The notes under the pieces: model-generated
What the model was told of the DNA's origin: nothing
The model's database searches: none
The model's input: only the letters and a program-made list of their open reading frames with translations
Shown here: in pieces, positions 1-64,000 of the stretch
Numbering within the stretch: position 1 is the stretch's first letter
Layout of the letters: every line of letters starts with the position of its first letter
Made by a program: the position numbers and the translations under genes
Assembly: GCA_026391945.1 (NCBI GenBank)
Contig: JAPLDA010000076.1
Span: 13,633-77,632, forward strand
Direction of reading: 5' to 3'
Source of the DNA: Bacteroidota bacterium
GTDB taxonomy: Bacteria > Bacteroidota > Bacteroidia > AKYH767-A > 2013-40CM-41-45
DNA length: 64,000 nt

Positions 1-2457
1 TACCACAACGGTATAGGTTGAGTTGGAAAGCGGGCTTACTGAAATGGATGAAGAAGAAGAACCTGTTGGGATCCATGTATAAGATGATCCGCCGCTGGCC
101 GTTAATGTTGCTGATGAACCTGAACAGATATCGGCATTGGAACTCACCACTGCTACCGGTAATGAATTCAGGTTTACATTCACCTGATCGGTGGCCGTAC
201 AGCCGTTCGCATCGGTGATGGTTACTGTATACGTTGTATTAGTTCCGGGGCTGACACTGATGCTGGAAGATGTATAACCTCCGGGGCTCCAGCTGTAACT
301 GGTTCCGCCGACTGCAGTGAGTGTAGCAGCATTTCCGGTGCAGATATTCTGATCAGGACCGGCATTCACTGTCGGAAGGGGATTCACAATAACCGTTACC
401 GCATCAATGGCAATGCAGCCATTTGCATCAGCAACAGTCAGGTTATAGTTTGTCGTGCTTCCGGGTGAAACGGTAATGACAGAAGAAGTATCTCCTGTTG
501 TCCAGTTGTAACTGTTTCCCCCGCTCGCAGTAAGTGTTGCAGAATTCCCTGCGCAGATTGTCTGATCCGGTCCGGCGTTAATGACGGGTACCGGAAAAAT
601 GGTAATCATTCGATATGCTGTGTCGCGGCAACCAAGAGAATCACCGGCTATCAATACGACGTTAAAAGTTCCTGCCGTTGTATAGATATGATTTGGACTC
701 TGTGAATTTGAAAGTGTGCTGTCGCCCAGGTTCCAGTTCCAGAAATTCAGATGTTCACCAAAAGATGAAGTATCAGTAAAATTTACACTTTGTCCAACGC
801 ATGCATTGGGTGCTGAAAACCCGACTACCGGAGGAGGATTGATATCCACAACCTGGACGATCGTGTCATAGCATCCGAGTGTATTGCCTACGATGAGGGT
901 GACGTTATAGTTTCCGGGCGAACTATATAGATGTATAGGATTTTGAATGGTGGATGTTGTACCATCTCCCAAGTCCCAATGCCATTCATTCAAAACACCA
1001 CCAGGTGTGGTCGACTGATCAACGAAATGAATGGATTGGTTCGTACAATTCGAATTGGTAAATGCAAAAGCTGCGGTTGGAGTAAAAGGCGCCGCAACTA
1101 CAACCGTGTCAGTTGCAGAGCAGGTTCCGTCATTCACCGTGACCGTATAGGTTCCTGTACCCACTGTAATGGATTGCATGGTGGAACCGTTACTCCATAA
1201 ATAGGAATAAACTCCTGAGCCACCGGAACCTGTTGCGGTTAACGTGGCCAGGTCGCTGCATGCGATATCCTGGTCAGGTCCGGCATTGGCAGTTATGCCG
1301 ATTACAGTGATGGAGTAAGAATAGATCTGACTTCCTATATAAGGGCAGGCATTGTCTGCAACCCTGACCGTAAAATTATGCGGAGTGGCACTGATGTCCA
1401 TCACGCCTGGAGTCCAGCAAAATGTTCCTGTCGGGTGCGGCCCGCCTGATGTCGTAAATGTTCCGCCGGGAATACCATTGTCCCATGTCACCGTGAGTGT
1501 TTGTCCTGTATCGACGTCATTGGAAAAAATATCGAAACAAAACGGCTGCCCTGCACATACGGTCATGCTGAAATTATTGGTTCCGTTAATTCCGGTGAGT
1601 GTAGGCAAATTGTTATTGCAGTTCATAACGGTTAACTGCATGTCGCGTTCCACGCTGCCGATCAAAACACCATTCCGGTATTCGCTCACGAGTACGGCCA
1701 TGACCGTCACCTGTAGCGCCTGCGGAGTAAGACAAATATCCCCGGTAAACGGGTTGAAGGTCGTTGCAGGAGAAGAGTTCAGCGGGTTTGCGGCATTGTA
1801 AGGAGCAATGTAATGAACCGTGGTTCCGGAAGTTTGTTTCGGAGTTATTAAGGTATACGCCAGTGAATCCCCGTCAGCATCGTATGCTCCATGGTTGAAA
1901 CAATATTGCTGACCGACACAAAGAAACGGCACCGGTTTATTCGAAAATGTAGGGGAGTTGTTGTATGGCGAAACCGTGTTGTTCAGCGTAGCATAAATAT
2001 AAAAAGTGCTTGAACCTGGAGTCGTGATGGTGGTAATCGCAGCATTCCTGCAACATAAATTATAACTGAAAACCCAATCGGTGCATTGCATCGGAAGGGT
2101 GATGATACCATCATATACCCATTCCTGTATTCCGGTAAACGAACCACCGTTACAGGTGGTAACAGAACTGGAACAAGCAGGAGTTATCTCCTGGCCCGTT
2201 CCCGGGCGGGGATAACATGTTACACCAAGGCTCTGTCCGCAGGATGCTGAGTTGATGTTCACAAACGGATTGGTAGGAGCAGGAATACCGATACAGTCCC
2301 TGTAAAATGACAAGGTGATTTTATAGGTATTTCCTCCAAGGCTTTGGTAAGTAAGATCGGCTCCCATCGAGTGACTGGCTTTTGTCTCCTGGACAAAAAT
2401 CACATTCGATAAAAGAATCAGCACTAACCAAATTTTCAGATGTATCGTTCGCTTCAT
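1..2457 (-). CDS. Large secreted cell-surface protein, 3' partial (runs off the window). It has a signal peptide and a Cys-rich N-terminal domain (motifs SFYRDC and LCCRN). Tandem ~80-aa Ig/PKD-like repeats follow (NAGPDQ.IC.G..A.L.A.GG.SY.W ... Y.V.V.D.NGC). Probably T9SS cargo, by analogy with its paralog at 6809..8341.
   Basis: Manual minus-strand translation from the ATG at 2457 gives MKRTIHLKIWLVLILLSNVIFVQETKASHSMGADLTYQSLGGNTYKITLSFYRDCIGIP. This aligns with VTLTFFRDCSPT of the 6809..8341 protein. Repeated NAGPDQ..C.G.AATLTA.GG.SYSW units translate from regions 300-420, 420-600 and 1230-1420. The plus-strand ORFs in this span are only short shadow ORFs. Confidence 0.7.
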   Translation of the reverse strand, partial: MKRTIHLKIWLVLILLSNVIFVQETKASHSMGADLTYQSLGGNTYKITLSFYRDCIGIPAPTNPFVNINSASCGQSLGVTCYPRPGTGQEITPACSSSVTTCNGGSFTGIQEWVYDGIITLPMQCTDWVFSYNLCCRNAAITTITTPGSSTFYIYATLNNTVSPYNNSPTFSNKPVPFLCVGQQYCFNHGAYDADGDSLAYTLITPKQTSGTTVHYIAPYNAANPLNSSPATTFNPFTGDICLTPQALQVTVMAVLVSEYRNGVLIGSVERDMQLTVMNCNNNLPTLTGINGTNNFSMTVCAGQPFCFDIFSNDVDTGQTLTVTWDNGIPGGTFTTSGGPHPTGTFCWTPGVMDISATPHNFTVRVADNACPYIGSQIYSYSITVIGITANAGPDQDIACSDLATLTATGSGGSGVYSYLWSNGSTMQSITVGTGTYTVTVNDGTCSATDTVVVAAPFTPTAAFAFTNSNCTNQSIHFVDQSTTPGGVLNEWHWDLGDGTTSTIQNPIHLYSSPGNYNVTLIVGNTLGCYDTIVQVVDINPPPVVGFSAPNACVGQSVNFTDTSSFGEHLNFWNWNLGDSTLSNSQSPNHIYTTAGTFNVVLIAGDSLGCRDTAYRMITIFPVPVINAGPDQTICAGNSATLTASGGNSYNWTTGDTSSVITVSPGSTTNYNLTVADANGCIAIDAVTVIVNPLPTVNAGPDQNICTGNAATLTAVGGTSYSWSPGGYTSSSISVSPGTNTTYTVTITDANGCTATDQVNVNLNSLPVAVVSSNADICSGSSATLTASGGSSYTWIPTGSSSSSISVSPLSNSTYTVVV

Positions 2458-2742
2458 ATCAACAGGGTTTTTGCGTCTCGTGCAGAGGGTAAACCCGAGA
2501 TTATTATACTTCTGAAAATTACCCTCAGTTAAGCGAGAGAATGTCTGAATATCACATTTGGTAGGCTACCTGTAAGAAGCAGGGGATTTTTTGAGAAGAC
2601 AGATTCAGGTGTCAGGAAAATCCAATGGAAAAGCGATTGCTCAATCAGAAAAATGTTTTTTGACAGGAAGAAAAAATGTAAGCTTGCACTGCAAATAGTT
2701 TTTGAAGATGGAATAAATAATAAATTTTCCAAGTTTCAGAAT

Positions 2743-2792
2743 TTGTTTACACATGGAAGGCAGGTATTCATCATTGAAATTTGATACATTTG
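2743..2792 (+). promoter_or_regulatory. Candidate Bacteroidota sigma-A promoter upstream of tRNA-Pro: a TTG followed by the -7 element TAcaTTTG at 2785..2792.
   Basis: TAnnTTTG match (tacatttg) about 43 nt upstream of the tRNA. The spacing of the upstream TTG is not ideal. Confidence 0.25.
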
Positions 2793-2834
2793 CGTTTGGA
2801 AATCATAAATAAAACCAACATCAGATTCATTCAC

Positions 2835-2908
2835 CGGGGTGTAGCGTAGCCTGGTAGCGCGTCAGCATGGGGTGCTGGAGGCCGTGGGTTCGAATCCCGC
2901 CACCCCGA
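2835..2908 (+). tRNA. tRNA-Pro, anticodon GGG
   Basis: Cloverleaf read by hand: acceptor CGGGGTG/CACCCCG, T-arm GTGGG-TTCGAAT-CCCGC, anticodon stem TCAGC/GCTGG with loop ATGGGGT (anticodon GGG). CCA is not encoded. Confidence 0.8.
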
Positions 2909-2949
2909 CTCCTTAAACCAAAATCTTTCACTTAGCAAACCATTTTTTC

Positions 2950-3678
2950 ATGCATGTACTTTTTACTTCCGGCGGTATCCTGAGTCTTGTCACGTTGGTG
3001 ATGATGGAAATCGTTCTCGGAATAGATAACATCATTTTCATTGCCATCCTTTGCGGGTTTCTTCCGAATAAACAGCAGCAACGGAAAGCCAGAACCATCG
3101 GCCTTTCTCTTGCTTTGATCATGCGGATCCTGTTGTTGTTTACGATCTCCTGGATCGTTCACCTGACGGATGCGTTGTTTCACATTTCAACTTTTGCTGT
3201 CAGCGGTCGCGATATGATTCTTTTTTCAGGTGGAGTTTTCCTGATCTATAAAGCGGTGAAAGAAATCTATCTTAAGCTGCGTGACAAGGAAGGCAGCCAG
3301 AAACCGAAAGAGCGGCAGTTCAGCGTTCGGCAGGCCATCATTCAGATTACACTAATCGATATTGTCTTTTCATTTGATTCCATTTTGACCGCCGTAGGGT
3401 TGAGCAATAACATTCTCATCATGGTTACGGCAGTCACTATTTCCATGTTTGTCATGTTGTTTTTTGCAGGTTATGTGAGTGATTTCATCAATCGATATCC
3501 AACCATCAAGATGCTGGCTCTGGCATTTCTCGTTTGTATAGGATTGTTGTTGTTCTTTGAATCCATTCATATTAAAACGGAAGAATACCGTGGATACCTA
3601 TATGCCGGACTCGCATTTTCACTGGTGGTTGAATTGCTGAACATCCGGTTGAGGAGAATTAAACACCAGTCCATCTGA
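2950..3678 (+). CDS. TerC family integral membrane protein
   Basis: 242 aa, multiple TM helices, N-terminal MMEIVLGIDNIIFIAIL motif typical of TerC/YkoY. Confidence 0.8.
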   Translation: MHVLFTSGGILSLVTLVMMEIVLGIDNIIFIAILCGFLPNKQQQRKARTIGLSLALIMRILLLFTISWIVHLTDALFHISTFAVSGRDMILFSGGVFLIYKAVKEIYLKLRDKEGSQKPKERQFSVRQAIIQITLIDIVFSFDSILTAVGLSNNILIMVTAVTISMFVMLFFAGYVSDFINRYPTIKMLALAFLVCIGLLLFFESIHIKTEEYRGYLYAGLAFSLVVELLNIRLRRIKHQSI

Positions 3679-3724
3679 TCCGATTGATTTATTTTTTTGT
3701 TTCGAATAACTGTACTCTTGCGTA

Positions 3725-4237
3725 ATGAGAATTTACCTGGTAGGATATATGGGCAGCGGAAAAAGCAAGGCTGGAAAGGCATTGGCTGCCGCGATGCGTT
3801 GTAAATTCCTCGATACGGATGCGATGATCGAAGAAAGTGCCGGCATGAATGTTCCGTTGCTGTTTTCCGAAAAGGGAGAAGACTATTTCCGTCGGCTTGA
3901 AAAAAAAATTCTGCGCCTGACGGAACAGCACCCGAACGTCGTGGTGGCTACCGGTGGCGGGCTGCCTTGCTTTCATGATAACATGAACTGGATGAATGAA
4001 CATGGGATTACCGTCTACCTCGAGGCCAATGAAGGATTGCTTTTTCATCGGCTGGCCACATCCAAACAGGAGAGGCCGTTGCTTCAAAACCTGGATGCTG
4101 TATCCCTGATGGAAAAAATCAGCAGGCATTTGACAGAACGAACTCCCGTCTATAACCTTGCAAAAATAAAAATCAATGCCGCCAGTTTAAATGTAAAAGC
4201 ACTGCAACAGAAACTGGCAAAGAAGAAAATGGGTTAA
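3725..4237 (+). CDS. aroK: Shikimate kinase
   Basis: 170 aa, P-loop GYMGSGKS, typical AroK length and motifs. Confidence 0.85.
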   Translation: MRIYLVGYMGSGKSKAGKALAAAMRCKFLDTDAMIEESAGMNVPLLFSEKGEDYFRRLEKKILRLTEQHPNVVVATGGGLPCFHDNMNWMNEHGITVYLEANEGLLFHRLATSKQERPLLQNLDAVSLMEKISRHLTERTPVYNLAKIKINAASLNVKALQQKLAKKKMG

Positions 4238-4740
4238 CTGAGAAAAACAATTCCTTCGCCCTTTTCAAATTCTACCGTCACATGTTCCTGCATGGTGGTG
4301 GCGAGTGAAAGGCCGACGAAATCGGCTGCTACCGGGTAACGCTTATGGTTCCGGTCCACCAGGACAACCGTTCGTATTTTTTTTATGTCAGCGTTTAAGA
4401 AAGGCCGGAGGGAATACATCAGCGTCTTTCCTGAATTCAACACATCATCAACGAGAATAATCACTTTTCCATGGAGTTCATCACGCGTGAGTGTCAACTC
4501 AATTTCCTTTCGTGTCTGGCTGTGTTTGTCAATTGTTACTTCGATGAGCCGGAGGCTGAGCGGTGATATTTTTTTCAGTGCATCCGCAATTTTTCCTGCC
4601 AACACATAACCGTTTTTCGCAATTCCGGCGATGATGATTTCCTGTTCTTCTGCATTGTCTTCATACACCTGGTACGCAATTCGGTTGATGCGTTGCTGCA
4701 CCTGGGATTCCCTGAGTATAACTGTTCCTGCCTGTTCCAT
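4234..4740 (-). CDS. Phosphoribosyltransferase family protein (type I PRTase fold)
   Basis: 168 aa with the PRPP-binding motif VIILVDDVLNSGKT. Overlaps the aroK stop by 4 nt. Confidence 0.7.
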   Translation of the reverse strand: MEQAGTVILRESQVQQRINRIAYQVYEDNAEEQEIIIAGIAKNGYVLAGKIADALKKISPLSLRLIEVTIDKHSQTRKEIELTLTRDELHGKVIILVDDVLNSGKTLMYSLRPFLNADIKKIRTVVLVDRNHKRYPVAADFVGLSLATTMQEHVTVEFEKGEGIVFLS

Positions 4741-4756
4741 TTGATAGCGATATTAA

Positions 4757-5296
4757 TCAATTTATTTTATCCGGGCAACCGGTTTCGATGGTTCCGCCTT
4801 TATAAAAATATTTTTTGTAATAGGGTTCATCGAGGTCGCTGATGATGACGCCTTCATGCACGCTGGCATGAATGAACTTATTGCCGCCGAGGTAAACGCC
4901 CACATGTGAAACGCGTTTTCTCCTGATCCTGAAAAAAACCAGGTCACCTTCCTGCAACTGATTTTTTTTTACCGGCCTGATGTTTTTGTAGATATCCTTC
5001 GAGCTTCCTTCCAGCTCCACATGAAAAACATGTTGGTATAAAACGTTTGCAAAGCCCGAACAATCCACTCCCTTTTTTGAATCTCCGGCATAGCAGTAGC
5101 GCGTCCCCAGCCATTCACCGGCCACTTCAAATAATTTTTCGTGACGGATCGTGTCGATTTCAAACCCAAAAAGGTTGGAGTAGGAGTAACACCATTCGAG
5201 TTGCAGCTGTTCGGAGTCAATCGCCGTCTCCTCCGCCTGAGCAGAACAGGTTTCAAAGGAAACCACCAAAAATAAAACAATTAAAAAACGCGGCAT
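4757..5296 (-). CDS. NlpC/P60 (C40) family peptidoglycan peptidase, secreted
   Basis: Signal peptide, catalytic Cys context DCSGFANVLY, and downstream His in SHVGVYLGGNKFIHAS. Confidence 0.8.
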   Translation of the reverse strand: MPRFLIVLFLVVSFETCSAQAEETAIDSEQLQLEWCYSYSNLFGFEIDTIRHEKLFEVAGEWLGTRYCYAGDSKKGVDCSGFANVLYQHVFHVELEGSSKDIYKNIRPVKKNQLQEGDLVFFRIRRKRVSHVGVYLGGNKFIHASVHEGVIISDLDEPYYKKYFYKGGTIETGCPDKIN

Positions 5297-5306
5297 CAGG
5301 ATGTGA

Positions 5307-6719
5307 TCAGGGTTGGTTTTTCAGCTTGAGCAAGGCAACGTTTTCGACATGCGTGGTGTGAGGAAACATATCAACGGGTTGCAATTTTTCCACCACGTAT
5401 TTTTCACTCATCAGGTTGATGTCTCTTGCCTGCGTGGATGGATTGCAACTGACGTACACCACTCTTGCAGGTTCGAGTTCAACAATTTTTTTTACCACCG
5501 CTTCGTGCATGCCAGATCTTGGAGGATCGGTGATGATCACATCCGGTTTTCCATGTTCACTGATAAAAGAATCGTTCAGTGTGTTTTTGATATCACCTGC
5601 AAAAAATGAAACATTGTTCACGTTGTTGTTCTTTGCATTTTCCTGTGCATCGAGGATGGCATCCGGTATATAATCAATCCCGATCACATGCCTGGCTTGT
5701 TTGGAAACAAAGCAGGCGATGGTTCCGGTTCCCGTGTATAAATCATACACCAGTTCAGTCCCGCGGAGTTCTGCAAATGACCGTGCTGCCTTGTAAAGTT
5801 CATAAGCCTGCAACGAATTCGTCTGGTAAAATGATTTCGCGCTGATCTTAAACCGGTAGCCTTCCATTTGTTCAGTGATGTGATCATGCCCTTTGAAAAC
5901 ATGAACATCAAGATCAAAAAGGGTATCATTTTTTTTAGGGTTGATCATATACAGGAGAGAAGTAACCTGTGGAAACTCCCCGGCGATGTAGTTCATGATT
6001 TTCTCCCGTGATTCTTTTTCATCAGACCTGAAAACAACAATCACCATCCACTCGCCGGTTGTGGATGAACGCAGTACGAGATTCCTGAGATAGCCTTCCT
6101 GCGCCGTTACATCGTTAAAACTGAAATGGTTTTCATTGGCAAAGTTTCTGACACCGTTCCTGATGGTGTTCGTGAGTTCATCCTGGAGAAAACATTTCCT
6201 GATGTCGAGGATTTTATCAAACCTCTGCGGAACATGAAAGCCGATGACGTTTTCTTCCGGTGAAACACCCGCTTCTTTTTCTTCTTTCGTGAGCCAGCGC
6301 TTGTTTGAAAATGTGAAGTCGAGACGGTTGCGGTAGAATTCTGTTTTCGCCGAACCGATGATGGGCGAAACAACAGGAAGTTCAACCTTCCCGACTCGTT
6401 GCAACACATCTTCCACCTGCTTTTGTTTGTAAAACAACTGCTGGCCGTATTCCATCATCTGCCATTTGCATCCTCCGCATATCCCGAAATGTTCGCATGG
6501 CGGATCTACGCGGTGTTCAGATGGTTTCTGAAGTTTAAGGATGCTGGCTTCCGCGAAATTTTTTTTGTTGCGGAATACCCTGATGTCGGCAACATCACCC
6601 GGAACGCCGCGCTCTACAAAAAGTACCAACCCTTCCTGCCTGGCAATCCCCATTCCTTCTGATGCAGCATCTGTGATGGTGACAGATTCCAGGATATCTC
6701 CGTTTCTGATCTTGTTCAT
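5307..6719 (-). CDS. rlmD: 23S rRNA (uracil-5-)-methyltransferase RlmD/RumA: TRAM domain, 4Fe-4S cluster and SAM methyltransferase
   Basis: 470 aa; N-terminal TRAM domain; Cys cluster CEHFGICGGCKWQ; C-terminal methyltransferase motifs (DLYTGTG, DPPRSG). Confidence 0.85.
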   Translation of the reverse strand: MNKIRNGDILESVTITDAASEGMGIARQEGLVLFVERGVPGDVADIRVFRNKKNFAEASILKLQKPSEHRVDPPCEHFGICGGCKWQMMEYGQQLFYKQKQVEDVLQRVGKVELPVVSPIIGSAKTEFYRNRLDFTFSNKRWLTKEEKEAGVSPEENVIGFHVPQRFDKILDIRKCFLQDELTNTIRNGVRNFANENHFSFNDVTAQEGYLRNLVLRSSTTGEWMVIVVFRSDEKESREKIMNYIAGEFPQVTSLLYMINPKKNDTLFDLDVHVFKGHDHITEQMEGYRFKISAKSFYQTNSLQAYELYKAARSFAELRGTELVYDLYTGTGTIACFVSKQARHVIGIDYIPDAILDAQENAKNNNVNNVSFFAGDIKNTLNDSFISEHGKPDVIITDPPRSGMHEAVVKKIVELEPARVVYVSCNPSTQARDINLMSEKYVVEKLQPVDMFPHTTHVENVALLKLKNQP

Positions 6720-6808
6720 ATCATGCGAAAATACTCATCTCATCCGAATAAAATGAACGGATATCATTTCTTAAATTTGATGGATGAAATTTACCGGATA
6801 CGGATGAT

Positions 6809-8341
6809 ATGCTGAGAACTGGGAGAAAACTTTTTTTAGTCATTGCTTTCTTGGTCATGGCCAACGGTGTCTCCGCTACGCACATTGTGGGAGGTGACAT
6901 TGCCGTGAAATGGATGACCGGCAATGACTTCGAGGTAACCCTCACTTTTTTCCGTGACTGCAGCCCGACCTCCGCCGACTTCGACGCCATGGTGGAAGTC
7001 GGAATTTATGACAAGGTTTCGAACGTGATGGCGCTTTCATTCACCATGCCTTTGATTTCACGCGACACTCTACAGTTGGGCGATTCCTGTTTTACGCCAC
7101 AGAATTTATGCGTTGAGAAAGGAATTTTTCAAACGGTTCTTACCATCCCGCCTAACCCGGATGGTTATTACATCGCATGGCAACGCTGCTGCAGGAATTT
7201 CATCATCCTCAATATTCAGAATCCAGGTGCAGCCGGAATGGTCTTCTATGCTGAAGTTCCTGATCCTGCACTGCATGATAACTCACCTGTTTTTGGTTCC
7301 TACCCGAATGCCTACATGTGTGCAGGCGAAGTGAACCTGAAATCATTCGCCTGTTATGATCCGGATGGTGATTCGCTGGCCTATTCGCTGGTGACGCCGA
7401 TGAATGGTTTCACCGATCAAACCAATGTCGGTCAATATCCCGGTGCTGTAGTTCTCACTCCCGGCCCTTATCCCGGCATCGCATGGCAGTCGCCTTACGA
7501 TGCTTTCGATATGATGGGAGGTTCTCCGCCGATGAATATCAATACGAACACTGGGATGATCACCGCTCAGCCGGTGAATCTCGGTGTGTATGTTTTTGCA
7601 GTGAAAGTAGAGGAGTTCAGGAATGGAATGAAGATCGGGGAAGTCCGCAGGGATATACAATACCAGGTTCTGAATTGTCTTCTTATTTCTCCCCCGGTTT
7701 TTTCTTCGCCCGCAGTCACGACTGTTTCTTCATCGACATCGTCACTTGTTTATAACCTCGTTGCAGGCGATTCACTTTCTTTTGATGTCACGGTCACCAA
7801 TAACAATTCAGGTGATACTTTGTTTCTGAACGGATCATCTGAAATTTTTTCATCACAAATCCCGGGAATGCAGGCTTCATTTCGCAACGACAGCGGCCCC
7901 GGAACGGTTCAGCAAAAATTTATTTTGCAAACCGGTTGTGAAGCGATTCGTGAATCGCCTTACCAGGTTGATTTTTACGGCGTCAAACGCACGTGTTATG
8001 GCTTGATGATCACCGCCATTCATGTCGATATTTTTGTAAGGCCACCGCCCGAAGGGATGATCGATTCCCTGCTTCCGAATGTTTTCACTCCGAACAACGA
8101 TGGCGTCAATGAGTTTTTTCATGTCCGTGCCACCGGTGATTTTTGCCAGGATCAGTTCAGGTTCAGGATATACAACAGGTGGGGAACTCTGATGTATGAA
8201 ACAGAAGACTTCCGCTTTGAATGGGATGGGAAAAATAAAAACGGCAACAAACTTCCCGAAGGTGTCTATTATTACCTGATGGATGTTGAATTCAGGCACG
8301 ATTCCATTCATAAAAGAGGACTGATTCACCTGTGTTTATAG
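6809..8341 (+). CDS. Gliding motility-associated C-terminal domain (T9SS type B CTD) protein. Its Cys-rich N-terminal domain is paralogous to the gene at 1..2457.
   Basis: 510 aa; signal peptide; FFRDC and CCRN motifs. The C-terminus NVFTPNNDGVNEFF...WDGKNKNGNKLPEGVYYY matches the type B T9SS sorting domain. Confidence 0.8.
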   Translation: MLRTGRKLFLVIAFLVMANGVSATHIVGGDIAVKWMTGNDFEVTLTFFRDCSPTSADFDAMVEVGIYDKVSNVMALSFTMPLISRDTLQLGDSCFTPQNLCVEKGIFQTVLTIPPNPDGYYIAWQRCCRNFIILNIQNPGAAGMVFYAEVPDPALHDNSPVFGSYPNAYMCAGEVNLKSFACYDPDGDSLAYSLVTPMNGFTDQTNVGQYPGAVVLTPGPYPGIAWQSPYDAFDMMGGSPPMNINTNTGMITAQPVNLGVYVFAVKVEEFRNGMKIGEVRRDIQYQVLNCLLISPPVFSSPAVTTVSSSTSSLVYNLVAGDSLSFDVTVTNNNSGDTLFLNGSSEIFSSQIPGMQASFRNDSGPGTVQQKFILQTGCEAIRESPYQVDFYGVKRTCYGLMITAIHVDIFVRPPPEGMIDSLLPNVFTPNNDGVNEFFHVRATGDFCQDQFRFRIYNRWGTLMYETEDFRFEWDGKNKNGNKLPEGVYYYLMDVEFRHDSIHKRGLIHLCL

Positions 8342-8368
8342 TGGTTTTATCGAGGGGATTCCGTACTT

Positions 8369-9628
8369 TTGCCATACAAAATTGGAGGAAGTTTTATGAA
8401 AACAAGTGTAATGGATAAAACAAATTCGGAGCTAGCCATGGACAGGGAAAACCTGTATGGAGCGCACAATTACCACCCCGTTCCTGTGGTCATTGAGAGA
8501 GGAAGCGGCGTATTTGTCTGGGATGTGGAAGGAAAAAGATATTTTGATTTCCTTTCGGCGTATTCAGCGTTGAACCAGGGACACAATCATCCTGAGATTA
8601 TCCGTGCTTTCATTGAACAGGCAAAAAAACTGACGCTTACTTCCCGCGCTTTTTACAACGATTGTTTGGGCGAATACGAGGAATACATCACACGTTATTT
8701 CGGATACGATAAAGTGTTACCGATGAATACCGGTGCAGAAGGAGTGGAGACGGCCATCAAACTTTGCCGCCGGTGGGCTTATGAGAAAAAAGGAATCCGT
8801 GATAATGAAGCAAAGATTATTGTGTGTGAAGGAAATTTTCATGGAAGAACGATCACGGTTATTTCTGCTTCATCCGATCCTGATTCGTACGGACGGTTCG
8901 GTCCGTTTACTCCCGGATTTGTAAAGATCCCTTATGATGATATCAACGCATTGAAAAAAGCGTTGGAGGATTCCACCGTTGCAGGATTCCTCGTAGAGCC
9001 GATCCAGGGTGAAGCCGGTGTAGTGATACCTTCCGACGGTTATCTCCGTTCTGCTTACGAATTATGCAAAGAAAAAAATGTGCTGTTCATCGCTGATGAA
9101 ATTCAAACGGGACTTGCACGAACGGGAAAAATGCTGGCCTGCGATCATGAAGATGTTCGCCCTGATATTTTGATTTTAGGAAAAGCTTTGTCAGGTGGAA
9201 TGCTTCCGGTTTCGGCCATTCTCGCTGATGATGAAATCATGCTTGGCATCAAACCCGGTCAGCATGGAAGTACGTATGGCGGAAACCCGCTTGCAGCCAA
9301 AGTAGCCATTGCAGCGCTGAACGTTCTCAAAGAGGAACGGCTTGCAGAAAATGCCGAACGCCTCGGGAAAATATTACTGAGCGGGCTGAAAAGTATCCGT
9401 CATGAAATGATCCGGACGGTAAGAGGAAAAGGATTGTTCTGCGCCATGGTGATCAAGTCGTACCATGGCAAAGATGCCTGGGATGTTTGTCTTGCTTTGA
9501 AAGAAAACGGTTTGCTTGCCAAGCCCACGCACGGCGATATCATTCGTTTTGCGCCACCATTGATCATCACCGAAGAACAATTGATGGAGTGCATCAGCAT
9601 CATTAAAAAGACCATCGAAGGTTTTTGA
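8369..9628 (+). CDS. rocD: Ornithine--oxo-acid aminotransferase (class III PLP aminotransferase). The true start is probably the internal Met near 8399 (MKTSVMDK).
   Basis: [13 protein letters not shown]...[11 protein letters not shown]-terminal pattern and a PLP Lys region are typical of OAT. Confidence 0.8.
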
Positions 9629-9636
9629 AATGAAAA

Positions 9637-9665
9637 AGTCCCCCGGTTTCCGGAGGACTTTTTTC
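9637..9665 (+). terminator. Rho-independent terminator after rocD
   Basis: GC-rich hairpin agtcccccgg ttt ccggaggact followed by TTTTTT. Confidence 0.6.
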
Positions 9666-9692
9666 AGAAAGTTAATCCAATCAAAACAAAGT

Positions 9693-10205
9693 TCAGTGAC
9701 AAAGTTCTTTGATGACATCATCCACCATTTTGTCTCCGAGTTTTTTGGCCATCTGTAAATCTTCGCAGGCCGATTCACGTTCTCCTGTGTTGTACTTGGC
9801 AATGGCGCGGTTGTAATAACATTCTTTGTCATCGGGATTCAGGAAAATCGCTTTTCCGTAATCAACGATGGCTCCTTTATAATCTTTCATTTCGAATTTT
9901 GCATTTCCCCGGCTGTAATACAGTTCCACACTTTCTGTGTCTGCCTGTTCGATGAGATCGAAGTTGCTGATCGCGCTGGCATAATCTTTCATTTCGAATT
10001 TTGCAAACCCGAGGTTATACAACGCTTCTGCGTTCTTAGGCTCCAGCGCCAATGCCTGTTCAAAATCTTTTGCTGCTCCGGCAAAATCTTTTACACTTTC
10101 TTTCTGGTTGCCGCTTTTAATCAGGTCACCCGCGGTTTTCTGACCGAATGAAGAATGACAAACAAACAGGATGGATAAGAATGCGATTGATTTTTTGATA
10201 GTCAT
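9693..10205 (-). CDS. Secreted tetratricopeptide-repeat protein
   Basis: 170 aa, signal peptide, three or four TPR units (ALYNLGFAKFEMKDY, ELYYSRGNAKFEMKDY). Confidence 0.7.
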   Translation of the reverse strand: MTIKKSIAFLSILFVCHSSFGQKTAGDLIKSGNQKESVKDFAGAAKDFEQALALEPKNAEALYNLGFAKFEMKDYASAISNFDLIEQADTESVELYYSRGNAKFEMKDYKGAIVDYGKAIFLNPDDKECYYNRAIAKYNTGERESACEDLQMAKKLGDKMVDDVIKELCH

Positions 10206-10247
10206 AGGAAAGGTTGTTTTGAATGAATCATTGAATACACGTGCTGC

Positions 10248-10463
10248 TTATTTCTTCTTATGGTTTTCCATAAAATGTTTCTTGTCGCCCATGTTGTGTT
10301 TTTTGGGATGATGATGCTTCGGATGCCTGCGGTCACCCTTTTTAATGAACATCCTTTTTTCGGTATGGATTCCGAACGTTTTTTTCGGGGGAGCCGTGTT
10401 GGCCTGTGAGAATACAGAAACGCTCAGCACAAGCAGAAGCAGGGAAATGATGATCTTTTTCAT
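10248..10463 (-). CDS. Small secreted His/Lys-rich peptide (71 aa): signal peptide plus HPKHHHPKKH...HKKK tail
   Basis: Clear signal peptide MKKIIISLLLLVLSVSVFSQA; low-complexity basic His-rich C-terminus. No homolog recognised. Confidence 0.45.
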   Translation of the reverse strand: MKKIIISLLLLVLSVSVFSQANTAPPKKTFGIHTEKRMFIKKGDRRHPKHHHPKKHNMGDKKHFMENHKKK

Positions 10464-10528
10464 TGGCTTATTTTTATTGATTTTTCTATTGACAAGGATA
10501 CCTTCTAAAGGTTTAAAGTACGGAATTT

Positions 10529-11335
10529 TTATTCGTGGATTTCGTTTTCAATGTGTTTCTGAAGAACGGTGAGTTGTTTACGCACACGGGCTGTTTCATT
10601 ATTCTTCTCAGCGGCAAGTACTCCCGGTTGATCGAGGAGAGTGATGCTCTCTCCCGCCAGCGTGTGGATATTCCGAAGGATGGTAAGTATTGCGGCAGAC
10701 GCACCATCTTTCAATCTCCCCAATACGGCAACCCGGTGAATGGTCATTAACCTTTCCCTTCCCGTTTTCAGGTCATGTCTGGTTTTATTCAGTTTCACCG
10801 CAGCCTGTAACAGCAGGAATGCAAAAATGACTGTAAGCGCAATGATGCCAAGGGAAAAATAATGTTTGAAAGATTTTCTTTTGCTGACCAGGTTTTCATT
10901 GTCGGTTTGAAGTTGCTGAACCGAATTCTGTATCGACACAAAAGCATCGCCATCACTTTTTTCCTGGTTCGCAATATTCTGGTTCATTTTTTTTATCACC
11001 TCAGCTTTCTCCATGGCTAAAAATCCTTCCTTCATGGAAAGATATTTTTGAAAGACGACATATCCTTGTTTGAAATGATTGTTGATGGAATACCCATTGG
11101 TGACGGCCCGGTAGGTTTCAAGCAAAAGCTGCTGCTGATCTTTCCCCGTTACGGGATGCTCGTCAAAATATCGGAGCTGTTGTTGCAACACATCCAGCGA
11201 TTCTGTTTTGATGTACGTGTTTTTAGCCGCCGTGTTGATTTGAAGCAGGTCGGGAACAGCAGGAACAACAGGATCCTGAGCACTGGCGGATTTCAATGAA
11301 ATGAATAACAATAACAGGACGGTTATTTTTTTCAT
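10529..11335 (-). CDS. Membrane protein: signal peptide, helical periplasmic domain, one TM helix, ~80-aa cytoplasmic tail. Paralogous in architecture to the N-terminal half of the kinase-like gene upstream.
   Basis: 268 aa; TM segment GIIALTVIFAFLLLQAAV; overlaps the upstream gene by 4 nt (ATGA), suggesting co-transcription. Confidence 0.55.
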   Translation of the reverse strand: MKKITVLLLLFISLKSASAQDPVVPAVPDLLQINTAAKNTYIKTESLDVLQQQLRYFDEHPVTGKDQQQLLLETYRAVTNGYSINNHFKQGYVVFQKYLSMKEGFLAMEKAEVIKKMNQNIANQEKSDGDAFVSIQNSVQQLQTDNENLVSKRKSFKHYFSLGIIALTVIFAFLLLQAAVKLNKTRHDLKTGRERLMTIHRVAVLGRLKDGASAAILTILRNIHTLAGESITLLDQPGVLAAEKNNETARVRKQLTVLQKHIENEIHE

Positions 11336-12594
11336 GAGTGAGTGAAGAATTTAAGATACACATCGGTTCCGTTTCCCGCTTCCGATTCTATTTTAATTTC
11401 CCCATTGTTCTCAGTAAGAATTCGCCGGCTGAACGAAAGTCCAAGCCCGTTGCCTTCACCGGCTTCTCTTGTCGAAAAGAAAGGCTCATGAACCTGTTCC
11501 ATGATCACATCAGGAATTCCATCACCGTTGTCTTTGATTCTGACCTGCACAAACCGCGGAAGTACGCGGGTGCTGATGCTCACTTTGGGAATATATCCTT
11601 TGATTTCTTTTTTTGATTTTTCATTTACCGCTTGGAATGCATTGGCGAGTACATTCAGCAACAAACTTCCAATGGCTTCCGGGATGGCTTTGATGGCGGG
11701 TAAGTTCTTTTCGAAATCTTTGCTAAGCTGACATGAAAAAGTTCCCTCGGTCGTGATCATTTCACTGTATGCAAAATCACTGTACCGGTCACACAGCCGG
11801 TTCATGTCAACCGGTTTTTTTTCAGTTCCCGGCTCTCCATGCTGTTCATCAACGACTTTCAATAGGCTTTCGATACGGTTGATGCCGGAGAATATAAGTC
11901 CTGAATTTTTCTGCAGCGTCACGACGGAATGGTCTTTTGAATGTTCAGCCGGAAGATTTTCACTGACTTGAGCGACCTGTTTTTGCAGTTCGGAAGCCGC
12001 TGCCATGAAAGGAGGCAATTTTATTTTCCATTGTCCTGATTGAACAAAAAGTTCTTCACCGTTTTGAAACAACTGTTCGGAATTTTTCAGTTGTGTTTGC
12101 ATTCGATTCAGTTCTTTCCCCGATTTTTTTACCATCCTGTTTCTCCAGCTCAGTAAAATCAAAACTAAAAACAGCCAGGCAAAAAAGGCAATGCCTGCTT
12201 TGCGAATCAGGACGTGGTATTTATCCGTAAATGTTTCTTTGTCCTGATGGAGTTGATCCAGCGATGATTTCAAATCTCCGGTTTCGGTTCTTTGTTTTTC
12301 CATCTTGCCTGAATATGCTTTTCGAAGCGCATCCAGCGTATCTTCTTTTTCTTTTTCAAAAAGAGAGTCCTGCATCTTGTCGTATTTCTGCATTTCATCC
12401 AGTCCGAAACGATTCAGGTTTTTTGCACAGTAGGCGTCGGCTTTGTTTTTAAACTCACCCAGGATTCTCTGATGTTCAGGTGAAGAAATAACCGTCGTCG
12501 TTTCTTCTCCAAAGGAAACTACGGTGAATTTTAACATACACCAACTCAGCACAAATAATATTCTGAAAAATTTGTTCATTCGATCGTTGACCAA
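11332..12594 (-). CDS. Sensor histidine kinase-like protein: signal peptide, periplasmic coiled-coil domain, TM helix, C-terminal HATPase_c (GHKL) domain. No canonical HisKA H-box was recognised.
   Basis: 420 aa; N-box LLNVLANAFQAV, G-boxes DNGDGIP and GEGNGLGLS. No H-E-L-R-x-P-L type motif found between the TM helix and the ATPase domain. Confidence 0.6.
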   Translation of the reverse strand: MVNDRMNKFFRILFVLSWCMLKFTVVSFGEETTTVISSPEHQRILGEFKNKADAYCAKNLNRFGLDEMQKYDKMQDSLFEKEKEDTLDALRKAYSGKMEKQRTETGDLKSSLDQLHQDKETFTDKYHVLIRKAGIAFFAWLFLVLILLSWRNRMVKKSGKELNRMQTQLKNSEQLFQNGEELFVQSGQWKIKLPPFMAAASELQKQVAQVSENLPAEHSKDHSVVTLQKNSGLIFSGINRIESLLKVVDEQHGEPGTEKKPVDMNRLCDRYSDFAYSEMITTEGTFSCQLSKDFEKNLPAIKAIPEAIGSLLLNVLANAFQAVNEKSKKEIKGYIPKVSISTRVLPRFVQVRIKDNGDGIPDVIMEQVHEPFFSTREAGEGNGLGLSFSRRILTENNGEIKIESEAGNGTDVYLKFFTHS

Positions 12595-12714
12595 TTACTT
12601 GCAAAGTACCTGAAGTGCATCAAATAACCATGAATTGACTTTAAAACTTTTCAACGTTGAATTGTGTATGACTTGAATGATTGGGAACTATTTACCACTT
12701 TCGCGTTTCGATAA

Positions 12715-14658
12715 ATGAGAATGAGGATGTACAAGTTCAAACGATTCTTCAAGTGGCTCGTGATCTGCATGGCAGGATTTGTCGTCGTCTTCTTTCTGGC
12801 GAGGAATGTTATCCTTCATAAAGTGTTTGAGCGGATGGCCGGGAAGATGAAGGAAAAGTACGGGACGGAAGTTTCAGTTTCTGAATTGCATTTTTCCGGA
12901 GTCAGTGGAATTGTTGTTACAAAACTGGCTGTCGTCCCGGAACATTCAGATACCTTGCTTACGGTGGATTCATTGTATGTGTGCCCGTCGTTGTTTCGTC
13001 TTCTCATCGGCAAAGCGAGGATCCATGAAGCAGTTGCCAGGAACATCTCCCTTTCAGTTGTCAGGAAGAAAGGGTTCAGCAATGTTGATCGGTTCTTTAA
13101 AAAATCAGAACCGGATTCAACAGGAAAACATGCCGGACGGAATTTTGCTCAGTCATTAAACCGCGTCGCCACCGGAACATTCGACCTGTTTCCACAACAG
13201 ATGAATCTTCAGAATATCTCTGTTCGTTATCAGCGTGACGATGATATTGAAAAAGTGATGATTCCTTTTGTGACGGCTACTGAAGAAGCCATCGAATCAT
13301 CCATTCTGAATCTTCGGGATTCTTCGCAATGGAACTTGTCCGGGAATTTCTCTCAGCGTAAAAGAACATGTGATTTCAAAATTTTTCCCGGTGACACTGT
13401 CCCAACCGATTTACCGTTTCTTCAAACTTTGTTTTCGGTGAAATGCCGGTTCGATACGTTGCATGTCATGTTAAGCAAGTATGATTATTCCGGCGGACAG
13501 GCAGGTTTTTCAGGAAATGTTTCCACCGACCGTTTTTTTCTTCAGCATCCGAAAATCTCCGATGAGCCGGTCGGAGTGGATCATGCTGATTTCAGTTTCA
13601 GTTTCCGCGCAACGAAAAATTCTTTTTCACTGGATACAACCTCTATACTGGAACTGAATAAAATATTGCTTCATCCATCTTTCGAAATTACGAATGACGA
13701 AAAGAAAGTTTACAAGATTGGAATGGAAACGGAACGTCTTTCTGCCAACGATTTCTTCAATTCGCTTCCTTCCGGAATTTTTGATGAAGTGAATGGGGTG
13801 AAGGCAGATGGAACTCTTCAGTATTCACTTGGTTTCAGAATGGATTCATCTCAACCCGACAGCCTGTTTTTTAATTCTTCCATGAAGAAAGAAAGTTTCA
13901 GGCTGAGAAATCCCGGCAAAGAAAATCTTCTGAAGATGAATGAGGAATTTCTGTTTTCCGTTTTTGAACAGGAAAAATTTGTACGGTCTTTTTTGGTAGG
14001 ACCTTCCAATCCCGGATTTACTCCGTTGCTGCAGATAGCTCCGTCTTTTAAAAATGCCGTGATGACTTCTGAAGACGGAAGTTTTTTCTTCCACAACGGA
14101 TTTAATGAAGACGCTTTCAGGAAATCGATTGCAGCCAATTACCAGGCAGGAAAATTTGTCCGCGGCGGAAGCACCATTACCATGCAACTGGTAAAAAATG
14201 TTTTTCTCAACCGTCATAAAACCATTGCAAGAAAGGCCGAGGAAGCGCTCATCGTATGGCTCATCGAAAGCAATCATCTCTGCAGCAAGGAGCGCATGTT
14301 CGAAGTGTACCTGAACATCATCGAACTCGGTCCCGGCATTTATGGTATCGGTGAAGCATCCCGTTTTTATTTCAACAAAAAACCTTCGGAACTGAACCTT
14401 GCGGAAAGTGTTTTCCTCGCCAGTCTATTGCCGCGGCCGAAATGGTTTAAATATTCTTTTGATGAAACCGGTAACCTGAAACCCTATTTTGCCGGTTACT
14501 ACCGCGTGGTCGCGAATTTTTTATTGAAGAAGAACCTGGTCACACAGGAGGAATATGATCACCTGGAACCGCGTGTTGAATTGAAAGGGCCTGCTAAAAA
14601 CCTGGTCAGCCCGGCCGATAGTTTGCCGGCTTTGGAAGAAGAAAAAGAAACGGATTAA
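12715..14658 (+). CDS. Membrane-anchored protein with an AsmA-like N-terminal region fused to a C-terminal GT51 peptidoglycan glycosyltransferase (transglycosylase) domain
   Basis: 647 aa. GT51 motifs: EDGSFFFHNGFN (motif I), GGSTITMQLVKN (II), RKAEEA (III), EVYLNIIELGPGIYGIGEASRFYF, LAESVFLASLLPRP. N-terminus has a TM anchor followed by beta-rich repeats. Confidence 0.65.
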   Translation: MRMRMYKFKRFFKWLVICMAGFVVVFFLARNVILHKVFERMAGKMKEKYGTEVSVSELHFSGVSGIVVTKLAVVPEHSDTLLTVDSLYVCPSLFRLLIGKARIHEAVARNISLSVVRKKGFSNVDRFFKKSEPDSTGKHAGRNFAQSLNRVATGTFDLFPQQMNLQNISVRYQRDDDIEKVMIPFVTATEEAIESSILNLRDSSQWNLSGNFSQRKRTCDFKIFPGDTVPTDLPFLQTLFSVKCRFDTLHVMLSKYDYSGGQAGFSGNVSTDRFFLQHPKISDEPVGVDHADFSFSFRATKNSFSLDTTSILELNKILLHPSFEITNDEKKVYKIGMETERLSANDFFNSLPSGIFDEVNGVKADGTLQYSLGFRMDSSQPDSLFFNSSMKKESFRLRNPGKENLLKMNEEFLFSVFEQEKFVRSFLVGPSNPGFTPLLQIAPSFKNAVMTSEDGSFFFHNGFNEDAFRKSIAANYQAGKFVRGGSTITMQLVKNVFLNRHKTIARKAEEALIVWLIESNHLCSKERMFEVYLNIIELGPGIYGIGEASRFYFNKKPSELNLAESVFLASLLPRPKWFKYSFDETGNLKPYFAGYYRVVANFLLKKNLVTQEEYDHLEPRVELKGPAKNLVSPADSLPALEEEKETD

Positions 14659-14661
14659 CAT

Positions 14662-15141
14662 TTACACGGCCATGCAATTCAGTTGTTCCATCCTGTGCTG
14701 AAGTTCATTGAACGGAGCATACCTGGAAAAACGATCGCGGATGAGTTGAAGCATGGCTTCAGCTTTCTGAAGATGAAAACTTCTGACACGGTAAAATTCA
14801 GTTTCGGTCGTCTCACCGTTTTTGATGGCGGCACTTTTCAGGTCATCCCCGGCATCACAGAGGAAAATACGGCAACTGAGATCAAGCAGTGCATAGAAGA
14901 AAAGAACTTCCTCCGAATCAAAAGAGATGATTTCGCCGGTTTCATATTGTGAATTGTGAATTTCAAAATCGTCCAGCATTTCTTCCATGAAAATGTGGAG
15001 ACGCACGGCTTCCCGGATGAGGTCATAATCCGGGTGAAGGAGAATGAACTTCCCGGCAGCAATGGAAATGTTCACCAGTTGTTTAAAATCCCTGGTAACG
15101 TTCACCGCTAATTTATCGCCGTATAAAACAGATGCAGTCAT
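14662..15141 (-). CDS. Hypothetical protein (159 aa), no recognisable domain
   Basis: ORF only. Convergent with the upstream transglycosylase-fusion gene (4-nt gap after its stop); its 5' end faces the divergently transcribed miaE. Confidence 0.4.
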   Translation of the reverse strand: MTASVLYGDKLAVNVTRDFKQLVNISIAAGKFILLHPDYDLIREAVRLHIFMEEMLDDFEIHNSQYETGEIISFDSEEVLFFYALLDLSCRIFLCDAGDDLKSAAIKNGETTETEFYRVRSFHLQKAEAMLQLIRDRFSRYAPFNELQHRMEQLNCMAV

Positions 15142-15198
15142 GGTTGTTTCTTAGTACAAATGTAAAACGTAAATGGTTACTTTAACGGATAAATATTT

Positions 15199-15843
15199 TT
15201 GAAAATATTCCGGTGTTCCTTGCATTATTATTTTTATTTTCGTATGCTGAAAAAAAATAAAATGCTTGGATTGAAATTACCAACCGATCCGCGATGGGTT
15301 CGCCTCGTGGAAACCAATATTGAAGAGATCCTCACCGATCATGCATTCTGTGAGCAGAAGGCCGCCACCAATGCCATCACCATCGTGGTGCAATATCCCG
15401 AATACACTGACCTCGTGGATGCCATGCTTGAACTGGCAAAGGAAGAGCTTACGCATTTTCAGCAGGTGCATGAAAAAATTAAAAAGCGCGGATGGAGTTT
15501 AGGAAGGGAAAGAAAAGATGAATACGTGAACGAACTCGCTTCCTTCATGCGGAAAGGGCACCGGAGAAATATTGTGCTCGTCGATAAACTTTTGTTCGGA
15601 GCGATGATTGAAGCCAGAAGCTGTGAGCGGTTCAAGGTATTATCCGAAAACATAAAAGACGAGGATCTGAAAATATTCTACCGCGACCTGATGATCAGCG
15701 AGGCCAATCACTACACGTTGTTCATCGGCTTTGCAAGAAAGTACAGCGGGGGAGAAGACGTGGATAAACGCTGGCAGGAATTTTTAGATTTCGAAGCCGG
15801 TGTCATCGCAAAGTATGGAAAGAAAGAAACGGTTCACGGTTAG
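15199..15843 (+). CDS. miaE: tRNA-(ms2io6A37)-hydroxylase MiaE (ferritin-like di-iron enzyme). The start is probably the internal Met at about 15244.
   Basis: ILTDHAFCEQKAATNA matches the conserved MiaE block LLTDHLICELKAAQTA. Second iron-binding helix EELTHFQQVHE. Confidence 0.75.
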   Translation: MKIFRCSLHYYFYFRMLKKNKMLGLKLPTDPRWVRLVETNIEEILTDHAFCEQKAATNAITIVVQYPEYTDLVDAMLELAKEELTHFQQVHEKIKKRGWSLGRERKDEYVNELASFMRKGHRRNIVLVDKLLFGAMIEARSCERFKVLSENIKDEDLKIFYRDLMISEANHYTLFIGFARKYSGGEDVDKRWQEFLDFEAGVIAKYGKKETVHG

Positions 15844-16271
15844 AGTTTCCCTTCCTCAAACTTCCGGATGGCCTCTTTCCATTCGTCCGGAATTTCAATC
15901 GACTTTTTTATGTCGTAGTCGAAAGCCACCATCACCGTAACACCGTCGGCCATGAGCTGTTCTTTTTTTTCAACCATCCTGACGATGCGGTATTCGAGGT
16001 CGAAACTTTTTGTACCAAGCCGGGAACATCTCGTGTAAACCGATAGTTCATCTTTAAAGTTGATCGGGATGATGAAATTAATTTCCGCCTTCGCGAGGAT
16101 GATTCCTTTCCGTGACCAGTCGTATTTCCATTCGGCCACTTCATCAAAATAGTTTACACGCGCGATTTCCAGGTAGGTGAGGTAAACGGCATTGTTGACA
16201 TGATTGAAGGCATCGATATCAGCAAACCTCGTTTCAATTTTCGTTTTATGTTTGAAAAGATTGATTTCCAT
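15840..16271 (-). CDS. Acyl-CoA thioesterase, 4HBT/YbgC family
   Basis: 143 aa, hotdog fold motif FADIDAFNHVNNAVYLTYLE. Confidence 0.8.
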   Translation of the reverse strand: MEINLFKHKTKIETRFADIDAFNHVNNAVYLTYLEIARVNYFDEVAEWKYDWSRKGIILAKAEINFIIPINFKDELSVYTRCSRLGTKSFDLEYRIVRMVEKKEQLMADGVTVMVAFDYDIKKSIEIPDEWKEAIRKFEEGKL

Positions 16272-16328
16272 TTTCTAAATTCTGAATTTTCGACTTTCGA
16301 CTTTTAACTTTTGACTTTAATCCCTGCC

Positions 16329-18221
16329 TCACGCTTCCACCTTCTTACCCTCTGCATCCAACTTCGAGTAAACGGAATTATGCGACACATACTCCGGAAC
16401 AATCTGTTTCATCTTCCTCACAATGGCTTCATTGTTCTGGGCACCGAATAAACCGGTGAGTTCTGAAATTTCCTTTTCGATGGTTTGGAAATCATATTCC
16501 CTCACACGGGCAATCATGATTTTCGAATGATGCGTCGGCAGTGTTTTTTCCTTGTCATTCAAAAGCTCTTCGTAAATTTTTTCTCCAGGCCTCAGTCCAG
16601 TAAATACAATCCGGATATCTTTATCCAGTGCAAGTCCTGAGAGCTTGATCATTTTTTGTGCGAGGTCAAAAATTTTCACGCTCTTACCCATGTCAAAAAT
16701 AAAAATCTCCCCGCCTTGTCCCATGGCTCCGGCTTCGAGTACCAGCTGGCAGGCTTCGGGAATGGTCATGAAAAACCGCGTGATGTCAGGATGTGTAACG
16801 GTAACCGGTCCGCCTTCTTCAATCTGTTTCTTGAATCTTGGAATCACGGAGCCGTTTGAATCCAGAACGTTTCCAAAACGCGTGGTGATGAAACGTGTGT
16901 CGGAAATTTTATTCAGCGACTGGCAATAAATTTCCGCGATCCGTTTGGTGGCGCCCATGATGCTGGTCGGGTTCACGGCTTTATCGGTGGAGATCATCAC
17001 GAATTTTTCCACGTGGTATTCATGGGCAAGGTCGGCAATGGTTTTCGTTCCGTACACATTGGTGAGAATACTTTCTGAAGGATTGTTTTCCATCAGCGGA
17101 ACATGCTTGTACGCGGCGGCGTGAAAGACAAGCTGCGGATGAAAGGCATCAAAGACTCTTCTCATGCGCTCTTCCTTGCTGATGTCGCCGATCACAGTCT
17201 CGAAATTTTTCATCCCGAAACGCTCATGGATCTCCAGTTCCAGTTCGTACAACGGTGATTCGGCCTGGTCGACGACGATGATTTTGGCCGGGTTAAACGG
17301 AATGATCTGTCTCACGATTTCACTTCCGATCGATCCGGCACCGCCCGTTATCAGCACGACTTTCCCGAGTATTTCATTCCGGATTTTTTCTTTGTCAAGC
17401 TGGATGGGCTCACGTTCCAGGAGTTCATCAATTTTTATTTTCCGGAGTTGGTTGAAGCTGAGTTGCCCGTTGATCCAGCTGTTCACAGGCGGAACATTGA
17501 GTACCTTCGTATCGTAACCGATGCACGTCTCAATAATTTCCTGTTTTCTTTTCGGTGAAATATTTTGAATGCTGATTATCAGGTTGGCGCTGGGATGCGT
17601 CCTGAGCAGATCGTCAAGGTCTTTGGCGGAATCATAAATAGGAATGCCTTCGAGAGTCTTTCCGCTTTTTTTCGGATCATCATCTACGAAGGCAATCACC
17701 TTGTACCGGGTTCCCTTGTCACGATCAAGTGCGCGTTTCGTAATCACGCCCGATTCACCTGCGCCATAAATAATGACATCGGTTTTATCTTTGGAAGGAT
17801 TCTTCAGTTCCATGTAAAGAGTCTTCACAAAAATTCTTGCAGAGATCAGGATGAACGTGGTGGTGATGTAATCAATGATCACAATGGAAAATGGGATCAG
17901 GTACACTTTAAAGAACTGGTAGGAAACCAGGTTGGCAACCACAAAAATCATGGAGCCTAAAGTGACTGTAAAAAATATTCTCTGAGCATCTTTGGTACTC
18001 GTGTACCGGATGATTCCGGCATAAAGTTTAAAAATAAGAAAGCTGGAAACGCGGACTATGATCAACGCAGAAAATGAAATGCCGAACGCAGCAATTTCTA
18101 TCCGCGGAACCTGAAAATTAAACCGGAGGAGGTAAGCCAGTATCAGCGAGCCAATGCAGGCAGTGATGTCAAACAGGAAGATGATCCAGCGGGGAGTGTT
18201 CCGGTCAGTGAGTTTGAACAT
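16329..18221 (-). CDS. Membrane-bound polysaccharide biosynthesis protein, CapD/PglF/WbpM-like UDP-GlcNAc 4,6-dehydratase
   Basis: 630 aa; four N-terminal TM helices; Rossmann motif VLITGGAGSIGSEI; short-chain dehydratase catalytic region. Confidence 0.8.
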   Translation of the reverse strand: MFKLTDRNTPRWIIFLFDITACIGSLILAYLLRFNFQVPRIEIAAFGISFSALIIVRVSSFLIFKLYAGIIRYTSTKDAQRIFFTVTLGSMIFVVANLVSYQFFKVYLIPFSIVIIDYITTTFILISARIFVKTLYMELKNPSKDKTDVIIYGAGESGVITKRALDRDKGTRYKVIAFVDDDPKKSGKTLEGIPIYDSAKDLDDLLRTHPSANLIISIQNISPKRKQEIIETCIGYDTKVLNVPPVNSWINGQLSFNQLRKIKIDELLEREPIQLDKEKIRNEILGKVVLITGGAGSIGSEIVRQIIPFNPAKIIVVDQAESPLYELELEIHERFGMKNFETVIGDISKEERMRRVFDAFHPQLVFHAAAYKHVPLMENNPSESILTNVYGTKTIADLAHEYHVEKFVMISTDKAVNPTSIMGATKRIAEIYCQSLNKISDTRFITTRFGNVLDSNGSVIPRFKKQIEEGGPVTVTHPDITRFFMTIPEACQLVLEAGAMGQGGEIFIFDMGKSVKIFDLAQKMIKLSGLALDKDIRIVFTGLRPGEKIYEELLNDKEKTLPTHHSKIMIARVREYDFQTIEKEISELTGLFGAQNNEAIVRKMKQIVPEYVSHNSVYSKLDAEGKKVEA

Positions 18222-18346
18222 GGGCAGTCAATACGAATTGAATCAGTTTTCAAAGATAACAGAAAAAAAATACTGCCGGTCATTGTTTTCATTCGTTTTT
18301 AATCTGTCCGCCCGCGTGTTTTTTTATCTTTACCGCCCGATCAGAA

Positions 18347-19438
18347 GTGTTTTTTAGAGACCCATCGATGAAAATTTTGTTCATTACTCCTTACCCGCAA
18401 GGAGAAGCGCCAAGCCAGCGCTTCCGGTTTGAACAGTATTTTCCGGAATTGCAAAAACGCGGGTATACATTTCATGTTTCTCCGTTCATCGACCGGAAAG
18501 CCTGGAGTCACTTGTATAAAAAGGGGCATTGGTACAGCAAGCTCACCGGGATTCTCAGGGGAATCATCCGCAGGTTTCGCGACTTGTTTAGCATGGGTAA
18601 AGTTGATTTTGTTTTCATTCACCGGGAAGCAATGCCTTTCGGGCCGGCTTTTTTTGAATGGCTGATCACACATGTTTTTAAGAAGAAAACGATTTATGAT
18701 TTTGATGATGCCATCTGGCTGCCGAATGCATCGGAGAACAACAGCCAACTCACCATGTTGTTAAAGAGGTTTCATAATCCCAGGAACATTTGCCGGTGGG
18801 CAAACAAAGTTTCAGTTGGAAATAATTTTCTCGGTGATTTTGCCAGGCAATACAACACGAATGTCGTTTACAACCCGACTACGATTGACACGGATGAACA
18901 TCACAATACCACCACCGATCACAGCAATCATAAATTCATCATCGGCTGGACAGGCAGTCATTCCACGCTACCTTACCTCGATATTCTGGTACCTGTGATC
19001 CGTGAACTGGAACAGAAATTTGATTTTGAATTTCATGTGATCTGTGATGTGACTCCGAAGTTTCAGCTGAAGTCGCTGGTGTTTGTGAAATGGAGCAAGC
19101 AGGATGAAATCGATGACCTCCTGAATTTTAACGTAGGTGTAATGCCCATGCCCGATGATCCGTGGACACGAGGCAAATGTGGTTTCAAAGCGCTGCAGTA
19201 CATGGCGCTTGGAGTTCCGGCAGTGGTTTCCAATGTAGGAGTCAATCCGATGATCGTTGACCATGAGGTGAACGGATGCGTGTGCAACACCATCGACGAC
19301 TGGAAATTTTATCTCTCTAAATTGCTGAGTGAGCCTGATTACCTCCGGAAACTTAGCAATCATAGCAGGGAGAAAATCGTTTCCGGATATTCCCTTCAGT
19401 CTAACAGGAAAAATTTTATGAGCCTGTTCTCAGACTGA
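18347..19438 (+). CDS. Glycosyltransferase (GT-B fold; family not resolved from sequence). Start probably at MKILFITPYP, about 18368.
   Basis: 363 aa; MKILFITPYP N-terminus and a C-terminal half typical of GT-B sugar-donor binding domains. Confidence 0.6.
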   Translation: MFFRDPSMKILFITPYPQGEAPSQRFRFEQYFPELQKRGYTFHVSPFIDRKAWSHLYKKGHWYSKLTGILRGIIRRFRDLFSMGKVDFVFIHREAMPFGPAFFEWLITHVFKKKTIYDFDDAIWLPNASENNSQLTMLLKRFHNPRNICRWANKVSVGNNFLGDFARQYNTNVVYNPTTIDTDEHHNTTTDHSNHKFIIGWTGSHSTLPYLDILVPVIRELEQKFDFEFHVICDVTPKFQLKSLVFVKWSKQDEIDDLLNFNVGVMPMPDDPWTRGKCGFKALQYMALGVPAVVSNVGVNPMIVDHEVNGCVCNTIDDWKFYLSKLLSEPDYLRKLSNHSREKIVSGYSLQSNRKNFMSLFSD

Positions 19439-19479
19439 ATAAAATTAAAACGATATATTTGAACATTAAAAATTAATGT

Positions 19480-20583
19480 ATGGAAGACGTAGCGACAGAA
19501 TTAAAAAACATTGCTTTAGCGGATGTTCATATCGGGCTTGGAGCCAAAATGGTTCCTTTCGCCGGTTACCTGATGCCTGTTTCTTATGAAGGCATCAATG
19601 CCGAACATGAAACGGTGAGAAAAGGCGTCGGGGTTTTTGATGTGTCGCACATGGGAGAATTTATCCTGAAAGGCCCGGAAGCATTGGACCTGGTGCAGCG
19701 TGTCACATCCAACGATGCTTCCAAACTGGTTGACGGAAAAGTTCAGTACACCTGTTTGCCGAACGAAACCGGCGGCATTGTGGATGATCTTTTGGTTTAC
19801 AGGATTGATGATCAGACCTACATGCTTGTGGTGAATGCATCCAATATGGAGAAGGACTGGAACTGGATACAAAAATTCAATACGAAGAACGTGGAGATGC
19901 ATAACATTTCCGATAAAACTTCTTTGCTCGCTGTCCAGGGACCAAAAGCCGCTGAAGTCTTGCAACCGCTGACTGACATGGATCTGAAGTCGATGGAATA
20001 TTACTCATTCAGAAAAGGAAAATTTGCGGGGTTCGACAATGTCCTGGTGTCAGCAACGGGTTATACAGGAGCAGGAGGTTTTGAAATTTATTTTGAAAAC
20101 AAGATGGCTCATGAAATCTGGAATGCCATTTTCGAAAAAGGAAAAGGAGCAGGCATCAAACCGGTAGGTTTGGGAGCGCGGGATACGTTACGTCTTGAGA
20201 TGGGTTTCTGCCTGTATGGAAACGACATCGATGAAACCACTTCTCCATTGGAAGCCGGTTTGGGATGGATCACTAAATTCACGAAAGACTTCACCAACAG
20301 CCATGCCTTGAAACTTCAGAAAGAACAAGGCGTGAAAAAGAAACTGGTCGGGTTTGAAATGATCGACCGTGGAATTCCCCGTCATCATTACGAAATTTTT
20401 AATGCTGGTGGAGAAAAAATCGGAACTGTAACGTCCGGAACGCAATCGCCTTCGCTTCAGAAAGCGATCGGGATGGGGTATGTTCCTGCTGATTATTCAA
20501 AGGAAGGAACAGAAATTTTCATCAGCATACGCGACAAAAACCTGAAAGCAAAAGTGGTGAAGGTTCCGTTTTATAAATCCTGA
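19480..20583 (+). CDS. gcvT: Glycine cleavage system T protein (aminomethyltransferase)
   Basis: 367 aa; [24 protein letters not shown]-terminal block typical of GcvT. Confidence 0.85.
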
Positions 20584-20632
20584 TTTTATTTTTTTTATCA
20601 ATAGAATAGTTGCAGATATTCCCGGAGTTGCC

Positions 20633-21391
20633 GTGGTAACAAATAGCATGAAGTCATCATCAGAAAAGAAAAAGGTTGAAGTGTGCAGTTCACCGCTGCT
20701 CTTCGACCTGTATGATTCATCGGACAGCATTGTCGTGGTGATTGATGTGCTGCGTGCCACTTCTTCCATCTGTGTCGCTTTTGAACACGGCGCAGAAAAA
20801 ATAATTCCGGTCGCCGGTGTGGAAGAAACGAGAGCTTACAAGGAAAAAGGATTTGTGATTGCCGCCGAACGCGACGGTGAAAAACTGGATGGTTTTGATC
20901 TCGGAAATTCACCGTTTGGTTTCATGGGCGACACGGTAAAAGGAAAATCAATTGCCATTTCCACCACCAACGGAACGCAGGCGATTCATGTTGCAGGAAA
21001 ATCAAAACAGGTAGTCATTGGTTCATTCCTGAACCTGGATGTTCTTTGTGAATGGCTCGTCCGGCAGGAAAGTAATGTATTGTGTTTATGTTCCGGGTGG
21101 AAAAACCGTTTCAACCTCGAAGATACGCTGCTTGCCGGAGCCATTGTTCAGCGGCTGAAAAATTCAGATGCGTATCATTCTCACTGTGATTCAGCCATTG
21201 CAGCAGAACATCTTTATCAATTGGCAAAAAAGGACCTGTTTGGTTTCCTTGAAAATTCCTCTCACCGGAGAAGGTTGAAAAAATTACACATCGAACGTGA
21301 TATTGAATATTGCCTTACACCGAACCAGGCGCCAGTTATCCCGGTTTTGCAAGGAGGTGTTTTAGTAAAATTAATTGAAGTCTTTTCCTGA
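20633..21391 (+). CDS. 2-phosphosulfolactate phosphatase (ComB) family protein
   Basis: 252 aa; VVIDVLRATSS...GNSP motifs of the ComB family. Confidence 0.7.
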   Translation: MVTNSMKSSSEKKKVEVCSSPLLFDLYDSSDSIVVVIDVLRATSSICVAFEHGAEKIIPVAGVEETRAYKEKGFVIAAERDGEKLDGFDLGNSPFGFMGDTVKGKSIAISTTNGTQAIHVAGKSKQVVIGSFLNLDVLCEWLVRQESNVLCLCSGWKNRFNLEDTLLAGAIVQRLKNSDAYHSHCDSAIAAEHLYQLAKKDLFGFLENSSHRRRLKKLHIERDIEYCLTPNQAPVIPVLQGGVLVKLIEVFS

Positions 21392-22373
21392 TACCATGAA
21401 AAAAAAATTTCTGAAATCTTTTTTAGCATGTTCCCTTTTATTTTTCTTCTCTCATTCAACGTATGGCTGGGGATTTTGGGGACACAAGAAAATTAACCAC
21501 ATGGCCTGTTTCACGTTGCCGCCAGGGATGGTCGGTTTTTATAAAAGCCACATCGATTTTATCACCGACCATGCCGTTGACCCTGACAACAGGAGGTATT
21601 CAAACAAAGCGGAACCACCGCGACATTACCTCGATGCCGATCATTACGGTGATCATCCGTTTGATTCACTGCCGAAATTCTGGAAGGATGCCGTTGCAAA
21701 ATATTCAGAAGATACCTTGAATGCATACGGAATCAATCCCTGGTACATTACTAAAATGATGTTCAGCCTCACCGAATCATTTAAGGATAAGGACGTGGAT
21801 AAAATTCTTTATTACTCCGCCAACATCGGTCATTACATTGCCGACGGACATGTTCCGCTTCATTGCACTGAAAATTACAACGGCCAGATGACGGGGCAGG
21901 TCGGCATTCATGCCTTCTGGGAATCGCGCATTCCTGAATTATCCGGTGATCATTATGATTTTCTCGTCGGGCGTTGCATGTACATTCCCAAAGTTCAGTT
22001 GTACACCTGGACTTTTATTGAAGCGAGTTTTGCTGCGCTTGATTCGGTGTTCCGTTTTGAAAAAGAATTAGGCCGGACATTTCCACCTGACAAAAAATTT
22101 TCCTTCGAACAGGTTGGGAACAAAACGCAGAAAGTATATTCGGCTGATTATGCGAAAGCATACGAAGACATGCTGAGCGGAATGGTGGAGCGGCGCCTCC
22201 GTGCATCCGTTTTTGACGTGGGTTCACTTTGGTACACGGCATGGGTGAATGCGGGCAGCCCTGACCTGGATTCGATTGGCAGGAACGATCTCTCGGATGA
22301 AATGAAAAAAAAGTTAGAGGAAGAAGAGAAAGCTTCTCATGCCGGTGAAGTAAAGGAAATTCATGGCCATTGA
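21375..22373 (+). CDS. Secreted S1/P1 nuclease family protein (zinc-dependent phospholipase C / P1 nuclease superfamily). Start probably at MKKKF, about 21396.
   Basis: Signal peptide then GWGFWGH at the mature N-terminus (the W1/H6 Zn ligands of P1 nuclease). HYLDADH and HYIADGHVPLHCTEN match the P1 blocks HFIDAED and HFIGDMTQPLHDE. Confidence 0.65.
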   Translation: MKSFPDTMKKKFLKSFLACSLLFFFSHSTYGWGFWGHKKINHMACFTLPPGMVGFYKSHIDFITDHAVDPDNRRYSNKAEPPRHYLDADHYGDHPFDSLPKFWKDAVAKYSEDTLNAYGINPWYITKMMFSLTESFKDKDVDKILYYSANIGHYIADGHVPLHCTENYNGQMTGQVGIHAFWESRIPELSGDHYDFLVGRCMYIPKVQLYTWTFIEASFAALDSVFRFEKELGRTFPPDKKFSFEQVGNKTQKVYSADYAKAYEDMLSGMVERRLRASVFDVGSLWYTAWVNAGSPDLDSIGRNDLSDEMKKKLEEEEKASHAGEVKEIHGH

Positions 22374-22457
22374 TTTTATGATTTTCCATGTTGAAATCTT
22401 ACCAGCGGGTGACATTCCTTCCATCGGAAAAAGGGTTCTTTTCACTAACTTTATCTC

Positions 22458-23153
22458 GTGAAAAAAATCTGGTCGGTCGCCATTCTCACCTTACTTTTTT
22501 TTTCCTGCAAAAAGGATCACGTCGAAAGTCCCGTTGCTTCCGGTTATTACGGGTATTTCCCTTTGGAACAGGATAGCTGGGTGGTTTATGATGTCGATTC
22601 GGTCGTGCATCTCACCGATGATGACCTCACCAACCGCCCCGATACCAGCATTGCTGTTTATCATTTTCAAATTAAAGAAATCATTGATTCAGGATTTATG
22701 GATGGAGAAGGAAACCAGGCCTTCAGGATTTCCAGGTACAAACGCATGAATGATACCTTGCCGTGGGATTTCCAGGTTGAATGGACTGCTAAACTCACCG
22801 CCACTTCAGCGCAACGTGTGGAAGACAATATTCGGTATGTGAAATTGTCTTTCCCGATGAACAAAAAAACTTCCTGGAACGGCAATGCCTATAACAATTA
22901 TGTGAGGGAAGATTATTCGTACGATGATATTCATGTTCCTTCCACAATTAACACCTTATATTTCGATTCAACAGTCACCGTTTTGCAATTGCTGGATGAT
23001 AACCTCATCCACAGGATTTACAAAGCGGAAAAATATGCGAACCACGTGGGACTGGTTTACAAACAAAAGGACAGCCTGAACATCAATTCCATCGGGCAGG
23101 TAACCAATGGAGTTGAATTTAAAGAATCCATCCTTTCATTCGGACATAACTGA
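22458..23153 (+). CDS. Hypothetical lipoprotein (231 aa)
   Basis: Lipobox LLFFSC. No recognisable domain. Lies immediately upstream of the S8 peptidase. Confidence 0.5.
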   Translation: MKKIWSVAILTLLFFSCKKDHVESPVASGYYGYFPLEQDSWVVYDVDSVVHLTDDDLTNRPDTSIAVYHFQIKEIIDSGFMDGEGNQAFRISRYKRMNDTLPWDFQVEWTAKLTATSAQRVEDNIRYVKLSFPMNKKTSWNGNAYNNYVREDYSYDDIHVPSTINTLYFDSTVTVLQLLDDNLIHRIYKAEKYANHVGLVYKQKDSLNINSIGQVTNGVEFKESILSFGHN

Positions 23154-23159
23154 AGCATC

Positions 23160-24800
23160 ATGAAAATCGCCAGGATAATTATTTTTTTTCTTCCTTTTTT
23201 TTCTTCGGCTCAAACGTCGAAGTATTTCATTCAGTTTACCGATAAGAATAACAGTCCTTACTCGGTTTCCAGTCCTTCCGCTTTTCTTTCTTCGCGTGCC
23301 ATTGCAAGACGCGCCAGCCATGGGATAGCCGTTCAGCCGAATGATTTGCCTGTCAACCAAAATTACATCGACAGCGTGGTTGCCAAAGGCGCTGTGATCC
23401 GGACGCGTTCCAAATGGTTTAATGGCGTGACGATTGAAGCGGATACCAATACACTTCATGCAGTGACGGCACTTCCGTTTGTTCAGCAGTCCACAAAAGT
23501 TTTTCGTGTTCGTTCATTTTCTGATGATCAGCACCCTGAAAGAAAATTTCAGTCATGGCCGATACGCGATGAAAATAATTCCATGAAAACTCAGTCGTAT
23601 AGTTATGGCCAGTCGTTCGACCAGATTCACATCATGCATGGTGACTACTTGCACGATTCAGGATTTCATGGTGAGAACATGGTGATTGCCATTCTCGACG
23701 CGGGTTTTTATCATGTTGATTCGCTTCCAGCTTTTGATAGTTTGAGAGTGAATGGCCAGATCCTCGGCACGTGGGATTTTGTTACCGGCGACAGCAGCGT
23801 GTACGAAGATTATGATCATGGCATGTCGGTTCTTTCCACGATCGGCGGAAATATTCCCGGGCAACTGGTAGGAACCGCTCCCAAAGCCGGTTTCTGGCTG
23901 CTTAGAACGGAAGATATTTTTTCTGAACATGTGATTGAAGAATACAACTGGGATGCAGGAGCGGAGTATGCCGACAGCGTGGGCGCCGATGTCATCACCA
24001 CTTCACTGGGCTACACGCAATTCAATAACCCGGCGGAGAATCATACGCGTGCCGATATGAACGGTCATACCACACCTTGTGCAAAGGCAGCCAACATCGC
24101 CTTCTCAAAAGGTATGATGGTGATGGCAAGCGCGGGAAACGACGGTGGAAATTTCTGGCAATACATCGGCACACCGGCTGACGGCGACAGCGTGATGGCG
24201 GTGGGTGCGGTGAACACGTTTGGAAACTATGCAACATTCAGCAGCACCGGTCCTTCGTCGGATGGTGATGTAAAACCCAATGTGGCGGCGGTGGGGCAGG
24301 GCACCACGATTTCCATTTACAACGGAGCCATCGGTAACGGCAACGGAACTTCTTTTTCGTGCCCGGTTTTAGCGGGAAGCGCCGCCTGCTTATGGCAGGC
24401 ATTCCCGAATAAAACCAACCGGGAAATTTTTGATGCCATTCAGCGAAGCGCTTCACAGGCCTTGAACCCGGATTCATTGCTTGGATATGGCATTCCCAAT
24501 TTCCTGTTAGCTGACCAGTTGCTTGGTGGTGTGGATGTGAACGTAAAGCATGATGAAATCATTTCTGTTTTTCCAAACCCCGCGCGAAACCGTGTTTATA
24601 TAAGCGGATATTCATCAGCAGGAAAAAAGGTCGCTGTTAATATTTTTGATTTGCCCGGCCGGCAGGTACCGATTCATTTTTCTTTTATTAATAATGGAAG
24701 TGATATCGAAGCGGACATCTCTTCACTTTCTTCCGGCATTTATTTTTTACAATTCCAGGATGAACTGAAAACAGTGGTGAAGAAGTTGGTGAAAGAGTAA
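23160..24800 (+). CDS. S8 family serine peptidase (subtilisin-like) with T9SS type A C-terminal sorting domain
   Basis: 546 aa; catalytic D (ILDAG), H (HGMSV) and S (GTSFSCP) boxes. The C-terminal ~80 aa (VFPNPARNRVYISG...IYFLQF) resemble the Por secretion tail. Confidence 0.8.
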   Translation: MKIARIIIFFLPFFSSAQTSKYFIQFTDKNNSPYSVSSPSAFLSSRAIARRASHGIAVQPNDLPVNQNYIDSVVAKGAVIRTRSKWFNGVTIEADTNTLHAVTALPFVQQSTKVFRVRSFSDDQHPERKFQSWPIRDENNSMKTQSYSYGQSFDQIHIMHGDYLHDSGFHGENMVIAILDAGFYHVDSLPAFDSLRVNGQILGTWDFVTGDSSVYEDYDHGMSVLSTIGGNIPGQLVGTAPKAGFWLLRTEDIFSEHVIEEYNWDAGAEYADSVGADVITTSLGYTQFNNPAENHTRADMNGHTTPCAKAANIAFSKGMMVMASAGNDGGNFWQYIGTPADGDSVMAVGAVNTFGNYATFSSTGPSSDGDVKPNVAAVGQGTTISIYNGAIGNGNGTSFSCPVLAGSAACLWQAFPNKTNREIFDAIQRSASQALNPDSLLGYGIPNFLLADQLLGGVDVNVKHDEIISVFPNPARNRVYISGYSSAGKKVAVNIFDLPGRQVPIHFSFINNGSDIEADISSLSSGIYFLQFQDELKTVVKKLVKE

Positions 24801-25039
24801 CGATTCACATTCCATCTTGATGTCGCAATTTGCGATATCAAGTTTCTCCATTCGGAAGGAGTAACTCTGAACATAAAATCTTTTGGGAAGCGATGCCTGT
24901 TTCTTTTAACCGGCTCATTTAATCTTGCCGTACTCACCTGGTAAATTTGAGCAAGGTCGGAGTCGAGCATCACTTTTTCACCACGGATAAAGAAAATCTG
25001 CTGAGCAATATTTTCTTCTTTTAAAATTATTTTTTTCAT
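24740..25039 (-). CDS. ORF6N (KilA-N-like) domain protein. It is short (99 aa) with a degenerate C-terminus, so probably a truncated remnant.
   Basis: ILKEENIAQQIFFIRGEKVMLDSDLAQIYQVSTARLNEPVKRNRHRFPKDFMFRVT is the ORF6N signature. The ORF overlaps the 3' end of the S8 peptidase gene by 61 nt. Confidence 0.55.
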   Translation of the reverse strand: MKKIILKEENIAQQIFFIRGEKVMLDSDLAQIYQVSTARLNEPVKRNRHRFPKDFMFRVTPSEWRNLISQIATSRWNVNRYSFTNFFTTVFSSSWNCKK

Positions 25040-25165
25040 GATAAGAAAAATTTAAATAGTGTTTCATATGACAAAACTGCAAATAATTTATTTCATTGAG
25101 AAATTCGATACGCATGCGGCGGAGCCTGATCAATCCGCAATCTAAAATTCGCAATCCGAAATGTA

Positions 25166-26110
25166 TCAATGAATTCCTTTTGCCGCAAGATAACGTTCGG
25201 CATCAATAGCAGCCATGCAACCTGTGCCGGCTGCCGTCACCGCCTGCCTGTACACATGATCGGCCACATCACCGGCGGCGAAAACTCCTTCCACGTTGGT
25301 GCGTGTGGAGCCGGGAACCGTTTTAATGTAGCCGACTTCATCCATATCAAGCCATCCGTTAAAAATTTTTGAATTCGGATCGTGGCCGATGGCAACAAAA
25401 AAACCGCCGACTTCCAGCGTGCGTTCTTCCTTCGTTTTGTTGTTGAATACCTTCACGCCATCCACGGTTTTGCCCCCGAGAATTTCTTTGGTCTCGGAAT
25501 TAAAGAGCACTTCGATGTTCGCAGTGTTCAGTACGCGGTGCTGCATCGCCTTACTGGCGCGCATTTCATCTCTCCTCACAATCATAAAAACCTTCTTGCA
25601 GAGTTTGGCAAGGTACGTCGCTTCTTCAGCGGCGGTATCTCCGGCACCGACAATGGCGACGACCTGGTTTTTGAAAAAGAATCCGTCGCAAACGGCGCAG
25701 GCGGAAACTCCGAAGCCGTTCAGTCGTTGTTCCGATTCCAGTCCGAGCCATTTGGCCGATGCTCCTGTAGCAATGATGACGGTATCCGCAAGAACCGTAT
25801 GTGTTTCATCAAAAATAACGGTGCGTGGTTGCGTGGAGAAGTCAACGGAAGTCGCATAGCCAAAACGGATGTCGGTACCGAACCGCTCAGCCTGTGCTTT
25901 GAAATCTTCCATCATCTGAGGCCCCATGGTTCCCTTCGGATAGCCCGGATAATTTTCAACTTCCGTGGTGATGGTAAGTTGTCCGCCGGGCTGCAAACCC
26001 TGGTATAAAACAGGTTTGAGATCGGCGCGTGCTGCATAAATGGCGGCTGTATATCCTGCTGGTCCTGATCCGATGATCAGGCATTTCACTTTTTCCGGTT
26101 CCTGTGACAT
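25166..26110 (-). CDS. trxB: Thioredoxin-disulfide reductase
   Basis: 314 aa; GSGPAGYTAAIYAAR FAD site, redox-active CAVCDG, NADPH site GAGDTA. Confidence 0.9.
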   Translation of the reverse strand: MSQEPEKVKCLIIGSGPAGYTAAIYAARADLKPVLYQGLQPGGQLTITTEVENYPGYPKGTMGPQMMEDFKAQAERFGTDIRFGYATSVDFSTQPRTVIFDETHTVLADTVIIATGASAKWLGLESEQRLNGFGVSACAVCDGFFFKNQVVAIVGAGDTAAEEATYLAKLCKKVFMIVRRDEMRASKAMQHRVLNTANIEVLFNSETKEILGGKTVDGVKVFNNKTKEERTLEVGGFFVAIGHDPNSKIFNGWLDMDEVGYIKTVPGSTRTNVEGVFAAGDVADHVYRQAVTAAGTGCMAAIDAERYLAAKGIH

Positions 26111-26251
26111 AAAAGTTGGTTACGAATGAGGTACAAAAGTACAAATCAATTTAGGAATAACATTCAAATGAAACCTTGAATAAAAAATTTATAGCGAAGA
26201 ATGAAAAGTGAAGATGAAGGGTGAGCGAAAGGAACAATGATTTTTTTGAAA

Positions 26252-28426
26252 TCAGATTATTAATTTTAAAGACAGGTTGATGACTCTTCCGTCAATCGGC
26301 GCCCAAAGTGGTTTGAAAGCAGGAGACGAGTAGGGAAGAATGACAATGTTCTCTTTTTTTGTTTGCCGGAAGTCGAACAGGTTTTCACAATTCAACGTGA
26401 AGGTTAATTTGGAAATTCTTTTTTGAATCATGAGTGCGCCAAGCCAGTATGCAGGCGATTTCCGGGAAGCATCGATGAATTGTTCGCCGATGTAGCTGCT
26501 CTCAAATCCGAATTTCCAGTTGTGTTCTGCTTCGTACACACAGGTAGCTGCAAATTTATCATGCGGAGCCAATGTGATTTCACTCACTGTATGGTTGTTA
26601 TGAAGTTGAGGCTGAGAATATACATATCCAATGTACATTTCAAATTCCATGTAATGCATCCGGATGTAACTTTCAGAACCTTTGGTATCAGTGTAACCAT
26701 CGGCATTCACCAGGAAATGACCGGGCTGAGAAAAAAGATATGTTGTGTCAGGATTTTCAATGATCGGTTGATCGATCCTTGTGTAAAAGAAAGATTGATT
26801 CAGCGTCACCGAAAAATCCCCGATGAAGGTTGTGTAATTCACATCCCCGTTTGCGCCGACTGAATTTTCCGATTTCAGGTAGTTGAAGTTGGTGGAGTTA
26901 AAGAGATCAAGGGTTTCAGCACTGCTGGAAGGTGTTTTATAACCATACCCGGCGCCCATACGGGAAGTAACGTGCTTGTTCCATTTGGAGACGAATGAAA
27001 TCCGCGGCAATAGAAAATAACCGTAATCACTGTGACGATCCATCCTGATGCCGGTTTCAAGAGTGAAACGTTCATTGAATTTCCAGTCGTCCTGAACAAA
27101 AACTCCGATCGTTGATTGATTATTTCCGGTATTGGAAAGCAGGTGATGCAAAGCGTTATCCAACGATGATGAAATAAAATTCACTCCGGTTACAATGCTG
27201 TGTTTGTCGGCTCTTGCAAGGTATGAGAGTTCTGTGTAGGTCAGCAAATTCACTCCCCTGGTTGACCACTCCCCGTATTTATTTCCTGTTGTGTGATCGA
27301 AAATACTTCCAGCTCCTTTGAAAATAAAAACACCGTTCTTTTTATTTTCTGATTGATAGTTGAAATCGATGGTGTGCCGGTAGGATTCGTTTCTTTCAAG
27401 GAAGGTATGAATCGAATCACCAACGGATCCGAATGCTTTCATATCGCCGCCTGTCTTTCGCTCATAAGTTCCGGAGTATCCTGCATGGAGTTTTTTCTTA
27501 TCAGAGAAATAAAAAAATAATTTAGGATGAAGGGAAATGCTTTTGTTTTCCGGTTGATCAGAAAATCCGTCTCCGTCCACATCTACTGCTTTCTGATACG
27601 TTCCTCCTGAATAAAAAGTAAACCCTGTTTTATTTTTCTTTCCGGATGCAAAAGCACCCAGGTTGGTTTGCTGAAGTGAAGTCTGGTTCAGGGAAAGCGT
27701 GAGTTGGTTGCTGTCGCCGGGTTCTTTTGAAATCAGGTTGATCAGTCCGGCTATAGCTCCACCGCCGAAAAGAGTGGAAGCGGAGCCTTTGATGATTTCA
27801 ATTTGTTTCAGATCCAATGGCGGAATATCCAGCACTCCGAATCCTCCTGAGAATCCTTCGTAAAGCGGAAGTCCGTCGCGCAGGATTTGTGTGTACTTCC
27901 CATCCAGACCCTGGATCCTGATATTCGTATTGCCGTTCACCGAAGAAGTTTGTTGCACCTGCAACCCGGCTACATCTCCCAACAGGCTGGAAATGTTAGC
28001 CGGCACAATGCTGCTTTCTTCTGTAACATCTTCCGGACCGATCACTTCCATTTTCACGGGCAGATCTTCGATGCGTGAATTTGTGCGGGTCGTGCTGACG
28101 ATGATTTCATTCAAAGAAAAATTATCCTCCGAAAGAAATATTTCTGAGCGTTTCACTGATGAGGATGGAAACACGAAACGGATGCTTGTTTTCTTATATC
28201 CCATCAATGAAAAACTGATGGTCACCGGTCCGTCCGGAATATTTTTCAGTTGAACGATGCCGCCTGCATCCGAACTGCTTCCGTTCTGACTTCCTTCCAG
28301 AACAACGGATACACCGGTCAGCGTTTCCTTCGTGAGGCTGTCTTTTACAATGGCTTCGAACGTGTTTTGACCCTTCGCAACAACAGAAAACAAAATAAAG
28401 AAAAGAAAAAATAAAGGATGTTTCAT
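26252..28426 (-). CDS. TonB-dependent receptor with N-terminal carboxypeptidase-regulatory-like domain
   Basis: 724 aa; signal peptide; plug and 22-strand barrel pattern; C-terminal aromatic-rich barrel strands. Confidence 0.8.
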   Translation of the reverse strand: MKHPLFFLFFILFSVVAKGQNTFEAIVKDSLTKETLTGVSVVLEGSQNGSSSDAGGIVQLKNIPDGPVTISFSLMGYKKTSIRFVFPSSSVKRSEIFLSEDNFSLNEIIVSTTRTNSRIEDLPVKMEVIGPEDVTEESSIVPANISSLLGDVAGLQVQQTSSVNGNTNIRIQGLDGKYTQILRDGLPLYEGFSGGFGVLDIPPLDLKQIEIIKGSASTLFGGGAIAGLINLISKEPGDSNQLTLSLNQTSLQQTNLGAFASGKKNKTGFTFYSGGTYQKAVDVDGDGFSDQPENKSISLHPKLFFYFSDKKKLHAGYSGTYERKTGGDMKAFGSVGDSIHTFLERNESYRHTIDFNYQSENKKNGVFIFKGAGSIFDHTTGNKYGEWSTRGVNLLTYTELSYLARADKHSIVTGVNFISSSLDNALHHLLSNTGNNQSTIGVFVQDDWKFNERFTLETGIRMDRHSDYGYFLLPRISFVSKWNKHVTSRMGAGYGYKTPSSSAETLDLFNSTNFNYLKSENSVGANGDVNYTTFIGDFSVTLNQSFFYTRIDQPIIENPDTTYLFSQPGHFLVNADGYTDTKGSESYIRMHYMEFEMYIGYVYSQPQLHNNHTVSEITLAPHDKFAATCVYEAEHNWKFGFESSYIGEQFIDASRKSPAYWLGALMIQKRISKLTFTLNCENLFDFRQTKKENIVILPYSSPAFKPLWAPIDGRVINLSLKLII

Positions 28427-28537
28427 AATTTTTCTAACCGGGAAATCGTAGCCTGTAAAAGTAGGATTATACCGTTACCCAATTAAAAATAATCTCAAAA
28501 TTTTCTATAAATTTTTTGGGTATGATATCCCGATTGG

Positions 28538-29485
28538 TCAGCGTGCGATCACGGTATCATACGTGGGATTGTATCCTCCCCAGATCCCAAGCCCGCCGTT
28601 GATGTTGCTGATCACAGGAGCCGGTGAACCGAATGGGTTTCCGTTGCTGTTTACCTGGGTTTCTTCGCTGCGCCAGAATTCGAAATGTGCACGGTCGATG
28701 CTGCAGAATTTTACGATGACGGTATCTCCGCGTTTGAAGAAAATCTTTTCATCGTTGTTGTCATCTGCTTTGTTTGAATTGGGCATTGATCCGCGGTTGT
28801 ATCCGAAGTCAAAACTTTTTCCATTGAAAAATTTATCATCAAACACGGAACCTCGTGGTGTGATGAATATCGAGTCTTTTATTTTTCCTGCATCTTCACC
28901 GTACTGGTAATGATTGATTCGCCTGGCGAACCAGCGATAATTATTTCCCAAAGAATCAGGATCAGTGAGGTGTGCCCAGATAAACCCAAGTGAATCACGG
29001 CTGCCATCCACCTTGAACCAGGTGCTGTCGAGTTTCACTTGTTGAGGAATCGTAGTCACTGCTGAGATTGAATTTCCGTTGACCAAAACATGCAGCGAAT
29101 AAATTCTGCCGGCTGTTCCGGTCAGGTGAGTCGAAAAATAAATACCGTAATTCAAAAATTCCTGGAGTGTATCCGTTGATGTTCCGTCACTCACGGTAAC
29201 AACGGCGCCGCTGATCCCGTTTTGTAAAAAGTTCAGCGTGCTGATGGTTCCGAAAAAAGGAAGGGTATAGGATAATCGCACAACGGGATATTGACCGGTT
29301 TCGATGTAACCTTCCACCACCACCTTGCTATCCGATTGCGGAATATCAACCGTTACATCTTTTTCACAGGAAGAAAAGATTGTTCCGGTGATGATGAAGG
29401 CTGTAACTACGATCAGAACTTTTTTCATGCGTATCAAATTCTCCGGAATCATTTTTTGAATTTTATTTTTCAATCGCATCGCCAT
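28538..29485 (-). CDS. DUF4249-like lipoprotein, the usual partner of carboxypeptidase-regulatory-like TonB-dependent receptors
   Basis: 315 aa; lipobox FSSC; 1-nt spacing to the upstream TonB-dependent receptor gene. Family assigned from recalled architecture, not from a search. Confidence 0.55.
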   Translation of the reverse strand: MAMRLKNKIQKMIPENLIRMKKVLIVVTAFIITGTIFSSCEKDVTVDIPQSDSKVVVEGYIETGQYPVVRLSYTLPFFGTISTLNFLQNGISGAVVTVSDGTSTDTLQEFLNYGIYFSTHLTGTAGRIYSLHVLVNGNSISAVTTIPQQVKLDSTWFKVDGSRDSLGFIWAHLTDPDSLGNNYRWFARRINHYQYGEDAGKIKDSIFITPRGSVFDDKFFNGKSFDFGYNRGSMPNSNKADDNNDEKIFFKRGDTVIVKFCSIDRAHFEFWRSEETQVNSNGNPFGSPAPVISNINGGLGIWGGYNPTYDTVIAR

Positions 29486-29486
29486 T

Positions 29487-31883
29487 TTAAAAACTGAAGT
29501 TATACGTTACACTCGGCAGCATCGGGAACAACGAAATTTGTTTGGCTTGTATGGTGATGGTATTGTTTTCAAACTTGTTGTCGAAATAAATGATGTACGG
29601 ATTGTACCGGTCGTACACATTGAAAACGCTGAAGTTCCAGCTCGACTGGTATTTCTTTTTCTTTTTTCCGTACAAGGTGGCTGAAATATCCAGGCGGTGA
29701 TAGGAGGGAAGACGGTAATTGTTCCGCTGGCTCCCGTAATCTTCCACGATGTTTCCGTTGGAAAGAAAATACAGGCGCTCCGGAAACGTGTTCAGGTTGC
29801 CGGTTGCATACACCCAGGTGGCGCCGAACGTCCAGCGTTTGTTCAGTTCGTACACCAGCACAATGGAGACATCATGCCTCCTGTCGAATTTGGCGAAGTA
29901 GGTGTTGCCGTTGTTCAGGTCGGGAAAATTTCTTTTCGTCCAGGCCAGTGTGTAACCGATCCATCCGTTGAATTTTCCCTTCGCCTTCTTCACAAAAAAT
30001 TCGGCGCCGTAACTCCATCCTTTCCCAAAAACAAAATTGTTGTCCACGTTGTCATTCACCGAATTCTCCGGCATGTAACCGTCCTCGTATTCAATCTGGT
30101 TTTTCATTTCTTTATAATACACCTCAACAGAAGTTTCGTAGAGGTTGTTTTTAAAGTTTCTGAAATATCCCAATGCATATTGAGTTCCGAATTGCGGCTC
30201 TACTTTGTCGGAACTCGGTATCCACACATCGGTAGGAAGTGAAATGGCAGAGAGGGAAGCAAGATGAATGTACTGGTAGTTCTGGGTGTAAGATGCTTTG
30301 ATTGATGAAAGATGGTTGAGTGAATACCTCATGGAAAAACGCGGCTCAAGATGATGATAACTTTTTACACTTTGCCCGCTTGTATAACTGATGGTATCGA
30401 CGATTGTTTTTTTTACCGGGTCTTTGATGAAGCGGTCAAACGGCCCGACTTGCTGAAAGAGCGTGAAGCGCAAGCCACCGTTCAGTTTCAGTTTTTCGCT
30501 GACGTCAAAATCATCGTTGATGTAGAGCGCACCATCGTGGGCATATTCCCTTAAAATTTTTCCGAGATCAAATACCACACTCCCGGATTTTGCGGAAGCA
30601 TTGCTCGGAACAAAAATATGGTAAATGTAATTGACGCCGAACTTCACGGTGTTGCGTACATCCGGAAGCCAGGTGAGATCGGCCTTTGTGCCGTAGTCAG
30701 TAATCCCGGAAAATAATTTGAAGCTGAATACATCCTGCCCTCCCTCAAACTGAAAATTATAATCCGTATAAATCAGCGATGTATTCATGAACAGCTGGTC
30801 GTTGAAGAGATGGTTCCACCGGGCCGTCGCAGTGGCATTTCCCCACGGAACCTTGATGTAAAAACTCGACTTCGGACTTTTGTAATTGAAGACGTCACGG
30901 CCGAAGTAACTGCTCAGGAACAACCTGTTTTTATCTGACAAGCGGTAATTCACTTTTGCATTCAGGTCGTAGAAATAGTATTTATTTCCGTTGATGTTTG
31001 AGGATGCTTTAACAAAAGGTTTTCCCATGAACAGGTCAACAAAGGTTCTTCTTGCCGAGACAATGAATGAACTCGTATCTTTTTTAATCGGGCCCTGAAT
31101 GGTCAGGCGCGAAGCAATGAAACCGATGCCACCGTCCACATTAAATTTTTGGTTGTTTCCTTCTTTCATCTGGATGTCCAGCACGGAAGCGAGGCGTCCG
31201 CCGTAATTGGCAGGCATGCCGCCTTTCGTGAGTGTGATGTTCTGAACTGCATCGGCATTGAACACGGAAAAAAATCCGAACAGGTGAGAAGCGTTGTAAA
31301 CAGTGGCTTCATCGAGAAGGATCAGGTTTTGATCCGGTCCGCCGCCGCGGACATAAAAACCGGTATTGCCTTCGCCGGCAGATTGAACTCCGGGAAGAAG
31401 CTGGATCGATTTCAACACATCCACTTCACCGAGAAAGGAGGGAAGTGTTTTTATCTTTTCTACTTCCAGAGTATTTTTTCCCATCTCAATTCCCTGTACA
31501 TTTTTATCTTCTTTCTCAGCAGTCACCGTTACTTCACGTGTCTCAACCGGTTTGTTATCCAGTGAAACATTCTGACGTACATCTTTATCGAGGTTGATTT
31601 TAAATTGCTGCTCGATGTAACCGATGAATGAAACAACGAGTGTGTAATTTCCTTTTGGAAGAGTGAGCGAATAAAAACCATACGCATTCGTGGACGTGCC
31701 ATGCAAACCTTCTTTCACATACACATTGGTTCCCAAAAGGCTTTCACCTGAGGATGCTTCTTTTACAAATCCGCTGATGGTGTATTTTCTGATCTCCTGG
31801 CCGGGTTTATCCTGTGCAAAAAGGTTTATGGAGAAAAAGCATAGTGAGAGAAAAAAAGAAACTCCCGGGAAGAAGAAACGCAT
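29487..31883 (-). CDS. TonB-dependent receptor (carboxypeptidase-regulatory-like domain, then plug and barrel)
   Basis: 798 aa; signal peptide; N-terminal YTISGFVKEASSGESLLGTNVYV CarbopepD_reg-like block; TonB-box-like region; terminal F. Confidence 0.8.
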   Translation of the reverse strand: MRFFFPGVSFFLSLCFFSINLFAQDKPGQEIRKYTISGFVKEASSGESLLGTNVYVKEGLHGTSTNAYGFYSLTLPKGNYTLVVSFIGYIEQQFKINLDKDVRQNVSLDNKPVETREVTVTAEKEDKNVQGIEMGKNTLEVEKIKTLPSFLGEVDVLKSIQLLPGVQSAGEGNTGFYVRGGGPDQNLILLDEATVYNASHLFGFFSVFNADAVQNITLTKGGMPANYGGRLASVLDIQMKEGNNQKFNVDGGIGFIASRLTIQGPIKKDTSSFIVSARRTFVDLFMGKPFVKASSNINGNKYYFYDLNAKVNYRLSDKNRLFLSSYFGRDVFNYKSPKSSFYIKVPWGNATATARWNHLFNDQLFMNTSLIYTDYNFQFEGGQDVFSFKLFSGITDYGTKADLTWLPDVRNTVKFGVNYIYHIFVPSNASAKSGSVVFDLGKILREYAHDGALYINDDFDVSEKLKLNGGLRFTLFQQVGPFDRFIKDPVKKTIVDTISYTSGQSVKSYHHLEPRFSMRYSLNHLSSIKASYTQNYQYIHLASLSAISLPTDVWIPSSDKVEPQFGTQYALGYFRNFKNNLYETSVEVYYKEMKNQIEYEDGYMPENSVNDNVDNNFVFGKGWSYGAEFFVKKAKGKFNGWIGYTLAWTKRNFPDLNNGNTYFAKFDRRHDVSIVLVYELNKRWTFGATWVYATGNLNTFPERLYFLSNGNIVEDYGSQRNNYRLPSYHRLDISATLYGKKKKKYQSSWNFSVFNVYDRYNPYIIYFDNKFENNTITIQAKQISLFPMLPSVTYNFSF

Positions 31884-31991
31884 AGATGGAAATTGCTGAA
31901 CTAAAATAAAATGAATATCATCGAATGGTCATAGCCGTTAAACGCGGCTGCAAATTTAGAAAACTAAAGCGGGAAAAATGGTATGGAAAAG

Positions 31992-32909
31992 TTAAAACTC
32001 GATTCCTCCCCGGAAAGTGAAAAATCCACTCTTTAGAGTTTCTGATCCTTCAACAGTATAAGTCTGATAATAACCGAACAAATTGGAAGAGAGCGTTTCT
32101 TTTACATCAATGCTGTTCACAGTATATTCATATCCAAGGTTCAGGCAATAGGATAGTTTTGATGATGACTTAAACCGGATACAAAATGCAGGGTTAAAAA
32201 AAGCACCGCCTTTGAATTTTAAAGTGGCATCGGCAATCGTTCCATACCCTAAATTAACACCCATGTATTTCGTTGTTAACCCAATGTCGTAACCAATATC
32301 AAAAATGAATCCTGCGGAAGTGTTTGTATTACTTTCAAAATAACCGCGCATGTCAAAGAAGATGGGAATATATTCAGTAGCCGGCAGATAATTCGTGTCT
32401 CCTGTAAAATATTCATAACCTAAACCAAGCCCGACATCGATTGAATTGGAAGCATGAAAACCATTGACATCCCTGACGCTGATTCCGTGATAAGCATTTT
32501 TTTGGGTGGTAATGTTCGACTGGTACGATAATGTGCCATCTCCGATACCCAATAAATAACCAACATCAAAATTATTTACATAACCACCGCCTCCTTTCGA
32601 TTCTTTATGATAATCGGGAGTGTCTTTTGTGATTTTTTCAACTTCATTCATTTTAAAGATTAAAATGCTATTGTCGCTGGTAACGATCCTGACGTTTTTA
32701 TCTGGTTCCAGTTCGACGATGGTGCCGTGAATCACACTTCCGTTTTTTAAATACACTACGTCCTCACCATGCTTATTTTTTTTATGATGTGCAAGGTTGT
32801 AAATACCGACAGCTGTTGCGCCTGTATATTGTGCTGATGACTGAATCGGTCCCGTACAAATCAGTACAATTAAAAATACTTGAACAAATTTCTTTTTCAT
32901 TTTTTTCAA
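31992..32909 (-). CDS. Hypothetical outer-membrane beta-barrel protein
   Basis: 305 aa; signal peptide; Gly/Tyr-rich alternating strands; C-terminal Phe. Confidence 0.5.
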   Translation of the reverse strand: MKKMKKKFVQVFLIVLICTGPIQSSAQYTGATAVGIYNLAHHKKNKHGEDVVYLKNGSVIHGTIVELEPDKNVRIVTSDNSILIFKMNEVEKITKDTPDYHKESKGGGGYVNNFDVGYLLGIGDGTLSYQSNITTQKNAYHGISVRDVNGFHASNSIDVGLGLGYEYFTGDTNYLPATEYIPIFFDMRGYFESNTNTSAGFIFDIGYDIGLTTKYMGVNLGYGTIADATLKFKGGAFFNPAFCIRFKSSSKLSYCLNLGYEYTVNSIDVKETLSSNLFGYYQTYTVEGSETLKSGFFTFRGGIEF

Positions 32910-33015
32910 ATATGATCCAATGTTAGTAAAGAATCAGGAAAGGCGCAAGGGGATCTTTTATTTCAATATACCAACAAGAGCTGACAGTCCTGAGTCGACT
33001 GGCAACTGCAGACTG

Positions 33016-33043
33016 TTGACTATTCTTTAAATTCCTATCTTTG
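33016..33043 (+). promoter_or_regulatory. Bacteroidota sigma-A promoter for rnpB: -33 TTG (33016-33018) and -7 TAtcTTTG (33036-33043)
   Basis: TTGactattctttaaattccTAtcTTTG, 17-nt spacer. Predicted transcription start lies a few nt upstream of the P1 helix. Confidence 0.5.
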
Positions 33044-33064
33044 CAGTAACAAACTGTTCTTTCA

Positions 33065-33453
33065 AATAATCAACTGTTCTATCGCTCCGTTTACACGGAG
33101 AGGAAAGTCCGGGCAACACAGAGCATCCTGCTTCCTAACGGGAAGGGTTCTGCAGCAATGCGGAAAACAGCCAGTGCCACAGAAAATAACTACTCATCAG
33201 AAATGATGAGAAAAGGTGAAAACGTGAGGTAAAAGCTCACGGTCATGGTTGGCGACAACGGTGACGGGTAAACCTCAGGAGTTGAAAAACCAAATAAGTC
33301 CCGATTTTGAAACGGCTCGTTTCAATTCGCCTTTGGCGGATATCGGGATGGGTAGGTTGATAGATGGTGCAGGCAACTGCACTGCCAGATAAATGATAGA
33401 AGTCCTCCGCCTTTGGCGTGAGAAAACAGAACCCGGCTTACAGGTTGGTTATT
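33065..33453 (+). ncRNA. rnpB: RNase P RNA (bacterial type A)
   Basis: Universally conserved GAGGAAAGTCCGGGC (33099-33113) and ACAGAACCCGGCTTA (33426-33440). P3 hairpin ctccg-tttaca-cggag. P1 pairing AAUAAUCAACUG / CAGGUUGGUUAUU. Ends are approximate. Confidence 0.85.
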
Positions 33454-33456
33454 AAA

Positions 33457-33491
33457 ACATCCTCCGATTTATCATCGGAGGATGTTTTTTT
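33457..33491 (+). terminator. Rho-independent terminator after rnpB
   Basis: acatcctccgat-ttatc-atcggaggatgt followed by TTTTTTT. Confidence 0.8.
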
Positions 33492-33526
33492 ATTTGACTA
33501 TTTTCGCTCCTCCTAATAATCATATT

Positions 33527-35587
33527 ATGAAAACTAAATTAATATTATTTCTTACCGGCTGGAATTTTTTATTCTGCTTCAGTGGCATCGCTCAGCAAAA
33601 AATCACACCTGAATTTCTCTGGAAACTCGGAAGAGTCAGCGATCCGCAGTTATCTCCCGATGGCTCAGAGGCTTTGTACAATGTCCGTAATTACAATCTC
33701 GCCTCCAACAAAGGAAATACCGATATCTGGAAAGTGGAGGTTGCGACTGCTGCTGTTTCAAAACTTGCCGGCGATTCTTCCAATGAAACGATGCCGCGTT
33801 GGAGCAGCGATGGAAAAAAGATTTATTACCTCAACGATGCCGGCGGAAGCAACCAGTTGTATTGCATGAATACAGACGGTACCGGGAAAATACAGTTGAC
33901 GACGTACGATAACGACATCAATCTATTTGGAATTTCAAAATCAGGAAACATGATCTGGTTCGCCCAGGATGTGAAACTGGAAAAACCCTTTGGAAAAGAT
34001 TTGTATCCGGATCTTCCGAAGGCGACAGGAAAAGTGTATGACGACCTGATGATGCGTCATTGGGACAGCTGGTTCGACGGAACATTCAGCCATGTTTTCA
34101 TTGCTACTTTTGACAACGGGAAAATCGGTATGGCGACCGACATCATGAAAAATGAACGATACGATTCACCGTTGAAACCTGATGGCGGCGATGAAGAAAT
34201 TGCCTGGAGCCCGGATGGGAAAACACTTGCCTATACCTGTAAAAAATTATACGGTAAAGAATATGCCATCAGTACGAACTCCGATATTTATTTGTATGAT
34301 GTCGCAAAAAGTTCGACTTCCAATTTCACAGAAGGGATGAACGGATATGATAAAGCGCCGGCATTCTCACCCGACGGAACAAAAATTTCCTGGCTCAGCA
34401 TGAACGAACCTGGAAATGAATCAGACAGGAACCGGATGTTCCTGTACGACTTCGGAACGAAAACAAAAAGAGAACTCACCACCGGTTACGATAACGATGT
34501 GATCTGTTTCAAATGGAATGTCACTGGCAAAACAATTTATTTTATTTCCGGCACCAATGCAACTGAACAGGTGTTTTCTTATGATCTGAATCCGAAGAAT
34601 CCCAATCCAATAAAGCAAATTACCAATGCAGAAACGGATCATACGGCTTTAAGCGTTACGGTGAATGCGAAGAAAGAAGATGTGGTGATCACCAGCATGA
34701 TGAGCATTTCACTGCCGACAGAACTTTTCAGCATCAGCACCACACAGGGCTACGCCAAGCAAATCACCAATACCAATGTGGATTTGTTGTCGAAAGTGAA
34801 AATGGGAAAAATTGAGAAGAGGATGATCAAAGCGACCGACGGTAAAGACATTCTTACCTGGGTGATGTATCCTCCTGATTTCAACCCGGCAAAAAAATAC
34901 CCGACGATCCTGTATTGCCAGGGTGGACCACAGAGTACGGTCAGCCAGTTTTTTTCTTACCGATGGAATTTTCAATTGATGATTGCAAACGGGTACATCA
35001 TCGTGGCTCCGAACAGGCGCGGACTTCCATCGTTCGGCTCGGAATGGAATGCCGAAATCAGCGGCGACTGGGGTGGACAGGCAATGAATGATTTGTTAAG
35101 TGCCATCGATTCGGTCTCGAAAGAAAGTTTTGTGAACAAAGATAAAATGGGGGCGATCGGAGCCAGCTTTGGCGGCTATTCAGCGTATTGGCTGGAAGGT
35201 CATCACAATAAACGGTTCAAAGCGTTCATCGCTCATTGCGGGGTATTCGATCTTTCGAGCCAGAATATTTCGACTGAAGAACTGTGGTTTTCCAAACATG
35301 AGTTCAAAGGATTTCCGTGGGACTCTCCTGTACCTGAAAGTTACTCCAGGTTTTCTCCGTCAAACTTTGTAAAAAACTGGGACACTCCGATCCTTGTTAT
35401 TCACAATGAAAAAGATTTCCGTGTTCCGTACATGCAGGGCTTGGAAGCCTATACAGCAGCGAGGATGCACGATATTCCCGCTCGCTTTTTATGTTTCCCT
35501 GACGAAGGCCATTGGGTTCTCAAACCACAAAACAGCGTGATGTGGCAACGCGTTTTTTATGAGTGGTTGGATAAATATCTGAAATAG
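33527..35587 (+). CDS. S9 family peptidase (prolyl oligopeptidase / acylaminoacyl-peptidase-like): beta-propeller plus alpha/beta hydrolase
   Basis: Signal peptide MKTKLILFLTG; N-terminal TolB-like propeller repeats; catalytic GASFGG, Asp and His (DEGHW) in the C-terminal domain. Start placed at the ATG after the rnpB terminator. Confidence 0.8.
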   Translation: MKTKLILFLTGWNFLFCFSGIAQQKITPEFLWKLGRVSDPQLSPDGSEALYNVRNYNLASNKGNTDIWKVEVATAAVSKLAGDSSNETMPRWSSDGKKIYYLNDAGGSNQLYCMNTDGTGKIQLTTYDNDINLFGISKSGNMIWFAQDVKLEKPFGKDLYPDLPKATGKVYDDLMMRHWDSWFDGTFSHVFIATFDNGKIGMATDIMKNERYDSPLKPDGGDEEIAWSPDGKTLAYTCKKLYGKEYAISTNSDIYLYDVAKSSTSNFTEGMNGYDKAPAFSPDGTKISWLSMNEPGNESDRNRMFLYDFGTKTKRELTTGYDNDVICFKWNVTGKTIYFISGTNATEQVFSYDLNPKNPNPIKQITNAETDHTALSVTVNAKKEDVVITSMMSISLPTELFSISTTQGYAKQITNTNVDLLSKVKMGKIEKRMIKATDGKDILTWVMYPPDFNPAKKYPTILYCQGGPQSTVSQFFSYRWNFQLMIANGYIIVAPNRRGLPSFGSEWNAEISGDWGGQAMNDLLSAIDSVSKESFVNKDKMGAIGASFGGYSAYWLEGHHNKRFKAFIAHCGVFDLSSQNISTEELWFSKHEFKGFPWDSPVPESYSRFSPSNFVKNWDTPILVIHNEKDFRVPYMQGLEAYTAARMHDIPARFLCFPDEGHWVLKPQNSVMWQRVFYEWLDKYLK

Positions 35588-35768
35588 TTTTTTGTGATCG
35601 GGTTGATTTGAACTTTCAGGCGATTGGGGGAAGTCGGGAATAAAGAATCAAGAGTCAAGAATCAAAAATCAAGAGCATTACCTCAATCGACTTAATCAAC
35701 CATTCAACTCACAAACTAAAAGATGAGAGGACACCGTTGATTAGAAAAAATATTTCAATTGAATGACG

Positions 35769-35852
35769 TGCCCGGAGTGGGACTCGAACCCACAAGGTAA
35801 TTACACCAACGGCTTCTGAGACCGCAACGTTTGCCAATTTCGCCATCCGGGC
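35769..35852 (-). tRNA. tRNA-Leu, anticodon CAG (type II, long variable arm)
   Basis: Reverse complement folds into acceptor GCCCGGA/TCCGGGC, anticodon loop CTCAGAA, 15-nt variable arm, T-arm GTGGG-TTCGAGT-CCCAC. Confidence 0.8.
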
Positions 35853-35918
35853 AAATGCAATTCAGAATGATTTTCTACACTCGTTCAATTCATCATTCTG
35901 AATTCTTAATTCCTAAAG

Positions 35919-35998
35919 TGCCCAGGACGAGAGTCGAACTCGTACGGTTGCCCGCCACCCCCTCAAAGTGGTGCGTCTGCCAATTTCGCCACCTGGGC
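35919..35998 (-). tRNA. tRNA-Leu, anticodon GAG (assignment tentative; the variable arm is only ~11 nt)
   Basis: Reverse complement: acceptor GCCCAGG/CCTGGGC, D-arm identical to the neighbouring tRNA-Leu, anticodon stem CCACT/GGTGG with loop TTGAGGG, T-arm ACGAG-TTCGACT-CTCGT. Confidence 0.65.
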
Positions 35999-36090
35999 AA
36001 GGATCTTATTAATCTTAAACTTTCAAAGAAACGGGATGCAAAAATAAAAAAATAATGGTAACGGGGTAACAATATTATTGGCTGCCAGTC

Positions 36091-36124
36091 AAAAAAAATC
36101 CTTCACAAAAAGGAAGGATTTTTC
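36091..36124 (-). terminator. Rho-independent terminator downstream of the GAPDH-like gene (hairpin followed by T-run on the minus strand)
   Basis: aatccttc-acaaaaa-ggaaggatt, with an A8 run on the plus strand that reads T8 on the minus strand. Confidence 0.7.
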
Positions 36125-36145
36125 ATTCAGGGGATTTACCTCTAA

Positions 36146-37633
36146 TCAATAGTACCGTAGACGGATCACATCAGCAAGATGCTTGGCATAACGAACCACC
36201 TGGCGGCTGTAACCATATTCGTTGTCATACCATACATACAACACCACCGATTTATTGTCTTTGGAAACAATGGTTGCCGGGCTGTCGAAAATGGAAGCAC
36301 AAGGATTGCCAACAAGATCTGAAGAAACCAGTTCGTTGGAAATGGAATATTGTATCTGTTCAACCAGGTCGCCGCGCAAAGCTGCATCCCGCATGATCTC
36401 GTTGATGCCTTCTTTGCTGGTTTCTTTTTTGACCACCAGGTTTAGAATGGCCAGTGAAACATCAGGAGTCGGCACACGAACGGCATTGCCGGTAAGTTTT
36501 CCAGCCAATGGAGGAATTACTTTGGCAACGGCTTTATCGGCACCGGTTTCAGTGATCACCATATTCAGCGGAGCTGAACGTCCGCGCCTGTATTTCTTGT
36601 GATAATTATCAAGAAGGTTTTGGTCATTGGTGTAAGAATGGATCGTCTCAATGTGTCCTTTTTCAATACCTAAAACATTTTCAATGACGGCGAGAACAGG
36701 TACAATGGCATTGGTGGTGCAGGATGCCGCAGAAAAAATCTTCTCCTTTTCGGAATCAAAAGAATTTTCATTCACACCGTAAACGACATTTGGAATATCA
36801 CCTTTGCCGGGCGCTGTGAGTAAAACTTTATCAACGCCTTTTGATTTCAGGTGAAGCCCGAGTCCTTCCCGGTCGCGGACAATTCCCGTATTATCAATAA
36901 TCAAAGCATTGTTGATTCCGTAAGCTGTATAATCAATCGAACTCATGTCGTTTGAGGCGATCATGTGTATCGTATGTCCGTTCACAATTAACGCTTTGTT
37001 CTTAAAGTCTTCGATCACTGTTCCTGGAAATGTTCCGTGAACAGAATCGTTGCGAAGTAATTCAGCACGTTTATTAATATCGATGTCGCTGTTGTTTCTT
37101 GTTACGACAGCCCGCAAGCGCAGTTGCTCTCCTTTGCCTGCCTGTGATACCAGTTCACGCATCAGCAAACGGCCGATTCTGCCAAATCCGTACAGTACCA
37201 CATCACGGGGAATAATTTTCCTTTTTTCCTTCCCGATGAAGTCAACCATTTTGTCACCAATAAAATCTTCCGCGCTTTTGTATTTTTTCTTTTCGGCAAT
37301 CCATTCAAAACCCAGGCGGCCAATGTCGATGCGGGAAGGAGCGAGGTCAAGTTTATTCAGTTCTTTCACCAGCATCAGCGTATCCAGTGCATTGATCGGT
37401 TTTTTTACAATATCTTTTGCATACTGGTGCAGGCTGAGAATTTCGCTGGCACTCCGGTCGAACAATTGGTTTCTGAATAAAACCAGTTCAACCGATTTGT
37501 CATACCAAAGTGTTCCGGTCAGATGAATGATTTCGATGGCTGCTTTCTCAAGCTGGATCCAGTCGGCCAGTTCATTTTCGTATTTGTCTTTGTGATTCAC
37601 GGTGGGTTCTTCTTTAAGTGTATAGGAAGTCAT
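36146..37633 (-). CDS. Glyceraldehyde-3-phosphate dehydrogenase family protein with an unusual ~130-aa N-terminal extension
   Basis: 495 aa; NAD site VVLYGFGRIGRLL starts near residue 150; active-site ASCTTNAIVP; C-terminal WYDNEYGYS. Confidence 0.7.
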   Translation of the reverse strand: MTSYTLKEEPTVNHKDKYENELADWIQLEKAAIEIIHLTGTLWYDKSVELVLFRNQLFDRSASEILSLHQYAKDIVKKPINALDTLMLVKELNKLDLAPSRIDIGRLGFEWIAEKKKYKSAEDFIGDKMVDFIGKEKRKIIPRDVVLYGFGRIGRLLMRELVSQAGKGEQLRLRAVVTRNNSDIDINKRAELLRNDSVHGTFPGTVIEDFKNKALIVNGHTIHMIASNDMSSIDYTAYGINNALIIDNTGIVRDREGLGLHLKSKGVDKVLLTAPGKGDIPNVVYGVNENSFDSEKEKIFSAASCTTNAIVPVLAVIENVLGIEKGHIETIHSYTNDQNLLDNYHKKYRRGRSAPLNMVITETGADKAVAKVIPPLAGKLTGNAVRVPTPDVSLAILNLVVKKETSKEGINEIMRDAALRGDLVEQIQYSISNELVSSDLVGNPCASIFDSPATIVSKDNKSVVLYVWYDNEYGYSRQVVRYAKHLADVIRLRYY

Positions 37634-37748
37634 GATGGTGTGAATTTATGTTTTCGTACACTGGTATGGGCATTAAACAAACTCAGCCCGCTTGCGACGG
37701 ACTGAGTTTGTACAAATTAATCAACTAGTTGTTTTCACTATGTGCATT

Positions 37749-38612
37749 TTATCCTAAGTATGCTTTCAGCAAACGGCTTCTTGATTTATGACGCAGTCTC
37801 CGGATCGCTTTTTCTTTGATCTGGCGAACGCGTTCGCGTGTGAGATCAAACTTGGCACCGATTTCTTCGAGCGTAAGCCCGTGGTTCATGCCAATGCCGA
37901 AGAAAAGACGAATCACTTCACGTTCTCTCTCGGTAAGTGTGCTGAGGGAGCGGTCAATTTCTTTCTGAAGCGATTCATTCATCAGCAGGTTATCGGCTCT
38001 TGGTGAATCCGAGTTCTCCAGAACATCCAGCAAACTGTTGTCTTCACCCTGAACGAAAGGAGCATCCATGGAAACATGTTTTCCACTCACCCGCATCGTG
38101 TCGGTGATTTTTTCAGAAGGAAGTTCAAGCAGTTTCGACAACTCTTCAGGAGAAGGTTCACGTTCAAATTCCTGTTCAAGTTTCGAATACGCTTTTGAAA
38201 TTTTATTCAGCGAACCTACCTGGTTCAATGGAAGACGAACGATCCGGGATTGCTCTGCCAGTGCCTGTAAAATGCTCTGACGAATCCACCATACAGCGTA
38301 AGAGATAAACTTAAAGCCACGTGTTTCATCGAAACGTTTGGCAGCTTTGATGAGTCCTAAATTTCCTTCATTGATTAAGTCAGGCAAACTTAAACCCTGG
38401 TTCTGGTATTGCTTGGCAACAGAAACCACGAAACGAAGATTGGCTTTGGTTAGCCGGTCGAGTGCTCCCTGGTCGCCTTCTTTGATTTTTCTGGCAAGAC
38501 GAACTTCTTCTTCGGCTGTGATGAGTTCCTCACGGCCGATTTCCTGGAGGTATTTTTCGAGAGACTGACTCTCGCGATTGGTGATGGATTTGGTTATTTT
38601 AAGCTGACGCAT
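37749..38612 (-). CDS. rpoD: RNA polymerase primary sigma factor (short Bacteroidota sigma-A)
   Basis: 287 aa; region 2.4/3/4 motifs; ends in [18 protein letters not shown], typical of Bacteroidota RpoD. Confidence 0.9.
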
Positions 38613-38807
38613 GGTGGTGTTAAGTTTATAAGATACGTTTAAAAATTTAACGAAATCGAAGAAAAATCATGTTATTATTATGGTGCGAAAGTACGGCTAA
38701 AAGAAAAGCGAAGCAAGTATTTGTCAAGAGAAAGTTGATAATTGATGGCTGATGTTAATAAAAAAAGGAGAGCGGTTTAAACTCTCCTTTTTCGTTGTTT
38801 TTTTACA

Positions 38808-40259
38808 TTAAATACCAAATCCATAATAGGCTTTCATCCCGTTTGGATAAATTCCTTCGATGAGGATGCCTCCCCGTTTGGATTTGATGGTTGTTTCAAG
38901 ATCATCCGTTGACTTAATCGGCTTGTTATCGATGGTGGTGATGATGAAACCTTCCCGGATGCCGGCGCTTCTCAGTTTCCCGGTAAAGATCTTTTTTACC
39001 CTCACGCCACCGGCTATGCCCAGCCTGCTTTTTGTATCTGCTGAAACGGTTTCAAATGACCCGCCCAGCAGGTTTAATCCGGGTTCGTTTTTTACCAGTT
39101 GCGTATCGCCTTCTTTATTTTTTAAAGTGACCGCAAATGTCTTTTCCTGGTTGCCTCTTAATACAGTCACATTCACTTTGTCGCCGGGCCTGAACCTGCC
39201 AATCTGCTCCTGTAACTGAGGTGTGCTATTTACTTCAATGTCACCTACCTTAACAATGATATCTCCTTCATCAATTCCGGCATTTTTTGCGGCTCCATCC
39301 GAAGACAAACCGGCTACATAAACTCCTTTTGTTTCCTTCAACCCTTTTTCATCAGCCAACTTCGAATCAATGTCGCGAATACTGATGCCGATGAAACCTC
39401 TCTGCACACTTCCAAATTCCACCAAATCATCCATCACTTTTTTTACCAGGTTCACCGGGATCGCAAATGCATAACCGGTATAACTTCCCGTAGTTGATGC
39501 AATCGCTGCATTGATACCGATTAACTCACCGCGCGTGTTTACCAGTGCGCCGCCGCTGTTACCGGGATTTACGGCAGCATCGGTCTGAATAAACGATTCA
39601 ATTTTATACTGATCAGGAAGTATCCCGATGTTTCTTGCTTTGGCACTTACGATTCCCGCGGTCACAGTAGATGTAAGGTTGAATGGATTACCGACTGCCA
39701 GCACCCATTCACCGACCTTTACGTTGTCGGAGTTCCCGTAAACAATGAAGGGCAATCCTTTCTCGTCAATCTTCAGCAGGGCTAAGTCAGTCGAAGGATC
39801 ATTACCGACGACTTTAGCAGTAAACGTCCGGTTATCGTTGAGTGTCACTTCTATTTTATCGGCATTGTCGACCACGTGGTTGTTGGTGGCGATGTAACCA
39901 TCATCGGTGATGATCACGCCTGATCCGCTTCCTTCCTGCAATTGATTTCGAGGCTGTCCCCAGAAACCAAACGGATCAAATGCATTGTTGACAGAACGGT
40001 TGCTGTAAGTTTTCACATGCACCACGGCATGAACCGACATTTCCGCGGCCTTTGTAAAATCCGGCAGCGATTGTTCACCGGAATTTTGCATGCCAACAGT
40101 GGTCGCTTTAAAAGACGAGGCCTGCTGGTTGTCTGAAATGTTCCGGGAAGAAATGGAATGATGTGAGAAATTTTGGTAACCGGAAAAATAAGCTCCGGCG
40201 ATGCCGCCAATGGCAGCTACAAGGAAAATGCTGAGTGTTTTTTTCAGGGTAGGATTCAT
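38808..40259 (-). CDS. htrA: Do/HtrA family periplasmic serine endopeptidase with two PDZ domains
   Basis: 483 aa; catalytic HVV (His), D, and GNSGGAL (Ser); two C-terminal PDZ-like segments. Confidence 0.85.
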   Translation of the reverse strand: MNPTLKKTLSIFLVAAIGGIAGAYFSGYQNFSHHSISSRNISDNQQASSFKATTVGMQNSGEQSLPDFTKAAEMSVHAVVHVKTYSNRSVNNAFDPFGFWGQPRNQLQEGSGSGVIITDDGYIATNNHVVDNADKIEVTLNDNRTFTAKVVGNDPSTDLALLKIDEKGLPFIVYGNSDNVKVGEWVLAVGNPFNLTSTVTAGIVSAKARNIGILPDQYKIESFIQTDAAVNPGNSGGALVNTRGELIGINAAIASTTGSYTGYAFAIPVNLVKKVMDDLVEFGSVQRGFIGISIRDIDSKLADEKGLKETKGVYVAGLSSDGAAKNAGIDEGDIIVKVGDIEVNSTPQLQEQIGRFRPGDKVNVTVLRGNQEKTFAVTLKNKEGDTQLVKNEPGLNLLGGSFETVSADTKSRLGIAGGVRVKKIFTGKLRSAGIREGFIITTIDNKPIKSTDDLETTIKSKRGGILIEGIYPNGMKAYYGFGI

Positions 40260-40546
40260 AGCTTTACTTTTTTAACTGTTTCAGAATAACGAATTTTATT
40301 TTCGGATATTTTTACGGCAACAAATTTCGTTTTTGTTACCTGAATCATCTATGAAGACTTCGGTTAAAAAATGTTAAGCATGGTGTTAAGATTCGTTAAG
40401 CGATTGTCTTTCTTTCGTGTCGACTGCCGGGAAAACCGTTCCTGTTGGTGATGATGATCCCGGCTTCCCGGCTTCGGTTCACGGCCGGTGAAACTCCGAT
40501 CTTTTGATCTCCTGCTTTTCTTTTTTCGTTTACCTTTGCAAACATC

Positions 40547-41071
40547 ATGAGCCGATATTCAAACAAGCAGCTGATCACCGAAATCCGGAACGGCAACGAA
40601 GACGTGCTGGATTTCCTGGCCACGAAATATTTTTCCCATGCAAGAAGAGTGATTCGGTTAAAAGGAATTAAAGATTCAACGGCCCCGGAACTTTTTTCGA
40701 TCGTGCTGGTGAAAGCCTGGTTCGATGTTCTGTTCCATAAGTTACCGGCGAACATCGACTTTGAAGCATTTTTTTACAGCAGCCTCGAAGATTACATCAG
40801 GGAACTGAAAGACAGGAAAAAAAACAATTCGTTAAAGAGTGATTCGTTGTTTTCCAATCATCAGAAAGAGGTTGTTGCGCAATGTGTTTTCATTCTGGAT
40901 GAGCAGGCAAAAAAGCTGGTGCATGCACACTATGGTGAGAAACTGAGTTTTGAAAAAATCGCCAGCCGCTTTAATTACAGCAATGCCGTTATCGCACAGC
41001 ATGAAGTGAACAAAGCCATGAACCAACTGGAAGGAATTGTAAAACTCCGCCTCAATATCTCTGCTAACTGA
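40547..41071 (+). CDS. Sigma-70 family (ECF-like) RNA polymerase sigma factor
   Basis: 174 aa; region 2-like ELFSIVLVKAWFDVLF; region 4 HTH LSFEKIASRFNYSNAVIAQHEVNKAMNQL. Confidence 0.65.
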   Translation: MSRYSNKQLITEIRNGNEDVLDFLATKYFSHARRVIRLKGIKDSTAPELFSIVLVKAWFDVLFHKLPANIDFEAFFYSSLEDYIRELKDRKKNNSLKSDSLFSNHQKEVVAQCVFILDEQAKKLVHAHYGEKLSFEKIASRFNYSNAVIAQHEVNKAMNQLEGIVKLRLNISAN

Positions 41072-41072
41072 C

Positions 41073-42029
41073 ATGAGCCTCGTCCCGGAAGATAAAAACC
41101 TCGTGAACCGTTACCTGAATGATGAACTCAGCGGGATCGAACTTGAACATTTTCGTACGAGGATGTCGGGTGATGATTCCTTCGCCAGGGAAGTGAATTT
41201 TCAAAGTCTCCTTCGCACCGGGATATTGTTTTCCAGGGAGGAGGAATTGAAGAAAAGAGTGTTGGGAAAAATCAGGTTCAGGAAAACCAGGATTCCATTT
41301 GCCTTGAAACTGATTTTTACATTCCTGGTGGTAACTGTTTTGGGCATCACACTTTGGTTTTATGTTGGCACCGATTCAGCGAATAAAATTCACGTCAATT
41401 CTTTTTTTTCATTCATATCAAAAGACAAGGAAAAAAAAGCCACCAGGAAAACCAGTGAGGCAAAAAAAGAAACCTCCGGGAGCGAGGTGCCGGAGAACAC
41501 CTCATCAGATGTCGCTGCTGAAGGTGAAACACGGAATGATTTAATGGCCACAGATGGTCTGGATGTTTCAAGGGAAAATGATGTTCACGAAGTTGACACT
41601 TCTCAAATTCAGAATAGCGAAGAGATCGTGATCAAAAAAGACCAGCTGCTGATTACGTCAACGATTGCCGTCATTGAGAAACCTGTTTCAGATGCACATG
41701 CTGCCGAGCTTTCATCCGGACAGTCGCTTGCTAAAGAAGCGGCTCAGAAATTAAACCCGGCTGCCGGTATTCCCGATGAACCAAAGGTATCACCGGAGAT
41801 GGTGGTTGAATTCTGGGTTTCACCGGTCAATTACCATGGATATAAAATGTCGAAAAACAAACTGATTCTTTTTGGCATCGAAGAACCGGATGCCGTCAAA
41901 CTCTACCGCACGAACGATATGTTGTTTATGAAATATGGAAATGATTATTTCCGGCTGATCAATTCATTTGACTTCCTCTCTTACCAGCGATTGAAAGAAA
42001 CAGAAATTCCTTTGGCCATCAGGCAATGA
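41073..42029 (+). CDS. Putative anti-sigma factor: short cytoplasmic N-domain, one TM helix, extended low-complexity periplasmic region
   Basis: 318 aa; starts 2 nt after the sigma-factor stop; TM LIFTFLVVTVLGITLWFYV; E/S/T-rich periplasmic segment. Confidence 0.55.
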   Translation: MSLVPEDKNLVNRYLNDELSGIELEHFRTRMSGDDSFAREVNFQSLLRTGILFSREEELKKRVLGKIRFRKTRIPFALKLIFTFLVVTVLGITLWFYVGTDSANKIHVNSFFSFISKDKEKKATRKTSEAKKETSGSEVPENTSSDVAAEGETRNDLMATDGLDVSRENDVHEVDTSQIQNSEEIVIKKDQLLITSTIAVIEKPVSDAHAAELSSGQSLAKEAAQKLNPAAGIPDEPKVSPEMVVEFWVSPVNYHGYKMSKNKLILFGIEEPDAVKLYRTNDMLFMKYGNDYFRLINSFDFLSYQRLKETEIPLAIRQ

Positions 42030-42814
42030 AAATGACATTCTGGAAATACCATGGTACGGGCAACGATTTCATCCTAATAGATGACAGGGATGACCATGTG
42101 CATTTAAGCCAGGCGCTGATTCAGCAATTGTGCGAACGAAGATTTGGAATTGGTGCTGATGGATTGATCATTCTAAGGAACTTCGACGGGTACGACTTTA
42201 AGATGACCTATTACAACGCCGACGGCAACGAAGGGAGCATGTGCGGAAACGGCGGAAGGTGCATCACCGCGTTTGCAAAAGCCATCGGAAAGATCGTCAA
42301 CGAAGCATTTTTCTCTGCTTCCGACGGTGATCACCGTTCTATTATCACCGCGGAATCGCCCATCACCGTAAAATTAAAAATGAACGATGTACAGGAAGTG
42401 GAAGTTCATGAAGATTTTATTTTTCTGGATACCGGCTCTCCGCATTATGTGAAGTTTGTGGAGGATGTCACGTCTGTTGATGTTGTATCAGAAGGCAGGG
42501 AAATCAGGAACAGCAGTCGTTTTAAAAAGACTGGTACCAATGTGAATTTTGTACAAACATCCGGCAGTGAATTAATAGTGCGGACGTATGAACGCGGTGT
42601 TGAAGATGAAACATTATCTTGCGGAACCGGTGTAACGGCTTCTGCCATTGCTGCCGTCGTTAATGGAAAATTAAAGGCTGATGCCGGTACAGTTGATATC
42701 CTGACCATCGGGGGAAAATTAAAAGTTTACTTTGAAAAGGAGGATGGCGGATTTAAAAACATCTGGCTTGAAGGCGGCGCTGCCCTTGTTTACAAAGGCG
42801 AAGTGCACATTTAA
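42026..42814 (+). CDS. dapF: Diaminopimelate epimerase
   Basis: 262 aa; KYHGTGNDFILIDD and the two catalytic Cys regions (MCGNGGRC, SCGTG). Confidence 0.85.
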   Translation: MKMTFWKYHGTGNDFILIDDRDDHVHLSQALIQQLCERRFGIGADGLIILRNFDGYDFKMTYYNADGNEGSMCGNGGRCITAFAKAIGKIVNEAFFSASDGDHRSIITAESPITVKLKMNDVQEVEVHEDFIFLDTGSPHYVKFVEDVTSVDVVSEGREIRNSSRFKKTGTNVNFVQTSGSELIVRTYERGVEDETLSCGTGVTASAIAAVVNGKLKADAGTVDILTIGGKLKVYFEKEDGGFKNIWLEGGAALVYKGEVHI

Positions 42815-42838
42815 AAATCAATAAAAATTATACATGCT

Positions 42839-43390
42839 ATGCAGTTAATAGGTGAATTAATTCAACTCCGGGCTCTTGAACCATCCGATCTCGACCAGCT
42901 TTACAAATGGGAAAACGATACTGCCATCTGGTCGGTGAGTGGAACACTTGCACCTTTCTCGCGTTTTGTACTGGAGCAGTACCTTGCTTCTTCGCATGAA
43001 GACATCTATTCCAATAAGCAACTCCGGTTAATCATCGACCTCACCATTCACGATGATGAAGGACAAGTGGATAATGATTCACGGCCGATTGGTTGTATTG
43101 ATCTTTTTGATTTTGATCCCAAGAACCGGAAAGCAGGTGTTGGAATTCTGATTGCCGACCGCGCCGATCGCGGAAAAGGGTATGCTACGGAAGCATTGAA
43201 TCTCCTCGTTGATTATTGTTTTGACATCCTGGATCTCCACCAGCTGTTTTCGAATGTTCGTGTTGACAATGAAAACAGCGTGGCTCTGTTTAAGAAAGTC
43301 GGCTTTGAAGTTACCGGGCTTAAACAGGATTGGATTCTCTACAGCGGCAGATGGTACGATGAATACACCATGCAGTTGATCAAAAAATAA
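42839..43390 (+). CDS. GNAT family N-acetyltransferase (RimJ/RimL-like)
   Basis: 183 aa; acetyl-CoA binding region GVGILIADRADRGKGYATEAL. Confidence 0.7.
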   Translation: MQLIGELIQLRALEPSDLDQLYKWENDTAIWSVSGTLAPFSRFVLEQYLASSHEDIYSNKQLRLIIDLTIHDDEGQVDNDSRPIGCIDLFDFDPKNRKAGVGILIADRADRGKGYATEALNLLVDYCFDILDLHQLFSNVRVDNENSVALFKKVGFEVTGLKQDWILYSGRWYDEYTMQLIKK

Positions 43391-43411
43391 TTGAACAGTG
43401 AAGATTGAAAA

Positions 43412-45487
43412 TTGACGATTGTGCAGGTACAAAAATCCTCTTTTCAAGGCATTAAATTTTTTGCAATTCCCGTTGTTTATTATTCCATCTTTCTTTTTTC
43501 ATCCTGCCATTCTTCAAACCGTGATGAACAACAACATGCCTATGCTTCGTTGTCGGATTCAGCAACGTATGTGGGAATCAATGTATGCAAGCAATGTCAC
43601 CAGGCGATTTATGAAACGTTTATTCAAACCGGTATGGGAAAATCGTTTGATACCGTTTCCCGATCTAAATCTTCTGCCGTGTTTGATGAGTCTGCCGTCA
43701 TTTATGACAAGTACAGAAATTTCTATTACCATCCGTTCTGGAAAAACGATTCATTGTTCCTCTATGAATTCCGTCTTGAAGGCGCTGATACTGTTTACCG
43801 GAGAACTGAAAAAATAAATTTCATTGTCGGTTCCGGCCAGCACACCAATTCTCACCTGACGATGGTTCATCCTTCCCATGATGAACACGGCGGATATGTT
43901 TACCAGGTTCCTGCAACTTATTACACGCAGAAAGGAACATGGGATTTGCCTCCCGGATTTGAGAACGGGTACAACAATCGTTTCAGCAGGAAAATAGAAC
44001 TCGAGTGCATGACTTGCCACAATGCATACCCAAACATGATTGCCGGTTCTGAAAATAAATTTGAATCTGTTCCGAACGGCATCGACTGTGAGCGGTGCCA
44101 TGGCCCCGGAAGTGCGCATGTAAAGCAAATACAAGCCGGAATTCTCGTTGACACCGCAAAGAGAATCGACTATTCCATTGTGAACCCGGCCAAACTTCCC
44201 GTCGCACTTCAGATGGATATCTGCCAGCGGTGTCACATCCAGGGCAACGCAGTTTTGAATGATGGAAAATCTTTTTTTGATTTTCGACCGGGCATGCTGC
44301 TTTCAGATGTGATGAATGTATTCATGCCGGTATTCAAGGGTGATGAAAATACACACATCATGGCATCGCATGTTGAACGGTTGAAGATGAGCCGCTGTTT
44401 TATTGCCGGCATGCAAAAATCAGGAAAGGAAAAAACAAAGGACAACTTAAGGCCGTTTAAAAATGCACTGACTTGCCTAACCTGTCACAATCCTCACGTC
44501 AGCGTGAGAGTAACCGGCAATGAAGTCTTTACCCGGGCGTGTAAAAATTGTCACCACGATCATGCAGCGGGGAATGATAAAGATGAAAAGATATTGCTTT
44601 GTTCAGAAACGATGGAGAAGAGGATGCTGCTGAATGATAATTGTGTAACGTGTCACATGCCTAAAAACAACACGATCGATATTCCGCATGTCACTTCAAC
44701 GGATCATTTTATCCGCAAGCCGGCGATGAAAGATGAGGTGAAAAAAATAAAGGAGTTCCTTGGCCTGGCCTGTATCAACAATCAAAATCCGCCTCGAAAG
44801 GCGGTTGCAGGAGCGTATCTTTCTTACTATGAAAAATTCAGTTCATTACCGGCTGTCCTCGACTCGGCAAAATATTATCTGGATGACGGAACTTCGGAAG
44901 AACTGAAGAGGAACTTCAACGACCTCGTGCGGTGGGCATTTTTGAAAAATGATCCGGCTCTTGTGATCCGGTATGCTGAAAGGGCAGGGGATGTATTTTC
45001 TTTTCTAAACAGGAAAAATTTCAGCAACGAAGATGCCTGGACGGCTTACCGCATCGGTGAATCATTTTATTCGAAGGACAGCGTTGAACTTGCCATTTCT
45101 TATTTCAGGCGTGCCGTTGATTTGGAATCGTTCAATCTTGAATTCAGGAATAAGCTGGCTTCTGCGGAAATGGATCTTGGCTGGAATGATGAGGCAGGAA
45201 AAAACTTCTTATTCATACTCAATGAAAATCCAAAATTTGTTTCTGCCTGGACGAACATCGGGTATCTCATTCTCACTGCTGATCATAACCTGGCCAAAGC
45301 AGATTCATGTTATTCAAAAGCGCTGGAACTCGATCCGGATAACGAACAGGCATTGATGAACAAAACCGGTATCCTGTTCATTCAGCATAGAAAAAAAGAT
45401 TCAGAAAAAATGTTGCGTAAAATATTGAAGAGGTATCCTGCCAATGAGAAAGCGAGGGCGTTGCTTCATTCTCTTGAAAGAAATTAA
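43412..45487 (+). CDS. Multiheme c-type cytochrome lipoprotein (seven CxxCH motifs) with a C-terminal TPR-repeat region
   Basis: 691 aa; lipobox LFSSC. Heme motifs CKQCH, CMTCH, CERCH, CQRCH, CLTCH, CKNCH, CVTCH, found by reading the translation. C-terminal ~230 aa are TPR-like (YFRRAVDL, YSKALELDPDNEQAL). Confidence 0.7.
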   Translation: MTIVQVQKSSFQGIKFFAIPVVYYSIFLFSSCHSSNRDEQQHAYASLSDSATYVGINVCKQCHQAIYETFIQTGMGKSFDTVSRSKSSAVFDESAVIYDKYRNFYYHPFWKNDSLFLYEFRLEGADTVYRRTEKINFIVGSGQHTNSHLTMVHPSHDEHGGYVYQVPATYYTQKGTWDLPPGFENGYNNRFSRKIELECMTCHNAYPNMIAGSENKFESVPNGIDCERCHGPGSAHVKQIQAGILVDTAKRIDYSIVNPAKLPVALQMDICQRCHIQGNAVLNDGKSFFDFRPGMLLSDVMNVFMPVFKGDENTHIMASHVERLKMSRCFIAGMQKSGKEKTKDNLRPFKNALTCLTCHNPHVSVRVTGNEVFTRACKNCHHDHAAGNDKDEKILLCSETMEKRMLLNDNCVTCHMPKNNTIDIPHVTSTDHFIRKPAMKDEVKKIKEFLGLACINNQNPPRKAVAGAYLSYYEKFSSLPAVLDSAKYYLDDGTSEELKRNFNDLVRWAFLKNDPALVIRYAERAGDVFSFLNRKNFSNEDAWTAYRIGESFYSKDSVELAISYFRRAVDLESFNLEFRNKLASAEMDLGWNDEAGKNFLFILNENPKFVSAWTNIGYLILTADHNLAKADSCYSKALELDPDNEQALMNKTGILFIQHRKKDSEKMLRKILKRYPANEKARALLHSLERN

Positions 45488-45501
45488 CCTGGCAACTCAG
45501 G

Positions 45502-46395
45502 TCATTTAATGTTATCCAGTTTTTTTTCTACGACTTTTGTAGTTTCTTTTTGCAAACTGATTTCAGTTTTCTTCGACTTTTGTGCATCCTCGTTCTTTTC
45601 AATATTTCTTTTCTGCTGCCTGCTGTCAGCCTCGTAATCTTCAATGTCATCGTGCAGGTTGTCACTTTTCTTTTCCAGTTTTTTCTTTTCTTTTTCGAGG
45701 TCTTTCAGTTTTTTTTCAGCAAGGTCTTTTTCTTCCCCTTTGGATCCGGCAAACGACCGCACGGTTTCTTTCTGGCTGGCTATTTCACCGGCTCTTGCTT
45801 CCTGTTCTTTCCGGTTCGTTGCGATGGCATCCTTGCATTTATCAATCTTCCTGTCGTTGTCGTTGATCCTCCTGTTTGATTTTTCAATACTTTTTACCAG
45901 GCTTTCCAGTTCATCCTCCAGCCGGGATAGTTTCTTTCGTTCGTTGTCCAGTTCGTGACCGACTGCAATCCTGTATTGCTGAACCACGAAGTCACGAATG
46001 AATTTCCTGGCGGCAATTGATTTTTCATCTGACAAAGCAGAAGAAATAAAAATGGAATCATCTTCAGTAAAAAAAGCAGAGATCATGACTCCTTGTTCCG
46101 TCTCCAGCAGTTTTGAATACACATTCAAAGGATTCGCAGAGACGTTTTTAATCAGTGTGCCACGAATGATGATTTCATTGTTGAGTTCTTCAATAGTATT
46201 CTTGGTTTCATGCCGGATGTATTTCTTCCAGGCAGAAGCGACTTCTTTCAGTTTGGCCTGCGGCACCTCTGTCACATACCCGTTCTGCATCCCTTTGCTC
46301 ATGCTTTTTGGCACCTCGCTGATCGTCATTTCTTTTTGTGAAAAAGCTGCGGACGAGATGAACAGCAAGAGAAAGAGAAACCTGTTTGTTTTCAT
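45502..46395 (-). CDS. Secreted coiled-coil protein with K/E-rich low-complexity C-terminus
   Basis: 297 aa; signal peptide; heptad-like KKLEKK/ELESLVKSIEK repeats. The plus-strand ORFs over this span are low-complexity shadows. Confidence 0.5.
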   Translation of the reverse strand: MKTNRFLFLLLFISSAAFSQKEMTISEVPKSMSKGMQNGYVTEVPQAKLKEVASAWKKYIRHETKNTIEELNNEIIIRGTLIKNVSANPLNVYSKLLETEQGVMISAFFTEDDSIFISSALSDEKSIAARKFIRDFVVQQYRIAVGHELDNERKKLSRLEDELESLVKSIEKSNRRINDNDRKIDKCKDAIATNRKEQEARAGEIASQKETVRSFAGSKGEEKDLAEKKLKDLEKEKKKLEKKSDNLHDDIEDYEADSRQQKRNIEKNEDAQKSKKTEISLQKETTKVVEKKLDNIK

Positions 46396-46452
46396 GAGGG
46401 TTAGTGATTGGAAATATTTATAAAATGAATTCGGAATATCAAATCATGAATA

Positions 46453-46527
46453 GTCGGGGTGAGTGGATTCGAACCACCGATCTCAACGTCCCGAACGTTG
46501 CGCGATAACCGGGCTTCGCTACACCCC
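46453..46527 (-). tRNA. tRNA-Pro, anticodon CGG
   Basis: Reverse complement: acceptor CGGGGTG/CACCCCG (same acceptor as the tRNA-Pro at 2835), anticodon stem CAACG/CGTTG with loop TTCGGGA, T-arm GGTGG-TTCGAAT-CCACT. Confidence 0.8.
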
Positions 46528-46635
46528 GAAATCATGTCTCAAAGGAAAGAACATTTTTCATAAATAAAAAAATCCGCTCTGCATTTCAGCAGAACGGACT
46601 TATCAAAACACCACCACTATGTATTTTTAATTTCT

Positions 46636-47202
46636 TTAATTCAGACTTGGGTCTTCAGGGAAGTTGGCAAGAATGGCATACTGGCTTCCCATGGTTCTCA
46701 GAACCTGTCCCCACAATTCATCCGGATGATCGGAAAATGCAAATTCTCTTTTACAACTCGATACCAGCCATGTTTTTCCCTTCAGTTCATCTTCCAGTTG
46801 CTGAGGTTCCCAGCCGCTGTAGCCGGCAAAAAAACGGATATCATGTTTGTTGACCTGGTTGGTTTCTATCAATAGTTTCAGCATTTCGAGATTTCCACCC
46901 CAATAGATGCCGGGAAAAATTCTCTTGCTTCCCTCTAATTTTGGTCCCAGTGTGTGAAGGAAATGGATCGTATCTGTTTGTACCGGCCCACCGAAATGGA
47001 GTTGTACGTCAAACGGTGGAAAATCTTCCAGTGCATCATTCAGGCTTAAGTCCGTTGGTTTGTTGAGGATGAATCCGACGGTGCCTTCCTGGCCATGTTC
47101 GCCAAGGAGGATAACCGAACGTTTAAAATAAGAATCGAGGAGAAATGGTTCTGACACCAGGATTTTCCCGACACCGGGTTCGATGTGTATTAATTTCCTC
47201 AT
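46636..47202 (-). CDS. YqgE/AlgH family protein (UPF0301)
   Basis: 188 aa; GVGKILVSEPFLLDSYFKRSVILL...GFILNKP family signature. Confidence 0.75.
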   Translation of the reverse strand: MRKLIHIEPGVGKILVSEPFLLDSYFKRSVILLGEHGQEGTVGFILNKPTDLSLNDALEDFPPFDVQLHFGGPVQTDTIHFLHTLGPKLEGSKRIFPGIYWGGNLEMLKLLIETNQVNKHDIRFFAGYSGWEPQQLEDELKGKTWLVSSCKREFAFSDHPDELWGQVLRTMGSQYAILANFPEDPSLN

Positions 47203-47503
47203 AGCTGATTATTTTTTGATGCGTTTCATGCTTTGGACACCTTCAAACTCAATATGATCTCACTGTGAACTAAAACTCCGGTCAATCATCGGCTTGTTAT
47301 GTGATTATTTTAACCGAAATTTGCGCGAACAGTTTATCCGATTTTTGTCAAAAACTTACAACAGGAAAAAGGAATCTTTCGACAGGATCAGGAAACAGAG
47401 TTGGTAACAGGTTCCAAAAGCACTTCAAATCATCATCATGGATCTTTTTGGTCGTGAATGATCTTCCAGGAATAAGCAGAAACTTTCAAATCACTATTAA
47501 AAA

Positions 47504-48157
47504 ATGAATAAAGTAAACCGAATCATCAAGAGCCTGAGAAACGATTTTGAATTTCTTACTCTCAACCAGGAAAAGGTCAGTAAAAATCCGATCACTCAAT
47601 TTGAACAATGGATGGAAAATGCGCTGGAAGTGAAAGTCCAGGAGCCCAATGCCATGACGCTTGCGACGGTGGGTAAAAATGGTCAGCCGGATGCAAGAAT
47701 TGTTTTGCTGCGTGGAGTGGATAAAAATGGTTTCAGTTTTTTTACCAATTACAAAAGTTTAAAAGGAAGGGAGATCAGGGAGAATAAAAAAGTCTGCCTG
47801 AATTTTTACTGGCCTGAAGTAGCCCGCCAGGTGCGGATCACAGGCATCATCGAAAAAATATCTTCCAGGGCATCCGATGAATATTTCCAGTCGCGCCCGC
47901 GTGAAAGCCAGATCGGGGCATGGGCTTCTGAACAAAGTGCAGCGATTGAAAACCGCGGGGTGCTTGAAAAAAAATTCGTTGAATACGAAAAAAAATTCAC
48001 AGGTAAAAAAATTTCCAGGCCACCGCATTGGGGAGGATATGCTGTGAAGCCTGCTGCCATTGAATTCTGGCAGGGGAGAGCCAGCCGTTTGCACGACAGG
48101 ATCCTGTATGAGAAGAAAAGGAATGGCCTCTGGAAAATTTCCCGACTTTCTCCGTGA
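47504..48157 (+). CDS. pdxH: Pyridoxamine 5'-phosphate oxidase
   Basis: 217 aa; PNAMTLATV...ARIVLLRG FMN-binding blocks; C-terminal EFWQGR..RLHDR. Confidence 0.85.
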   Translation: MNKVNRIIKSLRNDFEFLTLNQEKVSKNPITQFEQWMENALEVKVQEPNAMTLATVGKNGQPDARIVLLRGVDKNGFSFFTNYKSLKGREIRENKKVCLNFYWPEVARQVRITGIIEKISSRASDEYFQSRPRESQIGAWASEQSAAIENRGVLEKKFVEYEKKFTGKKISRPPHWGGYAVKPAAIEFWQGRASRLHDRILYEKKRNGLWKISRLSP

Positions 48158-48212
48158 TGATTCTCCTGTTCACGTTTGCCAGCATCGTACTGTACTGAAA
48201 TTTTTTTGATGT

Positions 48213-49472
48213 ATGTTATTCCGGATCCTTCTCGTCATTCTTATTTTATTGGCCATCGACTTCTATGTTTACCAGGGAGTCAGGCTTGTTCTCCGCCCGT
48301 TTTCAATTACCACATACAGGATAACCGGTTTTGCTTATTGGTCGGTGACATTGGTGGCTGTCACGATTCTTCTCCTCGGCTTCTTTACCGACTGGCATAC
48401 CTGGAACAAAGCCATCCGAACGTATTCATTCGCATTCGTGGTGATCATTTACCTGTCAAAAATATTCGTCGTTCTTTTCTTAGTCGTTGATGACGTGCTG
48501 CGTATTTTCCGGTGGACAGGAAGTTTCGTCAGCGACACTTTTTTTCATTCTCCCGGAAAAATTTCTGCGCGCGCAAATGGTATTTCAAGGTTTGAGTTCC
48601 TCACCAAACTCGGTTTGTTCATCGGTGCCATTCCTTTTGTGTCGCTTATTTTCGGGATGATCAACGGGGCTTACGATTACCGGGTGAGAAAAGTAACATT
48701 GAAATTCCCCCATCTTCCCGGTACATTTAAGGGTCTCCGGATTTTGCAGTTTTCTGATTTGCATTCCGGGAGTTTCATGGGAACCAATCATCTTGAGAAA
48801 GCAGTTCAACTGATGCTGGAACAGAAACCGGATGTTATTTTTTTTACCGGCGACCTCGTGAATGATCTCTGTTCGGAGGCAGTTGAATTTAGAGAGACAT
48901 TAAAAAAAATAAAAGCACCGTTGGGTGTTTATTCCATTCTTGGCAATCATGATTATGGCGATTATTACCGGTGGAAAACAATGGATGAGAAAAAGGAAAA
49001 CCTGGAAAGGCTGAAAAAATTTCATGGTGAACTGGGCTGGAACATCCTGTTGAACAATCATACCTTCATCGAAAAATCCGGTGAGAAGATCGGGTTGATT
49101 GGTGTGGAGAACTGGAGTCATCGTGCCACGTTTAAACGATACGGCGACATGAAGAAAGCGACGGAAGGAATGACTACTTCCTCTTTCAACATCCTGTTGT
49201 CGCACGATCCTTCGCACTGGAATGCTGAAATCACAGAACATTATCCATCTGTGGATCTCACGTTATCCGGACATACTCACGGGTTTCAATTCGGGGTGGA
49301 AATTCCCGGCTTCAAATGGAGTCCTGTTCAGTATATGTATAAGGAATGGGCCGACCTGTATCAAAAAAATCATCAGTATCTTTATGTCAACCGCGGCTTA
49401 GGATTTATTGGTTACCCCGGACGCGTCGGCATACTTCCTGAAATTACCGTCATTGATTTGCTTCAAACCTGA
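48213..49472 (+). CDS. Membrane-anchored metallophosphoesterase (calcineurin-like)
   Basis: 419 aa; ~5 N-terminal TM helices; phosphoesterase motifs DLH, GDLVND, GNHDY, GHTHG. Confidence 0.75.
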   Translation: MLFRILLVILILLAIDFYVYQGVRLVLRPFSITTYRITGFAYWSVTLVAVTILLLGFFTDWHTWNKAIRTYSFAFVVIIYLSKIFVVLFLVVDDVLRIFRWTGSFVSDTFFHSPGKISARANGISRFEFLTKLGLFIGAIPFVSLIFGMINGAYDYRVRKVTLKFPHLPGTFKGLRILQFSDLHSGSFMGTNHLEKAVQLMLEQKPDVIFFTGDLVNDLCSEAVEFRETLKKIKAPLGVYSILGNHDYGDYYRWKTMDEKKENLERLKKFHGELGWNILLNNHTFIEKSGEKIGLIGVENWSHRATFKRYGDMKKATEGMTTSSFNILLSHDPSHWNAEITEHYPSVDLTLSGHTHGFQFGVEIPGFKWSPVQYMYKEWADLYQKNHQYLYVNRGLGFIGYPGRVGILPEITVIDLLQT

Positions 49473-49478
49473 TCATTC

Positions 49479-50252
49479 ATGCTTTCAAAAAATAAAATCA
49501 GTTTTATCACGTCGCTGCACCAGAAAAAATTCAGGAAGCTGGAACAGTTGTTTATTGCTGAAGGAGAAAAAGTTGTCAGCGAACTACTGTCATCCGGGTA
49601 TGATGTAAAAACCATTGTAGCGACTGCTTCTTTCCTGGAGAAACATCATCGTGCTATCATGAATTCGGGCGCTGAACAGGTTGAAGTATCCGAAAAAGAA
49701 CTGGGTAAAGTAAGTGTGCTCACTACGCCCAATGAAGTGCTGGCAGTTGCGGCCATTCCATCTTTAATACCGGGAGAAATTGATTACCATGATACGCTGA
49801 CGTTGGCGTTGGATGATGTCAGTGATCCCGGCAATTTGGGAACCATCATCCGGATTGCCGATTGGTTTGGAATCCTAAACATCGTGTGTTCAAATGAAAC
49901 GGTAGAGTGTTTTAATGCCAAAGTGGTGCAGGCATCCATGGGTTCGTTGTTCAGGGTGAATATGCTCTATGCTGATCTTGATTCTTTTTTATCAGGCATC
50001 CCGGCTAACCAGGATGTGAATGTTTACGGAACGGCTTTGGATGGGAAAAATATTTACGAAGATGAACTTTCTTCGCATGGTATCATTGTATTGGGAAGTG
50101 AATCAAAAGGAATACGGGATGAACTGAAAAAATATTTCACAGAGTCGCTTCTGATTCCATCTTTTCATCCGGGGAAAAATAAAACGGCAGATTCTCTCAA
50201 CGTGGCTGCGACGGCTGCCATTGTCTGTTCTGAATTCAGAAGAAGAAAATAA
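49479..50252 (+). CDS. TrmH/SpoU family RNA 2'-O-methyltransferase
   Basis: 257 aa; SpoU methylase motifs (NLGTIIR, GSESKGI, SLNVA). Confidence 0.75.
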   Translation: MLSKNKISFITSLHQKKFRKLEQLFIAEGEKVVSELLSSGYDVKTIVATASFLEKHHRAIMNSGAEQVEVSEKELGKVSVLTTPNEVLAVAAIPSLIPGEIDYHDTLTLALDDVSDPGNLGTIIRIADWFGILNIVCSNETVECFNAKVVQASMGSLFRVNMLYADLDSFLSGIPANQDVNVYGTALDGKNIYEDELSSHGIIVLGSESKGIRDELKKYFTESLLIPSFHPGKNKTADSLNVAATAAIVCSEFRRRK

Positions 50253-50290
50253 AAAAAGGTGTCACGTTTGCACATGACACCTTTCAGGAT
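50251..50290. terminator. Bidirectional rho-independent terminator between convergent genes
   Basis: Hairpin ggtgtca-cgtttgcaca-tgacacc with A7 upstream and T-rich sequence downstream. Confidence 0.6.
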
Positions 50291-50305
50291 AATTTATTTT
50301 TTTAA

Positions 50306-51961
50306 TCAATGAACAACTAATAATTTTTTAGTCAGCTGATCATCTCCGGCACGAAGAGCATACATGTAATAACCGGCAGGGATTTGCGTGACATCCATTT
50401 TAAATTGATGAGCACCGGCACTGAGGTTATTGTTTTCGAGAGTTGCCATTTTATTTCCAACGAGGTCGAAGACTTCCAGTGTCACGTGATCTGGTTTAAC
50501 CAGTTCAAAACTGATGATCGTGGATTCATTCGCCGGGTTCGGGTAATTCTGATCCAGTGTGAATTTATGCTGATGATGTTCCTGTACACCCATGAATGAA
50601 TTTTCTGCATCGAACAACGCAAGCGAAAGAGAGAATGGTCCGCGGGTTTCAATCCAGGCAAAGTCTGCCATGGTAAAGCTAGGGTCAATCACTACCTGCG
50701 GATGCGGGTTATTTAAAATTCCAACCTGGTCGTTGTAAAGTGTAGTGATCATGTTCCAGGATGTAGGAGTTGCCATGTTGAATCCCTGTACATAATAAGG
50801 AAGTTGATTGTTGGTGGAATCCCAATAGGTAACCAGGAAGTTGTTGTAGGTTTCATCGTAGCTGATATCCGGTTGCTGCGCATGATTTCCGGAATAATCA
50901 ACGTAGCCATAATACCAGGCACCTCCAACGGCAATTTTTGAATAAGCTCCTACAATGTCGAGGTCATCGGTGCCGCCCCAGGCGCTTTCCCAAAGCACCA
51001 CTGCGGATAAATCTGAGCTGTCGTTATTTGCCAATGAATTCTGAACACTGATAGCAGGATACCTTCCGTTGTTGTACCAGTTCGAGGTGTATACACTATC
51101 GAGGTAAACCGGTGTTGCATAAGGATCATTAAATAAGGTAGGAGTATACGTTTCTTTGATATGCCCGTAAGGGGCGCCAAAGGCATGCTCATCATAGGCA
51201 ATGAAATAGCGGCCGTTATTTCTGCTTGCTGAATATCCATAAGCGACGGAAACATTTCTGAAAAATAAACTGGAAGCATCCACACCATTCCTGGTTGCGA
51301 ATGTTGCACCGCCATCCGAAGAAACCAGGGAAATAACTGAATCCTGGGGAGATCCATACTTTGAATACACGGCATTCACGCTATAACCCGTTGTAGTAAA
51401 GGCAGGGTGAAGAAAGTCATTGGCAAGTGCCACATCATAAATGGAATCCGAAGTAGTTTCATGCACCGGTTCATTCATAAAAGAACCTGTTGTTGCATCA
51501 TTCCGGTCCACCCAAAGTATATAGGTGCCGGATAAAGGCGTATGCAGGACACTTGTCAAATAAACATGCAAAGAATTGGTGTCGTTACCGGCAACGGAAA
51601 TATCGCAGCCGTAGTAATCGCCGCTATAATGGATCAGGGTATCCCAATCCTGTCCGTGATTTTTGGAACGCATCAGGCAGATACCCCCGCCGTTTGCGTA
51701 ATCAGTCGTGAAGGCGGCATAATTCCATCCATTGAAGGCAGTAGCAATTTTGACATTACTCTGCATTTGAAATGCAGGGTTGATGACGACATCCGACCCG
51801 AATACTAACATCGACGGAGTTTTTACCGGGCCTTTGTTTTTCATGTTCAGCGCTTTTACTTTTTCAGGATCTCCCTTCTGATGATCCGCCGCAAGCATTG
51901 GAGAACTCAGAAAGAGTATGAGTGAAAACGACCATACTAGTTTCATGTAATTTTTTTTCAT
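50306..51961 (-). CDS. Hypothetical secreted protein with T9SS type A C-terminal sorting domain
   Basis: 551 aa; signal peptide; C-terminal NYPNPANESTIISFEL...GYYMYALRAGD resembles the Por secretion tail. Central domain not recognised. Confidence 0.6.
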   Translation of the reverse strand: MKKNYMKLVWSFSLILFLSSPMLAADHQKGDPEKVKALNMKNKGPVKTPSMLVFGSDVVINPAFQMQSNVKIATAFNGWNYAAFTTDYANGGGICLMRSKNHGQDWDTLIHYSGDYYGCDISVAGNDTNSLHVYLTSVLHTPLSGTYILWVDRNDATTGSFMNEPVHETTSDSIYDVALANDFLHPAFTTTGYSVNAVYSKYGSPQDSVISLVSSDGGATFATRNGVDASSLFFRNVSVAYGYSASRNNGRYFIAYDEHAFGAPYGHIKETYTPTLFNDPYATPVYLDSVYTSNWYNNGRYPAISVQNSLANNDSSDLSAVVLWESAWGGTDDLDIVGAYSKIAVGGAWYYGYVDYSGNHAQQPDISYDETYNNFLVTYWDSTNNQLPYYVQGFNMATPTSWNMITTLYNDQVGILNNPHPQVVIDPSFTMADFAWIETRGPFSLSLALFDAENSFMGVQEHHQHKFTLDQNYPNPANESTIISFELVKPDHVTLEVFDLVGNKMATLENNNLSAGAHQFKMDVTQIPAGYYMYALRAGDDQLTKKLLVVH

Positions 51962-52060
51962 ATAATTTTTTTTTTATGATTTAAAAGTTCTTTCAAAGCT
52001 AATGACTATGAAATTTTTAAAAATGAAAATAAGAATGAAAATAAAAAAGTTTTGAACAAT

Positions 52061-53650
52061 TCAGTTTGAATTAATCCATAAGAAAGTTTGTCCGGCGCAT
52101 CGTTCTCCGTCAATAGCTGCGGAAACAATTCCTCCTGCAAACCCTGCGCCCTCTCCGCATGGGAATAAACCGGCGACTTCGGGATGTTGCAAGGTGGCAT
52201 CGTTTCTTGGGATTCTTACCGGTGATGATGTTCTTGATTCCGTGGCTACCAGCACTGCTTCATTGGTAAAATAAGGTTTCATTTTTTTACCAATCGTTTT
52301 CAGCGCTTCTTTCAACGCACCGTAAATAACAGGAGGCAGCACTTCATGAAGTTGTACGGATGTCACTCCCGGCTGGTAAGAAACAGGAGGGAGGTTTGTT
52401 GAAAATTTGTTTTCAGTAAAATCGACGAGACGTTGTGTGGGAGCATGTAAATTTTTTCCTCCTTTCAGAAATGCAAGCTGTTCTACTTGTTGCTGGTAAC
52501 GAAGCGCAGCCAAAGGGCCATCCTTTTTGTAATCAAGAAAATCTTTTTCGTTTAACGAAACCACCATGCCTGAATTGGCAAAAGCATTGTTCCTCTTCGA
52601 TGGCGACCATCCGTTCACCACAATTTCGTTGTTGGCTGTTGCCGCCGGCGCAATGATTCCACCGGGACACATGCAAAAGGAATAGACACTCCGGTCTTTT
52701 AGCCGATGAGTTATCTGATAGGAGGCCGGTGGAAGATACGCGCTTCTTGTTTTACAATGGTATTGAATGGAATCGATGATGTGCTGCGGATGTTCAATTC
52801 TGACACCGAGAGCAAAAGGCTTGGCCTGTATCAATATATTTTTCCGGTACAGCAATTCGTAAATATCCCGCGCCGAATGACCGGTGGCGAGAATGACAGC
52901 ATCGGCATCCAGCTCCGACTCCGGACCATCTGGAGTCTTCTCAGTGATGATTCCTTTTATCCTGTGATCACGAATCACCAGGTCTTTGAGTCTTGTGTTG
53001 AAATGAATTTCACCACCGGCGTTAAGGATTGTTTCCCGGATGGCGACAATGATTTTCGGAAGTTTATTGGTGCCGATGTGCGGATGTGCATCCACCAGAA
53101 TGTCTTCGCTGGCCCCATGGAAAACGAGGATATCTAAAATCCGCTTCACGTCGCCGCGCTTGGTGGAACGCGTGTACAATTTTCCATCGGAATAAGCTCC
53201 GGCACCTCCTTCACCAAAACAATAATTTGAATCGGGATTGATGACGAGCAGCCGGTTGATGGCTGCCAGGTCGCGCCGCCTGTTCTGAACATCTTTGCCG
53301 CGTTCAATGATCACGGGTTTCAACCCGAGTTCGATGAGACGCAGGGCGGCAAACAATCCTGCAGGCCCGGCGCCAATGATCATGACCGGCTTTTTACCGT
53401 TTACCTGCCTGTCAAAATGAAAATGACCGGCCATGGTTTTTCCGGATGAAGGAATGTCGTCACCGGACCAGGCTTCCACTTTTAAACGGATTTTTATTTG
53501 CCTGGAACGTGCATCAATCGAGCGTTTCAGAGGTTTCAGGAAAGTGATGGCAGAATCAGGGATGCCGAGAATTTCAGATGCTTTTTTTAACTGAATCGTT
53601 TTGTCGGCTGCCTCTTCAGGAAGAAGGACAAGTTCGATTTGTCTGATCAT
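52061..53650 (-). CDS. NAD(P)/FAD-dependent oxidoreductase (COG2509-like uncharacterised FAD dehydrogenase)
   Basis: 529 aa; dinucleotide-binding VMIIGAGPAGLFAAL after a ~90-aa N-terminal region; C-terminal GEGAGFAGGI. Confidence 0.65.
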   Translation of the reverse strand: MIRQIELVLLPEEAADKTIQLKKASEILGIPDSAITFLKPLKRSIDARSRQIKIRLKVEAWSGDDIPSSGKTMAGHFHFDRQVNGKKPVMIIGAGPAGLFAALRLIELGLKPVIIERGKDVQNRRRDLAAINRLLVINPDSNYCFGEGGAGAYSDGKLYTRSTKRGDVKRILDILVFHGASEDILVDAHPHIGTNKLPKIIVAIRETILNAGGEIHFNTRLKDLVIRDHRIKGIITEKTPDGPESELDADAVILATGHSARDIYELLYRKNILIQAKPFALGVRIEHPQHIIDSIQYHCKTRSAYLPPASYQITHRLKDRSVYSFCMCPGGIIAPAATANNEIVVNGWSPSKRNNAFANSGMVVSLNEKDFLDYKKDGPLAALRYQQQVEQLAFLKGGKNLHAPTQRLVDFTENKFSTNLPPVSYQPGVTSVQLHEVLPPVIYGALKEALKTIGKKMKPYFTNEAVLVATESRTSSPVRIPRNDATLQHPEVAGLFPCGEGAGFAGGIVSAAIDGERCAGQTFLWINSN

Positions 53651-53693
53651 TTATTTTTCCTGTATGAGGGCGGTAAGCTTTTCCAGTGAAGAT

Positions 53694-54494
53694 TTATTCA
53701 AACATGAACGAGAGGACAAATACTTTAGAGAAGAGTGCTTCAATCGGGCGGGAGTACATTTTTCCATCCTGCTGAAACATGTTATTCAATCCATGGTACA
53801 TTTTTATTTCAGGAGAGAATTTAAAATAAGGCATGTAGAAATCAAAACCAAGCCCGATCTCGTAACCGTAATCGTATCGTTTTAATTTGACAATGTCTTT
53901 GTCTTTCGCATCCACGCTTGCCTGTGAAATCATGTCGATCGAATATTTAAAACCGGCCAGCACATAAATCCGGTAATTCGTAATCCTCCTCGATTTGAAT
54001 TTCAGGTCAACCGGAAATTCAAGGTAATTGGATTCAATGGTTTTAACAGCCATTCCCTGCAGGGAATCGGAATAGATGAAATTGTAATTCAGGTTACGCT
54101 GCGCAAACGAAAGCGACGGAATGAAACGGAGGTCAAAGGACTCCCCAATCCTGAGGTTGGCAAGGATACCAAGGTTCAGGCCGGCAATGGGTTCTGATTC
54201 CAGGGAGTAAACACTGTCGCGGATCCTGAAATCAGGAACGAGGTTGATGTTGAAATCACTCAGGTTCATGCCCAGCGTAAATCCAAAGTGTATTTTCTGA
54301 TGGTCATACCTGGGAAGGTTCATCACACCCTGTCGTTGGGCTGATGTATAAAATGGCGACCCAAGCAGGATGAGAAAGAGAAAATATATTTTTCTCAACC
54401 CATGATCAAGTTGTTTTTGTACTGTGGATTTCATCCTTCTTCTTTCCTGTTTTAGCCTTTTACTTCTTTCCTGCATAAATGGATACAACGCCAA
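53694..54494 (-). CDS. PorT-like outer-membrane beta-barrel protein. True start probably the internal Met preceding the signal peptide, near 54431.
   Basis: Signal peptide IYFLFLILLGSPFYTSAQ; ~230-aa beta-barrel pattern; C-terminal Phe-rich strand. Confidence 0.55.
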   Translation of the reverse strand: MALYPFMQERSKRLKQERRRMKSTVQKQLDHGLRKIYFLFLILLGSPFYTSAQRQGVMNLPRYDHQKIHFGFTLGMNLSDFNINLVPDFRIRDSVYSLESEPIAGLNLGILANLRIGESFDLRFIPSLSFAQRNLNYNFIYSDSLQGMAVKTIESNYLEFPVDLKFKSRRITNYRIYVLAGFKYSIDMISQASVDAKDKDIVKLKRYDYGYEIGLGFDFYMPYFKFSPEIKMYHGLNNMFQQDGKMYSRPIEALFSKVFVLSFMFE

Positions 54495-55188
54495 AGGTAA
54501 GCGGTTTACAGGTCACCTGTTTAAAACCGGCATCTGAAAAAATACGGAGGAAGTCGCCGCCTTCCGGGAAAGCTTCAACGGATTCATATAAATAAGAGTA
54601 GGCCGCATCATCTTTCGAAACAGCTTTGCCAATCATCGGGCAGATTTTTGTGGAATAAAAATGATAAAATGTTTTGACCAGTTTGTTTTTGGGTTTTGAA
54701 AATTCAAGAATGACAACCGTTCCTCCCGGCCTGAGCACGCGGTACATTTCACGAAGTCCTTTTTCCAGGTGTTCAAAATTTCTCACGCCGAATGCAACGG
54801 TAATCGCGTCGAATTTATTGTCTTCGAACAGCAGGTTTTCAGAATCCGATTCGATGAGTTCAATCGTCTGTTGCAGTTTCCGTTTTTTGATTTTATCTCT
54901 CCCGATGCTGATCATATCAGAAGAAATATCAACACCGAAAATTTTTTCCGGGTGAAGTTTCATCGCAGCGAAGGCGAGGTCGGCAGTGCCCGTTGCAATA
55001 TCAAGGATCAGCTTCGGATGTTCGCTTTCAAGTACCCTGATGGTTTGTTTTCTCCAATACGTATCGATTCCGAACGAAAGAAAGTGATTGAGAAAATCGT
55101 AACGCCAGGCAATGTTGTTAAACATAGCAGCGACCTGGTGTTTTTTACCAAGAGAGGAATTTTTATAAGGCGTGACTTTTTCCTGCAT
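54460..55188 (-). CDS. ubiE: Demethylmenaquinone / ubiquinone biosynthesis C-methyltransferase
   Basis: 242 aa; VAAMFNNIAWRYDFLN and SAM motif LDIATGTADLA. Confidence 0.85.
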   Translation of the reverse strand: MQEKVTPYKNSSLGKKHQVAAMFNNIAWRYDFLNHFLSFGIDTYWRKQTIRVLESEHPKLILDIATGTADLAFAAMKLHPEKIFGVDISSDMISIGRDKIKKRKLQQTIELIESDSENLLFEDNKFDAITVAFGVRNFEHLEKGLREMYRVLRPGGTVVILEFSKPKNKLVKTFYHFYSTKICPMIGKAVSKDDAAYSYLYESVEAFPEGGDFLRIFSDAGFKQVTCKPLTFGVVSIYAGKK

Positions 55189-55192
55189 GATT

Positions 55193-56194
55193 TCAGAAAA
55201 TCTTCAGTTCGCCGGCTTCGGCAAGAAGCTGGTCGCGTTCAACAGGAACAACCCCCACCTTTTCACAAACGAGTCCGCCGGCGAGGTTCGCCAGTGTGGC
55301 CATGGTGACAGGAGAAAGTTTCAAGGCCAGGCACAGTGCCGCCACGCTGATCACGGTATCGCCGGCGCCGGAGACATCGGCAATGTTGCGGACATGGGCA
55401 GGCACCAGTTTTTCTTCTTTTGCCGTGTACAGAAAAGCTCCGCGTTCCGACAACGTTACGAGAACAGCATCGAGGTGATGTTCGGTGGCCAGTTTGGCAA
55501 CAGCATTCCTGATTTCGGTGATGTTGCCTTTTTCAAATTCCACTTTCATGCCTTCCTTTAACTCTTTCAGGTTTGGTTTCAGCAGCGTGATGTTCCGGTA
55601 GTGGTTGAAATTTTTTTTCTTCGGATCAGCAGCCGTTGGAATTTTTTTCGCCTGTGCCAGCTTCACCACCTGTTCCACCAGGTTTTTTGTGATGACGCCT
55701 TTGTCGTAATCTTCGAAGACGATGACGTCGATTTTATTTTTTCGGGTGAGTTCTGAAATTCTGTTCAGCAATTGTTTTCTTTCACCGGTAGAAATGTCAC
55801 CATCCACTTCATCATCCACGCGAAGCATCTGGTGGTTGTTCCCGATCACTCTTGTTTTCATGGTTGTCGGCCGGTCGGTGCTCTGGATGATTCCTTCCGT
55901 CGACATTCCCATTTGCTGTAACAATTCAACGAACGTCCTGCCGGTAGCATCATTCCCAATCACCGAACACAACACCGGTTTGGCACCGAGCGATTGAATG
56001 TTGATGGCGACATTGGCCGCGCCGCCCAGCCGGTTCTCGCGTTTGGTAATGGTAACAACAGGAACCGGAGCTTCCGGGGAAATGCGTTCCACTTTTCCCC
56101 AGAGGTATGCATCGAGCATCACATCGCCAACGATCAACACATTCAGTTTCCTGAATTCTTCGAAAAGCCGTGTGATGTTTTTTATCTTATTCAT
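55193..56194 (-). CDS. D-glycero-beta-D-manno-heptose-7-phosphate kinase (RfaE/HldE domain I, pfkB family)
   Basis: 333 aa; VLIVGDVMLDAYLWGKVERISPEAPVPVV N-terminal signature; C-terminal pfkB GAGDT motif. Confidence 0.75.
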   Translation of the reverse strand: MNKIKNITRLFEEFRKLNVLIVGDVMLDAYLWGKVERISPEAPVPVVTITKRENRLGGAANVAINIQSLGAKPVLCSVIGNDATGRTFVELLQQMGMSTEGIIQSTDRPTTMKTRVIGNNHQMLRVDDEVDGDISTGERKQLLNRISELTRKNKIDVIVFEDYDKGVITKNLVEQVVKLAQAKKIPTAADPKKKNFNHYRNITLLKPNLKELKEGMKVEFEKGNITEIRNAVAKLATEHHLDAVLVTLSERGAFLYTAKEEKLVPAHVRNIADVSGAGDTVISVAALCLALKLSPVTMATLANLAGGLVCEKVGVVPVERDQLLAEAGELKIF

Positions 56195-56275
56195 GGGATA
56201 AGATTCGTTAATAAAAAATTATGAATCGAAATAAAAATGAATGCGGCTCAACAGGAGTCGCCATCGATGGATACA

Positions 56276-57484
56276 TTATTTCAGTTTCTCCAGCGCTTCT
56301 TTGATTCTCCGGATGGCTTCCACCAGCCTGTCGTCGGCAGCGGCATAAGAAAAGCGTACACAATGATCATCGCCGAATGCTTCACCGGTAACAATGGATA
56401 CATGCGCTTTGTGCAACAGGTACATGCACATGTCGGTGGCATTGCGAATGGTAGTTTCTCCGTCACTTTTTCCGAAGTAAGAACTTACATCCGGGAAAAC
56501 GTAAAACGCTCCTTTCGGTTCGTTGATTTTCCATCCTGGAATTTCTTTCATCAGTTTGACCACGAGGTTTCTTCTCCTCCTGAAAGCTTCTTTCATTTCC
56601 AGTGTCGGTTTCAGATCGCTGGTCAGAGCTTTTTCAGCAGCCTTTTGGGAAATGGAACAGGTGCCCGATGTAATTTGTCCCTGCATCTTATCGCATGCAT
56701 CAGCAATCCATTTCGGCGCTCCCATGTAACCGATTCTCCAGCCCGTCATGGCGAAACTTTTTGACAAACCGTTTACCACGATCACGCGTTCTTTGATCGA
56801 ATCGAATTCGGCAATGCTCTGGTGGCGGTCAAGAAAATTGATGTGCTCATAAATTTCATCGGAGAGCACATATACATTTGGATATTTTGCCAACACATCA
56901 GCAAACGCTTTCAGCTCATCACGTGTAAAAACACTTCCTGTCGGGTTGCACGGTGATGAGAAAATAAATAATTTGGTATTGGGCGTGATGGCAGCTTCCA
57001 GTTGCTCCGGCGTTATTTTATAATCACTTTCGATGGGTGATTTCACCGGGATCACTTTTCCTTCGGCCAGTTTCACCACTTCAATATAACTCACCCAATA
57101 GGGAAGGGGAATGATCACTTCATCGCCCGGGTTCACCAGGCTCAGGATGATGTTGGCAATCGCCTGCTTGGCGCCGGTGGAAACCACGATTTGTTCGGGC
57201 TTGAAGTCGAGGTTGTTTTCTCTCTTGAACTTTGCCGAGATTGCTTTTCTTAACTCAGGGAAACCGGAGATGGGCGAGTAAAAGGTAAAGCCGTCGTCGA
57301 TGGCTTTTTTTGCAGCTTCACGGATATGATCCGGTGTGATGAAGTCCGGTTCGCCCAGGCTCAGGTTGATGACATCAAATCCTTTTGCCGAAAGTTCGCG
57401 GCTGAGTTTAGACATACCGATGGTCTGGCTTTCCTCGAGGGAATTGATACGGTCCGATAACGGATTTTTTTCTAATGTTAGCAT
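56276..57484 (-). CDS. Class I/II PLP aminotransferase (aspartate aminotransferase-like). Start chosen at internal Met MLTLEKN; the ORF extends to 57541.
   Basis: PLP Lys context SKSFAMTGWRIGY; N-terminal LSDRINSLEESQT typical of AspAT. Confidence 0.75.
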   Translation of the reverse strand: MLTLEKNPLSDRINSLEESQTIGMSKLSRELSAKGFDVINLSLGEPDFITPDHIREAAKKAIDDGFTFYSPISGFPELRKAISAKFKRENNLDFKPEQIVVSTGAKQAIANIILSLVNPGDEVIIPLPYWVSYIEVVKLAEGKVIPVKSPIESDYKITPEQLEAAITPNTKLFIFSSPCNPTGSVFTRDELKAFADVLAKYPNVYVLSDEIYEHINFLDRHQSIAEFDSIKERVIVVNGLSKSFAMTGWRIGYMGAPKWIADACDKMQGQITSGTCSISQKAAEKALTSDLKPTLEMKEAFRRRRNLVVKLMKEIPGWKINEPKGAFYVFPDVSSYFGKSDGETTIRNATDMCMYLLHKAHVSIVTGEAFGDDHCVRFSYAAADDRLVEAIRRIKEALEKLK

Positions 57485-57661
57485 GTAGCTGCAAACGTAC
57501 ATCATTCTTTTTAATGGGTAAAATCCGCCCACCTGATTCATGTCATTTGTTAAGAAAAAAGAATAGCTTACTGTTTCCTCTTTTCAAAATAATGTACATT
57601 TTTAAAATAATTATGCAGTTGCTTCGTTCCTCTTTCATTAAAACTTTACTTTCTTTGTAGC

Positions 57662-58714
57662 ATGGTAAAAACCAGACTTTTCCTGTTTCTTCTCTTGCTC
57701 AGCGCAACTTCTCTGTTTGCCCAGCAGCAGGTGGGCGGCAGTTATGTATACGGGTTTCTTGATGTCCCCGCTTCCGCAAGGACAGCCGCACTCGGAGGCA
57801 CATTCATCTCTGCAAAAGACAACGACCTGAATGTGGCTTTGCAAAATCCATCTGTGCTGAATCCCGGGATGAACAACCAACTTTTGTTAAACGGTGTTCT
57901 TTATTTTGACGGGGTTAAATTCGGTGATGCCGGTTATGCGAAGGACTTTGGAAAGGCCGGAACATTCATGGCGAACATGCATTATGCGAATTACGGACAG
58001 TTCCTGGAGGCGGATATTACCGGGGAGATCGTTGGTAAGTTTCATGCGGCCGATTACAACCTGAACATCGGCTGGGGATACCGCATGAATGAACTTTTTT
58101 CGGTGGGAGCGAACCTGAAAACCATTTACAGCAATTATTATTATTACAATTCTTTCGGAGCCGGTGCTGATCTGGCGGCTACGTTGTATGATTCCATCAG
58201 CCAGTTTACGTTAGCCGTTGTCGCAAAAAACATGGGTGTCATGCTGAAGGATTATGTGAAGGCCGACAATGAACCGTTTCCTGTGGAAGTTGAAATTGCC
58301 GCTTCAAAAAGATTGATTCATACTCCTTTCAGGTTTAACCTCACGTACCGTCATCTGGAGAAATTAGACCTCACCTATACCGATCCCAATGATGCTTCGC
58401 TGGTTGATCCATTAACGGGAGCGGCCAAGGTGAAGACCTATGATCTTTTTGATTTACTTTCCAGTCATATCATTTTTGCAACCGAAATTCTCCTCACACA
58501 GAATTTTCATTTGCGGGCAGCTTATAATTTCCAGAGACGGCAGGATCTCAGGGTGGATACCAGCCCGGGCACGGTTGGACTTTCATTCGGGTTCGGAATA
58601 AAAATTAACAAGTTCAACATCGGTTACGGACGCGCGGCTTATCACAATGCCGGGGCAGCCAATCACTTTTCAATTTCCACGAACCTTTCGGAGTTTATAA
58701 AGAAGTCGAACTAA
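57662..58714 (+). CDS. Outer-membrane beta-barrel protein, possibly a T9SS PorQ/PorP(SprF)-like component
   Basis: 350 aa; signal peptide ending FAQQQ; alternating beta-strand pattern. Family assignment is from memory of the architecture only. Confidence 0.45.
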   Translation: MVKTRLFLFLLLLSATSLFAQQQVGGSYVYGFLDVPASARTAALGGTFISAKDNDLNVALQNPSVLNPGMNNQLLLNGVLYFDGVKFGDAGYAKDFGKAGTFMANMHYANYGQFLEADITGEIVGKFHAADYNLNIGWGYRMNELFSVGANLKTIYSNYYYYNSFGAGADLAATLYDSISQFTLAVVAKNMGVMLKDYVKADNEPFPVEVEIAASKRLIHTPFRFNLTYRHLEKLDLTYTDPNDASLVDPLTGAAKVKTYDLFDLLSSHIIFATEILLTQNFHLRAAYNFQRRQDLRVDTSPGTVGLSFGFGIKINKFNIGYGRAAYHNAGAANHFSISTNLSEFIKKSN

Positions 58715-58744
58715 CTTTTATTCTTCTGTTAAAACTTCGTTTCT

Positions 58745-59524
58745 TTGTTCAGGAAATCCATGAACCCATTTCACCCCGATCCGAATACATTTTATCTTAT
58801 GAATGACGAACGATCTGCTGATCCGGGAAAAATTATCATTGCCATTGATGGTTATTCTTCCTGCGGCAAAAGCACACTGGCAAAAGCACTGGCCCGGACG
58901 CTGCATTATCATTTCATTGATTCCGGATCGATGTACCGCGCTGTTACCCATTACCTCGTTGAGCACGGCATTTCCCTCGATCAGCTTCATTCCTTGTCGC
59001 CCGTTGAGATGGAAGCATTGCTCGATAATATTCACATCACTTTTCGCGTGAACCCTTCAACCGGTTTTTCAGAAGTGCACTTGAACGGAAAAAATGTGGA
59101 GTCGTTTATCCGGGAGTTGAAAGTATCGGATCTTGTAAGCCCGGTGAGCGCTATCGCCGCCATCCGGAAAAGAATGGTGAAGCTTCAGCAGAGTTACGAC
59201 GATCATAAGGGAATTGTGATGGATGGAAGAGACATCGGTACCAAAGTTTTTCCTCACGCCGAATTGAAGATATTCATGACAGCCAACAATGCCATCCGCG
59301 CCAAAAGAAGATTCGATGAGCTTTGTGCCAAAGGGTATATGGTTACGATGGATGAAGTGTACCGGAACATCGAAGAGCGCGATTACGCCGATACCCACCG
59401 CTCGGAAAGTCCGTTAAGAAAAGCCGATGACGCCATCGTGCTGGATAACTCTGACATGAATGAACAACAACAACTGGATTTTGCATTGAACGAGTTGAAG
59501 AGAATGGGAGTTGAGATAAGTTAA
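58745..59524 (+). CDS. cmk: (d)CMP kinase
   Basis: IIIAIDGYSSCGKST P-loop and SGSMYRAVT. Start may be an internal Met near 58799. Confidence 0.85.
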   Translation: MFRKSMNPFHPDPNTFYLMNDERSADPGKIIIAIDGYSSCGKSTLAKALARTLHYHFIDSGSMYRAVTHYLVEHGISLDQLHSLSPVEMEALLDNIHITFRVNPSTGFSEVHLNGKNVESFIRELKVSDLVSPVSAIAAIRKRMVKLQQSYDDHKGIVMDGRDIGTKVFPHAELKIFMTANNAIRAKRRFDELCAKGYMVTMDEVYRNIEERDYADTHRSESPLRKADDAIVLDNSDMNEQQQLDFALNELKRMGVEIS

Positions 59525-59636
59525 AAGTTAAAAGTTCAAGATCATAAGCATCTCTGATCCCTTTTTTCAAAGTTGATCACTGCCTACTGCCCACTATGAA
59601 CTGCCCACTGTCAACCCAAAACCCTACCTTTGCCCA

Positions 59637-60635
59637 ATGAAAATCACCATCGATCCGCATTCAGGTTTTTGTTTTGGAGTTGTGTATGCCATCCAAATGG
59701 CGGAGGAAGAACTCGACCGTTCCGGAAAACTTTATTGTCTCGGCGATATCGTTCACAACAACATGGAAGTGGAAAGGCTTCGGTCAGCCATCCAAATGGC
59801 GGAGGAAGAACTCGACCGTTCCGGAAAACTTTATTGTCTCGGCGATATCGTTCACAACAACATGGAAGTGGAAAGGCTTCGGTCAAGAGGCCTTGAGATC
59901 ATTGATCATGAGCGAATGAAAACGCTGCACGATTGCAAGGTGCTGATCCGTGCTCATGGAGAACCGCCGGAAACATACCAGGTTGCTTTGAAGAACAACA
60001 TTGAACTGATCGATGCCTCATGCCCGGTTGTACTGAAACTTCAACACCGCGTGCGAACAAGTTTTGAAGATGTTGAAATCCATGATGGACAGATCGTCAT
60101 TTACGGAGAAGAAGGCCATGCAGAAGTGAACGGGCTTGTCGGCCAGACGGAAGGCAAAGCCATCATCGTAAAAACGGAAGAAGACTTGTCTAAAATTGAT
60201 TTTACCAAACCGGTTTATTTCTTTTCTCAAACAACGAAAAGCACGAAAGGTTTTGAGCAGATGAAAGAAATGATTCAGCAGCGTGTGATCAGCGCTACCG
60301 GTAACGATAACCCGGTTTCAGAAGAAGCCTTCGAATCGAACGACACCATTTGCCGCCAGGTTTCCAATCGTGAACCTCAATTGAAAAATTTTTCGCGGGA
60401 GCATGATGTGGTTGTTTTCGTGAGCGGGAAAAAGAGTTCGAACGGAAAAGCGCTTTATGAAGTATGCAAATCGGTTAACCCGGCCACCTATTTTGTTTCC
60501 GATGTGGATGAGATTCAATCAGCCTGGTTTGAAAAAGCCGCTTCAGTCGGGATCTGCGGCGCCACTTCCACACCGATGTGGCTGATGGAAAAAGTAGCGG
60601 AGTTTGTGAAACAACTGGCCACCACTGAGGTTTAG
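59637..60635 (+). CDS. ispH: 4-hydroxy-3-methylbut-2-enyl diphosphate reductase. Carries an in-frame 33-codon tandem duplication near the N-terminus.
   Basis: MKITIDPHSGFCFGVVYAI (Cys1 region), later Cys/His motifs, C-terminal GICGATSTP. Confidence 0.85.
   Translation: MKITIDPHSGFCFGVVYAIQMAEEELDRSGKLYCLGDIVHNNMEVERLRSAIQMAEEELDRSGKLYCLGDIVHNNMEVERLRSRGLEIIDHERMKTLHDCKVLIRAHGEPPETYQVALKNNIELIDASCPVVLKLQHRVRTSFEDVEIHDGQIVIYGEEGHAEVNGLVGQTEGKAIIVKTEEDLSKIDFTKPVYFFSQTTKSTKGFEQMKEMIQQRVISATGNDNPVSEEAFESNDTICRQVSNREPQLKNFSREHDVVVFVSGKKSSNGKALYEVCKSVNPATYFVSDVDEIQSAWFEKAASVGICGATSTPMWLMEKVAEFVKQLATTEV
59688..59885 (+). repeat. Perfect direct tandem duplication, 2 x 99 bp, inside ispH
   Basis: gccatccaaatggcggaggaagaactcgaccgttccggaaaactttattgtctcggcgatatcgttcacaacaacatggaagtggaaaggcttcggtca occurs at 59688-59786 and again at 59787-59885 with no mismatch. 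Confidence 0.9.
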
Positions 60636-60841
60636 GAACCATTCGTAAAAGCTGCGAATGGTTTGCATTTTCGACGATTCAGGTTCATCGGGTTGCATCC
60701 CCCAAATGACCTCAAAAAATCCCGGGATCCGCTAAGATTTCCTTTTTGATTTCCAGTAAATTTTAATACATTTGCGTCCCTTTTGGGTAAAAGGGATGAA
60801 TTGAAAAATTCATTATTGTCTAACCATTTTAAAAAGAATAA

Positions 60842-62803
60842 ATGATTACCGAAGCTGAAGAAATTACCAATCCATCCCCTGAAATTCCTGAAACCGTTGT
60901 GGCTGCGCCAAAACCGTTCATATTCAATTGGGATAGCGTCGACACCAAGGGTGGCGAAAATTATACTGCAGAAGAGCGAAGCCGTCTTGAACAGATTTAT
61001 GACAACACGCTGAACTCCGTTGTGGAGCACGAAATCGTGGAAGGAACCGTTGTTTCCATTTCTTCCAAAGATGTATTGATTAACATTGGATTCAAATCAG
61101 ACGGACTCGTTCCGCTGACAGAATTCCGCCACATGCCCGATTTGAAAATCGGCGATAAGGTGGAAGTATATGTAGAGACACAGGAAGACAAGAATGGCCA
61201 GTTAATTCTTTCTCACAAACAGGCACGCGCATTGAAATCATGGGATCGCGTGAATGCTGCTTTGGAAAAGGAAGAAGTGATCCAGGGTTTTGTAAAATGC
61301 CGCACCAAAGGCGGTTTGATCGTGGACGTATTCGGTATCGAAGCGTTCCTTCCGGGTTCGCAAATCGATGTGAAGCCAATCCGCGACTACGATCAGTTTG
61401 TCGGCAAGACGATGGAATTCAAAGTCGTTAAGATCAACAACGAATTCAAGAACGTAGTGGTATCTCATAAGATATTGATTGAAGAAGAACTCGAGCAGCA
61501 GAAAGCAGAAATCATGAAGAAGCTCGAGAAAGGCCAGGTTCTCGAAGGAACGGTGAAGAACATTACGTCGTACGGAGTATTCATGGATCTCGGGGGTGTC
61601 GACGGACTTCTGCACATCACGGATATTTCATGGGGAAGAATTTCCCATCCTGAAGAAGTTCTCAAACTCGATCAGAAAGTCAACGTGGTTATTCTTGATT
61701 TCGATGATGAGAAAAAGAGAATTGCTCTTGGTTTGAAACAACTCACTCCGCATCCTTGGTCACAGCTCGATGAAAATCTTAAAGTAGGCGATAAGGTAAA
61801 AGGTAAAGTGGTGGTGATTGCCGATTACGGCGCTTTCGTGGAAATCACACAAGGTGTGGAAGGATTGATTCACGTTTCAGAAATGTCGTGGTCGCAGCAT
61901 TTACGCAGCCCGCATGAGTTCCTGAAAGTAGCGGATGAAATAGAAGCCGTGATCCTCACCCTCGACCGCGAAGAGCGTAAAATGTCGCTTGGTATCAAAC
62001 AACTGAAACCGGATCCGTGGACGAATGTTGCATTGAAATATCCTGTAGGTTCCAAACATAAATCCACCGTAAAGAACTTCCAGAATTTCGGAGTGTTCGT
62101 TGAACTGGAAGAGGGAATCGACGGGCTGGTTCACATTTCTGATTTATCATGGCAGAAAAAAATCAAGCATCCTTCCGAGTTCTGCAAAATCGGCGATCCG
62201 ATGGAAGTGGTGGTGCTTGAAGTGGATGCTGAAAACCGCAGGCTCAGCCTTGGTCACAAGCAACTCGAAGACAATCCATGGGAAGTTTTTGAAACCATCT
62301 TCACCCTTGATTCCATTCATGAGGGAACGCTGATTAAACTCACCGACAAAGGCGCCATCATCGCATTGCCTTATGGCATCGAAGGATTCGCACCGGCCAA
62401 ACACCTCGTGAAGGAAGATGGAAGGACGTTGAAGGTTGACGAAAAAGCTGAGTTCAAGATTTTAGAATTCTCGAAGGAGAACAAACGGATTCTTGTTTCA
62501 CACAGCCGCCTGCATGAGGAAAAAACAATGCATGCCCGCAACGCTGAACATTCTGAAAAAGAAAGAGACCGCGATGAAGGAGCAAAAGCGGTGAAGAAAA
62601 TCAAGGAGAGCCAGGAGAAAACTACGCTTGGAGATCTTTCCGTTCTTTCCAATTTGAAAAATGAAATGGAAAGTGCCGAGAAGAAATCAAGAACTAAAAA
62701 AGCGGAAGAAGAAGCTGCAGTGAACGGTGCGGTGAATGGCGCCGTTAATGATTCTGCTTCTGAAGAAGTGAAAGCAAGCGAAGAAGAAAAGAAAGAAGAA
62801 TAA
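60842..62803 (+). CDS. rpsA: 30S ribosomal protein S1
   Basis: 653 aa; six S1 domains; C-terminal low-complexity tail (AAVNGAVNGAVND, EEEKKEE). Confidence 0.9.
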   Translation: MITEAEEITNPSPEIPETVVAAPKPFIFNWDSVDTKGGENYTAEERSRLEQIYDNTLNSVVEHEIVEGTVVSISSKDVLINIGFKSDGLVPLTEFRHMPDLKIGDKVEVYVETQEDKNGQLILSHKQARALKSWDRVNAALEKEEVIQGFVKCRTKGGLIVDVFGIEAFLPGSQIDVKPIRDYDQFVGKTMEFKVVKINNEFKNVVVSHKILIEEELEQQKAEIMKKLEKGQVLEGTVKNITSYGVFMDLGGVDGLLHITDISWGRISHPEEVLKLDQKVNVVILDFDDEKKRIALGLKQLTPHPWSQLDENLKVGDKVKGKVVVIADYGAFVEITQGVEGLIHVSEMSWSQHLRSPHEFLKVADEIEAVILTLDREERKMSLGIKQLKPDPWTNVALKYPVGSKHKSTVKNFQNFGVFVELEEGIDGLVHISDLSWQKKIKHPSEFCKIGDPMEVVVLEVDAENRRLSLGHKQLEDNPWEVFETIFTLDSIHEGTLIKLTDKGAIIALPYGIEGFAPAKHLVKEDGRTLKVDEKAEFKILEFSKENKRILVSHSRLHEEKTMHARNAEHSEKERDRDEGAKAVKKIKESQEKTTLGDLSVLSNLKNEMESAEKKSRTKKAEEEAAVNGAVNGAVNDSASEEVKASEEEKKEE

Positions 62804-62825
62804 TCGCTTTGTTCTGAAATAAAAA

Positions 62826-62857
62826 ACCTTTCGCTTCGATGCGGAAGGTTTTTTTTT
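62826..62857 (+). terminator. Rho-independent terminator after rpsA
   Basis: cctttcgc-ttcgat-gcggaagg followed by T9. Confidence 0.75.
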
Positions 62858-62974
62858 GACCTGAACCAGTTCTTTTTTAAACGAGGGAAAGCAAGATGAA
62901 AAAGTTAACAAGATAATTTTGAGATGGGTAATAATTATTCCGGAGATTTCACGTAAGTTTGAACCGCTTCTCCT

Positions 62975-63514
62975 ATGCAAAAACGATTACTGCTTAACAG
63001 TAAACATTTTGAAATCACCATCAGCAGGCTTTGTTACCAGCTGATCGAGAATCACAATGATTTTTCCCAATCCGCGCTGATCGGCTTGCAACCAAGGGGT
63101 GTTTTTGTGGCGAGGAGAATTCACCGCCGGCTTTCTGAGATTCTGAACAGTGAAAAAATTCTGATTGGTGACCTCGATATTACCTTTCACCGGGACGATT
63201 ACCGCCGGCGCGATATCATCCTGCCCAGCGAAACAAAACTGAATTTTTCGGTTGATGATAGAAAGGTGATCCTGATCGATGACGTCCTGTACACGGGAAG
63301 AACGATCAGGGCCGGCATGGATGCATTGCTCGATTTCGTCCGCGCCAAAAAAATTGAGTTGCTCACACTGGTCGACAGGCGCTACAGCCGCCATCTCCCG
63401 ATTGAGCCCGACTACATCGGGATCCAGGTGGATACCATCCTGTCGGAAAAAGTGAAAGTGTACTGGAAAGAAACGGACGGGGAAGATGCGGCATGGCTGA
63501 TAACAGAAAAATAG
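62975..63514 (+). CDS. pyrR: Bifunctional pyr operon regulator / uracil phosphoribosyltransferase
   Basis: 179 aa; PRPP-binding VILIDDVLYTGRTIRA; immediately upstream of pyrB. Confidence 0.85.
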   Translation: MQKRLLLNSKHFEITISRLCYQLIENHNDFSQSALIGLQPRGVFVARRIHRRLSEILNSEKILIGDLDITFHRDDYRRRDIILPSETKLNFSVDDRKVILIDDVLYTGRTIRAGMDALLDFVRAKKIELLTLVDRRYSRHLPIEPDYIGIQVDTILSEKVKVYWKETDGEDAAWLITEK

Positions 63515-63521
63515 ATTCGTG

Positions 63522-64000
63522 ATGATATCAAGGTTAAGTTCAAAACACCTCCTCGGAATCAAAGGCCTTTCAAAAGAAGACATTGAACTGATCTTGTCCA
63601 CCGCCGATAATTTCAAAGACGTTCTGAACCGGCCGGTAAAAAAAATTCCTTCGCTTCGCGACGTGACGATTGCGAATTTGTTTTTCGAAAATTCAACCCG
63701 CACCAGGTTGTCGTTCGAACTGGCCGAACGCAGGTTGTCGGCTGACGTGGTTAATTTCGCCGCTTCCTCTTCATCGGTGAGCAAGGGAGAAACCCTCATC
63801 GACACGGTTAAAAATATTCTCGCCATGAAAGTGGACATTGTGGTGATGCGTCATCCCAATCCCGGCGCCGCCGTATTCCTGGCCAAGCACATCGATTCAA
63901 AAATCATCAATGCCGGCGACGGCGCCCACGAGCATCCTACGCAGGCTTTGCTCGATGCGTATTCCATCCGGGAAAAATTCGGAGAGGTGAAAAATAAAAG
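63522..64000 (+). CDS. pyrB: Aspartate carbamoyltransferase catalytic subunit, 3' partial (runs off window)
   Basis: MISRLSSKHLLGIKGLSKEDIE...FENSTRTR (STRTR carbamoyl-phosphate motif) ... HPTQALLD. Confidence 0.85.
   Translation, partial: MISRLSSKHLLGIKGLSKEDIELILSTADNFKDVLNRPVKKIPSLRDVTIANLFFENSTRTRLSFELAERRLSADVVNFAASSSSVSKGETLIDTVKNILAMKVDIVVMRHPNPGAAVFLAKHIDSKIINAGDGAHEHPTQALLDAYSIREKFGEVKNK

Follow-up and report, generated by a model that had tools for sequence, protein, structure and literature searches.

Two adjacent genes of a Bacteroidota genome, here called A and B, appear to encode translationally coupled paralogous membrane sensors that descended from Bacteroidota TPR-sensor histidine kinases and that form a hetero-oligomeric pseudo-histidine-kinase sensor, a reading that we favor with moderate confidence. 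The pair possesses neither a phospho-acceptor histidine nor an adjoining response regulator, and therefore probably signals in a non-standard way.

Results

Organization of the locus

The genes lie on contig JAPLDA010000076.1 of assembly GCA_026391945.1 (Bacteroidota bacterium), of which a stretch of 64,000 nt (positions 13,633–77,632, forward strand; hereafter "the window") was analyzed. All four of the minus-strand ORFs (A to D) called in the initial annotation were found where it had placed them (Table 1), and its description of them as four exported proteins was overstated, as A and B each cross the membrane once and have a large portion in the cytoplasm. The TTG listed as the start codon of A is probably wrong, the ATG at position 12579 (yielding MNKFF...) being the likely true start, and the N-terminus of A carries a signal/TM segment. 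The stop codon of A and the start codon of B overlap by 4 nt, as ATGA. A promoter and terminator scan of the region gave a site count that was not above the shuffled expectation, and PADLOC and Rfam searches returned no relevant match.

Table 1. Coordinates of the genes, protein domains and other features described here, numbered from the first nucleotide of the window.
Feature	Positions	Strand	Description	Evidence
Gene A	11332..12594	-	420-aa membrane sensor, kinase fold without phospho-acceptor His	ORF, HATPase_c
A periplasmic helical (TPR-like) sensor domain	12196..12507	-	Residues 30–133; conserved motif AKNLNRFGL..YD	
A transmembrane helix	12145..12195	-	Residues 134–150; hydrophobic stretch GIAFFAWLFLVLILLSW within continuous helix 61–213	AF2 model
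A cytoplasmic DHp-like helical hairpin	11827..12138	-	Residues 153–256; without conserved His	
A CA (HATPase_c) domain	11344..11826	-	Residues 257–417; N, G1, F and G2 boxes intact	
Gene B	10529..11335	-	268 aa: signal peptide, periplasmic TPR-like domain, TM, short cytoplasmic helical hairpin	
B periplasmic TPR-like domain	10865..11278	-	Residues 20–157; conserved motif NNHFKQGY (H87)	
B degenerate H-box helix	10688..10768	-	Residues 190–216 (GRERLMTIHRVAVLGRLKDGASAAIL); A214 in canonical His column	
Gene C	10248..10463	-	71-aa secreted basic His/Lys-rich peptide; accessory	
Gene D	9693..10205	-	170-aa secreted protein, three TPR repeats; accessory	
Terminator-like hairpin	9640..9657	-	3' of D, before convergent aminotransferase gene	Consensus scan; weak evidence

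Fold and ATP-binding domain of protein A

In Pfam searches A matched HATPase_c (3.8e-18), and A-like proteins form about 90 clusters at 90% identity (403–451 aa) that carry PF02518 as their only domain. The AF2 model of A (pLDDT 85.8) consists of a helical hairpin and an alpha/beta CA domain, which is preceded by helices running to residue 213 and from 222 to 252; its periplasmic helices span residues 39–57 and 61 onward, and in the family alignment of the periplasmic domain N61 is invariant, with Y71, L60 and R62 nearly so. Foldseek matched this model to the DHp+CA regions of ZraS, HK853, YycG and DivL (E 1e-16 to 1e-13), the alignments to ZraS, HK853 and YycG covering about 250 columns in what is a comparison of monomer folds. 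In this predicted monomer fold a dimerization-type helical hairpin is present between the TM and CA regions. A PDB sequence search with A likewise matched kinase CA domains.

The CA domain is the best-conserved domain of A (mean pairwise identity 0.46) and the hairpin is the least conserved (0.15). Across 39 genomes, the ATP-binding residues N318, D355, N356, G357, G359, G383 and G385 are 95–100% conserved (92–100% when the whole of G383-L-G385-L is included), and a family-specific motif, STRxLPRFxQxRxxDNGxG, lies beside the G1 box. The domain as a whole is strongly conserved and has the look of one that can bind ATP.

Absence of a phospho-acceptor histidine from protein A

An HMM search for a normal DHp domain with a conserved histidine found no such domain in A, and the lack of an H-box reported in the initial annotation proved to be family-wide rather than a peculiarity of one degenerate copy (profiles, n = 33; alignment of 39 genomes). 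HisKA-type models gave no Pfam match to A even at E <= 1. When A was searched together with 32 homologues, the 25 families that most of these proteins matched (of 89 matched at E <= 10) included no HisKA-type model, and Pfam and NCBIfam scans found none of the HisKA, HisKA_2, HisKA_3, HWE and His_kinase models in A or B. Alignment with canonical kinases placed the H-box equivalent of A at about residues 172–197 with G187 in the phospho-His column, which across the A family is occupied by K (10), A (8), S (5), H (3) and R (3) of 39. No column of the hairpin exceeded 15% His, and at no position of the cytoplasmic linker was a His conserved across the 39 genomes. The segment LQKNSGLIF... (LQKNSGLIFSGINRIESLL, residues 227–245), which had been proposed as a DHp helix with its His replaced, was ruled out as a His-less H-box helix, as it aligned to helix 2 of the hairpin of canonical kinases (...NLEKI..HGKRA..IVK.ML). 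Judged by its sequence, A is without the conserved phospho-acceptor His that defines a Class I (HisKA-type) histidine kinase. Both A and B fit the description of a pseudo-histidine kinase, in that the essential residue is lost family-wide and the kinase fold is kept in A.

Search for a response regulator

With a home-made REC HMM (E <= 1), no receiver domain was detected anywhere in the window, and none was found within about 5 kb of A-B at any of 45 loci; the same HMM detected receivers in 12 of 42 control loci. The earlier observation that no response regulator is nearby was thus confirmed for the window and extended to 45 related loci. Because the A family has no H-box and no response regulator lies near A-B, we agree with the initial annotation that this is not a standard two-component system.

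Protein B

B had been described as having the same periplasmic/TM architecture as A. Alignment of the two by hhalign upheld this (probability 94%, E 1e-7, A41–235 to B69–262) over a region that includes the periplasmic domains of both proteins; beyond that architecture, B also shares the hairpin plan and has a degenerate H-box helix of its own. An HMM of A matched B at 8.5e-7. The ATGA overlap, the presence of the pair in about 40 genomes and the hhalign match together mark A and B as adjacent, apparently co-transcribed kinase paralogues of the FasBC kind.

The B family comprises about 85 clusters at 50% identity, among which H87 of the periplasmic motif is kept in 57 of 66 representatives, and residues 61–109 match the repeated TPR units of large Bacteroidota kinases. 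The catalytic domain is absent from B. Searches of B against Pfam, NCBIfam and PDB sequences gave no significant match, a PDB search with the B profile returned only spurious polyubiquitin matches, and Foldseek of the AF2 model (pLDDT 79.8) gave nothing significant, with weak matches to TPR proteins only.

In HMM comparison, the tail of B aligned to the H-box helix of canonical Bacteroidota TPR kinases, without the His. The canonical His column is variable in the 66 representatives (A in 9, N in 9, S in 7 and H in 6), and the B tail was therefore ruled out as the donor of the canonical His in a split kinase. The clade-specific dipeptide H200-R201 is located 14 residues upstream of this column. 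Position 200 is His in 33 of the 66 representatives and in 27 of the 28 paired main-clade genomes; in other B clades it is E, Q, S, N, Y or F. Because it is exactly 14 residues (two heptads N-terminal) from the canonical His column, H200 would be expected on the same helical face. When H200 was compared with residues 166–187 of A, no pattern of covariation was seen.

Conservation and genomic context

At every locus where the contig continues, B directly follows A, in about 40 species-level MAGs, all from uncultured Bacteroidota; the intergenic distance ranges from -83 to +6 nt and is commonly a 4-nt overlap. The surroundings of the pair fall into at least three unrelated types (Transgly/aminotransferase; AIR-synthase-related; and PrmC-like methyltransferase/RibD/LigA), and the pair is kept, with its start/stop overlap, in contexts that have no other gene in common. 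The A-B pair is a conserved unit that travels between genomic contexts.

In the main clade much of the surrounding block is syntenic (thioesterase, MiaE, Transgly ... aminotransferase, TrmA). We considered whether A-B might be tied in function to the divergent peptidoglycan transglycosylase or to the convergent aminotransferase and rejected this, as both are neighbors in the main clade only, where they belong to the larger syntenic block, and neither is present in L016/L018 or in any distant clade.

The suggestion that A to D form a four-gene module was upheld in part: B is followed by C and D at only about 14 of about 30 main-clade loci, the other clades lack both genes, and the conserved unit is the A-B pair only. 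Mature C contains 8 His and 13 Lys in 51 residues (pI 10.7) and a conserved motif (F.IH.EKR.FVKK), and C occurs only in the closest relatives. D matched the Pfam models TPR_1 (3.7e-18, three stretches) and TPR_2 (5.5e-18, four stretches), and in three genomes (L021, L030 and L019) C and D are fused into one ORF. C and D may form a lineage-specific periplasmic accessory, consisting of a TPR protein whose basic N-terminal peptide is in some cases part of the same ORF.

Discussion

In the pseudo-histidine-kinase model that we favor, the TM and DHp-like helices of A and B would hold the two proteins together in a hetero-oligomer that senses something periplasmic through the conserved NLNRF (A) and NNHF (B) motifs. 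The output of this complex would bypass canonical His~P to Asp transfer. Like the pseudokinase DivL, A would use its CA domain as a switch that responds to nucleotide or as a surface for interaction, and the target would be some unlinked protein, for instance a bona fide kinase.

The proposed ancestry is drawn from comparison with Bacteroidota TPR-sensor histidine kinases (e.g., P0091, P0214, P0218 and Segetibacter koreensis L058), which consist of a signal peptide, periplasmic TPR repeats, one TM, HisKA and HATPase_c. The overall plan is the same and the homology is clear: A aligns to P0091 over 77% of its length and its CA motifs are identical in kind, while the juxtamembrane region, TM and tail of B match the H-box region and its periplasmic unit matches the TPR repeats. 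However, A and B differ from these kinases in having no phospho-acceptor His, no AHEIxNPL motif and no HisKA Pfam match, in the loss of the CA domain from B, and in the reduction of their periplasmic domains to about 100–140 residues.

Among described systems, FasB and FasC of group A Streptococcus are adjacent kinase paralogues that form a heterodimer in two-hybrid assays, in which FasC is a proposed pseudokinase and the CA domain of one subunit is dispensable (PMC12675982). As in that system, there are two adjacent kinase-like genes here, with A alone supplying the CA domain. The Fas system differs from A-B in that FasC has retained its functional canonical His (H246) and the response regulator FasA is encoded in the operon; the Fas heterodimer has been shown, whereas that of A-B is putative. 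DivL of Caulobacter crescentus, which has Tyr in place of His, is described as a protein whose output domain is repurposed as an input sensor instead of a phosphodonor (PMC4211667). It resembles A in its DHp+CA fold without a phospho-acceptor His, and the DivL structure 4q20 was among the Foldseek matches of A. Unlike the two-gene, periplasm-sensing A-B pair, however, DivL is a single multi-PAS protein working with DivK and CckA, and the His position in A is unconstrained rather than fixed to Tyr. In RocA-CovS and RetS-GacS, as cited in PMC12675982, kinase-derived or kinase-like membrane proteins modulate a kinase by direct contact and not by phosphotransfer. Those proteins act on a bona fide kinase that has the His; as neither A nor B has one, any bona fide kinase in the A-B system would be a third, unlinked component. 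A literature search on split or truncated kinases yielded nothing productive.

Two observations count against the pseudokinase reading. Real catalysis accounts for the intact, strongly conserved ATP-binding domain of A more readily than a purely structural role does, and the near-invariance of H200-R201 of B in the main clade hints at a relocated phospho-acceptor. Both would be accommodated by a split, FasBC-like heterodimeric kinase in which A, by means of its CA domain, trans-phosphorylates His200 of B and the phosphate passes to an orphan response regulator elsewhere; we consider this unlikely. H200-R201 is the most conserved feature of the cytoplasmic tail of B in the main clade, its predicted helical face is that of the canonical His, and in FasBC the kinase domain of one subunit is proposed to phosphorylate the His of its partner (PMC12675982). 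However, the clades that have another residue at position 200 keep an intact CA domain in A, no acidic residue follows H200, and none of the 45 A-B loci resembles fasBCA in carrying a response regulator. Position 200 also corresponds to the conserved Glu of the canonical SEKMASLG, and some B clades still have EK there, which argues that His200 is a derived, clade-specific substitution.

It seems quite unlikely to us that A is instead a GHKL-type protein kinase or ATPase with a substrate other than His, either a Ser/Thr/Tyr kinase resembling SpoIIAB, RsbW or BCKDK or an ATPase motor, with B as its regulatory or scaffold subunit. The ATP-binding motifs of A are kept without any conserved His, the family-specific invariant surface motif STRxLPRFxQxR by the G1 box points to a partner or substrate of its own, and SpoIIAB (1e-6 in the PDB search) and BCKD kinase (Foldseek) were among the matches of A. 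Set against this are a far stronger match to HATPase_c (5.6e-19) than to HATPase_c_2 (0.0049 at best, in 15 of 33 members) and the finding that the closest relatives of A are ordinary HisKA-type kinases. Nor did a STAS, sigma-factor or other candidate substrate gene recur beside A-B, the neighbors examined being housekeeping genes, as would be looked for with a Ser/Thr kinase of the SpoIIAB/RsbW anti-sigma type.

The reading of A as an ordinary orphan histidine kinase with a divergent DHp missed by profiles, and of B, C and D as unrelated neighbors kept by vertical synteny, is largely refuted and very improbable, for although relatives of A are annotated as 'sensor histidine kinase' in source databases and the main-clade block is largely syntenic, so that co-occurrence there could be inherited, the cytoplasmic linker of A has no conserved His, A-B persists as an overlapping pair in contexts sharing no other gene, and B is related both to A and to kinase DHp regions.

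To our knowledge, only a handful of pseudo-histidine kinases and kinase heterodimers have been studied (DivL, RocA, FasBC and RetS-GacS among them). A-B adds a widespread, conserved two-gene family in which both partners are without a phospho-acceptor and the ATP-binding domain is still strongly constrained, and it raises the question of what role a kinase catalytic domain has once no histidine remains to phosphorylate. The annotation of A as a 'sensor histidine kinase' is misleading and its partner B is annotated as a 'hypothetical protein', so that counts of two-component systems in Bacteroidota MAGs are inflated. We hold it possible, with low confidence, that A-B is an obligate heteromeric signaling device of an undescribed kind, composed of a CA-bearing, His-less A and a CA-less B, which would use either a relocated acceptor (His200 of B, two heptads upstream of the canonical site) or ATP binding or hydrolysis coupled to a non-phosphorelay output. 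If this were true, a periplasmic sensor made of kinase parts would work without a response regulator.

Conservation of the A-B pair and its gene context

All four minus-strand ORFs (A to D) described in the initial annotation were found in the ORF listing of the window (see table), with an ATGA common to the stop of A and the start of B. The TTG start listed for A is probably wrong, as an ATG lies five codons downstream (MNKFFRILF...). A 'hypothetical protein' annotated in a Bacteroidetes MAG (locus tag NT126_08920) has the same sequence as B.

Features of the A-B cluster and its surroundings in the window
Feature	Position	Strand	Description
A	11332..12594	-	ORF, 420 aa
T-R-x-L-P-R-F-x-Q-x-R-x-x-D motif of A	11530-11571	-	residues 342-355, directly preceding the G1 box
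B	10529..11335	-	ORF, 268 aa
C	10248..10463	-	ORF, 71 aa
D	9693..10205	-	ORF, 170 aa
Transglycosylase gene	12715..14658	+	bounds cluster, divergent; 647 aa
Aminotransferase gene	8369..9628	+	bounds cluster, convergent
159-aa ORF	14662-15141	-	between MiaE and transglycosylase genes
Secreted-protein gene	6809-8341	+	510 aa; between TrmA-like and aminotransferase genes

Scanning one genome per species yielded about 40 full-length A genes, all from uncultured Bacteroidota, including Candidatus Pollutiaquabacter aromativorans (order Ca. Pollutiaquabacterales). B was directly downstream of A wherever the contig continued, with a gap of -83 to +6 nt and overlaps of 4 nt or 1 nt common; the larger overlaps may be artefacts of choosing the longest ORF. 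In the main clade the order is Transgly / A-B / (C-D) / aminotransferase within a larger syntenic block, so this context could reflect vertical inheritance. The pair also adjoins AIR-synthase-related genes (loci L016, L018 and L011) and, in more distant clades, follows a PrmC-like methyltransferase gene, with RibD, EamA, DinB and LigA around it. The genes surrounding the pair in these two contexts are housekeeping genes unrelated to the window neighbours, and the conserved unit is therefore A-B. The four-gene module originally proposed was thus upheld for A-B, which is conserved across contexts, but not for C and D, which occur in only part of the relatives: D was found after B at about 14 loci of the main clade, and C was limited to the closest relatives plus a few others. 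In loci L021:7011-7643, L030:7000-7638 and L019:6999-7589, a C-like peptide (signal peptide and F.IHK.KR.F..K motif) and a D-like TPR domain form one 196-212-aa ORF, a fusion that ties C to D and suggests that they work together.

Several neighbouring features were also recorded. The transglycosylase has a GT51 domain, to which relatives add a weak DUF748 match; about 120 nt separate its gene from A, an adjacency limited to the main clade. The 159-aa ORF is syntenic in almost every main-clade locus, where its counterparts match at E 1e-43 to 1e-105; no Pfam match is on record for those in L001 and L003, and its product is a conserved protein of unknown function. The 510-aa secreted protein has a counterpart in L005 that matches CHU_C, a type IX secretion sorting domain, and its gene holds the same position in L005 and L010, though not in most relatives. 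In two distant-clade loci (L077:6415-6900 and L071:6890-7390) a DUF456 membrane protein of 161-166 aa is encoded on the same strand directly after B. In place of a single A gene, L046:~4400-5501 (203+153 aa) and L048:~4400-5585 (167+220 aa) have two successive ORFs on one strand beside an intact B. Their contig names (tig000...) presumably denote long-read assemblies, and the split could be indel error or real pseudogenisation.

Protein A has lost the phospho-acceptor histidine and kept its ATP site

The sole Pfam family in A was HATPase_c (3.8e-18), and NCBIfam gave nothing beyond partial kinase matches below cutoff. All of the approximately 90 homologue clusters (403-451 aa, all Bacteroidota metagenomes) contain PF02518 and lack PF00512. 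A scan of all 33 aligned members at E<=10 gave a HATPase_c match in each, and HisKA-type models were absent from the recurrent families, in line with the initial annotation of A. Alignment with three canonical (HisKA-type) relatives, P0091, P0093 and P0214, indicated that the region between the TM and the catalytic/ATP-binding (CA) domain is homologous to that of canonical kinases, with the AHEIxNPL motif lost. G187 occupies the canonical His column, which contains K10, A8, S5, H3 and R3 among 39 full-length proteins from different genomes; in this set no hairpin column exceeded 15% His. The segment LQKNSGLIFSGINRIESLL, earlier named as the DHp helix with its His replaced, was ruled out as the H-box helix, aligning instead with the second hairpin helix (canonical ..NLEKI..HGKRA..IVK.ML). 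In one sub-clade (L040, L041, L043, L044, L072, L078) a D-K-Q/N ... H-P motif is locally conserved at the start of hairpin helix 2; its His, present in 6/39 sequences in that column, is clade-specific, not family-wide.

The AF2 model of A (pLDDT 85.8) has an unbroken helix (61-213) from periplasm through membrane to cytoplasm, after which helix 222-252 runs back and residues 260-417 form an alpha/beta domain. Foldseek aligned about 250 columns of it with whole DHp+CA structures (E 1e-16 to 1e-13), namely ZraS, HK853, YycG, KinB, CckA and the pseudokinase DivL. The ATP-binding residues N318 (N box), D355-N-G-x-G359 (G1) and G383-L-G385 (G2) are 95-100% conserved, as is the family-specific motif STRxLPRFxQxR. 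The T-R-x-L-P-R-F-x-Q-x-R-x-x-D stretch, 92-100% conserved in the A family, is missing from P0091 and P0214, where the residues are variable, and may be a family-specific interaction surface. Mean pairwise identity was 0.25 in the periplasmic domain, 0.33 in the TM, 0.15 in the hairpin and 0.46 in the CA domain. Sequence constraint has been lost in the hairpin and kept in the ATP-binding domain. The H-box is normally strongly conserved in working histidine kinases, and the pattern in A is the reverse of that expected of one.

Protein B is a relative of A and of canonical TPR kinases

B had no significant match in Pfam, NCBIfam or PDB sequences. The A profile matched it at 8.5e-7, and hhalign aligned A41-235 with B69-262 (probability 94%) across the periplasmic domain, TM helix and cytoplasmic helix, bearing out the similar periplasmic/TM plan first proposed for the two proteins. 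The B profile matched canonical Bacteroidota kinases at about 1e-8, its tail (...dlkaGrerLktihriavlGkLkkGilltin...) aligning to their H-box stretch; B therefore has a degenerate H-box helix. The canonical His column (A214 in the window genome) is variable (A9, N9, S7, H6, K5 in 66 representatives), and residues 61-109 match TPR units of large TPR kinases. On the periplasmic side the AF2 model of B (pLDDT 79.8) has three short helices; a long one (88-234) crosses the membrane and a short one (245-267) folds back. Foldseek returned weak TPR matches and nothing else. B is about as distant from A as from canonical kinases; it is safe to state that both descended from the TPR-kinase family, and we do not claim direct copying of one from the other. 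Tandem canonical TPR-sensor histidine kinases, 11-16 nt apart and with GIAHEIQNP, DNGxG and GTGLGL in both members, occur in Segetibacter koreensis (L058:2135-6089) and a Chitinophaga MAG (L050:1151-5481). Such paralogues, both with H-boxes, are a plausible ancestral state, and a tandem duplication of this kind possibly lies behind A-B.

Signaling output of the A-B pair

The receiver-domain HMM found no receiver in the 64-kb window (E<=1) or in any of 45 A-B loci, while detecting receivers in 12/42 loci of canonical relatives as a positive control; the earlier statement that no response regulator lies near A-B was therefore borne out.

In a FasBC-like arrangement, for which there is precedent (PMC12675982), the CA domain of A would phosphorylate B at H200. 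In its favour, almost all B proteins of the main clade keep H200-R201 (27/28 paired genomes), and H200 precedes the canonical His column by 14 residues (two heptads) on the N-terminal side, a spacing that would place it on the same helical face. However, in canonical kinases this position is occupied by the conserved Glu of SEKMASLG; in B it is His in only 33/66 representatives, remains EK in some clades and is Q, S, N, Y or F in others whose partner A keeps an intact CA domain. No covariation of H200 with A (residues 166-187) was found either. We consider this arrangement unlikely.

The anatomy is well supported: A and B form a conserved pair of membrane sensors, translationally coupled and derived from kinases, with the phospho-acceptor His absent from both, one intact ATP-binding domain (in A) and no linked regulator. 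This agrees with the original view that it is not a standard two-component system. By the defining test of a canonical histidine kinase the pair is not one, and by the sequence-level test it is classed as a pseudo-histidine kinase. Its closest analogues are DivL, RocA-CovS, RetS-GacS and FasBC. We infer that A and B may form a hetero-oligomeric pseudokinase, whose output would be nucleotide-dependent, independent of phosphorelay and directed to an unlinked partner. The main value of the finding is that A-B offers a natural case for asking what role a conserved CA domain has without the histidine.

Follow-up and report, generated by a model that had tools for sequence, protein, structure and literature searches.

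A gene in the 64,000-nucleotide stretch of Bacteroidota DNA analysed here (the window) encodes a protein in which a membrane-anchored, β-rich module with an AsmA-type N-terminus is joined to a peptidoglycan glycosyltransferase domain of the GT51 family. The protein is probably a monofunctional peptidoglycan polymerase resembling MtgA that carries an AsmA-derived accessory module. The features of the open reading frame (ORF), of the GT51 domain and of the N-terminal half are not attributable to chance.

Through moenomycin, GT51 glycosyltransferases have been validated as targets for antibiotics, and to our knowledge little is established about their positioning and regulation outside the Proteobacteria and Firmicutes. 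The protein belongs to a phylum-wide, strongly conserved group of GT51 enzymes in Bacteroidota, including the dominant gut Bacteroides, and its accessory module appears to descend from the AsmA lipid-bridge family, not from any known docking domain of penicillin-binding proteins (PBPs). At the least, these proteins constitute a distinct and easily recognised GT51 subfamily that deserves its own annotation, with a signature composed of RGGSTI[ST]MQ, DFFxSLPxGMFDEV and an AsmA-type N-terminus; at the most, they would link lipid-groove proteins to the handling of lipid II.

Gene and membrane topology

The coordinates of the gene and its features are collected in Table 1. Translation probably starts at the third ATG (12727), which gives a protein of 643 residues; an identical protein (100%) from a metagenome-assembled genome at NCBI, MCX6291874.1, has this length, and alignments of homologues begin at the residue encoded by this ATG, M5. 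The stop codon occupies positions 14656–14658 and a convergent ORF ends 3 nucleotides beyond it. The neighbours in the window are a kinase-like ORF, a 159-residue ORF, MiaE and a thioesterase, an arrangement common to just three or four close relatives, and mrp/hpt/psd-like genes recur as neighbours in Sphingobacteriales only. A comparison of gene neighbourhoods among family members found no conserved operon partner.

Table 1. Positions of the gene and its features within the window
Feature	Residues	Position	Strand	Basis or remark
Whole gene	1–647	12715..14658	+	ORF list and reading of the DNA; 647 aa, coordinates include the stop codon
AsmA-family-type N-terminal region	8–154	12736..13176	+	TM helix, first β hairpins and GDTLL...D...P.L..LL signature
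Signal-anchor TM helix	~12–32	12748..12810	+	K/R-rich cytoplasmic tail before, invariant R30 after
Periplasmic β-meander module	51–428	12865..13998	+	About 24 long strands, few short helices
Top-conserved β-module motif DFFxSLPxGMFDEV	346–359	13750..13791	+	In the GT51-proximal third
Junction VGPSNPGFTPL, β module/GT51	428–438	13996..14028	+	Conserved; confidently modelled
GT51 peptidoglycan glycosyltransferase domain	432–630	14008..14604	+	Pfam Transgly matches residues 432–579
Motif 1, EDGSFFFHNG, catalytic Glu E453	from 453	14071..14100	+	Aligned with ED of E. coli PBP1b and MtgA
Motif 2, GGSTITMQ	from 484	14164..14187	+	Family-specific Met490 replaces the first Gln
Motif 3, RKAEE, second catalytic Glu E510	from 506	14230..14244	+	Aligned with RKxxE of PBP1b, MtgA and Aquifex
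Motif 4, KERMFEVYLN, canonical	from 525	14287..14316	+	Motif search
Motif 5 variant YYRVVANFLL, replaces RRxxVL	595–604	14497..14526	+	Alignment with PBP1b and MtgA
C-terminal tail	631–647	14605..14655	+	Acidic, weakly conserved, low-confidence model

The anchor contains the only hydrophobic 19-residue segment of the protein, lies within a continuous helix predicted by AlphaFold2 over residues 2–49, and is followed by an arginine conserved in all 111 homologues compared. The protein is predicted to be bitopic in the inner membrane: a short N-terminal stretch lies in the cytoplasm, a single signal-anchor helix crosses the membrane and the body of the protein is periplasmic.

The GT51 domain

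The preliminary description of this gene, made from the sequence of the window, had proposed a fusion of an AsmA-like half with a complete GT51 domain. The fusion is real. Pfam Transgly (PF00912) matches residues 432–579 at 148.8 bits, where the cutoff is 27, and with an E-value of 1.4e-43; the same domain is matched in 39 of 39 family members and the architecture recurs family-wide. The domain has the helical, lysozyme-like GT51 fold. Among glycosyltransferase domains in the PDB, sequence matches reach an E-value of 1e-27, which is that of the Aquifex PBP1a domain (PDB 2OQO), with which it shares the GT51 fold and motifs at 32% identity.

Five GT51 motifs had been claimed, and the first four are present, the second with its methionine; the fifth occurs only as the variant given in Table 1. 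Conservation was counted in 111 homologues of 41–63% identity. In all of them the catalytic glutamate of motif 1, E453, is retained together with D454, as are R506, K507, E509 and E510 of motif 3 and K525, E530 and Y532 of motif 4, where N534 is found in 110 of the 111. The methionine in motif 2, also pointed out previously, is a fixed character of the family: M490 and Q491 are both invariant (111/111) in the family form GGSTI[ST]MQ, whereas the corresponding site reads QQ in E. coli MtgA (GASTISQQ), E. coli PBP1b (GASTLTQQ) and Aquifex PBP1a (GGSTITQQ). In the motif 5 variant, Y595 never varies, and Y596 and R597 are retained in 107 and 101 of the 111 homologues, respectively. Column identity is 82–92% over the GT51 domain, compared with 39–66% over the module.

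The invariant catalytic residues suggest an active, monofunctional GT51 glycosyltransferase at the C-terminus. The invariant exchange of Q for M in motif 2 and that of RR for YR in motif 5 could alter substrate handling. These two departures, together with a score below the cutoff of the MtgA equivalog model, could also be read as signs that the domain is no longer a polymerase and has become an anchor that binds peptidoglycan or lipid II on behalf of a short AsmA-like lipid transporter. This is very improbable: despite identities of 41–63%, none of the 111 homologues has lost either catalytic glutamate or any other motif residue, and constraint is far stronger on the GT51 domain than elsewhere in the protein. 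Such a pattern is expected of an active enzyme and not of a binding relic.

Relationship to MtgA and class A PBPs

Among the NCBIfam models, that of MtgA (TIGR02070) scores best, with 151.4 bits, below its equivalog cutoff of 182.65. The PBP_1a_fam model reaches 138.6 against a cutoff of 508.75, and PBP_1b and PBP_1c likewise fall far below their cutoffs, which agrees with the family being curated neither as class A PBP nor as MtgA.

MtgA (E. coli b3208; S. aureus PDB 3VMQ/3HZS) is likewise bitopic with an N-terminal TM anchor, and has a single GT51 domain without transpeptidase and the same catalytic residues. The two differ in what lies between anchor and enzyme. MtgA has its TM helix directly before the GT51 domain in a total of about 240 residues, and in the E. 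coli protein motif 1 starts at around residue 84 of 242 with no module; here about 400 residues separate the TM helix from the GT51 domain in a total of 647, and a β module of about 380 residues intervenes. Motif 2 (GGSTI[ST]MQ) and motif 5 (YYRVV) also set the family apart from MtgA.

With E. coli PBP1b, which contains the UB2H domain, the protein has in common the idea of a non-catalytic extra domain on a GT51 synthase. It differs from class A PBPs in having no transpeptidase and in that the extra domain is N-terminal to the GT51 domain, all-β and AsmA-related, not UB2H or ODD; nor does synteny suggest an activator lipoprotein partner here, in contrast to class A PBPs. No match to the known PBP accessory domains UB2H, ODD and PBP_C was found with Pfam in the family members or in the set of N-terminal regions. 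The N-terminal half corresponds to no known PBP-associated domain; DUF748, YhdP and AsmA are the only Pfam models to appear there.

Some sources name the Bacteroides members “Penicillin-binding protein” or “Multimodular transpeptidase-transglycosylase”, labels that would suit an ordinary class A PBP with a lost or degenerate transpeptidase domain; an assembly or gene-calling artefact that fuses two genes would be another trivial origin. Such origins have a negligible probability and are refuted by the present data. As described previously, no transpeptidase follows the GT51 domain: the ORF ends at residue 647, around 50 residues past motif 5, this tail of about 50 residues is all that lies beyond the GT51 domain, and Pfam gives no match to PF00905 in the protein. 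In addition to the class A PBP models being far below their cutoffs, the TM helix of a class A PBP directly precedes the GT51 domain and is not located 400 residues upstream. The architecture of about 640 residues, moreover, recurs in hundreds of independent genomes, complete ones included.

The end of the protein is the acidic tail (conservation 0.28), in which AlphaFold2 confidence (pLDDT) falls over the final blocks, to 65 and then to 38, and whose sequence differs among members in the family alignment. Residues 631–647 contain neither a transpeptidase domain nor an outer-membrane docking strand.

Probable kinship of the N-terminal region with AsmA-family proteins

Pfam matches to the AsmA-like clan are consistent in position and all lie below the gathering thresholds. 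DUF748 matches residues 4–144 with an E-value of 4.7e-6 (25.4 bits against a gathering threshold of 50). Sub-threshold DUF748 matches are found in 32 of 39 family members (best E-value 9.4e-9) and, in a separate set consisting of N-terminal regions only, in 17 of 22 (best E-value 1.9e-10). Among the 39 members, the YhdP model matches four and the AsmA model three. There is also a weak match of the protein to GspN_Lepto.

With hhalign, a three-sequence profile of E. coli AsmA, YicH and YhjG is matched with 86.5% probability and an E-value of 4.6e-6, in a colinear alignment of 143 columns that pairs residues 8–154 of the query with 2–151 of the target. E. coli AsmA alone gives an E-value of 1.3e-4 and TamB a marginal 0.054; no match was obtained by hhalign against E. 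coli YhdP and YdbH. The N-terminal signal-anchor helix that characterises the AsmA-like clan is present. By these comparisons, roughly the first 150 residues very probably share ancestry with the N-terminus of AsmA-family proteins. Similarity in sequence to these proteins is not detectable past residue ~154, and beyond this point the AsmA-like character is suggested at the level of the predicted fold. Of the AsmA/TamB-type N-terminal half described earlier, the β-rich and anchored character therefore stands, as does the kinship of residues ~8–154 by sequence, while the remainder is AsmA-like at the fold level only.

AsmA-like or bridge-like lipid transfer proteins (E. coli AsmA, YicH, YhjG, TamB, YhdP and YdbH; GspN) likewise have an N-terminal signal anchor followed by a β-meander. 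The C-terminal end here is formed by the GT51 enzyme and a disordered acidic tail, in place of a segment that docks to the outer membrane.

The β module and its junction with the enzyme

AlphaFold2 predicts the full-length structure with high confidence (pLDDT 91.1, pTM 0.84). In this model a curved antiparallel β-meander of about 380 residues separates the anchor from the GT51 domain, and the β-rich character proposed for this half from the sequence is reproduced, with its long strands distributed over residues 51–428. The short helices of the module are located at residues 93–97, 125–128, 144–158, 236–240 and 344–349.

Conservation rises towards the enzyme, from a column identity of 0.39–0.48 over residues 1–280 to 0.59–0.66 over residues 321–440. 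The last third is the best conserved part of the module, is rigidly joined to the GT51 domain and contains the DFFxSLPxGMFDEV motif, in which F347, L351, G354 and F356 are invariant or nearly so in the family. At the junction, G429, N432 and P433 are nearly invariant; pLDDT is 90–96 there in the full-length model and falls to 59–70 when the GT51 domain is omitted.

The fold comparison of the N-terminal half covered PDB structures. Foldseek returned nothing significant for the N-terminal model against the PDB, the best hit being TamB in the TamAB complex (9xdc_B) with an E-value of 0.032 and poor TM-scores, a result that is expected because the sheets are long and twisted. The fold neighbours are BLTP1, Vps13 and Atg2. 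An apparent kinship with leucine-rich repeats, which arose when the N-terminal profile was compared with PDB sequences, is spurious and results from a short LPxGxF-like motif being summed over many repeats.

The preliminary description had regarded the AsmA-like half as envelope-spanning, a view that finds no support. YdbH is ~180 Å and TamB ~160 Å long, while YhdP has about the length of the periplasm, ~250 Å (PMC11126948). Compared with the 879–1266 residues of the AsmA-like proteins modelled at 160–250 Å (PMC11126948), the module comprises only about 380, and a β-groove of this size, scaled from YdbH, TamB and YhdP, corresponds to ~50–80 Å. Set against a periplasm of ~250 Å, this is far less than would be needed to cross the envelope, and the far end of the module is occupied by an enzyme, with no outer-membrane docking segment.

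Proposed function

By established GT51 knowledge, the enzyme would polymerise lipid II into glycan strands, as do MtgA and the glycosyltransferase module of class A PBPs. E453 of motif 1 would act as the general base on the 4-OH of the acceptor GlcNAc, and E510 of motif 3 would help the undecaprenyl-pyrophosphate of the donor to leave. Cross-linking would be left to separate transpeptidases. The module may position, stabilise or regulate the polymerase at the interface between membrane and sacculus, by analogy with UB2H of PBP1b; a scaffolding or regulatory role of this kind is taken as the default assumption.

The geometry poses a puzzle. An upright module, the posture of other AsmA-like proteins, would place the GT51 domain several nanometres from membrane-bound lipid II, and canonical GT51 chemistry does not easily allow for such a distance. 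The puzzle would be solved if the module kept an ancestral AsmA function in lipid handling, with a putative hydrophobic groove that shields lipid tails. The groove could accommodate the C55 polyprenyl tail, be it that of lipid II, that of the growing lipid-linked glycan chain or both, and so supply substrate to a GT51 domain positioned off the bilayer or pass on undecaprenyl-pyrophosphate; alternatively, a flow of phospholipids could be coupled to wall synthesis. The homology of the N-terminus to AsmA-family proteins and the conserved, rigidly joined last third of the module point in this direction, and there is a precedent in GspN, a short AsmA-like protein that handles lipidated cargo other than phospholipids within the type II secretion machine (PMC12802150).

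Against lipid handling, the sequence of the β module is conserved only moderately, and the short helices at 144–158, 236–240 and 344–349 could fill any groove. We also know of no GT51 enzyme that acts off the membrane. A lipid-handling module is accordingly considered unlikely, and the same doubt applies to the specific proposal in which the undecaprenyl tail, carried by lipid II or by the nascent lipid-linked glycan, has a chaperone or conduit of its own in the AsmA-derived groove. Were such a conduit to exist, Bacteroidota would polymerise at least part of their peptidoglycan with a GT51 enzyme off the membrane surface and nearer the sacculus. The protein would then be without precedent in two ways, as a bridge-like lipid-transfer module coupled directly to a cell-wall polymerase and as a GT51 enzyme that can work without being seated in the bilayer. 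An MtgA-like polymerase with a scaffolding or regulatory module is preferred here.

Distribution in Bacteroidota

A search with the N-terminal domain alone retrieved 551 cluster representatives (clusters at 50% identity), and nearly all of the best 150 of these 551 are 600–720 residues long. The shorter relatives look like truncated fragments, because the matches reach their last residues. These lengths suggest that the AsmA-like domain and the GT51 domain form a stable family in which the fusion is obligate.

Database names for the family are generic only, and full-text searches of the accessible AsmA-like and peptidoglycan literature found no paper on the fusion. The AsmA-like proteins listed in a survey of Flavobacterium johnsoniae are all 820–1699 residues long (PMC12045153), and none of them resembles the AsmA-like/GT51 architecture of about 650 residues.

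In species-representative Bacteroidota genomes, at least 591 pattern-matched places were confirmed. The fusion is found in Sphingobacteriales, Cytophagales, Chitinophagales, Bacteroidales and Flavobacteriales, and the genera include the gut genus Bacteroides as well as Pedobacter, Pontibacter and Chitinophaga. The design, previously called unusual, is so relative to model organisms but is standard equipment across the Bacteroidota; in Bacteroides, a cluster at 90% contains 5019 members.

Gene boundaries and the glycosyltransferase domain

The target gene opens with three in-frame ATGs, of which the homologue alignments begin at the third, and the identical NCBI protein, MCX6291874.1 (a MAG entry named 'transglycosylase domain-containing protein'), is 643 aa long, which places the start at that third ATG; residue numbers here follow the 647-aa reading. 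A convergent ORF terminates 3 nt downstream of the stop codon, leaving no room for anything after the GT51 domain, in agreement with the preliminary description, which had reported no transpeptidase.

Features of the target gene and its surroundings (window positions)
Feature	Position	Strand	Length
Target ORF	12715..14658	+	647 aa
In-frame ATGs of target (DNA read)	12715, 12721, 12727	+	
Target stop codon	14656-14658	+	
CxDSxCNY Cys pair (aa 117-122)	13063-13080	+	
DFFxSLPxGMFDEV (aa 346-359)	13750-13791	+	
HATPase_c ORF and overlapping ORF	10529-12594	-	420 aa; 268 aa
Convergent ORF	14662-15141	-	159 aa
ORFs with T9SS sorting domains	6809-8341, 23160-24800, 50306-51961		
TonB-dependent receptors	26252-28426, 29487-31883		
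ORF with weak cytochrome matches	43412-45487	+	691 aa

Pfam Transgly (PF00912) covers residues 432-579 (E 1.4e-43, 148.8 bits, cutoff 27). Among NCBIfam models the MtgA equivalog TIGR02070 scores highest, at 151 bits and under its cutoff of 182.65, and class A PBP models scored far under their cutoffs in this search of the window protein. The nearest solved sequences are GT domains, including those of Aquifex PBP1a (E 1e-27, 32% identity) and S. aureus PBP2. In the 111-sequence family alignment E453 and D454 of motif 1, G484-G-S-T-I, Q491, K494 and N495 of motif 2, R506, K507, E509 and E510 of motif 3, and K525, E530 and Y532 of motif 4 are invariant. Motif 5 is a variant (YYRVVxNF, not RRxxVL). 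The Met first seen replacing the first Gln of motif 2 is a family signature: all 111 members carry M490, at a position occupied by Gln in the MtgA and PBP1b of E. coli and in Aquifex PBP1a. Within the protein, constraint is strongest over the GT51 columns (82-92% mean column identity). The domain is intact as a glycosyltransferase and very probably active, and the protein lacks a transpeptidase.

The N-terminal module

The only hydrophobic segment of the protein (aa ~12-32) has a K/R-rich tail before it and the invariant Arg30 after it, and in the AlphaFold2 model residues 2-49 form a single helix, which indicates a signal anchor with the remaining protein in the periplasm.

Pfam DUF748, which comparison of profiles links to AsmA and TamB (Heinz et al. 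2015, PMC4494059), matches residues 4-144 of the window protein over positions 10-152 of its 1037-position model (E 4.7e-6, 25 bits, cutoff 50). The match recurs systematically in the family, with hits in 32 of 39 full-length sequences (best E 9.4e-9) and in 17 of 22 N-terminal halves taken by themselves (best E 1.9e-10); apart from DUF748, only YhdP (4) and AsmA (3) hit the N-terminal part of more than one member. The window protein has weak NCBIfam matches to two AsmA-type N-termini, GspN_Lepto and LIC_11026_fam, and it alone has a single weak match to SHOCT_2. Profile-profile comparison of the family N-terminal alignment with E. coli AsmA/YicH/YhjG gave 86.5% probability (E 4.6e-6) over 143 columns colinear from the TM helix (query 8-154, template 2-151); with AsmA alone E was 1.3e-4, TamB matched colinearly but marginally (E 0.054), and YhdP and YdbH gave no match. 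Together, the DUF748 matches across the family and the profile-profile match make it well supported that the first ~150 aa and the N-terminus of AsmA-family proteins are homologous, although the scores lie under curated thresholds.

Residues 51-428 are modelled by AlphaFold2 with high confidence as ~24 long beta strands and a few short helices. Since no sequence signal was found past residue ~154 of the N-terminal half, the case for an AsmA-like fold there rests on structure, and a Foldseek search of the N-terminal model against the PDB returned no significant match, the top one being TamB in the TamAB complex (E 0.03). The label 'AsmA-like beta-groove' is probable for the whole module and shown only for its beginning; the original assignment of the N-terminal half to the AsmA/TamB type is supported by homology to ~154 and beyond that only at fold level.

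The GT51-proximal third, which contains the motif DFFxSLPxGMFDEV, is the best conserved region of the module (0.59-0.66 column identity versus 0.39-0.48). The junction VGPSNP is conserved and is modelled by AlphaFold2 at pLDDT 90-96 with GT51 and 59-70 without it; in these models the beta module and GT51 form one rigid unit.

At the DFFxSLPxGMFDEV motif, the N-terminal profile matched only LRR proteins in the PDB (LRRTM 5a5c, E 1.2e-11, repebodies and VLRs). LRR homology was rejected, as no single stretch passes and the score sums an LRR-like 'LPxGxF' over many repeats. The Cys pair of the CxDSxCNY hairpin, probably a periplasmic disulfide, is present in 71-74 of 111 members; the window protein has R117 and S122 in its place, and N123 is retained in 110 of 111.

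Distribution of the fusion

The N-terminal 420 aa alone, searched against 1.84 billion cluster representatives, gave 551 matches at E<=1e-3 (135 at E<=1e-30). Nearly all of the best 150 of these are 600-720 aa long and none carries the module without GT51; shorter matches seem to be fragments cut short, since they align right up to their last residues. More than 100 full-length homologues of the whole protein share 41-63% identity, and a scan for the patterns [VI][LM]TSEDG[SN]F and RGGSTI[ST]MQ, with each species represented by one genome, yielded at least 600 matching stretches, at least 591 of them confirmed relatives. The proposed fusion is real.

Carriers among the matches listed include Pedobacter, Parapedobacter, Olivibacter, Pontibacter, a MAG labelled Chitinophaga pinensis, Chitinophagales, Bacteroides xylanisolvens XB1A, Bacteroidales, Lentimicrobiaceae, Williamwhitmania, Flavobacterium and Flavobacteriales, and the Bacteroides 90%-identity cluster by itself has 5019 member sequences, under differing names ('transglycosylase domain-containing protein', 'biosynthetic peptidoglycan transglycosylase', 'Penicillin-binding protein', 'Multimodular transpeptidase-transglycosylase'). 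Database names of the family are generic, and pre-computed Pfam strings show 'PF05359, PF00912' for many members; the sequences are therefore already known, and full-text literature searches found no paper describing the AsmA-like/GT51 architecture as such.

Besides an unclassified 'uncultured bacterium' (L030), the only locus listed that is not assigned to Bacteroidota is L034 (JBLMZZ010000054.1), a full-length member (36% identity) in a MAG labelled Omnitrophica WOR_2, which may reflect mis-binning or lateral transfer.

Proposed mechanism and role of the module

In GT51 enzymes the motif 1 Glu deprotonates the 4-OH of the acceptor GlcNAc, and motif 2 and 3 residues handle the donor undecaprenyl pyrophosphate. 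By analogy, E453 would deprotonate the GlcNAc 4-OH of the acceptor lipid II, and E510 with the other motif 2/3 residues would handle the donor's undecaprenyl pyrophosphate. Given the lack of a transpeptidase, cross-linking of the strands would have to fall to separate enzymes, as it does with MtgA, a monofunctional GT51 with the same catalytic residues, to which the target adds a putatively AsmA-derived module. In identity and chemistry the target is likely an MtgA-like polymerase; that the accessory module positions or regulates this polymerase is considerably less certain.

The preliminary description had the module spanning the envelope. AlphaFold lengths are ~180 Å for YdbH and ~160 Å for TamB, with YhdP about the ~250 Å of the periplasm (PMC11126948), and by scaling from these the ~380-aa module would measure roughly 50-80 Å; it is too short to reach across the envelope, and the enzyme, not an OM docking segment, sits at the far end. 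If it stands on the membrane like other AsmA-like proteins, GT51 would lie several nm from membrane-bound lipid II. Alternatively, a putative groove of the module would handle the polyprenyl tail, a reading that appears improbable and would be of high interest if true; its precedent is the short AsmA-like protein GspN, which in type II secretion serves the transport of lipoproteins (PMC12802150).

Genomic context

T9SS C-terminal sorting domains (CHU_C or Por_Secre_tail) on three ORFs, one a subtilase, and two TonB-dependent receptors with CarboxypepD_reg confirm a Bacteroidota host for the window, which is a segment of chromosome. The 691-aa ORF has TPR repeats at its C-terminus and also matches multihaem cytochromes weakly (MtrC/MtrF-like, CXXCH, cytochrome c7/c3), in no case with a single stretch that is significant.

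The neighbours of the target (a kinase-like ORF, the uncharacterised 159-aa ORF, MiaE, a thioesterase, a CapD-like gene and a GT4 gene) are common to the closest relatives only, and unbiased clustering of flanking ORFs at 80 loci revealed only lineage-specific synteny (Sphingobacteriales); the target gene stands alone, with no partner implied. The HATPase_c ORF, which has no recognisable HisKA, overlaps by 4 nt the 268-aa ORF (a signal/TM segment, no Pfam match); this pair is divergent from the target and is kept beside it only in the closest relatives (loci L001, L003 and L016). The 159-aa ORF, also without a Pfam match, occurs in 4 of 80 loci.

At 31 Sphingobacteriales loci (L013 and ~30 more) an mrp/apbC-like ATPase lies upstream of the family gene on the opposite strand, and hpt-like and phosphatidylserine-decarboxylase-like genes follow downstream on the same strand (27 and 23 loci), identities judged from protein N-termini only; this Pedobacter-type arrangement is lineage-specific.

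Follow-up and report, generated by a model that had tools for sequence, protein, structure and literature searches.

A lipoprotein fusing a heptaheme NrfA-superfamily cytochrome to a TPR solenoid belongs to a large bacterial family

We describe a gene in a 64,000-nucleotide stretch of Bacteroidota DNA (hereafter the window) whose product fuses seven c-type hemes to a TPR solenoid on a lipoprotein, which is a new architecture. The heme domain belongs to the NrfA superfamily, within the clade of c554, MccA, OcwA and OmhA (Soares et al. 2022), and the protein is best read as a periplasmic heptaheme reductase or electron-transfer protein. More specifically, we tentatively favour a lipid-anchored periplasmic cytochrome whose heme 2 would reduce a small N- or S-oxyanion or NO. 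The family is large and unstudied, and is found in uncultured Bacteroidota and other bacteria; a literature search for multiheme-TPR fusions in Bacteroidota gave nothing relevant. The features discussed are collected in Table 1.

Table 1. Features of the heptaheme cytochrome-TPR gene, its product and its neighbours (positions in the window)
Feature	Position	Strand	Basis
dapF	42026-42814	+	Pfam; conserved upstream gene
GNAT acetyltransferase	42839-43390	+	Pfam; conserved upstream gene
Heptaheme cytochrome c-TPR lipoprotein gene	43412-45487	+	ORF; full-length homologs at 50-66% identity
Signal peptide and lipobox (FSS-C32)	43412-43507	+	Read from sequence
Heme 1 motif CKQCH, aa 59-63	43586-43600	+	Aligns with heme 1 of OcwA and c554
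Beta-sheet domain between hemes 1 and 2, aa ~97-178	43700-43945	+	Strands in both AF2 models
Heme 2 motif CMTCH, aa 199-203	44006-44020	+	Aligned to OcwA TCAGCH and c554
Heme 3 motif CERCH, then GPGSAH236	44087-44101	+	H236 invariant
Heme 4 motif CQRCH, aa 271-275	44222-44236	+	Motif scan, alignments
H320-x-x-R323-x3-S327-x-C329, candidate distal pocket of heme 2	44369-44398	+	Conservation, profile alignment
Heme 5 motif CLTCH, then NPH362 (= OcwA heme 6)	44474-44488	+	Motif scan, alignments
Heme 6 motif CKNCH, aa 377 on (= OcwA heme 7)	44540-44554	+	Motif scan, alignments
Heme 7 motif CVTCH, then MPK (= OcwA heme 8)	44642-44656	+	Motif scan, alignments
TPR solenoid, 14 helices in 7 hairpins, aa ~462-690	44795-45481	+	AF2, Pfam, Foldseek, PDB
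Short terminator-like hairpin	45485-45504	.	Between convergent stop codons; consensus match only
Secreted K/E-rich coiled-coil protein, 297 aa	45502-46395	-	ORF; signal peptide

The open reading frame encodes 691 aa when read from the TTG at 43412 and 688 aa from the GTG at 43421, the start chosen by gene callers in an independent assembly of the same DNA. A hydrophobic signal region leads into the lipobox, whose cysteine C32 never varies among 58 close homologs and is kept by 28 of 36 sequences in the wider family; as in other bacterial lipoproteins, this combination of signal peptide and invariant lipobox cysteine predicts acylation, and we infer that the anchored protein faces the periplasm. 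Exactly seven CxxCH motifs follow, starting at aa 59, 199, 226, 271, 355, 377 and 411, and neither CxxCK nor CX11/15/17CH occurs in the sequence. When the sequence was shuffled 20,000 times with its composition kept, two or more CxxCH arose in only 3 cases, and no other ORF anywhere in the window contains the motif. All seven are invariant in the 58 close homologs and also in the 36 sequences, which extend down to ~35% identity. The preliminary description, which had reported seven CxxCH motifs in a lipoprotein with a TPR tail, was thus borne out on recounting (motifs at aa 59-415, C32, TPR at aa ~462-690).

Conservation across the 36-sequence family is far higher in the heme domain than in the TPR. 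Only four histidines outside the motifs are invariant across ~35-66% identity (H236, H362, H426 and H432), the last two lying after heme 7 together with the invariant D423 and D431. M75 sits 12 residues past the heme 1 histidine and is replaced by K in 14% of the family. The heme 2 motif is preceded by R190-F-x-R193, in which R193 never varies among the 36 sequences and R190 is kept by at least 90% of them. Further along, R323, S327 and C329 are each present in 36 of 36 sequences and H320 in 30 (83%), and C329 has no invariant Cys partner. Such conservation of non-heme residues is what an active site would lead one to expect. The beta-sheet domain carries a GSG loop and a His-rich insertion (aa 152-159), the latter being specific to the window protein and missing from 57 homologs.

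An HMM search against multiheme families, proposed in the preliminary description, proved undiagnostic when run with the whole protein, for which Pfam and NCBIfam returned generic multiheme and TPR matches only, and since the TPR swamped single-sequence PDB searches, heme-only profiles were required. The heme-domain profile matched OcwA (E=8e-18), OmhA (6e-9), NrfA (~1e-7), MccA (2e-7) and c554 (2e-6) in the PDB, and a profile of the N-terminal module alone matched OcwA (3e-14) and c554 (9e-8). Aligned motif by motif, window hemes 1-7 correspond to OcwA hemes 1, 2, 3, 4, 6, 7 and 8; the order and spacing of motifs in both the N- and C-terminal modules, and the similarity of the heme-domain fold, are those of the clade, and a CxxCHGPGxxH at heme 3 is common to the cytochrome, OcwA, OmhA and c554. 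The modelled beta-sheet domain between hemes 1 and 2 is consistent with the OcwA/MccA sub-group. In place of the C-terminal three-helix oligomerisation bundle, a 14-helix TPR solenoid follows heme 7; the bundle is also missing from c554 and OTR. The AF2 model of the heme domain has low confidence (pLDDT 61), and Foldseek with this heme-only model returned nothing significant.

Heme 2 of the N-terminal module is catalytic in c554, MccA and OcwA, and all characterised members have a substrate-binding heme at this place; that of c554 is five-coordinate, MccSep provides a precedent for a Cys-ligated catalytic heme 2, and in vitro the clade members tested all reduce nitrite or NO. Our profile alignment places R323, with moderate posterior, on His253 of the OcwA chain (= H282), the histidine that is catalytic at heme 2, and the R323-x3-S327-x-C329 segment, a possible active site, aligns with the distal pocket of the OcwA catalytic heme 2. 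The window protein nevertheless lies outside OcwA/OmhA proper, which has at least nine hemes, two catalytic hemes and the conserved H282 and H381. It is likewise not an MccA sulfite reductase, since it has seven hemes and no CX15CH/CX17CH. MccA is marked by a CX15CH or CX17CH heme 8, by the Cu-binding C399/C495 and by Y123, K208, Y285, Y301, R366 and K393, and our alignments did not place its catalytic residues on the window protein; a correspondence of R323/C329 with K393/C399 is a conjecture.

Several other families were considered and rejected. The MtrA/DmsE and GSU2203 decaheme models (TIGR03508 and NF041028) scored 40.2 bits (cutoff 192.2) and 53.8 bits (cutoff 325), and the protein has seven hemes, not ten. 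The housekeeping families that the preliminary description had named as ones whose membership would refute it, the cbb3 oxidase and ActA, can also be set aside: Cytochrome_CBB3 of Pfam reached 14 bits against a cutoff of 27 (E=0.065), ActA (6lod_A) gave E=1.1 and CcoP (6xkx) E=0.098, and no ACIII, Act, Cco or oxidase genes lie within the window.

The C-terminal region is a tandem 34-residue helix-turn-helix TPR solenoid. AlphaFold2 models its 14 helices with pLDDT >90 (aa 462-690), Pfam places TPR matches at aa 540-690 with TPR_8 and TPR_1 above their cutoffs, and Foldseek matches TPR superhelices, with E~1e-8 to consensus TPR proteins; the full-length model retrieved TPR proteins only. PF23914 (TPR_CcmH_CycH) scored 28.6 bits against a cutoff of 42, and a match to NlpI was also sub-threshold. 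Across the family the TPR surface has almost no conserved residues. While the cytochrome-TPR fusion earlier interpreted as an electron-transfer scaffold is indeed present, a scaffold for a specific partner becomes a weaker reading because of this unconserved surface, the affiliation to a clade with a catalytic heme, and the invariant non-heme residues.

The secreted coiled-coil protein previously noted downstream on the other strand is present and its gene is convergent, with the two stop codons 14 bp apart. It begins with MKTNRFLFLLLFISSAAFS followed by QKE, and its C-terminal 158 aa consist of 19% K and 15% E. We found no Pfam family for it and only 22 homologs in 5.8 billion proteins. As its gene adjoins the cytochrome gene at only 1 of 80 loci among relatives, we regard it as a chance neighbour and not as a partner.

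We suggest the following arrangement for the favoured periplasmic reductase. Hemes 1-4 together with the beta-sheet insert form a c554-type N-terminal module, and hemes 5-7 represent the first three hemes of an NrfA-type C-terminal module; the second catalytic heme, the last heme and the C-terminal oligomerisation helices of OcwA are missing, with the seven-hairpin TPR solenoid in their place. Electrons from periplasmic respiratory-chain carriers would enter the heme chain and pass to heme 2, presumably open or Cys-ligated, in a pocket lined by the invariant R190/R193, R323, S327 and C329. At this site NO or a small oxyanion of N or S may be reduced in detoxification or auxiliary respiration, while the TPR could serve in self-association or membrane docking.

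The genomic neighbourhood bears on two other readings. In the window, dapF, the GNAT gene and the cytochrome gene are co-directional and tightly packed (gaps of 24 and 21-30 bp) and are probably co-transcribed; a sigma-70 promoter scan is uninformative for Bacteroidota. Among relatives, GNAT lies directly upstream in 56 of 70 (median gap ~12 bp), dapF upstream in 50 of 66, and 37 of 69 have mltG downstream in the same orientation. This place in a dapF-GNAT-mltG cluster, downstream of a sigma/anti-sigma-like pair and htrA, could point to an envelope or cell-wall redox sensor or adaptor, a TPR lipoprotein like NlpI, LpoA or CpoB in which the redox state of the hemes tunes peptidoglycan enzymes. 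We consider this very unlikely: such a protein is without precedent, mltG is not in the window, the neighbours of five distant family members are unrelated and have nothing in common, and the conserved block also holds the opposite-strand genes rpoD and htrA, so its conservation may reflect shared ancestry in one Bacteroidia clade rather than function. Export to the outer leaflet, as for Bacteroidota surface lipoproteins, would agree with OcwA and OmhA, both surface reductases, being the nearest structures, and with the frequent origin of relatives from MAGs of lakes, groundwater and sediment; the source MAG itself seems to belong to a stratified-lake data set. In Bacteroidota, however, the lipoprotein export signal (LES) is an acidic cluster after the lipobox Cys, and none follows C32 in the window protein or is conserved in its homologs. 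Moreover, no porin, further cytochrome or EET gene lies nearby, and the gene sits amid housekeeping genes in hundreds of genomes, making a surface-exported cytochrome improbable.

A purely electron-transferring protein is a possible, if less probable, alternative to the reductase. It would be a membrane-anchored periplasmic wire or store in which all seven hemes are six-coordinate and the TPR docks it to a redox partner, for example ACIII, an oxidase or a component of the outer membrane. It is essentially the idea advanced in the preliminary description. Over hemes 2-7 the heme-domain profile strongly matches the MtrA wire (6R2Q chain A; E=4e-15), whose heme-motif spacing they fit, and the decaheme models DmsE/GSU2203 and those of MtrC domain II/IV were weakly hit. 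Proteins are what TPR domains typically bind, and the position of M75 suggests a His/Met heme, fit for higher potentials. In the close Bacteroidia subfamily of 58 homologs, seven extra histidines are invariant and could make every heme six-coordinate. In the wide family, however, the four invariant histidines, M75 and H320 amount to at most six conserved candidate ligands for seven hemes. For either function the surroundings of the gene are silent, as in no lineage does a reductase-type partner, a regulator or a gene related to a substrate recur beside it, and CcsBA/ResBC maturation genes, which the preliminary description had proposed to look for, are absent from the window.

Multiheme cytochromes had at first been considered uncommon in genomes of this type, an impression contradicted by the size of the family. 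A heme-domain search recovered 1,129 clusters at 50% identity (E<=1e-30), nearly all of 600-750 aa, and at least ~590 stretches from species-representative genomes encode a relative; the family as a whole runs to thousands of clusters, close relatives occur in hundreds of Bacteroidota species genomes, and many derive from MAGs of lakes, groundwater and sediment. Hitherto the c554/MccA/OcwA clade has been portrayed as a small one, known largely from a few anaerobes, and the family adds to it more than 1,000 clusters at 50% identity, mostly from uncultured Bacteroidota of largely oxic habitats. It is conceivable, though doubtful, that these proteins form a very large unrecognised class of periplasmic heptaheme enzymes, the window protein being the first to be noticed. 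Their core would be a pruned version of the OcwA/MccA type, in which heme 2 has either an Arg/Ser/Cys pocket or His/Cys ligation and TPR stands in place of the oligomerisation helices. It would reduce S- or N-oxyanions or NO in bacteria that are mostly aerobic and uncultured, among them Bacteroidota and Planctomycetota-like lineages; Bacteroidia may encode it in a dapF-GNAT-mltG envelope operon. If heme 2 is catalytic, this would be a widespread periplasmic redox activity that could matter for N/S cycling or detoxification in lakes, streams, soils and wastewater; if it is not, the family would be a common electron-transfer module in organisms not considered rich in multiheme cytochromes. Either way, it contributes to the 'grafting and pruning' model of how multiheme cytochromes evolve and offers a clear target for expression and spectroscopy.

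Among known systems, NlpI, CcmI/CycH and NrfG share a generic TPR solenoid with the cytochrome and, unlike it, carry no hemes. The octaheme sulfite reductase MccA of Wolinella succinogenes (4RKM) differs in its eighth heme, its CX15CH/CX17CH motif and its helix bundle, none of which the window protein possesses. The tetraheme c554 of Nitrosomonas europaea (1FT5/1BVB) aligns motif by motif with window hemes 1-4 but has no beta-sheet insert, no counterpart of hemes 5-7 and no TPR; its His27, like a His in OcwA, aligns with M75. The best-scoring profile match is OcwA of Thermincola potens (PDB 6I5B), a nonaheme cell-surface terminal reductase with a beta-sheet insert at aa 75-156, in the same place as in MccA and the window protein. 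Relative to OcwA, the second catalytic heme 5 and the His/Met heme 9 are absent, the TPR solenoid stands where the three-helix bundle would be, and the catalytic His-His above heme 2 gives way to the R...S.C segment. Finally, OcwA is a Gram-positive wall protein, whereas the window protein is a lipoprotein of a diderm.

Translation, Pfam searches and an AlphaFold2 model bear out the anatomy given in the preliminary description, namely a lipoprotein with seven CxxCH motifs and a TPR tail, convergent with a secreted K/E-rich protein. Residue numbers below refer to the translation from the TTG start; in a separate assembly of this DNA (a Logan contig), the start is called at a GTG at 43421, giving 688 aa. 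CxxCH occurs exactly seven times in the cytochrome, starting at aa 59, 199, 226, 271, 355, 377 and 411, and a motif scan of its translation found no CxxCK or long-spacer heme motif. Two or more CxxCH motifs arose in only 3 of 20,000 composition-preserving shuffles, and no other ORF of at least 80 aa in any frame of the 64-kb window carries one. A hydrophobic signal sequence that runs up to FSS-C32 forms the N-terminus, and the C-terminal third has Pfam TPR matches (aa 540-690); in the model, aa 462-690 form 14 helices (pLDDT >90) that resemble consensus TPR superhelices by structure/sequence comparison. One loop of the beta-sheet domain carries a His-rich insertion, VHPSHDEH, that is missing in 57 of 57 aligned homologs.

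Positions of features in the window
Feature	Position	Strand	Details
tRNA-Pro(GGG)	2835-2909	+	
Type IX secretion (T9SS) cargo	6809-8341	+	
647-aa protein	12715-14658	+	C-terminal glycosyltransferase-51 (Transgly) domain
ComB-type 2-phosphosulfolactate phosphatase	20633-21391	+	PF04029, E=3e-74
T9SS cargo	23160-24800	+	
RNase P RNA, bacterial class A	33066-33456	+	245 bits
Two tRNA-Leu genes	35768-35998	-	
GAPDH-like ORF	36146-37633	-	495 aa; Gp_dh_N from aa 144
174-aa protein and 318-aa membrane protein	40547-42029	+	174-aa protein weakly ECF-sigma-like; TIGR02937, E=4e-6, under cutoff
Cytochrome ORF	43412-45487	+	691 aa from TTG start
VHPSHDEH insertion	43865-43888		aa 152-159 of cytochrome
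Coiled-coil gene	45502-46395	-	297 aa, signal peptide, convergent to cytochrome
tRNA-Pro(CGG)	46453-46528	-	between coiled-coil gene and AlgH/YqgE gene
T9SS cargo	50306-51961	-	

The cytochrome-TPR protein, first taken to be rare, is common. A word-indexed protein search gave more than 5,000 matches, the best 120 of which each span the full length (~600-700 aa, 50-66% identity), come from Bacteroidia/Bacteroidota MAGs and are annotated at most as ‘tetratricopeptide repeat protein’ or ‘multiheme c-type cytochrome’; the seven motifs and C32 are invariant in 58 of these homologs. The closest match among those listed is 66% identical. The identical 688-aa gene lies on the Logan contig, yet went unmatched in this search, probably through an index gap rather than biology. 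Searched exhaustively with HMMER, the heme domain by itself (aa 31-460) retrieved 4,426 50%-identity clusters at E<=1e-3, 2,622 at E<=1e-10 and 1,129 at E<=1e-30, and since the complete ones are nearly all 600-750 aa, the heme-plus-TPR architecture is the rule. Thirty members sampled down to ~35% identity, many of high-GC composition, each carry seven CxxCH motifs, neither more nor fewer, ahead of the TPR part. When a single genome was scanned for each GTDB species, at least 591 stretches were confirmed to hold a relative; the best 80 of these all belong to Bacteroidota MAGs, sampled from lakes, glacier-fed streams, groundwater, rivers, soil and wastewater plants. The genome that holds the window does not feature among them, and the best match there reaches 66% identity. 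In the data examined, members come from uncultured organisms only, and our literature search found no paper on a multiheme-TPR fusion of this kind. The family is of interest for its size, its distribution and its possible catalytic activity.

The cytochrome gene ends a tightly packed co-directional run (the 174-aa protein, a 318-aa membrane protein, dapF, a GNAT acetyltransferase, the cytochrome) with successive gaps of 1, -4, 24 and 21-30 bp, and is probably co-transcribed with its linked neighbours. The 318-aa protein, which is single-pass and has no Pfam match, starts 1 bp after the 174-aa gene, and the end of its gene and the start of dapF share 4 bp; upstream of dapF, the 174-aa gene is kept in 17 and the 318-aa gene in 36 of 80 relatives, and the two may be a divergent sigma/anti-sigma pair. 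Across 80 related loci, GNAT lies directly upstream of the cytochrome gene on the same strand in 56 of the 70 that have enough flank (median gap ~12 bp), dapF upstream in 50/66 and mltG (YceG) downstream on the same strand in 37/69, with htrA and rpoD on the opposite strand in 47 and 40 of the 80 loci, respectively. Because this conserved block includes opposite-strand genes, and because the neighbours of five distant family members are unrelated, we read the linkage as lineage-specific gene order and not as functional evidence. One distant non-Bacteroidia homolog (P0239, L081 10540-14748) has two further TPR proteins and an FG-GAP/UnbV_ASPIC (CRTAC1-like) protein as neighbours, an arrangement found in none of the four other distant loci examined.

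Synteny between the window and its relatives breaks right behind the cytochrome stop (45487-46636), next to tRNA-Pro(CGG), and mltG is absent from the window, which together suggest that a rearrangement or an insertion has occurred locally at the tRNA. A small hairpin separates the cytochrome gene from the coiled-coil gene, whose product is 19% K and 15% E in its C-terminal half and has no Pfam family assignment. A 100% match to this protein identifies the source as an NCBI ‘Bacteroidetes bacterium’ MAG (locus tag NT126_09080). We rejected the protein as a partner, given that it adjoins the cytochrome in only 1 of 80 loci and has 22 homologs in total.

The remaining window is ordinary Bacteroidota chromosome, with TonB receptors, ubiE, housekeeping enzymes, RNase P RNA and three T9SS cargo proteins (a CHU_C-domain protein, plus an S8 peptidase and a protein without known function that both bear Por_Secre_tail) that confirm its origin. 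The nearby cytochrome-maturation genes raised in the preliminary description are absent from the 64-kb window, as are other respiratory genes. The ComB-type gene, encoding an enzyme uncommon outside coenzyme M/sulfolactate pathways, adjoins the glycine-cleavage T protein gene. The GAPDH-like protein has an N-terminal extension of ~140 aa, and a similar long form occurs in 38 related loci. The long N-terminal region of the 647-aa protein matches DUF748 only faintly; the protein looks like a monofunctional PG transglycosylase whose N-terminal part is unusual.

In the comparison with known multiheme families, generic models (MtrC/MtrF domain II/IV, cytochrome c7, c3, c554, Paired_CXXCH) match only weakly, and the decaheme models GSU2203 and DmsE stay far under their cutoffs. 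A heme-domain-only profile of 26 sequences (A3), searched against all PDB sequences, matched OcwA (6i5b, E=8e-18), MtrA (6r2q_A, a chain mislabelled in the file, E=4e-15), OmhA (6qvm, E=6e-9), several NrfA entries (E ~1e-7), MccA (4rkm, E=2e-7) and cytochrome c554 (1bvb, E=2e-6). In a published analysis, c554, MccA, OcwA and OmhA form one clade within the NrfA superfamily, and all members are stated to reduce nitrite or NO in vitro; the catalytic heme lies in the N-terminal module in c554, MccA and OTR, and both modules retain catalytic hemes in OcwA and OmhA, whose relatives were scarce in that survey. We assign the cytochrome to the c554/MccA/OcwA clade, as a new architecture, with high confidence.

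Among 36 sequences of ~35-66% identity, the non-motif candidate ligands H236, H362, H426 and H432 are present in all, M416 in 34, M75 in 31 (Lys in the others) and H320 in 30. M75 stands exactly 12 residues past the His of heme 1, at a position that His occupies in OcwA and in c554 (His27); as the OcwA paper finds these proteins alike only in their heme motifs, distal ligands and helix bundle, we infer that M75 replaces the distal His, giving one His/Met heme. This would leave the seven hemes with no more than six conserved candidates for a distal ligand, and heme 2, catalytic by homology, is the natural candidate for the one without. R193, D269, R323, S327, C329, D423 and D431 are likewise found in 36/36, and R190, W177, P167, Y171, Y106 and the G140-S-G142 loop in at least 90%. 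In the profile alignment, R323 falls, with only moderate posterior probability, on OcwA chain His253 (H282), the catalytic His that is conserved above heme 2. C329 has no invariant Cys partner in the family alignment; in polysulfide-reducing MccSep a Cys ligates catalytic heme 2, a precedent for C329, and in MccA Cys residues beside heme 2 hold Cu. In the close Bacteroidia subfamily, H144, H148 and H320 are also invariant and could close the candidate site.

An acidic signal after the lipoprotein Cys serves as a criterion for export, and none follows C32; we therefore infer a periplasmic orientation. The model we favour, if tentatively, is of a periplasm-facing lipoprotein enzyme in which electrons from periplasmic carriers would enter the heme chain and pass from hemes 7 to 3 and 1 on to heme 2, the proposed site of reduction of a small N- or S-oxyanion or NO, with the TPR serving assembly or docking. 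An OcwA-like surface reductase serving extracellular electron transfer seems improbable. The main rival, possible but less likely than the enzyme, is a seven-heme wire or electron store without catalytic activity that docks through its TPR, close to the ‘scaffold’ first proposed. The ligand count, R323 and C329 favour a putative active site over a simple wire. The TPR region keeps only structural residues across the family (G617, A630, P642), which argues against a single conserved binding partner. This pattern would fit self-association or general docking, in place of oligomerisation helices. A redox adaptor for the envelope or cell wall, for which synteny is the sole basis, appears very improbable.

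Set against OcwA motif by motif, hemes 1 to 7 of the cytochrome correspond to OcwA hemes 1, 2, 3, 4, 6, 7 and 8. OcwA heme 5 (CLKCH) sits in an OcwA-specific insertion that is absent here, and nothing in the cytochrome corresponds to OcwA heme 9 or the three-helix bundle. The strand-rich aa 97-178 between hemes 1 and 2 match the position of the OcwA beta-sheet domain (aa 75-156), an extra domain that OcwA has in common with MccA only. Together with the published clade, this mapping and the shared insert identify the cytochrome, as judged from its sequence, as a pruned clade member: a c554-type module plus insert, three hemes of the NrfA-type module and a grafted TPR.

Follow-up and report, generated by a model that had tools for sequence, protein, structure and literature searches.

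The ispH gene of the window (the whole 64-kb stretch of DNA analysed here) contains a segment of 99 nt which is written twice, head to tail and without any difference between the copies. We consider it very probable that the second copy is a 99-nt overlap between contig ends which was left untrimmed during assembly or scaffolding of the MAG, and that the true gene is an ordinary ispH coding for 299 aa. A genuine duplication, either fixed or present in a minority of cells, is unlikely; in that case a unit made up of helix a1, strand b2, the His-Asn motif and helix a2 would have been duplicated in frame only very recently, and the duplication would be segregating or fixed in a Bacteroidota population of Lac Pavin.

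Tandem Repeats Finder places the array at 59688-59885, with a period of 99, 2.0 copies, 100% matches, 0 indels and a score of 396. Direct string comparison gave the same result: copy 1 (59688-59786, plus strand, codons 18-50) is identical to copy 2 (59787-59885, plus strand, codons 51-83), so that the perfect in-frame 99-bp tandem duplication described by the first-pass annotation could be confirmed. The identity ends sharply on both sides (T at 59687 versus A at 59786, and A at 59886 versus G at 59787). The microhomology at the junction is therefore 0 nt and the array comprises exactly 2.0 copies. At the junction (59786/59787) the sequence reads ...GGAAAGGCTTCGGTCA followed directly by GCCATCCAAATGGCGG..., and the junction 40-mer is GGAAGTGGAAAGGCTTCGGTCAGCCATCCAAATGGCGGAG. 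In a single-copy arrangement the unit is bounded by GTGTAT/GCCATCC and CGGTCA/AGAGGCC (the slash marks the boundary; longer forms are TTGTGTATGCCATCCAAA and GCTTCGGTCAAGAGGCCT), which lie 99 nt apart. The repeat starts at a codon boundary (codon 18) of the ORF 59637-60635 and is in frame. Each unit encodes the 33 residues AIQMAEEELDRSGKLYCLGDIVHNNMEVERLRS and begins six residues past Cys12, in agreement with the earlier statement that 33 extra residues follow the first cluster cysteine.

Among periods of 30-400 nt no other perfect tandem duplication occurs in the 64-kb window, nor is there a further 100% direct repeat of at least 30 nt; the number of Ns in the window is 0. A perfect match of 99 nt cannot have arisen by chance. 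A mobile element, an intein or a programmed repeat was rejected as the origin, because the unit consists of conserved coding sequence of the usual IspH type, does not differ from the adjacent copy and has no further match in the window. Only one other tandem array in the window scores 60 or above, an imperfect 37-nt repeat (50780-50851, 2.0 copies, 77% matches) inside the minus-strand ORF 50306-51961. In addition, a 48-nt direct repeat with 77% identity is found at 9879-9926 and 9981-10028 (spacing 102 nt, the first 24 nt identical, ATAATCTTTCATTTCGAATTTTGC), which may represent a repeated protein motif or a regulatory element.

The assignment of the gene to ispH (4-hydroxy-3-methylbut-2-enyl diphosphate reductase; 59637-60635, plus strand; 332 aa as written, 299 aa minus one unit) holds. 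Its product matches the Pfam profile LYTB (PF02401) with an E-value of 3.2e-89 and 299 bits (cutoff 24.5), over the full length of the profile, the match being split into two stretches by the duplication. Among the IspH structures in the PDB it resembles those of Aquifex (3DNF, 3e-46) and E. coli (1e-26). Three conserved cysteines, C12, C96 and C197 in E. coli, bind the [4Fe-4S] cluster (PMC9745026); the corresponding residues C12, C129 and C239 of the 332-aa form (in single-copy numbering C12, C96 and C206) do not vary among the 120 sequences compared. Likewise invariant among these 120 sequences are the columns of H73 (with its duplicate H40), H107, H161, E163, T200 and S267-S268-N269. The substrate-binding and proton-relay residues of the E. 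coli enzyme (His41, His74, His124, Glu126, Thr167 and Ser225-Ser226-Asn227) thus all have their counterparts in the product. His41 of E. coli, which is His40 in the IspH of the window, is described as essential for catalysis (PMC9745026).

The segment had been described before as a helix-loop, which is wrong. According to the alignment to E. coli IspH and an AF2 model of a single-copy homologue, the 33 residues comprise the greater part of helix a1 (residues 13-29), then strand b2 (32-35) and the conserved His-Asn motif, and lastly helix a2 (42-50). Bacterial IspH proteins normally consist of three a/b domains with about 290-320 aa; the 299-aa form fits this architecture and the 332-aa form as written does not.

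Upstream of ispH lies cmk (cytidylate kinase; 58745-59524, plus strand; PF02224, 7.5e-62), and downstream rpsA, coding for ribosomal protein S1 with six S1 domains (60842-62803, plus strand; PF00575, 5e-83). The order cmk-ispH-rpsA is repeated in the sole other contig that was aligned, which belongs to a different species. Elsewhere the window harbours a bacterial class A RNase P RNA (33066-33456, plus strand; full-length Rfam match, 245 bits) and four tRNA genes, namely a tRNA-Leu(CAG)/tRNA-Leu(GAG) pair 66 nt apart (35768-35998, minus strand), tRNA-Pro(GGG) and tRNA-Pro(CGG) (2835-2909, plus strand, and 46453-46528, minus strand).

Studying the relatives reveals the single-copy state throughout. 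In a collection of about 15 billion proteins, which evidently lacks the products of genes truncated at a contig end (for example the 296-aa product of L081, one of the contigs treated below), the 332-aa IspH occurs once, as MCX6291914.1 from a Bacteroidetes bacterium MAG (contig of 112,198 nt). This protein sits alone in its own 90% cluster and so resembles a unique IspH variant. By BLASTP the identity of its nearest 119 homologues does not exceed 78%, a limit that rises to about 84% if the gap is discounted; these proteins comprise 292-316 aa, plus one of 329 aa which has an N-terminal extension. A search for an internal repeat in these 119 homologues gave none. A second copy of the 33-aa segment is absent from 82 of 82 other ispH loci (80 loci of GTDB species representatives, one contig of the JGI collection and one Logan contig), compared with two copies in the window. 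In the JGI metagenome contigs the junction 32-mer does not occur, and a unit-internal 30-mer matched only another species, with 70-79% nucleotide identity and in single copy. The suggestion that these relatives would be Chitinophagaceae was not confirmed. The nearest genomes are unclassified freshwater Bacteroidota MAGs, and the identity of their IspH reaches no more than about 78-84%.

Three genes of the window were looked up by their exact protein, namely rpsA, a gene for 350 aa upstream of cmk and the gene of a TonB-dependent receptor 30 kb away; each look-up returned one contig. All three contigs belong to the Logan assembly of SRR20698644 (that with the exact rpsA product is SRR20698644_163786), and no other run was found. 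The 332-aa ispH product has no exact match in the gene-position index, and the same holds for two other products of the window. The receptor (29490-31883, minus strand; CarboxypepD_reg, Plug and OMP barrel) is found beside a DUF4249 protein on its matching Logan contig, a typical outer-membrane uptake pair of Bacteroidota.

According to Table S1 of Jaffe et al. 2023 (PMC9875498), run SRR20698644 corresponds to sample LacPavin_0818_WC45 of project PRJNA852163, taken from the water column at 45 m on 2017-10-10, and the same table gives HiSeq 4000 with 150-nt paired reads for the sequencing. The assemblies of this project were made per sample with MEGAHIT 1.2.9 at default settings, followed by IDBA-UD scaffolding after He et al. 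(PMC9875498). Among the relatives there is another MAG of PRJNA852163 (JAPLDB01), whose naming style is the same as that of the MCX6291914.1 record. From the exact-protein look-ups, the accession era and the naming we infer that the MAG of the window was derived from sample WC45 by the published pipeline.

The three Logan contigs are 4.6-21.6 kb long, and two of them cover the surroundings of ispH. L082 aligns to window positions 53662-59535 with 2 mismatches in 5874 nt (a later start is called for cmk on this contig, giving 254 aa), and bases 43-4256 of L081 align to 59787-64000 with 3 mismatches in 4214 nt. With matches of 99.93-99.97%, contigs and window represent the same population. The five single-base differences in about 10 kb compared are located at 60572, 60582, 63339 and two sites within 53662-59535. 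Two of them fall into ispH and are synonymous (Thr312 ACA/ACG and Leu316 CTG/TTG), which fits strain-level polymorphism with purifying selection on ispH.

Bases 1-141 of L081 align with 100% identity to window positions 59646-59786, so that the contig passes from 42 nt of left flank through one 99-nt unit into the right flank without a break and continues rightward for 4.1 kb. A check of the 30 junction-spanning 31-mers against L081 and L082 gave no match (0/30). Within the repeat region covered by L081 the junction 59786/59787 is the only sequence that is not found in the independent assembly.

This result has to be read with the construction of Logan in mind. Logan contigs are based on unitigs with k=31, singleton k-mers are dropped, and the graph is simplified by Minia3, with low-coverage connections being removed (PMC12424806). 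As all 31-mers within the contig file of one accession are distinct by construction (PMC12424806), no Logan contig is able to show a perfect repeat twice. The argument consequently is based not on the number of copies but on the fact that L081 is unbroken at both unit boundaries. By graph reasoning, a duplication carried by the majority of the population would add an edge of normal coverage from the end of the unit to its start, which would create a branch at both boundaries and stop the contig. Such an edge, being normally covered, should survive the simplification by Minia3. Therefore, in the Logan graph the junction edge is either absent or weak enough to have been removed by cleaning.

The same construction might be taken to mean that the MAG is right and that the k=31 assembly collapsed a true duplication, because distinct 31-mers bar any Logan contig from showing both perfect copies (PMC12424806). 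However, a collapse leaves branches behind and the contig should then end at about 59688 or 59786, and L081 extends leftward for another 42 nt and rightward for another 4.1 kb, which makes an error on the side of Logan extremely improbable. Of the two origins considered by the first-pass annotation, a recent event or an assembly artefact, the evidence favours the latter, there being one copy in the assembly of the same run. Reads supporting only one copy had been named as the sign of such an artefact, and an independent assembly derived from the reads of SRR20698644 comes close to providing this.

The position of the repeat also deserves attention. L082 stops at window position 59535, inside an AAGTTAA microsatellite, and L081 begins at 59646, in codon 4 of ispH. 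Hence the cmk-ispH spacer together with the first 9 nt of ispH (59536-59645) is covered by neither contig and marks a breakpoint of the graph in the Logan assembly. The repeat starts 42 nt to the right of this breakpoint. By a rough estimate only about 2-5% of window positions are as near to a Logan break as the repeat is. Closeness to a break is predicted by an artefact of contig joining. It is not predicted by a real duplication, because the branches of the latter would fall at 59688 and 59786. There is a misfit, however: an overlap with k=99 that is anchored at the Logan breakpoint should occupy 59646-59744 and not 59688-59786, so the simplest model with one variant misses the coordinates.

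Two 7-nt repeats are found in this region, AAGTTAA in 2.7 copies (59518-59536) and a CACTGCC-like repeat in 4.7 copies (59578-59610). The uncovered 110-nt spacer suggests two co-existing spacer alleles or a very low coverage in the lake population. In the related Lac Pavin MAG mentioned above, ispH is closely followed on its downstream side by a long (CAACCTAT)n / (CAACCTTT)n microsatellite (positions 1140-1233 of the locus).

How a segment of exactly this length may have been written twice is suggested by the way such assemblies are made. De Bruijn assemblers break where more than one path exists and leave identical ends, of length maxK in MEGAHIT and metaSPAdes and of maxK-1 in IDBA_UD (PMC10914622). 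For IDBA_UD with maxk=100, or for k lists ending at 99, this 'determined length' is 99 bp, and the default k list of MEGAHIT includes 99 (COBRA paper, PMC10914622). The length of the repeat thus equals both the maxk of 100 of IDBA_UD minus 1 and one of the default k values of MEGAHIT, although the k used in scaffolding may differ. Because the final k of MEGAHIT is 141, an overlap of 99 nt would need either a contig whose assembly ended at k=99 or an IDBA-UD step run at k=100. The COBRA authors discourage the use of IDBA_UD scaffolds, as scaffolding may introduce errors (PMC10914622). Chen et al. 2020 report that scaffold joins with overlapping flanks keep duplicate sequence, besides wrong repeat numbers and artificial concatenation, and suspect such local assembly errors to be prominent with IDBA-UD (PMC7111523). 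A literature search on '99 bp' duplications with IDBA-UD gave nothing specific, and one on artificial duplication in general gave only papers on plant and animal assemblies.

The following course of events would account for the sequence. The population would carry a single-copy ispH of 299 aa, and a de Bruijn breakpoint would leave two contigs or graph edges, one ending and the other beginning with the identical 99 nt. If these were concatenated without removal of the shared end, the 99 nt would be written twice; the frame would be kept, and the annotator would call an IspH of 332 aa. The reading frame survives such a paste because 99 = 3 x 33. Directly observed are the repeat, the presence of one copy in the Logan contig of this run and in every relative, and the pipeline of the project; the exact step that left the overlap untrimmed we infer. 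The 'collapse' named by the first-pass annotation as the mechanism is not appropriate, since the error would be one of joining or expansion, namely an untrimmed contig-end overlap.

Pasting two contigs with a common end of 99 nt reproduces the observed pattern exactly: two flawless copies side by side, a junction free of microhomology and an intact frame. The lack of microhomology at the junction is expected of a paste error and not of replication slippage. The copies are identical and adjacent, the junction is missing from the Logan assembly (a test at the level of assemblies), and the Logan breakpoint is 42 nt away. As to the features of genuine slippage or recombination, the boundary microhomology is 0 nt and the duplication was seen neither in independent assemblies and samples nor in relatives. 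Against an artefact it has to be said that assemblers normally do not invent junction k-mers, though scaffolders and joiners can.

This last point also speaks for a real, recent in-frame duplication at low frequency, of which the MAG would have taken the minority path, the junction edge of low coverage being removed in the cleaning by Logan. The output of a de Bruijn assembler normally needs junction k-mers that are present in reads, and the population is polymorphic, as indicated by 5 SNPs in about 10 kb between the assemblies and by the unassembled spacer. If copy 1 were part of the fold, the context of Cys12 and His40 would be kept and the additional 33 aa would come to lie at the a2/b3 turn, where they might be tolerated. 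Moreover, Logan discards singleton k-mers and low-coverage connections and hence would hide a minor allele (PMC12424806). On the other hand, 99 nt would then coincide by chance with the overlap lengths of the assemblers, the junction has no microhomology and the repeat adjoins an assembly breakpoint. MEGAHIT, too, retains the better-covered path of a bubble, and a minor allele should therefore be missing from the main contig. We regard a duplication in a minority of cells as improbable.

A duplication that is real and fixed, or carried by the majority, with a functional IspH possibly backed by a second ispH elsewhere, seems very improbable. It would agree with the position of the repeat in frame and at a codon boundary, with every catalytic residue intact, with its presence in the deposited MAG and annotation, and with the differences in ispH between the assemblies, which are only synonymous and point to purifying selection. 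But any paste error of 99 nt keeps the frame automatically, the population was found in no other run, and the unbroken course of L081 across both unit boundaries cannot be reconciled with a normally covered junction edge.

The modelling also belongs here. For the 332-aa form with the 119 homologues AF2 gave a mean pLDDT of 77.8 and a pTM of 0.69. Residues 11-49, which comprise the Cys12 ligand loop and copy 1, are below 50, and copy 2 is placed in the fold. For a single-copy homologue the mean pLDDT is 87.8 and no residue falls below 50. The weak model over residues 11-49 might be held against a fixed duplication, but this contrast is partly alignment-driven. Because MAFFT aligned every homologue to copy 2, the choice of copy 2 and the disorder of copy 1 follow from the alignment. 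It is equally conceivable that copy 1 takes the place in the fold and that copy 2 protrudes as a loop at the a2/b3 turn, in which case the context of Cys12 and His40 would be native. Thus the model of the insert, proposed earlier as a check of structural tolerance, was made, and its alignment-driven outcome favours neither a tolerated nor an untolerated insert. The predicted structures neither support nor exclude a functional duplicated enzyme, and they carry no weight for or against the reality of the duplication.

Should the second copy be an untrimmed overlap, as we think, 33 residues of the GenBank protein MCX6291914.1, an essential enzyme, are spurious. MAGs assembled with MEGAHIT or scaffolded with IDBA-UD could then be screened for perfect tandem repeats of the size k or k-1 (99, 119, 141...). 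Whenever k can be divided by 3, paste errors of this size escape frame-based quality control and end up in protein databases as 'insertions'. If, on the contrary, the duplication were true, an essential [4Fe-4S] enzyme would possess two candidate copies of the segment with the catalytic histidine. It would then show, as a snapshot from nature, how segment duplication begins in a trefoil enzyme which itself was perhaps born by duplication. This would be a modest natural experiment on the tolerance of the IspH fold and no new kind of system.

In comparison to canonical IspH/LytB proteins (E. coli 3F7T/3KE8 and Aquifex aeolicus 3DNF) the single-unit form of 299 aa is colinear with 3DNF over residues 3-294 and shares with them the three cluster cysteines and the His, Glu, Thr and Ser-Ser-Asn residues of substrate binding. 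The form as written in the window differs by 33 additional residues between Cys12 and strand b3. In-frame tandem duplications of a segment within an enzyme are reportedly known from the helix duplications of T4 lysozyme, where they are said to have been verified at the DNA or protein level. The repeat in ispH is similar to these in being a head-to-tail duplication of a secondary-structure unit of which either copy could fill the native position. Natural duplications of segments, however, usually show junction microhomology or divergence of the copies, and the repeat of the window shows neither, with one copy in the independent data. The scaffolding case of Chen et al. differs in having Ns between the duplicated flanks, which the repeat of the window does not have (PMC7111523). 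With the untrimmed contig-end overlaps described in the literature (PMC10914622; PMC7111523) the repeat has in common the identical adjacent copies, the closeness to a breakpoint of an independent assembly and the absence from this assembly and from all relatives; its length of 99 nt would fit IDBA_UD at a maxk of 100 or a k value of MEGAHIT, and the project used MEGAHIT with IDBA-UD scaffolding.
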